Shown here in pieces: positions 1 to 34,956 of a DNA stretch of 34,956 bases. The position numbers were made by a program, and so were the translations under genes. The DNA lies in the IMG/VR virus record IMGVR_UViG_3300021400_000047, one strand, 5' to 3'. Every line of letters begins with the position of its first letter. Position 1 is the first letter of the stretch. The notes below the pieces were generated by a model that worked only from the letters and a program-made list of their open reading frames with translations, had not been told where the DNA came from and did not search any database. This DNA is from a virus.

Positions 1-107
1 GTCTGCCTTGCCCTCTGCAAGTCTTGTAAGCAGGTTGTTACGCTGCTCTGCTGCTGCGTCGATAGCTGCGCGCTCTTCCTGCAAAGCGGTTACCTCTTCC
101 TCTAACG
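1..107. repeat. Terminal direct repeat copy 1 (circular-closure overlap; identical to 34850..34956)
   Basis: Compared base by base: 1..107 (gtctgccttgccctctgcaag...cctcttcctctaacg) equals 34850..34956 with no mismatch. Confidence 0.95.
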
Positions 108-201
108 CTTTGATCTCGTCGGCGTTCATTTCTGCGCCGCGTGTTTCAAGTTCTGCCTTGATTGCAGCAAGTCGCTGCTCAATTTCTTTACGTCTGTTCA
201 T
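1..201 (-). CDS. Major capsid protein (HK97 fold), 5' end of the gene; body is at 33791..34956 across the junction
   Basis: ATG at 201..199 preceded by AAAGAGAGG. Translates MNRRKEIEQRLAAIKAELETRGAEMNADEIKALEEEVTALQEERAAIDAAAEQ. In frame (117 nt) with track ORF 33791..34933 once the 107-bp overlap is collapsed; full gene is 1260 nt. Confidence 0.85.
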   Translation of the reverse strand, partial: MNRRKEIEQRLAAIKAELETRGAEMNADEIKALEEEVTALQEERAAIDAAAEQRNNLLTRLAEGKAD

Positions 202-234
202 GGTCTTTTTACCTCTCTTTTTATTTGATCTGGT

Positions 235-831
235 TTAAATGCCTGCTCTAATCTTTAGTGCTGCCACGCGTCTTGCCAGCCTCTCCTGCTGTTCTGCCTC
301 GTAACTCCTACGGGCATAGTTACGCGCTGCTATTTCAGTATCGCCGTTAGCTGGTATGCTTACTGCGGATACGTCATATACTTTTTTAATCTTAAGTATT
401 GTGCGGGTGTGTGTTTCCCTGTCGTAGCTGTCCTCTGATACGACAAAAGCCCAGCTCATTTTATTTATCATGCCTGCGGCTATGTCCTCATACAGTCCGC
501 GTGCAAGCTCTGTTTTATCTAAGTCTGCCGCGATAAGTAAGCCGTGGTCGTCTGGGATTAAAAGCAGTGTTTTGTTGCTCTGGCGTGCAAATACTCTGCC
601 CTCATGGTCATACTGCATAATTACGTCGCTCATGTCTGCCCCGTCTAATGCGTGGCGGTCTATCTGCTCGTAATACTTTGTGCCGTCCTCAAACTCCCAC
701 AATACGTATGGCTGGTTAAAGGTTGTAGCGTAGCCCTCTACGTACTTGTCTGTCTGTATGCGTTTGGCTGCGTCCGCTACGCTAAGCGGTGCTGCCAGCG
801 CTCTGTATTCTCTCTCTTTTACTACTGGCAT
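235..831 (-). CDS. HK97-family prohead (maturation) protease
   Basis: 198 aa between portal and capsid. KYVEGYATTFNQPY...IDRHAL...HDHG..LLIA pattern typical of S78/U35 prohead proteases. TAATG overlap with the portal stop. Confidence 0.85.
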   Translation of the reverse strand: MPVVKEREYRALAAPLSVADAAKRIQTDKYVEGYATTFNQPYVLWEFEDGTKYYEQIDRHALDGADMSDVIMQYDHEGRVFARQSNKTLLLIPDDHGLLIAADLDKTELARGLYEDIAAGMINKMSWAFVVSEDSYDRETHTRTILKIKKVYDVSAVSIPANGDTEIAARNYARRSYEAEQQERLARRVAALKIRAGI

Positions 832-2105
832 TACTCTGTACCGTCCTTTCCTGCCGTTTCCTCTGCGCCTGTTGCCTCGTTGCCCTCGGTGTCGTCCTTT
901 GGCTCTGTAGGCTTTGGCTGCTGCACTGGTGCTGCTGCCGCAGGCGGTAAAGTAATTACCTTTGGCTGCTCTCCCAGCTTTTCTACCTCGGTGTATTCCT
1001 TACGTATGTAGTACTGGTCGCCGTTTTCTACGTGCGCCATGTTCCATATATCCATAACGCCGTTACGGTTAAGTAGTCCTCTGTCGAATAGCTGCGTGCT
1101 TACCTGCAATTTAGTTGCATTGCTGGCATATTGCAGGCGGTTTGCACTAAAAGTTATCATGTTGCCGTGTGCGATCTCGCGCGGGCTGTATGTCATGTTT
1201 GACATAACAAGCGATAGCTGCAAAGCAAACGGCTCTATTTTGCCCTCGTAGTAAGCGTTCCACGTTTCCTCGTTAAACTTGTTTTGCAAAATATCCATAT
1301 TTGTGCCAAAGTGCGTGCAAACGCTTTGCTGTATCTGCTCCATTTGCAGTGCGTTTGGCGTGTATGGCTTACTGTCTACCTGCTTAAGCTCGCTAAACTT
1401 GCTATCGTAAATAATCATGCCGCTTTTGTTGTCAGCACTTAAGTTGTCCTCTGTAAAGCGCTCGCGCTCTTTCTTTATGTCCTCTGGCTTAAGCATATTT
1501 GCCACTTTAGCCATAAAGCGTATGTTTGCGCTGTTCTTAACGGCGTTTATAATGCCCTCATTGCCCGTATGTATCAGCTGCATAGTGGGCTGCATGGTGC
1601 TGTTGTCCTCTCCAAAAAGGTCGTTGCGGTACTGGTGGCTCGTCAGCACTCCCACGCGCTCAAACTCAATAGCTGCCCGCTCGCCGTTTGCAAAGGTGTA
1701 GCGCAGGTATACTACGCCCTCGTACTCTATAACCTCGCACATGGCTGGGCGTATCGGATACCAGCCGCAAAGGTCGCCGTATGCGTCCTCTATCGGCACT
1801 ATAAAGGCTGTGTGCTCGCACTCTAAGATAGTTGCCAGTCTTGCTATAAACTTTGTGGTATCCATAAAGCTGTTAGGCTTAAACTGTAGCGTGCGCTCTA
1901 ATGTCTTAAGGGCGCTGCCGCTTATCTCTGGCTTAAGTTTGCTGCAATGCGTAGCAAAGCTGTTAATAGCCGTGCGGGTTAAGTCCATTTCATATACGCC
2001 GCCGTCGTAAGTCGTAAATACTGGGCTGTAGCCGTCCAGCAGCTTAAAATACTGCCCTATGATCTTGCGCTCTCTGGCGTGAAAAATGTAATCAAAAAGC
2101 CCCAT
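831..2105 (-). CDS. Portal protein (HK97-type)
   Basis: 424 aa directly downstream of TerL. N-terminus MGLFDYIF...YFKLLDGYSPVFT and overall pattern typical of the phage portal family. Acidic/Pro-rich C-tail. Confidence 0.85.
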   Translation of the reverse strand: MGLFDYIFHARERKIIGQYFKLLDGYSPVFTTYDGGVYEMDLTRTAINSFATHCSKLKPEISGSALKTLERTLQFKPNSFMDTTKFIARLATILECEHTAFIVPIEDAYGDLCGWYPIRPAMCEVIEYEGVVYLRYTFANGERAAIEFERVGVLTSHQYRNDLFGEDNSTMQPTMQLIHTGNEGIINAVKNSANIRFMAKVANMLKPEDIKKERERFTEDNLSADNKSGMIIYDSKFSELKQVDSKPYTPNALQMEQIQQSVCTHFGTNMDILQNKFNEETWNAYYEGKIEPFALQLSLVMSNMTYSPREIAHGNMITFSANRLQYASNATKLQVSTQLFDRGLLNRNGVMDIWNMAHVENGDQYYIRKEYTEVEKLGEQPKVITLPPAAAAPVQQPKPTEPKDDTEGNEATGAEETAGKDGTE

Positions 2106-2122
2106 TTGTTACTATCCTTTCG

Positions 2123-3796
2123 TTAGGCTGCGTTTTTAAGCAGCTCGCCGTACTCGTTGTAGTATTTCTGTCTCACGGTCATAGCGTCTATAACTGATAC
2201 AAAGCCGTCTATATGTGCCCGCTGCTCAATTTTTATAGGTCTAAATTTCCGTGTTTCCAGATTTTGCTTAAGCGCCACGTTTAAGAAGTGGCTCTTTAGC
2301 AGGTTGTTGCTTGCTATCTTAAAGTCGCCGTCTTTTATAATGCCCTCAAACTCTCGTATAACTGGCGTTAAGTTCTCGCCCTGCCATACGTCGTCTGTGT
2401 GAAAACCGTAGTTGTTTAGGTCGTCTACCAGATACTGGGCGCTGTACCTGTCGTAGCCTATTTGCAGTACGCGTATGCCGTACTCTTCCAGCAGCTCCAC
2501 GTACCAGTTAAATACGTCGTGGTAGTCTACGTAGTTCTCGCCACTTAGCGTTAATATGCCTTGCTTAACGAAAATGTTATACGGCACGCCGTCTGTGGCT
2601 GTCAGTGTCTCTATGCGGTTGCGCGGCATAAAGAATTTTGTAAAGGCGTACAGCTTGCCGTTTTTCTCTACCACAATGCTTGCCGCCGTTAAGTCTGTTG
2701 TCTGGCTTAGGTCTACGCCGCCTACTGCGTAGCAGTCTGTAAACTCGTCTAACGTGATCTCTGCGCCTGCTGCCTCTACTACGCTGTACTCTAACCACGC
2801 TACGCTACTGTTTTGCTTAATGTTGCAGTACTTTGTAAGAAACTCTGCTTTTTTGCTTAAGCTCGTCTCTGCTATCGCGATCTCGTCTACAAAAAAGCTC
2901 TCTTGCACGCTTACGCCCATGTTAGGGTTAGCTTTGCGCAGCTCTGTTAAGTCGTTCCATTTCTCTACGTCGTCTATGATGTACAAAAATGGCAATAGCC
3001 TGCGCTCTTTAGAGTTGCCCTTTAAAAAGCTGGTGCTGCGTTTCATAAGCTCGTCGTAAATACTGTCGTTTATGTATCCTGCCGTGCTTATGCTTAAAAT
3101 CATAGGCTGGGTACGTGCTCCCAGCGCAGACTTCATAACCTCGTACTGCTTAAGCCCGCCGTCTCCTGCCCATGCTGCCATTTCGTCACAAACTACCAGC
3201 TGCGGGTTAAAGCCGTCGCTCTTCTTAGCGTTAAAGGCAATAGGCTTAATTACTGTGTTGCTTTCCTGTATGTAAATGTCGCTGCGTCTCTTCTTTGCCA
3301 GCTCTGCTAAGTCTGGCTCTGCCTGTACCATTTGGTAAAAGCCGTCATATACAAGCGCTGCTTGGTCTAATTTCGGTGCTAAGCAATATATCTCTTGCCC
3401 GTACTCTGGCTCTAAGTAAGCCATGTATGCAATTACGGCGCTGGCAAATAAACTCTTGCCGTTTTTTCTGCCGATAACTATAAAAATTTCACGAAAAACA
3501 CGTATTTTTTGTGCGTCAACTATACCAAAAATGCAGCTTACTATAGCTTTTTGCCATAGCTCTAACTTTATAAGGTCGTTGCGCCCTTTGCTGTGGTGGC
3601 AAAAGCCCTCTATAAAGCGTATTGCCTTGTTTGCGCGCTTTCCGTCGTAAAAATACTCGCCTGCTGCCAGCCCCGCTACTATGATCTTGTATACTGCCAG
3701 TATCCATGCGCCTACTACTATCTCGCCGCTTATGATCTTTGCGTAGTACTCATGTATGTAGCTGGCATACGGCGCGGCTTGTTTCTTACTCGTCAC
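2123..3796 (-). CDS. terL: Terminase large subunit
   Basis: 557 aa. Walker A-like GRKNGKS, Walker B-like LVVCDEMAAW, C-terminal nuclease region. GTG start overlapping the terS end by 11 nt. Confidence 0.9.
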   Translation of the reverse strand: MTSKKQAAPYASYIHEYYAKIISGEIVVGAWILAVYKIIVAGLAAGEYFYDGKRANKAIRFIEGFCHHSKGRNDLIKLELWQKAIVSCIFGIVDAQKIRVFREIFIVIGRKNGKSLFASAVIAYMAYLEPEYGQEIYCLAPKLDQAALVYDGFYQMVQAEPDLAELAKKRRSDIYIQESNTVIKPIAFNAKKSDGFNPQLVVCDEMAAWAGDGGLKQYEVMKSALGARTQPMILSISTAGYINDSIYDELMKRSTSFLKGNSKERRLLPFLYIIDDVEKWNDLTELRKANPNMGVSVQESFFVDEIAIAETSLSKKAEFLTKYCNIKQNSSVAWLEYSVVEAAGAEITLDEFTDCYAVGGVDLSQTTDLTAASIVVEKNGKLYAFTKFFMPRNRIETLTATDGVPYNIFVKQGILTLSGENYVDYHDVFNWYVELLEEYGIRVLQIGYDRYSAQYLVDDLNNYGFHTDDVWQGENLTPVIREFEGIIKDGDFKIASNNLLKSHFLNVALKQNLETRKFRPIKIEQRAHIDGFVSVIDAMTVRQKYYNEYGELLKNAA

Positions 3797-4202
3797 GTAA
3801 AGCAGCTAACCTTGTCTGCTTGCGCTTTGCCTCTGGTACAATGTCTACCAGCTGCTTAATAACTGCGGCGTAGTTTTTACTTAGCGCTATGTACGTGTCA
3901 GCCTCTGGGCTACGTTTTGTGCCGTACTGGTTCTCGCCGTTTTTGTACTCGCTCGTCCAGCCGTCCTGCTCTATGATCTCCTGCAAAGCGTCCAGCTCTA
4001 CGCTCATAAATGCCGCCTTTTCTATAAGCGGTGTAACCAGCTTTCGCTTGTTCTCTTCCAGCTCCTTAAAAATACTGCGTAGTCTGCGCTTTTCCGCGTT
4101 TATTTTTTGTTCTTTGGTTTTCTCGGTCTTAGTCTTTGCAGGTGTCGCTTTTTTCGGCGTAGTCTTTGGCTTTGCTGCCACTTTCTTTACCTGTCCTGCC
4201 AT
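3786..4202 (-). CDS. terS: Terminase small subunit (P27-like)
   Basis: 138 aa. Lys-rich N-terminus, then LVTPLIEKAAFMSVELDALQEII...YGTKRSPEADTYIALSKNY, typical of P27-family TerS. Sits immediately upstream of TerL. Confidence 0.8.
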   Translation of the reverse strand: MAGQVKKVAAKPKTTPKKATPAKTKTEKTKEQKINAEKRRLRSIFKELEENKRKLVTPLIEKAAFMSVELDALQEIIEQDGWTSEYKNGENQYGTKRSPEADTYIALSKNYAAVIKQLVDIVPEAKRKQTRLAALRDE

Positions 4203-4301
4203 ATCTTGCCTCGCTCCCTACACCACACCCCCTACTACACCACGCCTGCGCGCGCTCGTAGAGTTTTTTTATACTCCCCGCTCGGTTACCGCTCCCCAAA
4301 C

Positions 4302-4649
4302 TCAAAAAGATTTTATGGGGGGGGATATGCGCCCGCCGCTCGTTCGTGTCTCGGTTGTGTCTGGTGTGATCTGTCTTAAGTTTCCTGTTTCGTCAAACTC
4401 GTAACGCTGTTGTCTTTCGTTCCTGTGGTGCTCTTTGTTGTGGCACTCTTGGCAAAGCGCCTCTAAGTTGTTCCAGCTAAGTGTAAGCTCTGGGCTGTTT
4501 ATATTCTGCGGTGTTAAGTACGTCCTGTGGTGTACCACTTTGGCTATGTCGCCGCAGCGCTCGCATATGTAGTGCTGGCTAAGTAGGTAGGCTGCCCGTG
4601 TCTGTCTCCACGCTTGCCCCTCGTAAAATTCTTTAGCCCATGCTTTCAT
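4302..4649 (-). CDS. HNH endonuclease (terminase-associated)
   Basis: CERCG...VHH...CQECHNKEHH ββα-metal motif, next to terS as in HK97-like cos phages. ATG at 4649 preferred; the track's alternative GTG is at 4658. Confidence 0.85.
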   Translation of the reverse strand: MKAWAKEFYEGQAWRQTRAAYLLSQHYICERCGDIAKVVHHRTYLTPQNINSPELTLSWNNLEALCQECHNKEHHRNERQQRYEFDETGNLRQITPDTTETRTSGGRISPPIKSF

Positions 4650-4820
4650 ACTGCCCACCGCCTAACTGTCGCGCCCAGCGCCCTGTATTTCATGCGCTGG
4701 GTTAGGAGGCTAAGATACGCGCAAAGTACTGCGGCTGCGCATAGCACTAACCACAATACCCTACGCTATAAGTGTAACCTTGCCCCGCTTAACATAACAC
4801 CCCAGCTTATTACCACGTTT

Positions 4821-5243
4821 TTACCACTCGTCTAAGCCCCATAGCAGTACGCTTAGCTCGTTAATAACATAGCCTACCCAGCGGCGCGGCGTGTTCTTTC
4901 CTGTGTCTAAGTCCTCTGCTATCTGCTCGTATGTCTTGCCCTGCATAAAGTACAGTTCAAAAGCCTTGTACTCCATATCGCGCCCCGCTGCCGTGCACTT
5001 GCGCTTAGCCTCTGCTACCGCTGTGTCTATACGCTCTAACGTGTACTCTGTCCTTAGCCTGCTCTCGTCTGTTGCTGCGTTCTGTGCATGGTATACAGCG
5101 TCACGGTATCGGCGCATAAGGTTATACGTGTCTTGGTATCTGCCTTGCCGTCTGGCTTTCTTTTCCTGTCTTTTGTACTCTTCCACGCCCGCCTTAGCCG
5201 CGTCCTTTAGCAGCTTTGCTAACTCGTCCTCTGTTATCCTCAT
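4821..5243 (-). CDS. ArpU/RinA-like (sigma-70 region-4-like) late transcription regulator
   Basis: 140 aa. C-terminal HTH-like FELYFMQGKTYEQIAEDLDTGKNTPRRW. Sits just upstream of the HNH/terminase genes, as in Firmicutes phages. Confidence 0.6.
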   Translation of the reverse strand: MRITEDELAKLLKDAAKAGVEEYKRQEKKARRQGRYQDTYNLMRRYRDAVYHAQNAATDESRLRTEYTLERIDTAVAEAKRKCTAAGRDMEYKAFELYFMQGKTYEQIAEDLDTGKNTPRRWVGYVINELSVLLWGLDEW

Positions 5244-5264
5244 GCACTCGCCTGCCTTTCTGGT

Positions 5265-5672
5265 CTACCTAAATGGCAGCTCGTCTGCTGCATAGTCTGG
5301 TATATCCATAAAGCCTGCGTCTGTGTCTGCTGCTGCCTGCTGCTCTCTTCCTGCCCTCTGCTCTGCCTCTTGCTTTGTCTCTCCAAAGCCTATGCTGCTT
5401 ACCAGTACCTCTGTGTAGTAAACCTCTTTACCGTCTCTGTTTGTATAGTGTCCTGTCTTAAGCCTGCCCGTAAGCTCTACTTTTGTGCCCTTGTGCGTCC
5501 AGCGTTCTACCCACTCTGCCTGCTTTCCCAGCGCTTTAATGCTTGGGTAGTCCGTGCCGTTGTAGTCGTCCACTGCCAGCGTAAAACGTGCTACCGCTGT
5601 GGCGTTCTCTCCCTGCGTGTACCTTACGTCTGCGTCTTTCGTAAGCCTGCCGCTAAGTACTACGTTATTCAC
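5265..5672 (-). CDS. ssb: Single-stranded DNA-binding protein
   Basis: OB-fold N-terminus NVVLSGRLTKDADVRYTQGENATAVARFTLAV, and an acidic C-terminal tip DIPDYAADELPF. GTG start. Confidence 0.9.
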   Translation of the reverse strand: MNNVVLSGRLTKDADVRYTQGENATAVARFTLAVDDYNGTDYPSIKALGKQAEWVERWTHKGTKVELTGRLKTGHYTNRDGKEVYYTEVLVSSIGFGETKQEAEQRAGREQQAAADTDAGFMDIPDYAADELPFR

Positions 5673-5811
5673 TCTGCGCGCCCTCTCTTTCTCGTATGCC
5701 TGCTGCCAGCTCTGTTGTATGCCTCTTTGTCTTTGCTACCTCTGCAATGATCTGCGCCACTAAAACCGTAATACAGATAATGCCCGTAATTACTACTGCT
5801 GTAATGTTCAT
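5665..5811 (-). CDS. Small single-pass membrane protein (48 aa, below the ORF-track cutoff)
   Basis: My translation: MNITAVVITGIICITVLVAQIIAEVAKTKRHTTELAAGIRERERAQSE. ATGA start/stop overlap with ORF 5808..6101; its stop overlaps the ssb GTG (GTGAATAA). Preferred over the Arg/Ser/Tyr-rich track ORF 5669..5899. Confidence 0.4.
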   Translation of the reverse strand: MNITAVVITGIICITVLVAQIIAEVAKTKRHTTELAAGIREREGAQSE

Positions 5812-6101
5812 ACCGTGCCCTCGCTTTCTCGGTACTGCTGCACCGTTGCCGTGTTATAGTTCTCTGCCATTTCTCCAAAGGTTTTACTTGCTGCTGCAAA
5901 GCCGTTGCTTATCGTTTCGCAAGCGTCTGCAAGCGCTCTGTGTAAAGCTGGCGCAAAGTTGTTAAGTGCCTCTGCGATCTGTGGCAGCAATATGCTTAAC
6001 TGCTGTGCTACCAGCCTTGCCCTCTTCCTCTTGTCCTCTTCTATCGGCGGGTTATAGCCGTGCTGCTTTTTGTATCTCTTTTTCCACTGCCTATAGTTCA
6101 T
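5808..6101 (-). CDS. Hypothetical protein
   Basis: 97-aa ORF in the same-strand array, 4-nt overlap with the upstream ORF. No motif recognised. Confidence 0.55.
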   Translation of the reverse strand: MNYRQWKKRYKKQHGYNPPIEEDKRKRARLVAQQLSILLPQIAEALNNFAPALHRALADACETISNGFAAASKTFGEMAENYNTATVQQYRESEGTV

Positions 6102-6301
6102 GTACTCGCCTCACTTTCTTTGCTCTTTGTCTGCTGCTTGCTTAGTACTCTTTCTATCAGCCGCCATAGGTCGTCTTGCTTAATCTCTAAAATAGCCCTC
6201 ATAAGCTCTAACTTAATCGTGTAGCATATCTCGTTTTGCTCGTCTGTCAGCTTTTCGCTTTTTGCGCCCTGTTTTCCTGCGCTGCTCTTATCATTTCCCA
6301 T
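6098..6301 (-). CDS. Hypothetical protein
   Basis: 67 aa. GAGGG 7 nt upstream of the ATG at 6301. No motif recognised. Confidence 0.55.
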   Translation of the reverse strand: MGNDKSSAGKQGAKSEKLTDEQNEICYTIKLELMRAILEIKQDDLWRLIERVLSKQQTKSKESEAST

Positions 6302-6438
6302 ATTGCGCCCTCACTTACTCCCAGATTAGCAGGCAGCGTAACCGCCACGCCGCTGCCGCTGTTTATCTGGTGCTCTATGTACTTGCGTATCCTGCCTACG
6401 TTGCCTTTAAGATATTTCTTACGCTGTCGTCTATTCAT
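6247..6438 (-). CDS. Hypothetical basic protein
   Basis: 63 aa starting MNRRQRKKYLKG. Overlaps the next ORF by 55 nt, so its true extent or reality is uncertain. Confidence 0.4.
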   Translation of the reverse strand: MNRRQRKKYLKGNVGRIRKYIEHQINSGSGVAVTLPANLGVSEGAIWEMIRAAQENRAQKAKS

Positions 6439-7678
6439 GCGCCACGCTTTCTACGGTGTCCGTTTCGGATACCTTAAGCAGCTCTATGCCCAGTATTGCG
6501 TAGCCCTCTGCAAGTCCGCTGTACTCTTCCAGCATATAGGTTATGTCTGCCAGTATGCTGCGCCCTGTGTAAGCGCCTGCTGCATATTCCTGCATAAGCA
6601 GCTTGTCGCCTACTTTGTAGCCTCTGTCGTTTTTCCTAAGCTCAAAGCGCTTTTTGCCGCTTACAATGTCAGCCCACCAGCTTGTAGCTAACTTTACCTC
6701 GTGCGTTTTTGGCTCTCTTACTGGCGCGCCTGCTGCCATGCGCTCTGCGTCCTCTTTTTCGCGCAGCTTTCTGGCTGTCTCTCTGTCTATCCTGTCCTGC
6801 TCTTCACTGTAGCGCTGCTCGTCGGTCTTTTCTGCCTCTGCCTTGTTTACGTACTCGTCGCACTTTTCGCAAGTGCCCGTTTTTACGTTGCAGGTGCTGT
6901 AATTTAAGCAGCTGTAGCATAGGCTCGTTATACTCTCTGGGTGCGGCGTGCGGTAGTCGTCGCCTGCCTGCCGTTCTTTTACCTTTTCTGCGATCTCTTT
7001 AGCCCTTACCTCGCCTGCTGCCGCCTGCGCTGCTATCTCGTCCTGCTCTTCCTCTGGCAGCTTGCTGGTTTCATATGCAGCCGTTACGCCTAAATTACCA
7101 GCCTTAAACTGCTCTTTTGCAGCAGGGCTTAAGTTTTTGTCTATCTGCTCCATGCGTGCTACGTTTGTGCTGCTTTCTCCCAGTATGTCCGCTACCATAT
7201 TGCGCAGCTTTCCTGTGATCTCTAAGCCGTCCTCGTCTCTCGCCTTAATAAGTGCCCTGCGCAAGCGCGCTGCCTGCTCTGTTTTCTCGTAGGCTGTAAG
7301 CTCTCTGTTAAAGGCGTTGCCCACAAGTAGCGATAGCTCAAAGGTTGCCTCTGGCATATCTCTGTACAGATAGCGCACGCTTTTGTACTGCTCGTGCCCC
7401 TGCTCAATAAGCAGGCGGTTTGCTGCGTTTCGTCTATGCCCGCTAATTATCCTGTACTCGCCGTTTACTCTTCCCAGTACCGTAGGCTGCTGCTGTCCTA
7501 CAGCTAAAATGCTGTCTGCCAGTTCCTGTATGTTCTCTTGGCTATAAAAATTGCTCTCGCTCTCTTTTACGTCGCATGGATTTAACCAGATTTCTGTATA
7601 CTCTGTTACCTGCGTCTCTGTCTGCGCCTTGCTCTGCGCGTTCATAATATCCATAAAGCTAAACTTGCCCGCTGCCAT
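6431..7678 (-). CDS. ParB N-terminal-domain protein fused to a Cys cluster and a C-terminal DUF3850/ASCH-like (PUA-fold) domain
   Basis: ParB/Srx motif RIISGHRRNAA at the N-terminus. Central CYSCLNYSTCNVKTGTCEKCDEY. C-terminus HEVKLATSWWADIVSGKKRFELRKNDRGYKVGDKLLMQEY...YTGR resembles DUF3850/ASCH. Directly downstream of parA. Confidence 0.7.
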   Translation of the reverse strand: MAAGKFSFMDIMNAQSKAQTETQVTEYTEIWLNPCDVKESESNFYSQENIQELADSILAVGQQQPTVLGRVNGEYRIISGHRRNAANRLLIEQGHEQYKSVRYLYRDMPEATFELSLLVGNAFNRELTAYEKTEQAARLRRALIKARDEDGLEITGKLRNMVADILGESSTNVARMEQIDKNLSPAAKEQFKAGNLGVTAAYETSKLPEEEQDEIAAQAAAGEVRAKEIAEKVKERQAGDDYRTPHPESITSLCYSCLNYSTCNVKTGTCEKCDEYVNKAEAEKTDEQRYSEEQDRIDRETARKLREKEDAERMAAGAPVREPKTHEVKLATSWWADIVSGKKRFELRKNDRGYKVGDKLLMQEYAAGAYTGRSILADITYMLEEYSGLAEGYAILGIELLKVSETDTVESVAHE

Positions 7679-7679
7679 A

Positions 7680-8495
7680 TTACTTGCCCCCTTTCTGTGC
7701 CTGTAAGTACGCTGTTACAAAGTTCTTATAGTCCTGTGCTGCTCCGCAGCGTGGGCTATACTCATATACTGGCTGCATAAAAAATGTGCTCTCTGCTGCC
7801 TTTGGCGTATAACGTATCTTTGCAAGCGCCTGTATAGGGCTGTTTTTCTCTAACCACTCTAAGCCAGCTACGTTAGTGTCGTCGTTTCTGTACATGGTTA
7901 CCAGCGCGCCTAACAGCTGTATGTTTGGGTTAATGTCTTTGGCTGTCTCTATCTGCTGGGCTATGATCTCTAAGCCCTCTAACGCCCACTCGTCTATTTT
8001 TACGGGTACTATTACCTCGTCCGTGATCTCCAAAGCGTTTGCCACGTTAAAGGCAATGTCTGGCGGGTTGTCGATTATCATAAAGTCGTACCAGTCGCGT
8101 ATTGTGCGTGGAAACGGTAGCCCGTCCTCGCAGTTGCTTATAGGTGTCTCTAACAGCTTTTTGTATCTACCCAGCTGGTTACCTGTCTCTGCTGCAAGCT
8201 GGTACGTAGCTGTCATAAGTGACATATTGCCCGTTATTACGTCCAGTACACCGTTAGTAGCTCCCACGTCTGTAATTACGTCCAGCGCATAGGTGTATTT
8301 ACCTGTAAGCGCTCTGGCTGCGCCGCAGTTTCCTAACGCTCCATACTTACCCAGTGCCTTACTTACGTTGCCCTGCTTGTCGTTATCCAGTACAAGTACT
8401 TTGTAGCCGCGCTTATACAGCTCGTATGCCATATTGTGCGCTGTAAAGGTTTTACCTACGCCGCCTTTAAGGTTAATAATGCTTATTACTTTCAT
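7680..8495 (-). CDS. parA: ParA/Soj-family partition ATPase
   Basis: Deviant Walker A IINLKGGVGKT and VLVLDNDKQGN. 271 aa. Forms an operon with the ParB-like gene. Confidence 0.9.
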   Translation of the reverse strand: MKVISIINLKGGVGKTFTAHNMAYELYKRGYKVLVLDNDKQGNVSKALGKYGALGNCGAARALTGKYTYALDVITDVGATNGVLDVITGNMSLMTATYQLAAETGNQLGRYKKLLETPISNCEDGLPFPRTIRDWYDFMIIDNPPDIAFNVANALEITDEVIVPVKIDEWALEGLEIIAQQIETAKDINPNIQLLGALVTMYRNDDTNVAGLEWLEKNSPIQALAKIRYTPKAAESTFFMQPVYEYSPRCGAAQDYKNFVTAYLQAQKGGK

Positions 8496-8559
8496 GCTTT
8501 GCCCTCTCTTTCTCTCCGTTGAGTCTCTGGCTTTGTTTATAGTTCCTGTCTTTTGTGAT

Positions 8560-8997
8560 CTATGTAGCAGGCTGCAAGGTTGGCATATCTGCCAGCGCTG
8601 CTGCCGTTGCTGCCGTCTCTAAAAGCGTGCCTGTGTTTAAGTATTCTGCCAGCGTTTCTGCTGCCTCTTCCCAGCCGTAGCATACAGCTGTTGCATAGTC
8701 CTGCTGCCGCAAGTTCTTAAGCCACTGCTTTTGCAGTTCTGTTGGCTTGTTGCTGCCTACCTTAAGCTCTATGTAAAGCCCGTGCCAGCCGCCGCGCGCT
8801 ACTGGTAAGCATAAATCTGGCACGCCTGCCTTTACGCCCTGCCGCTTTAAGGCTCTTGCCGTGGCTGCGTCTCTCTTGCCGCCGTTTGGTACGTGGTAGA
8901 GTAGCCTAAGCTCTGGGTACTTACCGCGCTGCATATCGCACCAGCTAAATAGTGCCTCTTGTGCGCCTGCCTCGTGGTCTATCCTGTAATTTCTCAC
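8560..8997 (-). CDS. VRR-NUC domain nuclease
   Basis: PD-(D/E)xK pattern GVKAGVPDL...GLYIELK...LQKQW, typical of VRR-NUC. Confidence 0.75.
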   Translation of the reverse strand: MRNYRIDHEAGAQEALFSWCDMQRGKYPELRLLYHVPNGGKRDAATARALKRQGVKAGVPDLCLPVARGGWHGLYIELKVGSNKPTELQKQWLKNLRQQDYATAVCYGWEEAAETLAEYLNTGTLLETAATAAALADMPTLQPAT

Positions 8998-9305
8998 TTT
9001 CTGCCTTTCCTCTCTTTCTGCGTCTTGTTATCTGTTTGGCACTCGTCAAAGAATTTACACCGCAGGCAGCAGGCGTGGCAGCCTTTACCCCTTACAAAAA
9101 GCCAGTGCCTTAGCCTCTCTGCTGCATATCTCGCTATCTGCTTTTGCTGCCTTATGTACGGGTGTGCCTCATGGTAGCCGTTGTGCTTTTGCTCTTCCTC
9201 TGCTTTCTGCTGCTGCCCCGCTCTGTATATCGCCTGCGCCGCTGCCAGCAGTGCTGGTATGAAAAACGCCGCTATAATCATTACTGCTAAAGCTATATAC
9301 CTCAT
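8994..9305 (-). CDS. Hypothetical membrane-anchored Cys-rich protein
   Basis: N-terminal TM helix IALAVMIIAAFFIPALLAAA. C-terminal CHACCLRCKFFDEC. Confidence 0.5.
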   Translation of the reverse strand: MRYIALAVMIIAAFFIPALLAAAQAIYRAGQQQKAEEEQKHNGYHEAHPYIRQQKQIARYAAERLRHWLFVRGKGCHACCLRCKFFDECQTDNKTQKERKGRK

Positions 9306-9955
9306 TTGCCGTGTAACCTCTCTAACTCTGCTGCACGCCTTACTATGCTGCGTGCGTAGTCTGTTATCTCGCCTGCTGCATACAGGCTGTTTGCCGTGTC
9401 TATTGCCATGTTATAGCGCATAAGCACGTAGTATACGTCGTCGTCCTCTCTTTCGTCGAATAGCTCCCGCAGGTAGTCAGCTGCTACAAGGATATTGCCG
9501 TATGGCTCGTATATGTCTGTAACGCCCAGCCGCTCCATGCGGTCTGTATGCCAGCGCGTGCTTATCTGCGCCAGCCCTTTGCAGCTGCCGTTAGTGGCGT
9601 TTATGTAAAACGTGCTCTCGCGCTCTACCAGCGCCTGCAATAGCTCTGGGCATATGTCATACATAGCGCCTACCTCTTCCGTGATAGCTATAAGCTCTGC
9701 CTCGCTTATGCAGCCCTCTGCTGCCTCTGTGCTCGGTATGTATGCAGGCTCTGTAATTTCCTCTACCCTTGCCTCTGGCTCTCTCGTCTCTATGATCTGC
9801 TGCGCTGGCTCTGGCTCTACCTGCTGCCAGTCTGCTGTAGTGATCTGCTGCGGCTCTATCGCTTGTATGCTGTCGTCGCCTGCTGCCGTCCTCGCTACTA
9901 TCATTGCTGCCAGTACCGTAAGTACTGCTATGGCTACTGCCTTTACTTTTCTCAT
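9302..9955 (-). CDS. Secreted/anchored lytic transglycosylase (SLT domain)
   Basis: Signal/TM segment VAIAVLTVLAAMIVA. SLT motifs LVERESTF...CKGLAQIS...AADYL. Confidence 0.75.
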   Translation of the reverse strand: MRKVKAVAIAVLTVLAAMIVARTAAGDDSIQAIEPQQITTADWQQVEPEPAQQIIETREPEARVEEITEPAYIPSTEAAEGCISEAELIAITEEVGAMYDICPELLQALVERESTFYINATNGSCKGLAQISTRWHTDRMERLGVTDIYEPYGNILVAADYLRELFDEREDDDVYYVLMRYNMAIDTANSLYAAGEITDYARSIVRRAAELERLHGK

Positions 9956-9960
9956 ACGCT

Positions 9961-10716
9961 TTACTCTAACCTCACTATGCGGTATCTAAAGTACCCATAC
10001 CCGTAAAACTCTGGGCTATGTATGCCCCTCTCTATACTGTCCTTATCCACGTACCAGCCTTTAGGTGCGTGCGGTTCTGCCTTAAACCAGTTACGCTGGC
10101 TTATGATCTCGTATACTGGCTCTGGGCGCACAAGGTTACGGCTGCTGTTATAACGCTTGCTCATAAGCGCGCCCTCGTCCTCTGTGCGGTGCTTGTCTGT
10201 GTATTTCAAAAAATAGCTTGCAAGCTCGCTGTACTGCCCTGTATCGTCCAAAGGGAAAACCTTAACACGGTTGTGCCCCTCATATGCCTTGTACCATGCC
10301 TGCTGCAATATCTCTGTATCGCACTTGTTTATTACAAGGTGGTGGTGGCGTGCTCCCTTTTCGCCTATCTCCATTACGTGTATGTATTTAAACTCTTTGC
10401 CAGCAGCCTTATACAGCTTTCTGCACTCACGTAAAAATTTATCTATGTCTGTGCGCATTTGCTCTTTGCTGCGTGGCTCTTCCTCTTTCCTGCGTATGTA
10501 GTCAAGTACTACGTGGTAGTCTCCATAGCCAAAGTTAGCATTTAACAATAGCCTTAGCTTTCTCTGTGCCTGTCTCTCGTTTACCCTCTTTTGCTCTTCT
10601 CTTGTAGGCTTTACCTTATCCTGCCTCTTTTGCCCTCTCTTCTGGTATCTGCTGGTATAGTAGTACTCTATCTCTACAGTTTTGCCAGCTGTAGTAGTGC
10701 GTTTAACGTATGGCAT
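9961..10716 (-). CDS. Putative HUH-superfamily rolling-circle replication initiator (Rep)
   Basis: Three ordered motifs: YHVVLDY (motif I-like), ARHHHLVIN (HxH plus hydrophobic, motif II), SELASYFLKYTDK (catalytic Tyr motif III). Confidence 0.55.
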   Translation of the reverse strand: MPYVKRTTTAGKTVEIEYYYTSRYQKRGQKRQDKVKPTREEQKRVNERQAQRKLRLLLNANFGYGDYHVVLDYIRRKEEEPRSKEQMRTDIDKFLRECRKLYKAAGKEFKYIHVMEIGEKGARHHHLVINKCDTEILQQAWYKAYEGHNRVKVFPLDDTGQYSELASYFLKYTDKHRTEDEGALMSKRYNSSRNLVRPEPVYEIISQRNWFKAEPHAPKGWYVDKDSIERGIHSPEFYGYGYFRYRIVRLE

Positions 10717-10810
10717 ATATTTTTACCTCTGTCGTAAAGCTAATACTTTTATCAAGTGTTTTAATAGAGCTTGCGCGCACTTAAAAAGCGGGCTTGCTCT
10801 TGCTTTTTCG

Positions 10811-10887
10811 CCATGCGTTCTATATAATATAGGTAGCTTTTAACGCATGGTTAAGCGCCTGTGGTATTCCCAGTACCGCAGGCGCTT
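10811..10887. promoter_or_regulatory. Two adjacent hairpins in the Rep-proximal intergenic region (candidate origin or regulatory site)
   Basis: Hairpin 1: ccatgcgtt (10811-10819) pairs with aacgcatgg (10842-10850), 22-nt AT-rich loop. Hairpin 2: aagcgcctgtggta (10853-10866) pairs with taccgcaggcgctt (10874-10887), 13/14 bp. Confidence 0.4.
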
Positions 10888-10895
10888 TTCTTTGT

Positions 10896-11144
10896 TCACT
10901 TAGCGCGCTGCGCAGCTCTCTGGCGTGCGTTCTCAATAAGTCGCGCTATATCCGTATCTGTTTTACTCTCACGGGCGCGCTGCTTTCTGTGGTTTTCGGA
11001 TACTTTACCCTTACCTACTGCAAGCTGCTGCCCTCTCCATATATTCTTAAAAATCTTGCTGCTTTTCCCGTTCTTCCCGTTATCGCTTAAACGCTGTGCT
11101 GCTGCCTTTGCTATCTGTCTCTGCATTTTGCGTGTGCTGCTCAT
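10896..11144 (-). CDS. Hypothetical basic protein
   Basis: 82 aa, Lys/Arg/Gln-rich. No motif recognised. Confidence 0.5.
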   Translation of the reverse strand: MSSTRKMQRQIAKAAAQRLSDNGKNGKSSKIFKNIWRGQQLAVGKGKVSENHRKQRARESKTDTDIARLIENARQRAAQRAK

Positions 11145-11149
11145 ATCAG

Positions 11150-11794
11150 TTATGCCCCCTTAGCCTTTTCTTTTTCCATATCCTCTGCTCTTGTGATCTT
11201 GTATATAGATACCTCGTAGCAGGTATGTGTTACCGTCTGCCCGTCCTCGGTCTTTTCATATGATCTGCTTTGTAGTCTGCCTTTTATGTCTACCTGTGTG
11301 CCCTCTGCCCAGTCTTTTACCTCGTCTGCTGCCTTATTCCAGCAGATAGCGGGCACGTAGCACTTGCCGCCCTCTCGCAGCTCGTTTGGTATTACTACCT
11401 TAATATCTGTAATGCGCTTACCGTTTGGCGTGGCTCTGTTTACAATGCCCTTACCCAGCGCGCCAGATAGTCTTACCTCGTTTTCTGGCTCGTAGTGCTC
11501 GCCTGTCTCTTCCAGCAGCTCTGCCAGCACGTATACAAGCACCTTGCCGCTTTTGTAGTTCTTAAAGGTTTGCAGCCTGCCGTAGCATATTACTGGCTTG
11601 CCTGCTGCCACTGGCTTTGTACCTGCTGGGCAAAATACTATAGCCTCGTCCTCTTGCCCGCTGCGCCGTCTCGTCTTTACTATTGTCTTGTAGCCCTTGT
11701 ACTGCTGCCCGTGTATGTTCGTTACCTCTGTAAACTCTGCCGCCATAACGCCTATAAGCGCTACGGCATTGCCCTGCGTCGTGATCTCGCCCAC
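11150..11794 (-). CDS. Tandem OB-fold, SSB-like protein
   Basis: C-terminal half VRLSGALGKGIVNRATPNGKRITDIKVV...CWNKAADEVKDWAEGTQVDIKGRLQSRSYE...THTCYEVSIYKI is SSB-like. The N-terminal half has a similar ...GKPVICYGRLQTF pattern. No acidic SSB tail. Confidence 0.55.
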   Translation of the reverse strand: MGEITTQGNAVALIGVMAAEFTEVTNIHGQQYKGYKTIVKTRRRSGQEDEAIVFCPAGTKPVAAGKPVICYGRLQTFKNYKSGKVLVYVLAELLEETGEHYEPENEVRLSGALGKGIVNRATPNGKRITDIKVVIPNELREGGKCYVPAICWNKAADEVKDWAEGTQVDIKGRLQSRSYEKTEDGQTVTHTCYEVSIYKITRAEDMEKEKAKGA

Positions 11795-11809
11795 GTTCTA
11801 AGCCCCTCT

Positions 11810-12175
11810 CTACTCTCCCAGCTCTGCTAAGGTCGCCTCTATCTCGTCCTTATAGCTGCTTTTTTCGTCGTCCTCTGTCTCTTGTGGCTCTTTGCCTGTG
11901 TTTGTAGGCTCTGCTGCCTCAAACTCTTTTACTGCGTCGTATGTATACTTGCGCTCGGTGTCAAAGGTACAGCTGTTTACGCTGTATCCCATTGCCCCAA
12001 AGCGGTTGCGTATGCTCTGGGCTGCGTCGTCTAACTCGTAGTCCTCGTTACCCGTCTCTACTGCGTAGCCCTCTAAACGCTCGCCTGTGCGCCTGTCCGT
12101 AAGCTCTAACTTAAAGCCCCATAACAGCACGTCTGTTACCTCTCCCAGTACTACTGTGTTTTCGTTTGTCTGCAT
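11810..12175 (-). CDS. Hypothetical acidic protein
   Basis: 121-aa ORF. No motif recognised. Confidence 0.5.
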   Translation of the reverse strand: MQTNENTVVLGEVTDVLLWGFKLELTDRRTGERLEGYAVETGNEDYELDDAAQSIRNRFGAMGYSVNSCTFDTERKYTYDAVKEFEAAEPTNTGKEPQETEDDEKSSYKDEIEATLAELGE

Positions 12176-12375
12176 ATCGCTGTATATATCCCCTTTCTTA
12201 AGGTTGCGTGTGCTGTCTGTTTAGCCCGTGCCTTTGCCTGCTCCATAGCTGCCATGTGGTCTTTTACAAGCTCTCTGGGCGTGCGCAGTACTGCCGTACT
12301 TACACCGCCGCAGGTGCATTGCTCGTTATGATCTAAATTACTGCCGCAATACGGGCACGTCTTAAACATTGCCAT
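12151..12375 (-). CDS. Small zinc-ribbon protein
   Basis: CPYCG...CTCG at the N-terminus. 74 aa. 25-nt overlap with the next ORF. Confidence 0.5.
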   Translation of the reverse strand: MAMFKTCPYCGSNLDHNEQCTCGGVSTAVLRTPRELVKDHMAAMEQAKARAKQTAHATLRKGIYTAICRQTKTQ

Positions 12376-12392
12376 AAGCGCTACCTCACTGT

Positions 12393-12785
12393 TTAAAAAG
12401 TAAATACGCCGTGGCGGTTTCTAACTACCGCTTTTACCGCCTTTATAAAGTCGTCTATGCTTTTATGTAGTTCAAAGTCCACTACTGGTATGCCTTGCGC
12501 TCTTGCCTCTTGTACCTCGCCGTACATACCCTCGCTTACTCCGTACTTATCGCCAAAAATAAGCACGTCGCACTTGTATAGCAGGCTTATGCCCGCTGCC
12601 AGTCCTGCTGCCCTGTCCTCTTTGTTGCTGTCGTCCAGTACGTGCGTAAGGTACATATGCGGCGTAATAGGTGCTATGCCGCTGTCTATAGCTATTTTGG
12701 TAAGCTCTTTTGCGTACTCGTCGTACTGCTTGCGCTGCTTTTTGTCGTTTGCCCTGTACGGGCTGCATATGTACGCTACTATCAT
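12393..12785 (-). CDS. Nucleoside 2-deoxyribosyltransferase-like protein (DUF4406/DUF1937-like)
   Basis: N-terminus IVAYICSPY and C-terminus CDVLIFGDKYGVSEGMYGEVQEARAQGIPVV resemble the NDT-like superfamily signature. Confidence 0.5.
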   Translation of the reverse strand: MIVAYICSPYRANDKKQRKQYDEYAKELTKIAIDSGIAPITPHMYLTHVLDDSNKEDRAAGLAAGISLLYKCDVLIFGDKYGVSEGMYGEVQEARAQGIPVVDFELHKSIDDFIKAVKAVVRNRHGVFTF

Positions 12786-13366
12786 GTTGTCGCCTCGCTC
12801 TCTACGCTTACCACGTCCTCTAAAGTGATCTGCCCCAGCTTTGTAAAGTTTTGCAGGTTTTCGTTATATCTGCTTACCCTGTAACGCCAGCCGCCGTGCT
12901 GTCTCCATATGCCCGTACCGTATCTGTCTGTATAGTATTCTTTCTCGCCGCTAAGCAGCTCGCGCATTGTCAGCTTGTCCTTAAGATACTCGCACGGCTC
13001 TATAAGCAGGTCGTGGTACATATCCCTGCGCGCGTCGTAAGCTCTCCACGGTAGCAGTGCTGTGCCGTCCTCTTGCATAAATGCTGCAAAGCAGTTGCGT
13101 ACCTCGTCGCCGCCTACCGTCCTGCTGTTTTTGTTCCAGCCCCAGTTATCTATTGTTACGCCGTCGTCGCTTACCTTAATTACGTCCACGTTATACGCAT
13201 AAGGCGCACCGCTCATTATGTAGCCGATAAAGTAAACCTTTTGCCCGCCCAGCAGGTTAAAGCCGTACTTTTTCTTTTCTATCTCTGGTAGGTTTTCCAG
13301 TTGCCCGCATATGCCCTTGTCTGGGTTATGCCAGCATAGCTGCAAGTTTGGGTATGTAATAACCAT
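12782..13366 (-). CDS. Hypothetical protein
   Basis: 194 aa. Conserved leader ACGAAAGAGAGGGCAGCGGC directly before the ATG. No motif recognised. Confidence 0.55.
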   Translation of the reverse strand: MVITYPNLQLCWHNPDKGICGQLENLPEIEKKKYGFNLLGGQKVYFIGYIMSGAPYAYNVDVIKVSDDGVTIDNWGWNKNSRTVGGDEVRNCFAAFMQEDGTALLPWRAYDARRDMYHDLLIEPCEYLKDKLTMRELLSGEKEYYTDRYGTGIWRQHGGWRYRVSRYNENLQNFTKLGQITLEDVVSVESEATT

Positions 13367-13395
13367 GCCGCTGCCCTCTCTTTCGTACTCTCTTC

Positions 13396-13683
13396 TTATA
13401 TGATGATCTGCGTATAAACGCTTAGCTGTAAATCGCTAAAGCTGTACTGCGCTATCTCGTCTGGCTCAATAGGCGGCATAAGTCCGCGCCTTTCCCAGTC
13501 TTTGTGCTTTATATCTAAGCTGTAGTGGTATTTCTTTACCAGTCTGTGCGCTATACGCTCTTTTGTTTCCTCATGTAGTAGGCTTGCGTATCCTGTGTAT
13601 AGCTCCGTCTCGCCGTCTATGATCTGCACTCTATCGCCTGCTCTTGTGTAGCTAAGTGCCTGCTCTACGGTTATTTGCTCCAT
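13396..13683 (-). CDS. Hypothetical protein
   Basis: 95-aa ORF abutting the upstream ORF's stop. No motif recognised. Confidence 0.5.
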   Translation of the reverse strand: MEQITVEQALSYTRAGDRVQIIDGETELYTGYASLLHEETKERIAHRLVKKYHYSLDIKHKDWERRGLMPPIEPDEIAQYSFSDLQLSVYTQIII

Positions 13684-13995
13684 TTATTCCACCTCGCTAA
13701 GCAGCTGGCGGCTAAATATCATATACAGCCCCAGTGGTACTATAAGCAGCGCTGCCGTTGCGTCCATATCCAGCAGCGGTACGCTTGCAATGCCTACCAG
13801 CACTGCTGCAAGCCCGCAAAGCCTCTGCTTTATATGTGCCAGTCTGTGTGCTCTTACCTTAAGCGCCTGCTGCCTCTGGCGGTATCTCACATACTCCACG
13901 CCCGCCCAAAAGTCTGCCCTGCGCTGTACCCTCGCTCTTGCTGGCAATGCCTTTCCGCCCTGTATCACTTTGTAGCTGTATGCTCTGCACTCCAC
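13684..13995 (-). CDS. Hypothetical membrane protein
   Basis: GTG start after ACGAAAGAGAGGGCAGGCAG. Two hydrophobic segments (LCGLAAVLVGIASVPLL, ALLIVPLGLYMIF). Confidence 0.45.
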   Translation of the reverse strand: MECRAYSYKVIQGGKALPARARVQRRADFWAGVEYVRYRQRQQALKVRAHRLAHIKQRLCGLAAVLVGIASVPLLDMDATAALLIVPLGLYMIFSRQLLSEVE

Positions 13996-14014
13996 CTGCC
14001 TGCCCTCTCTTTCG

Positions 14015-14491
14015 TTATATTCCTATAAGTATGTATGTAAGCCTGTTGCCCTCTATGTCCGTGCTTTCGTCTGTTGCCCACGTATTTACCGTACATTTAA
14101 GTAGGTTGTCTGGTATCTCTCGCATATCTTTGTAGCGTCCTGCTAAGCACTTCTCGTCGTAGCAGTCCTCTAAGTCCTCGTATATAGCAATGCCGTACCA
14201 GTCCATAGTGCAGCAGTTAAGAAACTCTCTTACGCTCATTTGTAGCGCCCTCGCTTTCGTGTCCTCTATCTCGTACTCTTTGTAGTTTTCCTCGTAGTAG
14301 CGCTCGCCCTCTAAGGCTCTGTGGCTGTAAATGTCTAAAGCTATATCTGTGCTTAGCTTGTTTACTATCCTTTTGGCTGCTGCAAGCGTCTTGTAGCCGT
14401 CCTGTAGCCGTCTATCTGGGTAAGCTATGCGCTTGCCCTTGTGATATATGCGCCTGCTGCCGTCTCTGCTTTTCTCTACTACATAAAACAT
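14015..14491 (-). CDS. Hypothetical protein
   Basis: Start moved to the ATG at 14491 (MFYVVEKS...). GAGGG lies 8 nt upstream and this removes the 46-nt overlap of the track ORF 14015..14551. Confidence 0.5.
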   Translation of the reverse strand: MFYVVEKSRDGSRRIYHKGKRIAYPDRRLQDGYKTLAAAKRIVNKLSTDIALDIYSHRALEGERYYEENYKEYEIEDTKARALQMSVREFLNCCTMDWYGIAIYEDLEDCYDEKCLAGRYKDMREIPDNLLKCTVNTWATDESTDIEGNRLTYILIGI

Positions 14492-14505
14492 AGGCGTGCC
14501 CTCTA

Positions 14506-14892
14506 TCAGCCAAAGCCCAGCGGCTCTGCTGTGTTTGGAAAGTTTACGCATATTGCCTGCGTGGTTATCTGGTGCTCGTATGCGTCCGTGATCTGTTCTA
14601 CCTCGTAGCCGTCCTGTAGGTTGTCCTGCATAATGCGGCGTGCGTCCTCTTTGTCTCTCGCTTTGATATAGCCCCAGTGCCCTGCCTTATATTCCTTGCC
14701 TACCTCTTTCCAGTAAGCCCTAAATACCCGTAACGGCTTTTCGGTCTGCGGTCTTGTGCCGCTCCATTGTATCTGGTTACCAAACGCCGCCTTGTAGCCT
14801 CTCTCTGCCTGCTCTGCAAGCTCTTGGCTTTCGTACTCGTGTACCTCTTTCTCGCCCGTTTCCCAGATTATTACCAGCTCGTACTTGCTCAT
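14506..14892 (-). CDS. Hypothetical protein
   Basis: 128 aa. Leader CACTAAAGAGAGGGCGAGAAC before the ATG. No motif recognised. Confidence 0.55.
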   Translation of the reverse strand: MSKYELVIIWETGEKEVHEYESQELAEQAERGYKAAFGNQIQWSGTRPQTEKPLRVFRAYWKEVGKEYKAGHWGYIKARDKEDARRIMQDNLQDGYEVEQITDAYEHQITTQAICVNFPNTAEPLGFG

Positions 14893-14907
14893 GTTCTCGC
14901 CCTCTCT

Positions 14908-15441
14908 TTAGTGTTGCTCTATCATTTTCGCCCGTGTCCTTTTGTCTATCCCGTCTGCATACGCCTGCCGCTTTGCCCACTTTGCCAGCTGCTCTGGTGT
15001 AAGCTCTTCTCTTATAATCGTCTCGTGCGGTGCGTCCTCTGGGTATATGTTCTGCTTTGCTATAAAAGCGTCCATAAAGTCCGCTATTTCCTCGTCAAAC
15101 ACGCGGCTGTAAAATTCGTACTCTAACTCTATCTCTATCTTTTGGGCTGCCGTACACTCTATGCCTATCTTTTGGCGCGTGCCCTGCGTCCTGTAAAACT
15201 TAATGCCTGCTGCCGCTCCCATAACCTTATACATACATTGCCGCAGCAGCTTTGCCTTATGCTGTCCGTTGTAGCTAAACAGGTAGTAGCTCACTTTTTC
15301 GCCGTCCAGCTCGTCCAGCGTTATGTTATTTGCCTTAAGCAGCTGCTCTAATTTGCGCTGCGCTGTCTCTTTCTCGCCGCCTACGCCGCGCTCTGCCAGC
15401 GCTTGCAGTTTCTTAAGCCGTTCCTTTGTTTTCTCTTCCAT
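14908..15441 (-). CDS. Hypothetical protein (N-terminal helical segment loosely DUF2786-like)
   Basis: 177 aa. ERLKKLQALAERGVGGEKETAQRKLEQLL at the N-terminus. Conserved 23-nt leader upstream. Confidence 0.5.
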   Translation of the reverse strand: MEEKTKERLKKLQALAERGVGGEKETAQRKLEQLLKANNITLDELDGEKVSYYLFSYNGQHKAKLLRQCMYKVMGAAAGIKFYRTQGTRQKIGIECTAAQKIEIELEYEFYSRVFDEEIADFMDAFIAKQNIYPEDAPHETIIREELTPEQLAKWAKRQAYADGIDKRTRAKMIEQH

Positions 15442-15502
15442 GTGCCTGCCCTTTCTTTAGTGATCTGCTGGGCAGCGGGTAAGCCGCCCAGCTGTTAAAC
15501 TC

Positions 15503-15727
15503 TTATAGCTTGTAAACTCTAACGCCCATGCGCTCTATGTCTAAGTGGTAGCCGTACTCTTGCAGCTTTTCTGCCACTATAGGCGGTGCGCTAAGTATCT
15601 TTACGCAGTCGTTACGTACTATGTTTTCTGCGGTAACGCCGCCTATGCTTATCTCAATAGGTGCGCAGCCGTTTGCCTGTATCTCTACCAGCTTGTTTAA
15701 CAGTTCCTTAATGTCGTCTTTATTCAT
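15503..15727 (-). CDS. Hypothetical protein
   Basis: 74 aa, preceded by the conserved 23-nt leader. No motif recognised. Confidence 0.5.
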   Translation of the reverse strand: MNKDDIKELLNKLVEIQANGCAPIEISIGGVTAENIVRNDCVKILSAPPIVAEKLQEYGYHLDIERMGVRVYKL

Positions 15728-15763
15728 TGTTTAGCCCTCTCTTTCGTGATCTGCTGCCCTTGC

Positions 15764-15970
15764 TTATGCAAAAAGCGCTTTTTGTGCTCTGTCTGCGCTG
15801 TAGCCCGTGTGATCTCGTCCACTTGCGCCGCCTCTTTCCAGTTCTCGGTAAAGGGTAGCGCGGTGTACGCCCATTTCTGCTACCATTGCCGTTACCTTTT
15901 CGCCAGCCTTTACCATTTCCTCTAAGCGCTGGCGGTCTTTGTAGTTCAGTTTTTTATATGTCCGTGCCAC
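15764..15970 (-). CDS. Stand-alone IS30-type HTH protein (homologue of the adjacent transposase N-terminus; regulator or truncated remnant)
   Basis: GTG at 15970 follows AAAGGAG with an 8-nt spacer. MARTYKKLNYKDRQRLEEM..MGVHRATLYRELERG..YSADRAQK aligns with transposase MARRFKQLTKADRLKIEAL..IGVHRSTIYRELKRG..YSADMADQK. The track's TTG start at 15991 lies inside a terminator T-tract. Confidence 0.6.
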   Translation of the reverse strand: MARTYKKLNYKDRQRLEEMVKAGEKVTAMVAEMGVHRATLYRELERGGASGRDHTGYSADRAQKALFA

Positions 15971-15999
15971 TTCCTTTGCTCCTTTCCGCAAATAAAAAA

Positions 16000-16027
16000 C
16001 GCGGTAGAGTTATTGCACTCTACCGCG
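16000..16027 (-). terminator. Rho-independent terminator (bidirectional appearance) downstream of the transposase gene
   Basis: Perfect 11-bp stem cgcggtagagt / actctaccgcg with a 6-nt loop. A-run 15994-15999 on plus gives UUUUUUAUUU on the minus transcript; a T-run follows on the plus strand. Confidence 0.75.
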
Positions 16028-16155
16028 CTATTTTGCTTAATTCTGCTGCAAAAAAATAAATGCGGCAGAGGCTTTTATAACCTCTTGTCGCATTTAATTC
16101 TAAATGTTACCTTTGAAAATGTCAATAATAAATGCAACAATTTTTTAAAAAATTT

Positions 16156-17208
16156 TCAAAGCCCTATTTTTGCCATTTCCTGCCTAAAAAGGTCGCCTGC
16201 ATTGTAAAAGCCCAGCAGCTCCCGTGGGTAGTTGTTTATCCAGTCCTCTACTGCCTGTATGTCCTCGTCGGTCATATCGTCAAAGTTTACGCCTTTTGGT
16301 ATCTTTCGTCTTACCATTTTGTTAGTGTTCTCGTTTGTGCCTCTCTCCCAGCTGCTGTACGGGTGGCAGTAGTATAGCTTTGTCCGCTGCCCGTCTCCTA
16401 AGCTGCTACCCTCTAAGCCCTCGCAGTCTGCAAACTCTGTGCCGTTGTCTACTGTGATAGTTTTAAACACGTCGCTAAAGCGCTCGCCGTACTGTGCCTC
16501 TAAGCTATCCAGTACCGCCACTACAGCTGCTGCCGTATGCTCTTGCAGCTTAAATAGCAGCTCGTCGCGTGTCTTTCTCTCTGATAGTACCAGTAGGCTG
16601 TTTTTACTTTTGCCTCGCTGCCCTATTACTGTATCCATTTCCCAGTTACCAAACTCTTGCCGCGTCTGTATGTCCTCTGGGCGCTTTTCTATGCTCGTAC
16701 CTGCTGCCGCTTTCTTTTGCGTGCGCTCCACTTTCTTATACTGGCGCTTGCGCTTTCCCTTAACAGGCAGGTGCTTATTTGTCAGCCGCAAAAATATGCC
16801 CTTGTCTATGTAGCTGTAAAGCGTGGTAACGCATATGCTTACGCTAAACTCTGCCGCCTTGCCCGTTACCTTAAGCTCTCCCAGTACGGCTGCTGGGCTG
16901 TAGTCGTCCTCTACTATTTTCTTTTCTATATAGTTTGCGTACTCTATGTCGTTGCCTATCTTAAGCCCTGCGCCCTTTTCCTTAAGGTTTGCCCTGTATT
17001 TCTGGTCTGCCATATCAGCGCTGTAGCTTTCCGTTTCCGTCCAGTCGCTATTACGCTTTGTATAAGCGCCCCGTTTAAGTTCCCTGTAAATAGTGCTGCG
17101 GTGTACGCCTATCTGTGTTGCTATGTCCGCAGGCTTATGCCCTGCATTGTGCAGCGCCTCTATTTTAAGGCGGTCTGCTTTTGTAAGCTGCTTAAAACGT
17201 CTCGCCAT
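16156..17208 (-). CDS. IS30-family DDE transposase
   Basis: 350 aa. N-terminal HTH (LTKADRLKIEAL..IGVHRSTIYRELKRG). Catalytic core GNWEMDTV...ITVDNGTEF...YYCHPYSSWERGTNENTN (D, D, E signature of IS30). Confidence 0.9.
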   Translation of the reverse strand: MARRFKQLTKADRLKIEALHNAGHKPADIATQIGVHRSTIYRELKRGAYTKRNSDWTETESYSADMADQKYRANLKEKGAGLKIGNDIEYANYIEKKIVEDDYSPAAVLGELKVTGKAAEFSVSICVTTLYSYIDKGIFLRLTNKHLPVKGKRKRQYKKVERTQKKAAAGTSIEKRPEDIQTRQEFGNWEMDTVIGQRGKSKNSLLVLSERKTRDELLFKLQEHTAAAVVAVLDSLEAQYGERFSDVFKTITVDNGTEFADCEGLEGSSLGDGQRTKLYYCHPYSSWERGTNENTNKMVRRKIPKGVNFDDMTDEDIQAVEDWINNYPRELLGFYNAGDLFRQEMAKIGL

Positions 17209-17235
17209 AGTTTTGCCCTCTCTTTAGTGATAAAA

Positions 17236-17260
17236 AGCCGCAGGCGTTATACCTGCGGCT
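17236..17260 (-). terminator. Rho-independent terminator after the HIRAN gene
   Basis: 9-bp stem agccgcagg / cctgcggct with a 7-nt loop. The minus transcript continues UUUUUA. Confidence 0.65.
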
Positions 17261-17279
17261 TACCTGTACGCTACTTATG

Positions 17280-17810
17280 TTATGCTCGTACCTTTATTTC
17301 TATATTACAGCCGTATGTTAGGTCGTCGCCGCCTGTGATCTCGGTAACTACTGCCGTAATTTTGTTATCTTTGTACTTTCGGTCTAACTCTGCTGCCAGC
17401 TCTGCGCTTAGGTTACCCAGCACTCGCCCGTTATGCTTTACGTATGCTGCTGGCTCTCCCTTATACTGGTATGGCTCTATCGTGATCTGCTCGCCGCCTC
17501 GTAAAGTCTTAAGTAAATCCTGTCTGTTTGTTCCGTCCTCGTTGTCAAAGGTTACACCTACTACCTTTGTGCGTATGGTGTTAAGCAGGCGCTCGCCCTC
17601 TGGCGCTGTCTTTGCCTCTGTTTTGCCGTACTTTTCCTCTACTTTTTCCACTTTTCCACGCTTGCCCAGCCAAAAGCCTACGCCTGCTACTACTGCTGCC
17701 ACTACGATACACTCTACGCCGCCTACAGCGTTACCTTTTGCCAGCGCAGCTATGCCAGATATAGCCACTACTGCTGCAATAATGTAAAGTATCATGCTCT
17801 TTTTGTTCAT
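17280..17810 (-). CDS. Membrane-anchored HIRAN-domain protein
   Basis: Two N-terminal TM helices (ILYIIAAVVAISGIAALA; VECIVVAAVVAGVGFWLG). C-terminus TKVVGVTFDNEDGTNRQDLLKTL..GEQITIEP...EPAAYVKHNGRVLGNLSAELAAEL matches the HIRAN pattern. Confidence 0.6.
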   Translation of the reverse strand: MNKKSMILYIIAAVVAISGIAALAKGNAVGGVECIVVAAVVAGVGFWLGKRGKVEKVEEKYGKTEAKTAPEGERLLNTIRTKVVGVTFDNEDGTNRQDLLKTLRGGEQITIEPYQYKGEPAAYVKHNGRVLGNLSAELAAELDRKYKDNKITAVVTEITGGDDLTYGCNIEIKVRA

Positions 17811-17814
17811 GCCT

Positions 17815-18021
17815 CTACCGTCCTTTCTTTAGTCCTAAAATGTTGTCTGCCGATACGTCTAAACACTTGCATAGTTTTGCCAGCGTGTCTGCGCTCGGTA
17901 TCTGTTTACCCTGCTCCCAGCGGCTTACGTCTTTCTGGTTTACGCCCAGCTTTGCTGCAAGCTCTACCTGCGTTACGCCTGCTGCACGCCTCGCCGCTCT
18001 GATATTGCCGCCCATTGACAT
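17815..18021 (-). CDS. XRE-family (Cro/CI-type) HTH regulator
   Basis: 68 aa. IRAARRAAGVTQVELAAKLGVNQKDVSRWEQGKQIPSADTLAKL is a canonical HTH_3 pattern. Confidence 0.85.
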   Translation of the reverse strand: MSMGGNIRAARRAAGVTQVELAAKLGVNQKDVSRWEQGKQIPSADTLAKLCKCLDVSADNILGLKKGR

Positions 18022-18073
18022 ATTAGCCCCCTTTCGCTTAGTGTTCTATCTTTCGTGCTGTGTTGTGTACCCT

Positions 18074-18102
18074 ATAATATACCCTCTACGTTATATTTTC
18101 AA
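18074..18102 (-). promoter_or_regulatory. Near-consensus sigma-70-type promoter upstream of the XRE gene
   Basis: Minus strand: TTGAAA (18102-18097), 17-nt spacer, TATTAT (18079-18074). Direct AGGGTA repeats flank the -10 element. Confidence 0.55.
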
Positions 18103-18154
18103 GATAAAAAGCAAGCACAAAGCGTACTTTTTGCCCTGTGCCTGCTATGATCTG

Positions 18155-18349
18155 TTACGGCTTAAAGCCTCTAAGCTCTATAAGTGCCTCTCGTAGTGCT
18201 GTTGGCTCTGTTTTCTCTGCGCAGCTGCCGCGTGTCTCTGGCTTTTCTACCTGCTCTGCGTACAGTGGGCATAAATCGCAGCCCATTGTAAGCGTGCACG
18301 CAGCATTAGCCATAAGGATACGCAGCGCTTTTAGTTCCTGCTCGCTCAT
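18155..18349 (-). CDS. Hypothetical small Cys-containing protein
   Basis: 64 aa with a 4-nt overlap with the endolysin stop. No motif recognised. Confidence 0.45.
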   Translation of the reverse strand: MSEQELKALRILMANAACTLTMGCDLCPLYAEQVEKPETRGSCAEKTEPTALREALIELRGFKP

Positions 18350-19755
18350 ACCGTTACATAGTCTGGGTGCATATATCCTACGGTAGTGCCGTATTTTACA
18401 TGATACCAGCCGTTTTGCTTTGTGTTATCCCAGTACATTACCGTGCCCTTGCGCACTGTGGTAAGTATAGCGGTATCCGTGCTGCCGCCTTTTCTGATAC
18501 GTACCCCGTTAGCGTTGCAGATTACCTTACGGGTAAAGCCTGCTGCCGTGCTCGGTTTACTGTAGTTGTTTGAGATGTACCCAGCTACGCCGTTAATAAG
18601 TACATGATACCAGCCGTTTTGCTGTGTGCCGTCATATTGCAGCACGTCGCCCTTTTTGGCTACTGCAATAACCTTGTAAGCTGTGCTGCCGCCCGTCCTT
18701 ACATTTACTGCGCTGCCCGTTACGGTCACTGTGCCCACGCTCTTAAAGTCTGCTGCGCCCGTGTCTGCCTCTGATAGCCTAAGCACGCAGCCCCACGGGT
18801 AGTTATAATATGGTCTTACGCAGATTTCCTTTTGTGTCTGGTCGCCAGTAGCGCCGCCCGTTGCCTTTCCTTTCTCGTTAATGCTTGCGTGTACCAGCTG
18901 CCCGCTGCCAGTATAAAGCGCTGTGTGCTTTCCCTCTGCTAAAAGCACGTCGCCTACTTTCATGCCTGCCGTGGTCTTAAGGTTTACTTTGCTGGTAACG
19001 TCCGTAAAGCCAGTCTTTAAGAAAACCTTACGCATATTGCCCGTATAGGTTGCCCCGTTTGTCTTTACTGGTACGCCCGCCTTTTCGTAGGCTGTAATAA
19101 CCAGCCCGCTACAGTCAAAGTTAGGGTTGCCCCAGCGGTCTACTTGGTCGTAGCCGTGGCTGTCGTCTCTGGCAATAGCTACCGCGTAGTCTACTGCTTT
19201 CTGTGCCTTTGCTCCCATTTTCCCCGCCTCGCTTTCTCTCTGCTGGGTTGTCGTAGTTCCTGCGTACTTGTCGTAGTACGTCTGCCCAAAGCCTGCGCGC
19301 CTGTTCTTTGCCGCCTCGCTCTGGTCTTTTGGTCTTTCAAATTTGAGTAAAATTACGTCGCTGGCAGCTTTTACACTGTCTGCAATAGCAAGCGCCTGCA
19401 TAATGGCTGCGTTGCTGCTAAGTTCCTCGTATAAGTAGTTAAGCTGTGTGCTAAGGTCTGCAATGCTTGTGCCTGCTGCCTTTGCTCTGGCTAACAAGTT
19501 CTGTTTTCTCGTCCAGTACGTCCACTGTGCCAGCCCATAGCCTGCGCTGTCTCTTGCAAAGTTCGTGTACGTGCCGTTATCCACGGCAGCGGTGTACTGG
19601 TCGTCGTTTAAGCCTAAGCTCTTCTCGTAGGTGTTCTGCAAGTTGTTTGGCTTTAGTCCGCTCTCTGCCCACAAGTTGCCCATAATACCAGCTGCTGCAT
19701 AGTCGTTAAAGCCCTTGCCCTTTAAAAAAGTCCATATGATCTGCTCGTTATCCAT
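18346..19755 (-). CDS. Multidomain endolysin: lysozyme-like domain + NlpC/P60 peptidase + two SH3b repeats
   Basis: AAGIMGNLWAESGLKPN (phage lysozyme-like domain). NFDCSGLVITAYEKAG...GKHTALYTG (NlpC/P60 Cys/His). Two copies of V(N/R)VR.GGST...GWYHV..NG..GY (SH3_3). Confidence 0.85.
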   Translation of the reverse strand: MDNEQIIWTFLKGKGFNDYAAAGIMGNLWAESGLKPNNLQNTYEKSLGLNDDQYTAAVDNGTYTNFARDSAGYGLAQWTYWTRKQNLLARAKAAGTSIADLSTQLNYLYEELSSNAAIMQALAIADSVKAASDVILLKFERPKDQSEAAKNRRAGFGQTYYDKYAGTTTTQQRESEAGKMGAKAQKAVDYAVAIARDDSHGYDQVDRWGNPNFDCSGLVITAYEKAGVPVKTNGATYTGNMRKVFLKTGFTDVTSKVNLKTTAGMKVGDVLLAEGKHTALYTGSGQLVHASINEKGKATGGATGDQTQKEICVRPYYNYPWGCVLRLSEADTGAADFKSVGTVTVTGSAVNVRTGGSTAYKVIAVAKKGDVLQYDGTQQNGWYHVLINGVAGYISNNYSKPSTAAGFTRKVICNANGVRIRKGGSTDTAILTTVRKGTVMYWDNTKQNGWYHVKYGTTVGYMHPDYVTV

Positions 19756-19770
19756 GCCGCTACCTCGTCT

Positions 19771-20124
19771 TTATTTCTGTGTCGTGTTTACCAGCTGCTG
19801 CACGCTCGCGTTGCTTTCAAGTAGCCTCTTCATTTCCTCTAAAGCCTCGTCTACCAGTCCGCTAAACTGCTCAAACGTGATAACTTTAGCCAGCCAGCCA
19901 AACTTACTTAAAAACAGGTCGTACACATAGCGCAGCTTTAGCTTACCTGTGCCGCCGCCTAACTCTTTCTCTGCCATTGTTACGGCATAAAGCAGCCACT
20001 CTTTTACCTTGCTAAGCTGCTTATCTGTAGGCATATTGTAAAACTTAATGCCTGCCACTACGCCAGCTGTGATAGCTGCCACAAGCGCCACAATAAGCGC
20101 CCAGTTTTCTGTAATAAACTCCAT
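19771..20124 (-). CDS. Holin, LL-H-like
   Basis: 117 aa. N-terminal TM ENWALIVALVAAITAGVVAGI followed by a soluble helical tail. Immediately upstream of the endolysin. Confidence 0.65.
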   Translation of the reverse strand: MEFITENWALIVALVAAITAGVVAGIKFYNMPTDKQLSKVKEWLLYAVTMAEKELGGGTGKLKLRYVYDLFLSKFGWLAKVITFEQFSGLVDEALEEMKRLLESNASVQQLVNTTQK

Positions 20125-20142
20125 TACTTTTACCTCGCTTTC

Positions 20143-20487
20143 TTAGCCCAGCGCGCCGCCGTCGTCCTCGTTATCTAAGTCTATAAACTCTAAGCCGTCG
20201 TCTGGTGCGCTTTCCTCTTTGTCGCCCTTTCTTTTGTGCCCTGCTATCTTTAGTGCGTTCTCTGCGCCCGCCTTTATCATGTAGCCGCCTACCACTACTC
20301 TAAATGTTTCGTTTGCCTCGCTTATAAGCGTGCCTATGGTGGCGGTGTCCTGCCAGATAGCGCAGATAATAAGCGCATACGCGCAGCTGATAAAGTACAG
20401 CACTGCTGTAATTACCACTACGCGCTTGCTAAACTCCCATAACCACTTTACGGGCTGCTTTTCTCTCTTTCTCTTTCTTACCCTCAT
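20143..20487 (-). CDS. Hypothetical membrane protein (lysis-cassette associated)
   Basis: Basic N-terminus, TM VVVITAVLYFISCAYALIICAIW, acidic C-tail. Confidence 0.5.
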   Translation of the reverse strand: MRVRKRKREKQPVKWLWEFSKRVVVITAVLYFISCAYALIICAIWQDTATIGTLISEANETFRVVVGGYMIKAGAENALKIAGHKRKGDKEESAPDDGLEFIDLDNEDDGGALG

Positions 20488-20853
20488 TTACTCGCCCTCT
20501 GTATCCACGTCTCTGTAGTGATCTATGCGTAGCTGGCGCTCAATATTGTTAAGTCTCTGCTCGTGCGCGTCTAAGCGCTTGTGCTCGCTCTTCTGGCTCT
20601 GCTCCATAATAAGTAGCTTGTCGTGGTTTTCTCTGTTGTCCTGCTTTACGGTGTTTATCTCGTTTTCAATCCGTGTAAGCTGGTTTTTGATATTTTCCAA
20701 AGCTATCATTATGCCAGTTGTGCGCTCGGTGCTTTTCTCTGTGTCCTCTCTTTCCTCTTTCTTTTGGCTTTTATTTGTGTTTGTGGTGTTGATAACAGCC
20801 ATAAACAAGGCTACAGCCAAAGCCCCTAAACTCAACCAGTTTGCAATAGTCAT
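20488..20853 (-). CDS. Hypothetical membrane-anchored coiled-coil protein
   Basis: N-terminal TM WLSLGALAVALFMAVI, then a heptad-like region. ATGA overlap with the RT stop. Confidence 0.5.
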   Translation of the reverse strand: MTIANWLSLGALAVALFMAVINTTNTNKSQKKEEREDTEKSTERTTGIMIALENIKNQLTRIENEINTVKQDNRENHDKLLIMEQSQKSEHKRLDAHEQRLNNIERQLRIDHYRDVDTEGE

Positions 20854-21938
20854 GCCGCCGCGCTCCTTTCCTGCGTCTCACGTTCTTTTATTGTCCTGTC
20901 TGCAAGTGCTATTATTTTCTCTCTTAGGTGGTAGCTGTCGGCGTGTCCTGCGTGCCCCGTCCAGCTGCATATACTCTTTTGTAAGCTCTCTTTTGTAGTC
21001 TCGCCGCGCTCGTACTGCTTAATAGTACGCTTTATACGCTTTATGCTGTCCTTGCGTACTTTCTTGTGCGTCGCCCTGTGTTTATAGCCTACAAAGTCTA
21101 TGCCGCCCGTGCTTGCGCATACTATAGTTGTTTTTGGGTTAAACGATAGCAATAACTCTGTATTTATAAACGCCTCTATCTTTTGTAGCCAGTCCTTAAG
21201 CTGCTCTATGTCTGGGCTAAGTATTATAAAGTCGTCCATGTAGCGTATATACTTCTTTACGCCCAGCACTTCCTTTACGTACTTGTCTAAAGCGTCCAGA
21301 TATACGTTAGCAAACAGCTGGCTTGTAAGGTTGCCTACAGGTATGCCCGTACCGTCTGGCATTTCGCCGTTGTGGTCTATAATGCGATCTGTAAGCAGTA
21401 GTACGTTTTCGTCCTTAATAACTCTGCGTATTTCTTTCTTTAGTCTGTCGTGGTTAATGCTCTTAAAGTAGGCGTGTATATCTGCCTTAATCGCGTACAG
21501 TTTCTCGCCCTTGTGATATTTCTCCCAGTCATATAACCACTTTTGCAGCGTGTCGCTGGCTGCGTGGCTGCCCTTGCCTTTTCTACAAGCGTAGCTATGC
21601 CTGTAAAAGCGTTTCTCAAATATAGGCTCTAACACGTTATTTATAGCGTGCTGTACTACCCTGTCGTAAAAAGGTAGCGCCATGATCTGGCGCTCTTTCG
21701 GCTCATAAACTTTAAAGTATCTGTAGCCGCTTGGGTTGTATGTAAGCTCTATAAGCTCTGCCTGCGTCCGCTGTAAGTTTTCCTCTTTCTTTTGTGTGTA
21801 CTTAAGTACCTCTTTTCTGTACCTCTTGCCGCGTCTGGCTTTGTTGTAGCTTAAAAGCAGGTTGCTGTAGTCGTAAATTGCCTCGTGCAGCGTTACTACC
21901 TGCCCTGCCGCGTTTGTTGTAGTTCCTACGCGTCTCAT
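20850..21938 (-). CDS. DGR reverse transcriptase
   Basis: 362 aa. RT motifs RVVQHAINNVLEPIFE, SYACRKGKGSHAA, IPVGNLTSQLFANVYL and YIRYMDDFIIL (YMDD box). Lies next to the TR/VR pair and Avd. Confidence 0.92.
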   Translation of the reverse strand: MRRVGTTTNAAGQVVTLHEAIYDYSNLLLSYNKARRGKRYRKEVLKYTQKKEENLQRTQAELIELTYNPSGYRYFKVYEPKERQIMALPFYDRVVQHAINNVLEPIFEKRFYRHSYACRKGKGSHAASDTLQKWLYDWEKYHKGEKLYAIKADIHAYFKSINHDRLKKEIRRVIKDENVLLLTDRIIDHNGEMPDGTGIPVGNLTSQLFANVYLDALDKYVKEVLGVKKYIRYMDDFIILSPDIEQLKDWLQKIEAFINTELLLSFNPKTTIVCASTGGIDFVGYKHRATHKKVRKDSIKRIKRTIKQYERGETTKESLQKSICSWTGHAGHADSYHLREKIIALADRTIKERETQERSAAA

Positions 21939-22253
21939 ATAAAATGCTCCTGCCTTTCGCCGTAGCTACTAACCAGCAGCCCTACTTTTTCTCTTTACCT
22001 CTAAAGGTGGGTGCATTACCTCTGACTATAGGCTAAAGGCTTAGCCTTTATAATCCTTGCCAGCGCCCCGTAGGGTACTGCGCCTGCAAAATACCTTTAT
22101 CTAAGTCACACGCGCCCCGCACGCCGTTGTTCGTGTTCACGTTCCACGGGTAATTGTTGCAATTCACCGCGCGCGCACCGTCCTGCGCTCCATTGTTCCA
22201 GTTGCCGCCCGCTATCAGCGCCGCTAAAAGCTGCTTTAAGGTATTGCCCCGTC
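21939..22253 (-). ncRNA. DGR template RNA region (TR plus TR-to-RT spacer)
   Basis: Non-coding gap between avd and RT. Contains the TR and a spacer with small hairpins (for example taaaggc/gccttta, 22034-22050). Confidence 0.55.
22105..22228 (-). repeat. DGR template repeat (TR)
   Basis: 124 bp matching VR at an offset of 590. 14 mismatches, all at plus-strand T (sense A) of this copy. In the VR frame it encodes LAALIAGGNWNNGAQDGARAVNCNNYPWNVNTNNGVRGACD. Confidence 0.92.
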
Positions 22254-22643
22254 CTATCTTTTGTTATTACGGCGTGTGCTTTCTATTTCCTGCACCGCCT
22301 CTATGATCTCGCCCAGCTCTACGCCGATTTCAGTAAATCTTTTACTGGTTTCTTTGTAGTGCTGGGCGTTCATAGCACTATATTTTAGGTCATGCGCCAG
22401 CCGTACCAGTTCCTTGCTTTCCTGTAAGCAAGCGTCTGCGGTATATAGGTGGCTCTTTCCGTATGTTTTCTGCCACTTAATTACCTCGCGCAGCACGTCT
22501 AATATGCTGCTGCGTGTCGCTGCTTGCAGGCTAAACTTTTCGTACTTTGGATACTTAGAAAGCAGCGGGTAAACGTATAGCAGAAAGTCGTAAATTTTCT
22601 GGTGCAGCTCTGCGCTTTTTGTTTTTATCTCTTCCTGCGTCAC
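22254..22643 (-). CDS. avd: DGR accessory variability determinant (Avd, four-helix-bundle protein)
   Basis: 129 aa, helical. YDFLLYVYPLLSKYPKYEKFSL... typical of Avd / 23S-IVS four-helix-bundle proteins. Located between the target gene and TR. GTG start after AGAGGGCGAGGAC. Confidence 0.8.
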   Translation of the reverse strand: MTQEEIKTKSAELHQKIYDFLLYVYPLLSKYPKYEKFSLQAATRSSILDVLREVIKWQKTYGKSHLYTADACLQESKELVRLAHDLKYSAMNAQHYKETSKRFTEIGVELGEIIEAVQEIESTRRNNKR

Positions 22644-22663
22644 GTCCTCGCCCTCTTTCTAAG

Positions 22664-22684
22664 CGGCTGCGCTTTCGCGCGCCG
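22664..22684 (-). promoter_or_regulatory. GC-rich hairpin with a GAAA (sense) tetraloop just 3' of VR (candidate DGR target-recognition hairpin)
   Basis: Pairs 22664-22672 (T22668 bulged) with 22677-22684, 8 bp. Loop tttc on plus is GAAA in the sense direction. Begins about 10 nt after the VR end and right after the target stop codon. Confidence 0.5.
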
Positions 22685-22685
22685 T

Positions 22686-23828
22686 CTACAGACTGTCACA
22701 CGCGCCCCGCACGCCGTTGCCCGAGCCCACGTACCACGGGCAATCGTCGCAATTCACCGCGCGCGCACCGTCCCGCGCTCCACTGCTCCAGCTGCCGCCC
22801 GCTAACAGCGCCGCTAAAGAGGCGTAGTAGTACTGGTAAATGTTACCCACGTCGTAGCCGTCTGCTGGTGTCTTTAACGGGCTTGTTAAATCCCAGCCCC
22901 ATGCCTGCGACGCATGGTACGTAGTATTTGTGGCGTGCTCTGCTCTTGTGATAAGCTCGTCTAACCACTCCCATACATTGCCTACAGCGTCTCTTACGCC
23001 TACTGCGGATACTGCACGGGCTACATAACCTGTAGTCTTTCTGCCTGTATTGCTTGTAGCGCTCCATGCGTTGTCGTTGCTGTTATCCAGTCCAGCAGGG
23101 CTGCCAAAAGCATACGCGCAAAACTCTGCATAGTTCGGCATACGCTTGCCAGATTTCTGCAAGCGCTCTACAAAGGTGTACCAGCTCATGCCCTCTGTAC
23201 CAGTCATAGGCGTAGCGCCGTACTCACTGCTAAGCCCGTACTCGCCGTCGTCGCTGTTAAGGTAAATGTCTACCCATGTACCGCCGCCTAAATATACCAT
23301 GCCCTCTGGTGCGCACTTAGGGCGGTGTCCTAAAGTCCACACGCTCTTAGGTACAATACCGTCGTATACGTTGCTCTCCCAGCCGCTGCCAAAGCGCACG
23401 CCTGCTGCATTTACTGGCTGCTGGTTGCTGTCTACCTTACGGCACTTTCCATAGTGAAAACCGCCGATTTTACGGCTGTTTGTTGCGTTCCAGCCCTGCG
23501 GGTACGTAGCATTTTTAGAGATATAGTACAGCTCGTCGGTGTCGTCGTTCTGGGTGTCGCAAAGGTATACGTAATAGTCCTTACCTACCTCAAAAGCTGC
23601 GCCTGTATCCAGATTAGCGGCAGTAAGTACAGTCGTGCCCGTCTCAAAAATGCCGCTGCCTGCAATAGAGATAACGCAGCCCTGCACTACAGTAAGCTGC
23701 TGCTCGCCACTTGCGTACAAGTACTCTTTTGTAGGTGTTACAATGTCCGACACAAGCGCCATTTTGCTTACGTTAAGCAGCGCCCTGCGGTCTGTTTTTG
23801 TAATATCGTCTACCAGTAGTCTACTCAT
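22686..23828 (-). CDS. DGR target protein: Mtd-like receptor-binding/tail-fibre protein with C-type-lectin (FGE-like) fold
   Basis: 380 aa. GNVWEW motif. The C-terminal 41 codons are the VR (...GGSWSSGARDGARAVNCDDCPWYVGSGNGVRGACDSL). Last gene of the tail-fibre block. Confidence 0.85.
   Translation of the reverse strand: MSRLLVDDITKTDRRALLNVSKMALVSDIVTPTKEYLYASGEQQLTVVQGCVISIAGSGIFETGTTVLTAANLDTGAAFEVGKDYYVYLCDTQNDDTDELYYISKNATYPQGWNATNSRKIGGFHYGKCRKVDSNQQPVNAAGVRFGSGWESNVYDGIVPKSVWTLGHRPKCAPEGMVYLGGGTWVDIYLNSDDGEYGLSSEYGATPMTGTEGMSWYTFVERLQKSGKRMPNYAEFCAYAFGSPAGLDNSNDNAWSATSNTGRKTTGYVARAVSAVGVRDAVGNVWEWLDELITRAEHATNTTYHASQAWGWDLTSPLKTPADGYDVGNIYQYYYASLAALLAGGSWSSGARDGARAVNCDDCPWYVGSGNGVRGACDSL
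22695..22818 (-). repeat. DGR variable repeat (VR)
   Basis: See TR. Covers the last 41 sense codons of the target gene apart from the two codons before the stop. The invariant GC-rich 3' end GGCGTGCGGGGCGCGTGTGAC is IMH-like. Confidence 0.92.
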
Positions 23829-24255
23829 AATTCTTTAAAACCTCCCTAATAGCTGCTATGTCTGCCTCGGTCATGCCCACGCGTGCCAGTACGTCTACGC
23901 TGTTCATAACCTTTACTACGGTTACGTCCTGCGGTACAGCTACCGATAAGCCCAGCTTTGTTACGCTCTGCTCGTCGCTGCCCTGCTCTGCCTGCACGTT
24001 AGTAACTGTGGTTACATTGCCTTTAGCGTCGCCTGCCTTAAATTCTGCGCCTACCTCTGCCTCTGTGCAGTAAAGTACTGTAACCTCTTTGCGGTTGTTA
24101 CTTATCTGCAAGATATTGCAAGGTATGTAGCGGCGCTCTTCCAGCGCGTCCAGCGCCTCTACCAGTCCTGCTGCCTCAAGCTCGCCAGCCTGTACCATTG
24201 CAAGGCAGTTGTAGTAGTCCTCTTTGGTTTTTAGTTTCTTAGGATACCCTTTCAT
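23821..24255 (-). CDS. Hypothetical tail-fibre-associated protein
   Basis: 144 aa with an 8-nt overlap with the DGR target start. No motif recognised. Confidence 0.5.
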   Translation of the reverse strand: MKGYPKKLKTKEDYYNCLAMVQAGELEAAGLVEALDALEERRYIPCNILQISNNRKEVTVLYCTEAEVGAEFKAGDAKGNVTTVTNVQAEQGSDEQSVTKLGLSVAVPQDVTVVKVMNSVDVLARVGMTEADIAAIREVLKNYE

Positions 24256-24283
24256 GCTTTTTAGCTCCTTTCTTAGTGGTTAC

Positions 24284-25144
24284 CTATGATACAAGATAAG
24301 TACCGCCGCAATAAGCCGCGCCCAGCCATGCTACGGTAGTTATGCTTGCTATCTCCTGTACGTCTCTTTGCAGCTGTGCTATGTCTGCTGCGTTTGTCTC
24401 TATCTCCTGCTGCAAGTGTGTTACTGTTTCCTCGTCTAACAGGTCGTGCAAGGTGTCAAGCCATGCCGCTATATCGTCCTCTGTGTCTGTCTTATAGCCA
24501 GCCAGCCACGCCGTAAACTCGTTAAGCGCGCTTGTAGCTCCCTGCCTGTCGGTGTTAATGTCTGCCAGATAGTTGTTATACTGGCTTATGATCTGCTGCT
24601 CATACTGCCTAAAAAAGTCGTTAAACTGTGCTGTAAGCGTTGTAGCGTCTATCTGGTCTACTACGCCGTGTACGATACCGCAAAGGCTGCTATTATAGCG
24701 CTGGTCTGTAATATTTGCCTGTGTGATACTGGTAACGCCTTTGCCTACCAAAATATCAGCTACGCATAAGTCGTAAATCTCGCTTGTGCGTGTTAGTGAT
24801 CTCGCTACAGGGTTTGCGCTCGGTGTACCCTTAAGCACCGCTATGTAAATCATGCGCTGCGTAATATCCCAGCGTACTATAACGCGGTCTATACGTGGTA
24901 AGCTGCCGTCTGCTGTATCCAGTGTTATGCTAAAGTCCTCTGGATTTCTAAAGGCGTAGCCGTTAATAAACGCATAGCCAGCTTTGGCTAATACCGTCAT
25001 GCCGTTACTTGCTACTACCTGTAGCCCCGTTTCTGGCTTAGGAAAAACGCCGTTACCGATAAATGTAGCAAAGTACCACGCCCAATCCTCTGCTTTTCCT
25101 ACGCGGTCATGGTTAATACTGTTAAATGGTAAATAATTTAGCAT
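24284..25144 (-). CDS. Putative tail fibre / baseplate protein
   Basis: 286 aa. Located in the distal tail block, with a C-terminal coiled-coil segment. Function assigned by position only. Confidence 0.45.
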   Translation of the reverse strand: MLNYLPFNSINHDRVGKAEDWAWYFATFIGNGVFPKPETGLQVVASNGMTVLAKAGYAFINGYAFRNPEDFSITLDTADGSLPRIDRVIVRWDITQRMIYIAVLKGTPSANPVARSLTRTSEIYDLCVADILVGKGVTSITQANITDQRYNSSLCGIVHGVVDQIDATTLTAQFNDFFRQYEQQIISQYNNYLADINTDRQGATSALNEFTAWLAGYKTDTEDDIAAWLDTLHDLLDEETVTHLQQEIETNAADIAQLQRDVQEIASITTVAWLGAAYCGGTYLVS

Positions 25145-25149
25145 TGCCG

Positions 25150-26304
25150 TTACCTCACTCTCTTAATTTTCTCTACCAGTGTCGGCAGGCTCTCGCCAAA
25201 GGTTGCTTGTATCTCTTCCTGCCCTTTCTGGTAAACTTCCTGTACCTCTGTTATGCGCGCGTCTATTCTTAAGCCCCAGCTGCGCTCTAAGCAGGTTATA
25301 CGGTCGCCTAAGTTAAAATCGTCCTTAAATCTTAGGTTACTTGCCGTGTTAATCGTGCTTACAAAGTTCATGCGCTCGCCGTAGTTTTCCAGCTCGGTAG
25401 CGCCTCTGGTACGCAGCATAGCAAGGTACGTATTTAACGGTATCGGCACGCTTGTGCCGCCGCTCTCATAGCTGCGGCTTATGTCGCTTGCGTCTATAAA
25501 AACCTCGTCCAGCTCTAAGCCCTGCTTGTTGCCGCCGTCCACGGTAGCTACTGGCTGTGCGCCCGCCTCGTCCGCAGCTCCCTGCACGTATGTAAAGTTT
25601 TTATAGCTCTCTATGCTGTCCTCGTACTCTTGCCCGTTTACATTGTCAAAGTCTCTGCTAAAGATACAGGGCGGGTTACCTGCGCTGTTACCCGCTGTAA
25701 GGTCGTCGCCCTTGTAGAGATAAAAGCCGTAGAGCTTGTCGCGCTCGTTTACTAAAATGTCATAGCCCAGCTTACCGCTTACTGCTACGTCCTTTACCTC
25801 GCTGCCTAAGTCTACGTACAGCTCGTTTGAGTAGTCCACGCTGCTGCCGCCGTAGCTATCCTGCGCAAGTACTGTAAACTGCGTAAACTTTCTCTTTGTG
25901 GTGGCATTTGCGCCGCAGTTATTTGCTACCAGTGCGTTTATGATCTGCTGGCACGTTGCGGTAGTTACCAGCTGCGGCGTTACCACTCTCTTGCTTAACC
26001 ACTTAGAAAGCATAAAGCCTTGTGCCTCTATCTGCTCCTGCCCGCGCTCGTCTTTCGTGATATGTACGTACATTATCTGTGCAGCCCTGCGCCATATGCC
26101 GCCGCTACCGTCCTCTACTTCCTTTTTGCCGTCGTGCTTTATGATAATGTTACCCATGCTAAGCAGGTTGCTGTTATTGTCCGTTACTGGTGCAAGCAGG
26201 TTAAACGTGCCTACGTCAAAGTATTTAATAGTCCATAACAGGCTTGCTATTTCGTCCACAATGCCTAACGGCTCTAATGCCTTGTCGAATACTCTAAGCT
26301 CCAT
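25150..26304 (-). CDS. Tail-associated (Tal-like / siphovirus Gp37-like) protein
   Basis: 384 aa immediately after Dit. N-terminus MELRVFDK..LEPLGIVDEIASLLWTIKY resembles the Gp37-like family. Confidence 0.55.
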   Translation of the reverse strand: MELRVFDKALEPLGIVDEIASLLWTIKYFDVGTFNLLAPVTDNNSNLLSMGNIIIKHDGKKEVEDGSGGIWRRAAQIMYVHITKDERGQEQIEAQGFMLSKWLSKRVVTPQLVTTATCQQIINALVANNCGANATTKRKFTQFTVLAQDSYGGSSVDYSNELYVDLGSEVKDVAVSGKLGYDILVNERDKLYGFYLYKGDDLTAGNSAGNPPCIFSRDFDNVNGQEYEDSIESYKNFTYVQGAADEAGAQPVATVDGGNKQGLELDEVFIDASDISRSYESGGTSVPIPLNTYLAMLRTRGATELENYGERMNFVSTINTASNLRFKDDFNLGDRITCLERSWGLRIDARITEVQEVYQKGQEEIQATFGESLPTLVEKIKRVR

Positions 26305-26307
26305 GCT

Positions 26308-27201
26308 TTATACCCCCAGATACTTAGCGTTATAAACCAGTGATACTTCCATAGCGTTTACCCCGCTGCCTGCGTCGTATCTAAAGATATTGTCGCCTAT
26401 GTTGAGCTGCATAAAGGTGCTGTCTACGTCTATGTAGCGGTAGTAGTCTATTGTTTCGCCGTTCCTGTAAAGGGTAGCGCCCTTGCTGCCGTACTCTGTG
26501 TTTACCTCTATAACGTCGCCTGTTTGCATGGTGGCATTGATCTGTATAAACTCCAAAGTATCCACGTTAAGCAGTATAGGATTTTCTACAGTTCCCAGCG
26601 CGCTAAAACGTATGCGCATACCTGTTGCTACGTCGCCGCTGTTGTAGCAGTCTACAATTATGCTTTGCTCGCGGTAGCCCCATATCATGCTTGTATCGTC
26701 CTCTAAGTCTATGTCGTATGGAAACTCCCACGCGCCTACCCAGCTGGCTATATCCTCGCGTATTTCGTCCTCTTCCTGCCAAAAAGGGTTACTACAGCGT
26801 AGCGTAAGCTCAAACTGTACAAGCGGGTTGCCCTGTTTTCTGTAAAACTCTGGCGTATCGTCCACTGTACACTTTATTACCCTCTTAAAGTCTCCGTACT
26901 CATACGTAAGCACGCCCTCTAACTCTGGGTTAAGCGTCTTAAGCGCCCTGCGGCGCAAGGTGTAAGCATAGTCTTTGCTCTTAGAGTTTATCGCACCCGC
27001 TACTTTGATCTCGCGCGGTTCTATGTGCATACCCGTTTTTGTTTCCCCGTGCTGCCCCATAGAGCTTGTGCCGTAAATCTCGTTTTGTATGTCCGATATG
27101 CCCGTAACGTCTGTGCTTACGTTTACATGGTATAAGCTCTGCGTGCTAAGCTCTATGCTTTCGCCTCTGCTGTTTGTATAGGTTAGCTTTTCAATACTCA
27201 T
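26308..27201 (-). CDS. Distal tail protein (Dit)
   Basis: 297 aa directly after the tape measure. LTYTNSRGESIEL...NPELEGVLTYE... typical of the siphovirus tail family protein. Confidence 0.7.
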   Translation of the reverse strand: MSIEKLTYTNSRGESIELSTQSLYHVNVSTDVTGISDIQNEIYGTSSMGQHGETKTGMHIEPREIKVAGAINSKSKDYAYTLRRRALKTLNPELEGVLTYEYGDFKRVIKCTVDDTPEFYRKQGNPLVQFELTLRCSNPFWQEEDEIREDIASWVGAWEFPYDIDLEDDTSMIWGYREQSIIVDCYNSGDVATGMRIRFSALGTVENPILLNVDTLEFIQINATMQTGDVIEVNTEYGSKGATLYRNGETIDYYRYIDVDSTFMQLNIGDNIFRYDAGSGVNAMEVSLVYNAKYLGV

Positions 27202-30200
27202 GCGTATACCGCCCTTGCTATTGTCTTAAAGTTTCTGGCTGCCTCGCGCTGCTGCCTTGCGTAGTCCTGCTCGTTTGCGTAAATGTACTGGTTTACTACC
27301 AGCCCACCTGCTGCCCTCGCTCTGCTTACGCCTGCTGCCTCTACGCCGCCTACCTTTACGCGTGGCTCTACGTCAAACTCTGTAGGTATGCTGTCCTGCA
27401 TTACCTTAGCTACGCTGCCCATTTCCTGTTCAAAGCCTACGCCGATACCCTGCGCTGCAAACTTTCCTACCTCGTCTCTAAATTTCTTTGACGGGCTTTC
27501 AATTCCCAGCGCGTCCTTAGCTGCGTCCAAAAGGCTTTTTGCAAGGTTTTTAACCTTGTCTTTAAGCCAGTCCCAGCCAGCGCTTATGCCGTTCCAGATA
27601 CCGTTTACAATGTTGCTGCCTATGTTCTTAAAGTCCTCGCCTATGTTGCTAAAGGCATTTTTAATACCGTTTACTGCATTGTTCATGCCCTCTACGGCTT
27701 TGTTCTTTACCTCGTTGCCCCACTCTGCGATTTTGGATACAGCCCCAGATACCGCGTTATAAATCTTTGTAGGCACTTCTTTTACAATGTTCACAATGCC
27801 AGTTACCATAGAGTTCATAACCTCTTTGGCTTTGTTAATCATGTTTGTGCCCCACGTAGCAATTTTGGTTACTGCGTCCGCTACTGCGTTCCATATCTTT
27901 GTAGGCACTTCTTTTACAATGTTCACAATGCCAGTTACCATAGAGTTCATAACCTCTTTGGCTTTGTTAATCATGTTTGTGCCCCACGTAGCTACCTTTG
28001 TAACCGCTCCTACTACGGCGTTCCAGATTTTCTGCGGTACTTCCTTAACGATATTTACAATGCCAGTTACCATGCTGTTCATAACGTCGCGTGCTTTATT
28101 CTGCATATTTAAGCCCCACGTAGCCACGCGTACTACCGCGTCTACTATTGCGTTCCAGATTTTCTGCGGCGTTTCCTGCGTAATGGTAACAATGCCGTTA
28201 AGCATTGTAGTCATTACCTCTTTAGCCTTGTTAAGCATATTAGTGCCCCACTGCTGCACGGTGTTAATGGCATTTGCTAAAGTCTCGTTAAGTTTCTGTG
28301 GCAGCTCTGTAATGCCGTTTATCATACCCTGTACTATGTAGTCGCCCTGCTCTTCCATAACGGTACTTGGGCTGTGGATACCAAAAAAGCCTTTAATACC
28401 GTCCAGTATGCCGCCGCCTAACGTCTTTGCAGCCTCAAATACTGCGCTTACACCGCCTACAAGTCCATTTACAATACCTGTGATAATGTTAGGCACTGCC
28501 TCTGCCAGCCCTGCTATAACGTCTGGTATAGCCTCTATGATCTGCCCAAACAGGTCTTTAGCTCCTGTAAGCAGCTTTGGTATACCGTCTGCAAGTGCCG
28601 TGGCAATGGTTGTAATGATCTCTGGCAGCGCATTTGCAAGCGCTACTATAATGTCTGGCAATGCCTCTAAGATAGCCATAAACAGCTTTATGCTGCCCTC
28701 AATAATCAAAGGCATACCAGTTATAAGCCCGTTTACTATCGCCTCTATGATCTGCGGCAGCGCGTTTATAAGTGCGTCGATAATTGTAGGTATAGCCTCT
28801 ACAATAGCCATAAGCATTGTTATAGCTCCGTCGATAATAAGCGGTATTGCCTTTATAAGCGCGTCTATAATGTTCGTTATGATCTCTGGCAGCGCATTTA
28901 CAATAGCTACAATTACCTGCGGTATAGCCTCTACGATACCGCAAAGCAGCTGTATGCCTGCCTCAATAATCATAGGGATATTTTGTATAAGCATATTCAC
29001 AATGCCTATAACTACCTCTACAATTTGTGGCAGTAATGTAGGTAGCGCCTGCGCAATGCCCTGCGCCAGTGTTACTATGATCTCTACGCCTGCCTGTAAA
29101 ATCTGTGGTAAAGCGTCAAGTAGCACGCCTATAAGCTGGGTAGCCGTGTTTAGTACTACCTCAATAAGCGTAGGCAGCGCCTGTGTGATACCGTCCACCA
29201 AAGCTGCAAGCAGTGTAGGCAATGCCTCTAAAAGCGCTGTGCCCACGCTGGTAATAGCGTTTAAAATCGTAGGTACTGCCTGCGATATATTGTTTACTAT
29301 GCCAGTAATGCCCTCTTTAATCTTTTCGCCTGCGGTGTCATTTCCTGCCATAAGGTCGCTTAAGCCGTCCATTACGCTGGATATACTCGGCAAAAAGTCG
29401 CCCATAAGCCTATTTTTTAAGCCGTTAAAAGTGCCCTGCAAACGGGTTAAGCTATCCTCAAACGCTGCGCTTGCTGCTACTGCGTCCTCGCTCATTACCA
29501 TGCCGTATGCGTCTGCCTCTTCCATAAGCTCTTTAATGCCCTCGCTACCGCTGTTAAGCAGTGGCAAAAGCTCTGCTGCGCTCTTTCCAAAGATTTCATT
29601 AGCCGCAGCGTTGCGCGCTGTCTCGTCGTCCATAGCTGCCAGCGCGTCTATGCTTTCCATAAGCACTTGCTCTGTGCTCTTTAAGCTGCCGTCTGTATTC
29701 TTAAGAGATACGCCCAGCGCTGCAAACTTATTGCCTGCGCCCTCTACGCCCTGCTGTGCCTTGCCCAGCTCGTCCGTAATGTTCTTTACGCCTTTCTTAA
29801 GGTCGTCTATGCTGCTACCGCTGCGTTCGCAGGCGTAGCTAAGCTCTTGGTAAAGGCTGCTGCTTATCTGTAATTTTTGGCTTTCCTTGTCTATCTCGTC
29901 GCCTGCTGCCGCTGTGTCGTTTGCCATATCCCATATAGCCTTACCAGCTGCTACAGCTGCTGTGCCGATAGCTGCAAGGGCTGTGCCGATAGCTGCGCCC
30001 ACGGTCTTAAGTTTGCTGCCTAAGCCCTCAAACTTGCCACCTGCGTCCTCTGCCTGCTTTCCGCTTTCTTTCGTCTCGTCGCCCAGCTCGTCCATTTCCT
30101 TTGCGGTCTTATCCAGCTCTGCGCCAGTCTGGGTAAGTGCAGTCTTGGCATAGTTTAACTGCGTTTCCAGCTTTTTTGTTTCCTCGCTGTCCTCGCCAGT

Positions 30201-30458
30201 TTCCTTGCGGCATTTCTCTAAGGCTTTCTCTGTCTCTTCTACCTTTTTCTTTTGCGCGTCAAAAGTCTTTTGTAAGGTATCCTGCTTAGCCTTAAGCGTA
30301 TCCATGCTCGCGCCGTTTGCTTTGTACTCTGCTGTTACTAACTTCATTTCAGAGTTAAGTACTTTAAGGTTGCTGTTAATATCCTTAACAGCTGCCTTGT
30401 ACGCTGCCTCGCCGTCAAACGATAATTTAGTTTTTACCTGTTTTGTGGTATCTGCCAT
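27198..30458 (-). CDS. Tape measure protein
   Basis: 1086 aa. N-terminal coiled coil, a long hydrophobic ALP.II periodic region, and 44-aa tandem repeats. Follows the G/GT chaperone. Confidence 0.9.
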   Translation of the reverse strand: MADTTKQVKTKLSFDGEAAYKAAVKDINSNLKVLNSEMKLVTAEYKANGASMDTLKAKQDTLQKTFDAQKKKVEETEKALEKCRKETGEDSEETKKLETQLNYAKTALTQTGAELDKTAKEMDELGDETKESGKQAEDAGGKFEGLGSKLKTVGAAIGTALAAIGTAAVAAGKAIWDMANDTAAAGDEIDKESQKLQISSSLYQELSYACERSGSSIDDLKKGVKNITDELGKAQQGVEGAGNKFAALGVSLKNTDGSLKSTEQVLMESIDALAAMDDETARNAAANEIFGKSAAELLPLLNSGSEGIKELMEEADAYGMVMSEDAVAASAAFEDSLTRLQGTFNGLKNRLMGDFLPSISSVMDGLSDLMAGNDTAGEKIKEGITGIVNNISQAVPTILNAITSVGTALLEALPTLLAALVDGITQALPTLIEVVLNTATQLIGVLLDALPQILQAGVEIIVTLAQGIAQALPTLLPQIVEVVIGIVNMLIQNIPMIIEAGIQLLCGIVEAIPQVIVAIVNALPEIITNIIDALIKAIPLIIDGAITMLMAIVEAIPTIIDALINALPQIIEAIVNGLITGMPLIIEGSIKLFMAILEALPDIIVALANALPEIITTIATALADGIPKLLTGAKDLFGQIIEAIPDVIAGLAEAVPNIITGIVNGLVGGVSAVFEAAKTLGGGILDGIKGFFGIHSPSTVMEEQGDYIVQGMINGITELPQKLNETLANAINTVQQWGTNMLNKAKEVMTTMLNGIVTITQETPQKIWNAIVDAVVRVATWGLNMQNKARDVMNSMVTGIVNIVKEVPQKIWNAVVGAVTKVATWGTNMINKAKEVMNSMVTGIVNIVKEVPTKIWNAVADAVTKIATWGTNMINKAKEVMNSMVTGIVNIVKEVPTKIYNAVSGAVSKIAEWGNEVKNKAVEGMNNAVNGIKNAFSNIGEDFKNIGSNIVNGIWNGISAGWDWLKDKVKNLAKSLLDAAKDALGIESPSKKFRDEVGKFAAQGIGVGFEQEMGSVAKVMQDSIPTEFDVEPRVKVGGVEAAGVSRARAAGGLVVNQYIYANEQDYARQQREAARNFKTIARAVYA
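27637..28300 (-). repeat. About five in-frame tandem repeats of 132 bp (44 aa) inside the tape measure gene
   Basis: 27769-27860 is identical to 27901-27992 (92 bp); flanking copies are diverged. Protein unit: TWGTNMINKAKEVMNSMVTGIVNIVKEVPTKIWNAVADAVTKIA. Confidence 0.8.
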
Positions 30459-30461
30459 TTA

Positions 30462-31066
30462 TTACAATCCCCCTAACGCTATGTCTATGTCGTCCAGCTG
30501 TTCTGCGCCAGCTGCTACGCCTGTGCGCTGGGTACTCCCAAACTGCAAAGGGTTATACTCTTTGTGGTACTTAAATAGTTTTATGATCTGGTACGGCGTT
30601 TTGTGCCATGCCTCTGCCTCTGTAAAGCGCAGCATGGTTACTGCTATATAAAGCAGGCGCGCCGTGTCTAATTCTGCGGCGCGCTCGCTAAGTTTCCCTC
30701 GTCGTCCTCGTCGCCGTCCTCGTCTGTCTCGTCGTCCTCGGTCTTTTCTCCACCGCCTGCGCCGTAAGCAAACGACGCATAAATAGCGTTTTGCACGTCC
30801 GTAAGGTTTCCTACATGGATTAGCTTACCTACCTGCTGCTCTGTTACCTCTGCCTCTCCCTCGCTCATGCCCTCGTTAATAAGCAAAGTAAACAGCCACT
30901 TAAGGTCTTTAACCATGTTAGGGTTGTCTGTATTAAAAATCTCGTCCAGTTTGTCATACCCGCCAAAGCGATCTTGTACCGCGTCTAAGGCGTTCAAGTC
31001 AAAAAGTAAATGATATGTTTTCCCGTTTAGCTCAATAGGGTATCTGCCGTCTTTAATTGCGCTCAT
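30462..31066 (-). CDS. Tail assembly chaperone GT fusion, made by a -1 programmed frameshift (about 201 aa)
   Basis: The -1 frame is open from the slippery site to the TAA at 30464-30462, 3 nt before the tape measure ATG. Extension reads LSERAAELDTARLLYIAVTMLRFTEAEAWHKTPYQIIKLFKYHKEYNPLQFG... Confidence 0.7.
30668..31066 (-). CDS. Tail assembly chaperone (G-like)
   Basis: 132 aa with an acidic C-tail. Lies between the major tail and tape measure genes. Confidence 0.75.
   Translation of the reverse strand: MSAIKDGRYPIELNGKTYHLLFDLNALDAVQDRFGGYDKLDEIFNTDNPNMVKDLKWLFTLLINEGMSEGEAEVTEQQVGKLIHVGNLTDVQNAIYASFAYGAGGGEKTEDDETDEDGDEDDEGNLASAPQN
30692..30698 (-). promoter_or_regulatory. -1 frameshift slippery heptamer G GGA AAC
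   Basis: Minus-strand GGGAAAC in X XXY YYZ phase relative to the G frame (GAG GGA AAC), 8 codons before the G stop. Confidence 0.65.
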
Positions 31067-31094
31067 TGTATCTTATCCTCTTTTCTTTCAAATA

Positions 31095-31119
31095 AGGGCG
31101 CAGCGCCTCTGGCTGCGCC
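31095..31119 (-). terminator. Hairpin / partial terminator after the major tail gene
   Basis: 9-bp GC stem gggcgcagc / gctgcgccc with a 7-nt loop, followed on the minus transcript by UUAUUUGAAAG. Confidence 0.5.
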
Positions 31120-31153
31120 CGTTGTCTTACGTGCTCGTGATCTCGTCAGCTGT

Positions 31154-31759
31154 TTAAGGGTTGCTTGTACCGCTGCCACTTGTACCGCTACCGCTTGTGC
31201 CGCTTGTAGAGCTTGCAGGGCTGTAAGTCTTAACAGCAGAAAACCAGCCAGCTGCTACAGTGTCTGTAGGCTCTGCTACGTAGTCTGCTTTCCACTTACC
31301 AGTACCTACGGTCTTGTAAATAGTGCCCTTAATCTCTGGTGTCTGGAAGTTGATACTTTCGCCCTTAGTCTCGTAGCTCTCGTCTGGTGCAGCAAACTGT
31401 ACACGCTGTAACCATACATACTTGTACTTGCCGCCAGTCTTTTTGGCTCTAAAGCCTACTGCTACGTAAGGTGCCTCGTCGTCGCCTGCCCATACTACGC
31501 CGTTTTCGTCTACGATCTGCCCCAAAAGCTCTGCTACTACCTCTGGTGCAAGCTCCTTAATGCCTAATGTAAGGTCGCCGCTTACAAACTCCTTAACGCT
31601 TTCGCTAAGCGCGTCGTCTGCAAAAAGCTTAGCCTCTGCTGTCTTAACAGCAAGGTTAGCTTTCATAGCCTCTGCCATTTTCTTAGGCGTTCCGTAGGTT
31701 TCTACGCCGTTTGTCATAGTGATAACTGCGTAGTAAAGGTCTTTAAGTCCTAAAGTCAT
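31154..31759 (-). CDS. Major tail protein (phi13-like)
   Basis: 201 aa. MTLGLKDLYYAV...YGTPKKMAEAM...FADD pattern of phi13-family major tail proteins. C-terminal SSTSGTSGSGTSGSGTS low-complexity tail. Confidence 0.8.
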   Translation of the reverse strand: MTLGLKDLYYAVITMTNGVETYGTPKKMAEAMKANLAVKTAEAKLFADDALSESVKEFVSGDLTLGIKELAPEVVAELLGQIVDENGVVWAGDDEAPYVAVGFRAKKTGGKYKYVWLQRVQFAAPDESYETKGESINFQTPEIKGTIYKTVGTGKWKADYVAEPTDTVAAGWFSAVKTYSPASSTSGTSGSGTSGSGTSNP

Positions 31760-31763
31760 TGTT

Positions 31764-32096
31764 TTATACCTCGCTTTCTATCAGTTCCTCAATGGTTAAG
31801 GGTATAAACGTGTAGCCCGTTTCCTCGTCCAGCTGCTCTGCGTCGATAGAGTTTACGTAATACCCTGCTGCCTTTAATGCTGTCTTTAGTGCCGTAAGCG
31901 TTGCCTCGTAGTCGCCTTTACTAAAAAGCGTTACGCGCCATATGCGTTGCGTGCTCTTTTCCTCGTCGTCTGCGGATAAAGCCGCCTGCTCTAACACGCG
32001 CATAAAGGTGCAGTACTGGCGTGGCTTACTCTTTGCCGTGTATATGTTCCTTTCGGCTGGTACTACGCTTGTAAGCGTTTCTAAAAGTGTTGCCAT
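31764..32096 (-). CDS. Tail completion / tail terminator-like protein
   Basis: 110 aa. Lies between the gp10-like protein and the major tail protein. Assigned by position only. Confidence 0.5.
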   Translation of the reverse strand: MATLLETLTSVVPAERNIYTAKSKPRQYCTFMRVLEQAALSADDEEKSTQRIWRVTLFSKGDYEATLTALKTALKAAGYYVNSIDAEQLDEETGYTFIPLTIEELIESEV

Positions 32097-32115
32097 GCGA
32101 TCTGCTGCCCCTTTC

Positions 32116-32583
32116 CTACCCTAACGTCTTGTCTACGTACCTGCTCCATATTTCCTGCGCCTTTTCGTAGCCTTTCTGCTCCGCTTTCGCGTTGCCTTGC
32201 GTAAACCACGGGCGCGCTGGTATAGAGCTTGTGCCGTATTCAAAGATAAAGCCGATAGTGGCATATCTTACGTTACCTCGTCTGCTTTTGCCCTTTCTTT
32301 TGTTGCTGCCGCCGCCGTACTCTGCTGGGTGGTCTGCTTTTCCCTCTGGGCATATGTCACATACAAGCGCTGTGCCGTCTCTGCGTATGGTACTGGCTTT
32401 TATGCTATTCATAAAACCGCCTGTTTTACGTATGCCGTAGCCGCCTGCTGCCGCTTTGTGCTCTTGTACGTAAATTTCTGCGGTTGCTGTAAGCATTTCC
32501 TGTACCGCTGCCTCTGCGCCCTCTTCATGCCTCATAAAAGCGCTGCTTAGTTCGTCCATGCCCTCTACGTTAAACTCTGCCAC
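32116..32583 (-). CDS. HK97 gp10-like head-tail joining protein
   Basis: 155 aa. N-terminal MAEFNVEGMDEL... and ...YGTSSIPARPW resemble the HK97-gp10 family. Confidence 0.65.
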   Translation of the reverse strand: MAEFNVEGMDELSSAFMRHEEGAEAAVQEMLTATAEIYVQEHKAAAGGYGIRKTGGFMNSIKASTIRRDGTALVCDICPEGKADHPAEYGGGSNKRKGKSRRGNVRYATIGFIFEYGTSSIPARPWFTQGNAKAEQKGYEKAQEIWSRYVDKTLG

Positions 32584-32585
32584 TT

Positions 32586-32930
32586 TTACCCCTCGCTTTC
32601 TGCGGTGTTATGCGGCTGCTGCCGCAGGTCGCTAAGTGTAAGCTCTATGGTGTCGTCGTTTAGCTCGTAGGTCTTAAGTATCTGGTAACGCTTGCCCATA
32701 AACTCTGCAAGTTGCTGCCCGCTGTAGTCTACGGTGTGTACGTCTACCTTAAAGTCTACTTGTATACCCGCCTGCTGGCTCTTAAAAAACTCTTGATAGC
32801 CTACGGGCTTTTTATTGCAGTATACGGTTGTCTCTGTCTCTACCAGCTCGTTAGGAAAGCCGTTAGCGTCCAGTCTCTCTGCTGGCTCGGTCTGCGCTAT
32901 AAGCGTTATCTCGTCTGCCCAGATAGCCAT
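32586..32930 (-). CDS. Head closure / head-tail adaptor protein
   Basis: 114 aa. ...DANGFPNE..ETTVYCNKKPVGYQEFF.AQQAGIQVDFKV.VH..DY pattern of SPP1 gp16-like head closure proteins. Confidence 0.65.
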   Translation of the reverse strand: MAIWADEITLIAQTEPAERLDANGFPNELVETETTVYCNKKPVGYQEFFKSQQAGIQVDFKVDVHTVDYSGQQLAEFMGKRYQILKTYELNDDTIELTLSDLRQQPHNTAESEG

Positions 32931-32931
32931 A

Positions 32932-33255
32932 TTATTCGCCTGCCCCAGCGTCTTGGGTGTCCGTTTCGGATACTCGCCCGCCGTTGTAGTCCATATCTAA
33001 GCATAGGCTCATTTTTTGCAGGTCGTAGCTCTGGCGGTATTGCTCTCCTTTGCCATTAAAGTTAAACTCTGCCCTACAAAATAACGTAATAGCCCTAACT
33101 ATAAGCGCGTCCGTTTCGTCTATCGTTTCTACGCCTGTGGCTGCAAGGTCAGCCTTGCACGCCTCTATTACGTCGTTAATTTCGCCTGTGATAGCCTCGC
33201 CAGTATTTGCAATGCGCAGCGCCGCGCGCATTTTTTCGGTTAATACAGTCGCCAT
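32932..33255 (-). CDS. gp6-like head-tail connector protein
   Basis: 107 aa. LRI...D.VIEACKADL...ALIVRAITLFCRAEFN pattern. Confidence 0.65.
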   Translation of the reverse strand: MATVLTEKMRAALRIANTGEAITGEINDVIEACKADLAATGVETIDETDALIVRAITLFCRAEFNFNGKGEQYRQSYDLQKMSLCLDMDYNGGRVSETDTQDAGAGE

Positions 33256-33271
33256 GCTGCGCCCCTTTCTG

Positions 33272-33724
33272 TTACTTTGCCAGCTTTAAGCTCTTAAGCA
33301 GTTCTGCGCGTTCCTCTGATACCTTAAGCTGGTCGCCTACGTGCACTACGCTGTTAAGCGCGTTGTCGTAATAATCCCAGCAGCAAGTTACCAGTACATT
33401 GCCGCCAGCCTCTAAAGCGGGCTTAGCTGTCTGCTTTGCCTCTACCTCTTCCGCTGCCTCTGCTGCCGCCTTGCTAAGTTCCTTGTGATCTGCTGCCGCC
33501 TCGTCCGCTGCTTTCGCTGCGTCCTCTGCCTCTGCCTCTGCAATAGCCGCCTTGTCCTCTTCCGTAAGCTCTGCCTCGTCCTGTACTTCTACCTCTGCGG
33601 CTGCAATACGCTTTACAAGGTCTGCCTTGCGCCCTTCGGTGCTTAGCTGCATTTCTGCTGCAAGCTCTACCAGCTGCTCTTTAGTCATGTTGTTAAGCTG
33701 CTCTTTGTCTAAGTGCCCTGTCAT
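33272..33724 (-). CDS. Hypothetical head-associated protein with an N-terminal SAP/Rho-N-like HeH motif
   Basis: LNNMTKEQLVELAAEMQLSTEGRKADLVKRI, followed by an Ala/Glu-rich linker. Confidence 0.5.
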   Translation of the reverse strand: MTGHLDKEQLNNMTKEQLVELAAEMQLSTEGRKADLVKRIAAAEVEVQDEAELTEEDKAAIAEAEAEDAAKAADEAAADHKELSKAAAEAAEEVEAKQTAKPALEAGGNVLVTCCWDYYDNALNSVVHVGDQLKVSEERAELLKSLKLAK

Positions 33725-33748
33725 ATCTTGCCCTCTCTTTCTGGTTAA

Positions 33749-33775
33749 GGCGGGTAGCTATTTAAGCTGCCCGCC
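33749..33775 (-). terminator. Hairpin after the capsid gene (weak or partial terminator)
   Basis: ggcgggtagc / gctgcccgcc, 9/10 bp, 7-nt loop. No clear U-tract. Confidence 0.3.
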
Positions 33776-33790
33776 GCTCCCGTCTCATGC

Positions 33791-34956
33791 TTACGCGCTT
33801 GCGATCTTCTTAAGCACTACAAGGCTGTTAATGTCTACCGCCTTGCCGTCAACAAGCATAACGCCCTTTGTGATCTGGTCGTCTGTGTCGTTGTCCTCGT
33901 ACTTCTTAACGCCCATAGTGTAGTTGGTGTTAAGTACGTAGTCCTTGAAGTTGAAGAGGAAAGCAAAGTAAGGGCTGTCTGTGCTGCCTGCTGCTGTAGA
34001 GATAGCCGCAAAGCTCGGCATATGCTCTGTACATACTACAGGTCTGCCCAAAAGCACGCGCTCTGGCTTTCCGTTAAGTCCGTAGTTGATACGTGCAATA
34101 GGCTGCTTGTTATCGTCTACCATACCGATATAGCCCATAAAGGTCTTTTTGCTCATGCACCATACAGCGCCGCCCTCGTATGCCTCTGGTAAAGCGCCCT
34201 CTGCTGCGCAAAGGTCTGCGTATTTCTGGTTTGTAGTTTCTACTACCTGCCCAGCTGTTGCGGCTGCTGTAATGTTTGCTGCTACAAGCACGCCAGTAGG
34301 CTGCCCGCTGCCAGTACCGTTAATAATTGCCGCGTCAAGTGCCTTAGTCATAGCCTCAACGATATTAGCAATAAGCAGGCTCTCAAAGGCTGCGATACTC
34401 ATAGTATCAACCTCTAAGGAAACTGCTACAGCGCAGCGCAGCTTATGGTAGGCAAAAGTAACGCTGCCTACAGTCTTTTTCTGCTTGTCGCTGCCTGCTC
34501 CCTCTGCTACCCATGTAGCTACAGGCTTAACACCGCTCTTAGGGATAGTTACGCCGCCCTTGTAAGCAGTTCTGGTAACAAGTGCAAGGATATTGCCCGC
34601 TGTTTCCAGTTTCTCAATGATCTGGTTAAGCACGGTAGTAGGGATAACTGCGCCCACGTCTGTAGTTTTTGTAAGTGCGTTACCGCGGTACTCTACGGGC
34701 ATTTCTACACCACGGGTTACGTAGTCCATAAATGCCTTACGGTACTGCATAGTGCCGTACTTATCCTCTGCTGCTGCTCTCTGCTCTGCGTTCTGGCTGC
34801 CGTCCATAGCTCCAAAGCTGCGCAGTACGGTAGGTGCGTTGCCGTTGTTGTCTGCCTTGCCCTCTGCAAGTCTTGTAAGCAGGTTGTTACGCTGCTCTGC
34901 TGCTGCGTCGATAGCTGCGCGCTCTTCCTGCAAAGCGGTTACCTCTTCCTCTAACG
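33791..34956 (-). CDS. Major capsid protein, HK97 family (body and 3' end; the 5' end wraps to 201..108)
   Basis: ...VIPTTVLNQIIEKLE...TFAYHKLRCAVAVSLE...AIINGTGSGQPTGVL... typical of HK97-type capsid proteins. The ORF is open to the window edge. Confidence 0.88.
   Translation of the reverse strand, partial: LEEEVTALQEERAAIDAAAEQRNNLLTRLAEGKADNNGNAPTVLRSFGAMDGSQNAEQRAAAEDKYGTMQYRKAFMDYVTRGVEMPVEYRGNALTKTTDVGAVIPTTVLNQIIEKLETAGNILALVTRTAYKGGVTIPKSGVKPVATWVAEGAGSDKQKKTVGSVTFAYHKLRCAVAVSLEVDTMSIAAFESLLIANIVEAMTKALDAAIINGTGSGQPTGVLVAANITAAATAGQVVETTNQKYADLCAAEGALPEAYEGGAVWCMSKKTFMGYIGMVDDNKQPIARINYGLNGKPERVLLGRPVVCTEHMPSFAAISTAAGSTDSPYFAFLFNFKDYVLNTNYTMGVKKYEDNDTDDQITKGVMLVDGKAVDINSLVVLKKIASA
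34850..34956. repeat. Terminal direct repeat copy 2 (identical to 1..107)
   Basis: See copy 1. Confidence 0.95.

Follow-up and report, generated by a model that had tools for sequence, protein, structure and literature searches.

The 34,956-nt stretch of viral DNA analyzed here (the window) harbors on its minus strand what is very probably (at about 0.92) a canonical, currently active diversity-generating retroelement (DGR) of a temperate siphovirus of Clostridia with Lachnospiraceae-type hosts. Direct support exists for the parts of the element, for its adenine specificity, for the flow of sequence from a template repeat (TR) to a variable repeat (VR) in natural populations, and for conserved RNA and DNA structures. 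The element is a further member of a well-known class and is not novel in kind, and, in a class whose mechanism is already well understood, it adds little new in itself. Its practical value lies in a compact cassette of ~3 kb that is active in nature and belongs to a widespread lineage of Clostridia phages; its natural VR variants and close relatives, available by the dozen, offer covariation support for RNA and DNA elements that were defined biochemically in Bordetella.

Protein components of the element

The reverse transcriptase (RT; 362 aa, positions 20850..21938, minus strand) was identified by Pfam, PHROG, and PDB matches and by its motifs. It matches Pfam RVT_1 (9.5e-21) and PHROG 1423 (9.6e-133), and its best match in the PDB is the Bordetella bRT (8ub7_A; 3e-54, 187 bits), with group II intron and retron-type RTs forming the next class at ~75 bits (3e-20). 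The group II model TIGR04416 gives 149 bits against a cut-off of 300, and the protein carries the motifs VGNLTSQ, which ends at residue 207, and YMDD (233). Judged by best match, group II model score, and motifs, the enzyme belongs to the DGR clade; the grouping with retron or group II intron clades that would have refuted the preliminary description is not seen. An AGGAG ribosome-binding site for the RT lies at 21947-21951 (minus strand).

Adjoining the TR, a 129-aa ORF (22254..22643, minus strand) had been proposed to encode the accessory variability determinant, Avd, and NCBIfam NF033474 (DivGenRetAVD; 83.8 bits, cut-off 80), Pfam bAvd (PF22296; 4e-19, 69.4 bits, cut-off 40), and PHROG 3206 ("Avd protein of DGR"; 1e-26) all confirm this identity. 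With target, Avd, TR, VR, and RT all found, the DGR is complete as previously claimed, and the order target-avd-TR-RT on the minus strand is indeed that of Bordetella phage BPP-1.

The target gene (22686..23828, minus strand) encodes a 380-aa homologue of Mtd from Bordetella phage, as judged by matches to Pfam mtd_2nd (9.6e-41), PHROG 11262 ("tail protein"; 1e-88), and the PDB entry for Mtd (1yu4_A; 1.7e-18, residues 48-380); the FGE-sulfatase family scores 22.1 bits, slightly below its cut-off of 23.3. The PDB match aligns the VR onto the VR of Mtd, and sequence homology to the Mtd crystal structures puts the VR at the 3' terminus of a gene for a predicted C-type-lectin-fold ligand-binding domain. 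The gene belongs to the distal tail module, where it is preceded by Dit, Tal, and two further genes of the module. From these matches the target is probably the receptor-binding protein of the virion, and its VR variants would switch tropism. An active DGR could also diversify a tail or virion protein that binds some other ligand, such as host glycans or mucus, with no switch in tropism: C-type-lectin-fold targets of DGRs bind diverse ligands, and the case for a receptor is built only on Mtd homology (28% identity to the BPP-1 group) and gene position. That homology, however, is full-length, between proteins of equal length and with the VR at the same place, the position is one downstream of Dit and Tal, and near-identical prophages from different Clostridia genera carry different VRs. 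We consider a non-receptor ligand quite unlikely and retain the receptor-binding assignment.

The repeat pair and its variation in natural populations

The TR (22105-22228, minus strand; 29 adenines) and the VR (22695-22818, minus strand; target codons 338-378) align without gaps over 124 nt at an offset of 590, and the homology ends sharply at either side. Base-by-base re-alignment gives 14 mismatches, located in plus-strand TR numbering at 22130, 22131, 22134, 22136, 22137, 22143, 22151, 22155, 22158, 22184, 22193, 22196, 22202, and 22215. Every one falls on a plus-strand T, which is an A in the minus-sense TR (composition A29 G47 C30 T18); the chance of placing 14 of 14 mismatches on the 29 A sites is C(29,14)/C(124,14) = 7e-11. 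The substitutions from TR to VR comprise 11 A>G and 3 A>T changes and alter 12 codons. These counts, and the peptides translated from the two repeats, reproduce the preliminary description exactly, and no substitution at a non-adenine position emerged within the window. The mismatches had also been assigned to the first two positions of AAC/AAT-type codons. The positional part of that statement holds (seven at the first position, seven at the second, none at the third), and the codon type applies to 8 of the 12 altered codons, the remaining four being ATA, CAG, TAC, and ACG.

The VR is in frame within the last 43 codons of the 380-aa target ORF. In the TR, 26 of the 29 adenines occupy codon positions 1-2, 10 codons are AAY, and no stop codon can be created by adenine substitution; the computed repertoire is 4^27 DNA variants and ~7e14 protein variants. 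A repeat search of the window returned the TR/VR pair as the top family, at 89% identity, and no further TR-like copy in the 34,956 nt.

Adenine specificity was independently examined in natural populations, using metagenome contigs of the same phage that share an identical RT or Avd protein; the population VRs are consensus sequences of metagenome assemblies. Among these independent contigs there are 20 distinct VRs, and 301 of their 308 differences from the TR lie at TR adenines. Per site, this corresponds to mismatch rates of 0.52 at adenines and 0.0037 at other positions, so population variation is all but confined to A-templated sites; the preliminary interpretation withstands each of the three refutation tests set for it (re-alignment, RT grouping, and population variation). 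Ordinary point mutation, rare errors at non-A bases, or mixed assemblies may account for the seven remaining mismatches. Some 40 relatives with ~70% identical RTs, prophages in isolate genomes among them, carry the same cassette, again with VR differences at A only, and the exact RT sequence occurs in 171 indexed blocks of the assembly collection.

The TR itself is constant in 23 contigs apart from two rare point variants, G61A and C88T (2 of 124 columns variable, compared with 32 in the VR). In each case the VR on that contig carries the variant too, which shows recent transfer from TR to VR, and in L132/L005 and L137 the new A61 has itself been mutated to G in the VR. A near-invariant TR, a hypervariable VR, and the copying of both TR variants together reveal ongoing, one-way transfer.

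These data bear on two other explanations of the repeat pattern. A single TR/VR comparison cannot date mutagenesis, and the pattern in the window could by itself record only the past activity of a decayed or inactive DGR. Against such a relic, the ORFs for RT, Avd, and target are each intact, the catalytic YMDD is present, the genomes that carry the 20 different VRs are 97.6-100% identical across the cassette, and recent TR point variants have already been copied into the VR; we regard loss of activity as very improbable. Alternatively, point mutation, selection, and recombination between phages could have made a receptor-binding protein hypervariable in the ordinary way, with the TR a chance or paralogous repeat. 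Outside the VR, the target is somewhat more variable (7.0% of columns) than avd (4.4%) or the RT (3.2%), as this explanation would have it. The concentration of VR differences at TR adenines, the intergenic location of the TR next to Avd and RT, its near-invariance, and its lack of any other copy in the window make ordinary hypervariability a vanishingly small prospect, and an active DGR remains the preferred reading.

RNA and DNA structures around the repeats

Fold prediction places a GC-rich hairpin or cruciform directly after the VR (22664..22684, minus strand), of sequence CGGCGCGC-GAAA-GCGC(A)GCCG. Its 8-bp stem with one bulged A begins 10 nt past the VR and 1 nt past the stop codon of the target. 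In relatives with ~70% identical RTs the hairpin reads CGGCGGGC-GAAA-GCCC(A)GCCG, with a compensatory C-G to G-C change, and in L069 it reads GACCCCGC-GATA-GCGGGGTC. Published descriptions of such hairpins specify a GC stem of 7-10 bp, a GRNA loop, and a location 4-34 bp from the VR (PMC3240598); by that description, the window contains both a GC-rich VR 3' end and a downstream GRNA-loop hairpin. No T-run follows the stem, so it is not terminator-like, and by analogy it is proposed to guide the homing of cDNA.

The RNA elements flanking the TR were derived with RNAalifold and by reading of two alignments, A1 and A2. Overall, 97.4% of cells in these elements are paired, as opposed to 29-45% in slid controls, and 11 pairs are compensatory versus 4.4 +/- 1.3 in 500 shuffles, none of which attains 11, with pairs counted on the same alignment that gave the structure. 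Covariation support comes from a stem-loop downstream of the TR and from a long-range duplex. The stem-loop (22059..22083, minus strand), located 21 nt downstream of the TR, is capped by a UACG (UNCG) tetraloop and has nine pairs, four of them with compensatory changes and 99% of cells paired. It agrees in position and loop type with the Avd-binding stem-loop of Bordetella and is, by that analogy, a candidate Avd-binding RNA element. The upstream strand of the duplex (GGCAAUACCUU; 22238..22248, minus strand) is predicted by RNAalifold on A2 to pair with spacer positions 22013-22022, and three consecutive pairs in the window are compensatory relative to relatives. This duplex may correspond to the avd:Sp "cPRT Stop" duplex of Bordetella.

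A second predicted duplex joins the 3' end of the TR plus 4 nt (UGACUUAG; 22101..22108, minus strand) to spacer positions 22023-22031 (RNAalifold); every pair is invariant in 13-15 sequences, and the duplex therefore affords no covariation test. By comparison with the Bordetella TR:Sp pairing, 22101-22108 is a candidate template strand of a template:primer duplex. The spacer segment that takes part in both duplexes (22013..22031, minus strand) consists of CUAUAGUCA followed by GAGGUAAUGC, the first part a candidate primer strand ending at A22023 and the second a candidate strand of the stop-like duplex. The same layout, a primer strand followed directly by a second duplex, appears in the description of the Bordetella RNP (10.1101/2023.10.23.563531). 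Priming of cDNA would then occur at A22023, opposite TR position 121, with G22109 (TR position 120) the first base to be copied. If right, this placement would account for TR A123, which is mutated in 0 of the 20 distinct VRs.

Two further hairpins lie in the spacer. The first, ACCU-UUAG-AGGU followed by the A-rich run AAAGAGAAAAAG (21985..22008, minus strand), was read directly from A1 and A2; relatives have GCC-GUGA-GGC or GCCC-UUAA-GGGC at this site and then the same A-run, an arrangement that appears to match the "stem-loop followed by adenosines" of the cPRT Stop element. The second, GGCUGCU-GGUU-AGUAGCU (21964..21981, minus strand), lies directly before the RT ribosome-binding site; its seven pairs are 100% paired with one-sided changes only, and it is placed like the bRT-binding stem-loop. 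Taken by analogy, the elements flanking the TR would be equivalent in function to those of the Bordetella DGR RNP.

From homology with BPP-1, we infer that cDNA synthesis and mutagenic retrohoming would proceed as follows. A transcript would cover the 3' flank of avd, the TR, and the 166-nt spacer, and this RNA would fold around an RT-Avd complex. The RT would reverse-copy the TR into cDNA with misincorporation opposite adenines, and the cDNA would replace the 3'-terminal VR of the Mtd-like tail gene, its homing guided by the common GC-rich 3' end and the GAAA-loop hairpin right after the VR. The outcome would be at most ~7e14 variants of the ligand-binding face of a receptor-binding protein, none of them truncated by a new stop codon, and hence tropism switching.

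The phage and its relation to known systems

The closest well-characterized system is the BPP-1 DGR (mtd-avd-TR-brt), which shares with the element its gene order and the presence of Avd, and whose RT is the closest solved relative of the RT here. The targets are homologous (380 aa here, 381 in BPP-1), the VR occupies the final ~45 codons, and both systems have a GC hairpin with a GAAA loop after the VR. The spacer RNA predicted here also resembles that of Bordetella in its UNCG-capped stem-loop by the TR, TR:spacer and upstream:spacer duplexes, short hairpin, and A-run. The sequences are nevertheless distant, with targets only ~28% identical; the host here belongs to the Gram-positive Clostridia, not to Bordetella, and the tail module (tape measure, Dit, Tal) is that of a siphovirus. 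The TR has 124 nt and 29 A, whereas that of BPP-1 has 134 nt and 23 A, and the upstream duplex strand lies right after the avd stop codon instead of inside avd. Because identity between TR and VR runs without a break to where they diverge, no IMH/IMH* pair with scattered differences is separately recognizable, unlike in BPP-1. Mtd-type DGRs of prophages in Lachnospiraceae and other Firmicutes resemble the element in host group, phage association, Mtd-domain target, and GRNA hairpin. Examples, compared here by description only, are the element of Eubacterium rectale DSM 17629 (Guo et al. 2011, PMC3240598) and the Mtd-domain targets of "category a" (Wu et al. 2018, PMC5758913).

The phage is an uncultivated temperate siphovirus of Clostridia with Lachnospiraceae-type hosts, of gut or rumen type. 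It encodes a full-length, outward-pointing IS30-family transposase (16156-17208; NF033563, 244 bits, cut-off 80) and a truncated IS30 paralogue (15764-15991; E 8e-14). Homology of the phage to a 112-kb contig stops at 16112; in relatives the transposase gene is syntenic and co-diverged, and their prophage ends lie ~160 bp beyond it. The family occurs integrated in Clostridia chromosomes, and these sequence features suggest integration mediated by the transposase. IS30 elements at both prophage ends, full-length and outward at one and truncated at the other, are also the mark of "IScream" phages, IS30-bounded prophages of gut Clostridia (Nature 2025, PMC12823448), which, set beside the window by description of the published genomes, are likewise siphovirus-like and temperate in Clostridia hosts. 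DGRs have already been noted in that group; a preprint describes a DGR-bearing IScream "prophage02" (PMC12934698). Its RT-Avd DGR similarly lies between structural and lysis modules, but the preprint gives its target a BppU-like N-terminal domain, unlike the Mtd-like target here.

The preliminary description had also listed plasmid-like maintenance genes. ParA-like (AAA_31/CbiA) and ParB_N-DUF3850 genes do exist, but their scores fall below the NCBIfam partition-protein cut-offs (69 versus 180 bits; 46.9 versus 58.45) and the family occurs integrated in chromosomes. Apparent integration via an IS30-family transposase points to a temperate IScream-type phage that is not demonstrably a phage-plasmid. 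Free circles of ~35 kb make up most contigs of this phage and would fit either virions or episomes.

Coprococcus, Roseburia, Pilosibacter, and other genomes harbor near-identical (97-99%) prophages whose adenine-only VRs all differ. The DGR may let this IS30-mobilized lineage lysogenize several Clostridia genera, and, separately, covariation may predict the priming site A22023; taken jointly, the two proposals are possible but doubtful. If true, the first would directly link receptor switching by the DGR to the exceptionally wide range of lysogenized hosts that has been reported for IScream-type phages. The lineage itself was found only in metagenome and IMG/VR contigs and not among deposited phage genomes, whose nearest proteins are 44% (RT) and 40% (target) identical. 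Judging by sample names, the window's contigs may come from ruminant rather than human gut.

Template and variable repeats and the associated proteins

The window carries a complete, canonical and naturally active diversity-generating retroelement (DGR) whose target is an Mtd-type tail protein, and the preliminary description was correct in both observation and interpretation. Re-alignment of the template repeat (TR, 22105–22228) with the variable repeat (VR, 22695–22818), both in minus sense and offset by 590, gives 124 positions without gaps and 14 mismatches. All 14 fall, as had been reported, at adenines of the minus-sense template, which are T on the plus strand; 11 are A>G and 3 are A>T, and there is no substitution at a non-adenine position. 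The TR contains 29 adenines, and the probability that 14 of 14 mismatches hit these sites by chance is 7e-11. Homology drops off abruptly beyond both edges of the repeats. An independent repeat search of the window returned the pair as its top repeat family, and a search with an A-degenerate TR pattern found no further TR copy, second VR or remote target in the window.

The VR lies in frame as codons 338–378 of the 380-aa target ORF (22686–23828, minus strand), and the TR and VR peptide strings read earlier were reproduced exactly. Twenty-six of the 29 TR adenines occupy codon position 1 or 2, and 10 TR codons are AAY. The earlier assignment of the changes to positions 1–2 of 12 codons stands, but their description as AAC/AAT-type does not hold for four of the 12 (ATA, CAG, TAC and ACG). 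The varying adenines, 27 in number, are spread over 16 codons, none of which can yield a stop codon by substitution; the theoretical repertoire is 4^27 DNA sequences and ~7e14 protein sequences.

In terms of gene order, the target, the accessory variability determinant (Avd), the TR and the reverse transcriptase (RT) follow one another as in Bordetella phage BPP-1, in agreement with the preliminary description. The target matches the Pfam Mtd second domain (1e-40), with FGE-sulfatase slightly under threshold, and its residues 48–380 align with Mtd crystal-structure sequences (E = 1.7e-18) such that the target VR lies opposite the Mtd VR. The 129-aa protein encoded at 22254–22643 (minus strand) scores above the curated NCBIfam DGR-Avd cut-off (83.8 versus 80 bits) and matches Pfam bAvd; its membership rests on these profiles. 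A phmmer search against the PDB gave no match for it at E ≤ 0.01. The RT (20850–21938, minus strand) contains an RVT_1 domain with the motifs VGNLTSQ and YMDD and matches PHROG 1423 at ~1e-132. Its best match among all solved structures is the BPP-1 enzyme bRT (8ub7_A, 3e-54, 187 bits), whereas the next structure classes, retron-type (3.2e-20) and group II intron (3.8e-20), score ~75 bits. NCBIfam has models for group II, retron and Drt enzymes but none for DGR-RTs; those it has all score far under their cut-offs (for group II, 149 bits where 300 are required).

The DGR class, its mechanism, the type of target and the group of hosts are all documented already, as are DGRs in IS30-bounded Clostridia prophages. 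The most useful by-products of the present analysis are the evidence of activity from natural variation and the covariation support, in a phage lineage of the Firmicutes, for the recognition elements of DGR RNA and DNA.

Natural variation and activity

In the assembly collection, 171 indexed blocks contain the exact RT protein and 244 the exact Avd, mostly on contigs of ~34–35 kb; source metagenomes include ERZ1756080, ERZ28654835 and ERZ14209543. Four IMG/VR contigs also encode an identical RT. Across 13 contigs aligned over the cassette (97.6–100% identity), 32 of the 124 VR columns are variable (25.8%), compared with 2 of 124 in the TR (1.6%), 2 of 166 in the spacer between TR and RT (1.2%), 35 of 1089 in the RT (3.2%) and 17 of 390 in avd (4.4%). 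The part of the target outside the VR (22819–23828) has 7.0% variable columns between contigs, a higher value than either the RT or avd.

Pooling of 23 contigs yielded 20 distinct VRs. Comparison of each with the TR of its own contig gave 301 mismatches at TR adenines and 7 elsewhere, corresponding to per-site rates per VR of 0.52 at A sites and 0.0037 at non-A sites; the replacing base is G in 178 cases, T in 76 and C in 47. The restriction of population variation to A-templated sites, which had been put forward as a check on the element, is thus observed.

The TR itself varies at two positions, and both variants, which are rare, are mirrored in VRs. Contigs with the TR variant G61A have A at position 61 in most of their VRs, and in the phage contigs L132/L005 and L137 the new A61 has already been changed to G in the VR. 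The TR variant C88T of L005/L132 is likewise found in their VR. Information has therefore flowed recently from TR to VR, and the DGR is active in nature. Among relatives with ~70% identical RTs, about 40 have a ~125-nt TR/VR pair with an offset of ~561 and 5–20 A-only mismatches.

Candidate recognition elements in DNA and RNA

On the sense strand, 10 nt past the VR and 1 nt past the stop codon, positions 22684–22664 read CGGCGCGC-GAAA-GCGC(A)GCCG, a hairpin in which a GAAA loop caps a GC stem of 8 bp with a single bulged A. It conforms to the DGR hairpin/cruciform defined by experiment, in which a GC-rich stem of 7–10 bp carries a 4-nt GRNA loop and lies 4–34 bp from the VR (PMC3240598). In the relatives whose RTs are ~70% identical, the hairpin reads CGGCGGGC-GAAA-GCCC(A)GCCG, a compensatory C-G to G-C change, and in a relative with a 48% identical RT it reads GACCCCGC-GATA-GCGGGGTC. 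The hairpin of the window lacks a T-run and does not resemble a terminator; a promoter/terminator scan of 20400–24400 was uninformative. Single-sequence folds barely beat shuffles for either the hairpin (z = −1.65) or the spacer (z = −1.96), so support for both structures comes from the comparative data.

The RNA was modeled with RNAalifold on an alignment (A2) of the window and 12 relatives that extends from 70 nt upstream of the TR to the RT start. Four minus-strand elements are predicted: duplex (a), between GGCAAUACCUU (22248–22238), shortly upstream of the TR, and GAGGUAAUGC (22022–22013) in the spacer; duplex (b), in which the 3′ end of the TR with 4 further nt, UGACUUAG (22108–22101), pairs with spacer CUAUAGUCA (22031–22023); stem-loop (c), with a UACG cap, at 22083–22059, 21 nt past the TR; and a 3′ hairpin (d) at 21981–21964. 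Directly past the spacer strand of (a), the alignment reveals a short hairpin and, after it, an A-rich run that is invariant. The hairpin reads ACCU-UUAG-AGGU in the window, and its counterpart in relatives is GCC-GUGA-GGC or GCCC-UUAA-GGGC. A long helix proposed by RNAalifold (A2 columns 306–311/350–355) is broken in the window and was replaced by this local hairpin and A-run.

Bases can pair in 97.4% of cells for the named pairs, compared with 29–45% when partners are slid by 1–3 columns, and 11 pairs are changed on both sides, compared with 4.4 ± 1.3 in column shuffles (0 of 500 as high), contrasts that are inflated because the structure was drawn from the alignment in which it was counted. 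The compensatory changes lie in helices (a) and (c); helix (b), in which all pairs are invariant, is neither backed nor contradicted by covariation.

The cryo-EM structure of the Bordetella bRT-Avd-RNA particle has a UNCG-capped Avd-binding stem-loop at the spacer 5′ end, a TR:Sp template:primer duplex that ends in the priming adenosine, with G as the first template base, an avd:Sp duplex directly adjoining it, a short stem-loop, unpaired adenosines and a 3′ RT-binding stem-loop (10.1101/2023.10.23.563531). The layout predicted for the window appears to match this particle element for element. If the analogy holds, priming would occur at A22023, with TR G120 (22109) copied first and TR A123 left uncopied. 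Such priming would fit the invariance of A123 (0 of 20 VRs); alternatively, selection on the Asp codon may keep A123 constant. TR A4 varies rarely (2 of 20). No Rfam family reaches its gathering threshold anywhere in the window.

Phage genome, integration and hosts

Positions 1–107 of the window recur without change at its end (34850–34956), the assembly signature of a circular molecule. This indicates that the phage genome is a circle of 34,849 bp, which the window contains complete and in circularly permuted form. All plausible genes lie on the minus strand. In coding order, they run from the major head gene (33791–34933), head-tail genes and major tail protein through a 1086-aa tape measure, Dit, Tal (Sipho_Gp37) and two unassigned tail-module genes to the Mtd-like target, Avd, TR and RT. 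Membrane proteins with a holin, a multidomain endolysin, an HTH regulator and an IS30-family transposase follow, then early genes (Rep_ORF2-G2P-like, two SSBs, VRR-NUC, ParA-like and ParB_N-DUF3850), and finally HNH, terminase, portal and prohead protease (235–831). The tail is of siphovirus type, since a sheath gene is absent. The window encodes no tRNAs. Along its whole length, AT skew is strongly negative (−0.12 to −0.46), and GC skew is mildly so. Within the tape measure gene (27198–30458), secondary BLAST matches of 81–86% identity, offset by ~132 bp, around 27716–28070 point to internal tandem-like repeats. The two SSB-family genes (5265–5672 and 11150–11794) and the Rep_ORF2/G2P-like replication initiator (9961–10716, 5e-14) are an unusual set of replication genes for a siphovirus.

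The phage is absent from deposited phage genomes and abundant in metagenome collections: megablast of 17000–27000 against the former gave no match, and protein-level searches found distant relatives only (≤44% for the RT, ≤40% for the target). Relatives with the same gene order and 65–75% identical RT, Mtd, Avd, Tal and IS30 proteins are prophages of Lachnospiraceae and other Clostridia, for example Acetatifactor, Coprococcus, Roseburia, Faecalicatena and Pilosibacter, which bears out the earlier assignment to a Gram-positive-type siphovirus. Strains that harbour relatives include Roseburia yibonii BX0805, Coprococcus ammoniilyticus H1_22 and Acetatifactor muris DSM 23669.

The 350-aa gene at 16156–17208 encodes an IS30-family transposase (244 bits, cut-off 80). 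In a 112-kb contig that contains the phage, homology to the window ends at 16112, 44 bp beyond this gene, which points at the break, and an unrelated gene follows. On the opposite side of 16112 sits a truncated IS30 HTH paralogue (15764–15991; 39% identity, E = 8e-14). Five genomes from different genera, isolates or MAGs, contain near-identical relatives (97–99%), all of which lose homology ~160 bp beyond their IS30 gene. Relatives keep this gene in synteny, and their prophages end at that distance from it. No convincing IS30-type terminal inverted repeats were found around 16156–17208. This architecture, with IS30 at the junction, is the same as that of the ‘IScream’ phages, recently described, in which IS30 transposases serve as integrases (PMC12823448); one IScream prophage with a DGR has already been noted in a 2026 preprint (PMC12934698). 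As for the plasmid-like maintenance genes described previously, a ParA-like ATPase (7680–8495) does adjoin a ParB_N protein fused to DUF3850/ASCH (6431–7678), but both score under the curated NCBIfam partition-protein cut-offs.

The early region is mosaic among near-identical genomes (12782–13366 versus 10363–11304 in contig L139 and 10595–11459 in L140), with, for example, a DNA methylase in L139 in place of the 194-aa ORF of the window. Gain or loss from contig to contig also affects several small ORFs that lie between 14500 and the IS30 junction.

Prophages that are 97–99% alike over ~11.9 kb (L086, L088, L091, L102 and L103) reside in genomes named as Coprococcus, Roseburia, Pilosibacter, Clostridium sp. 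and Clostridiaceae bacterium, and these near-identical prophages of different host genera each have their own, different adenine-only VR. It is possible that the DGR is linked to a broad lysogenic host range. A few matches in bins of Segatella and Phascolarctobacterium, which lie on short contigs, may reflect incorrect binning. Sample labels such as XIEF21-1, STEW19-1 and LIUQ22-1 suggest, as labels, a ruminant or animal gut origin for the window's lineage, and the relatives with ~70% identical RTs look, from their names, to be largely from human-gut collections.
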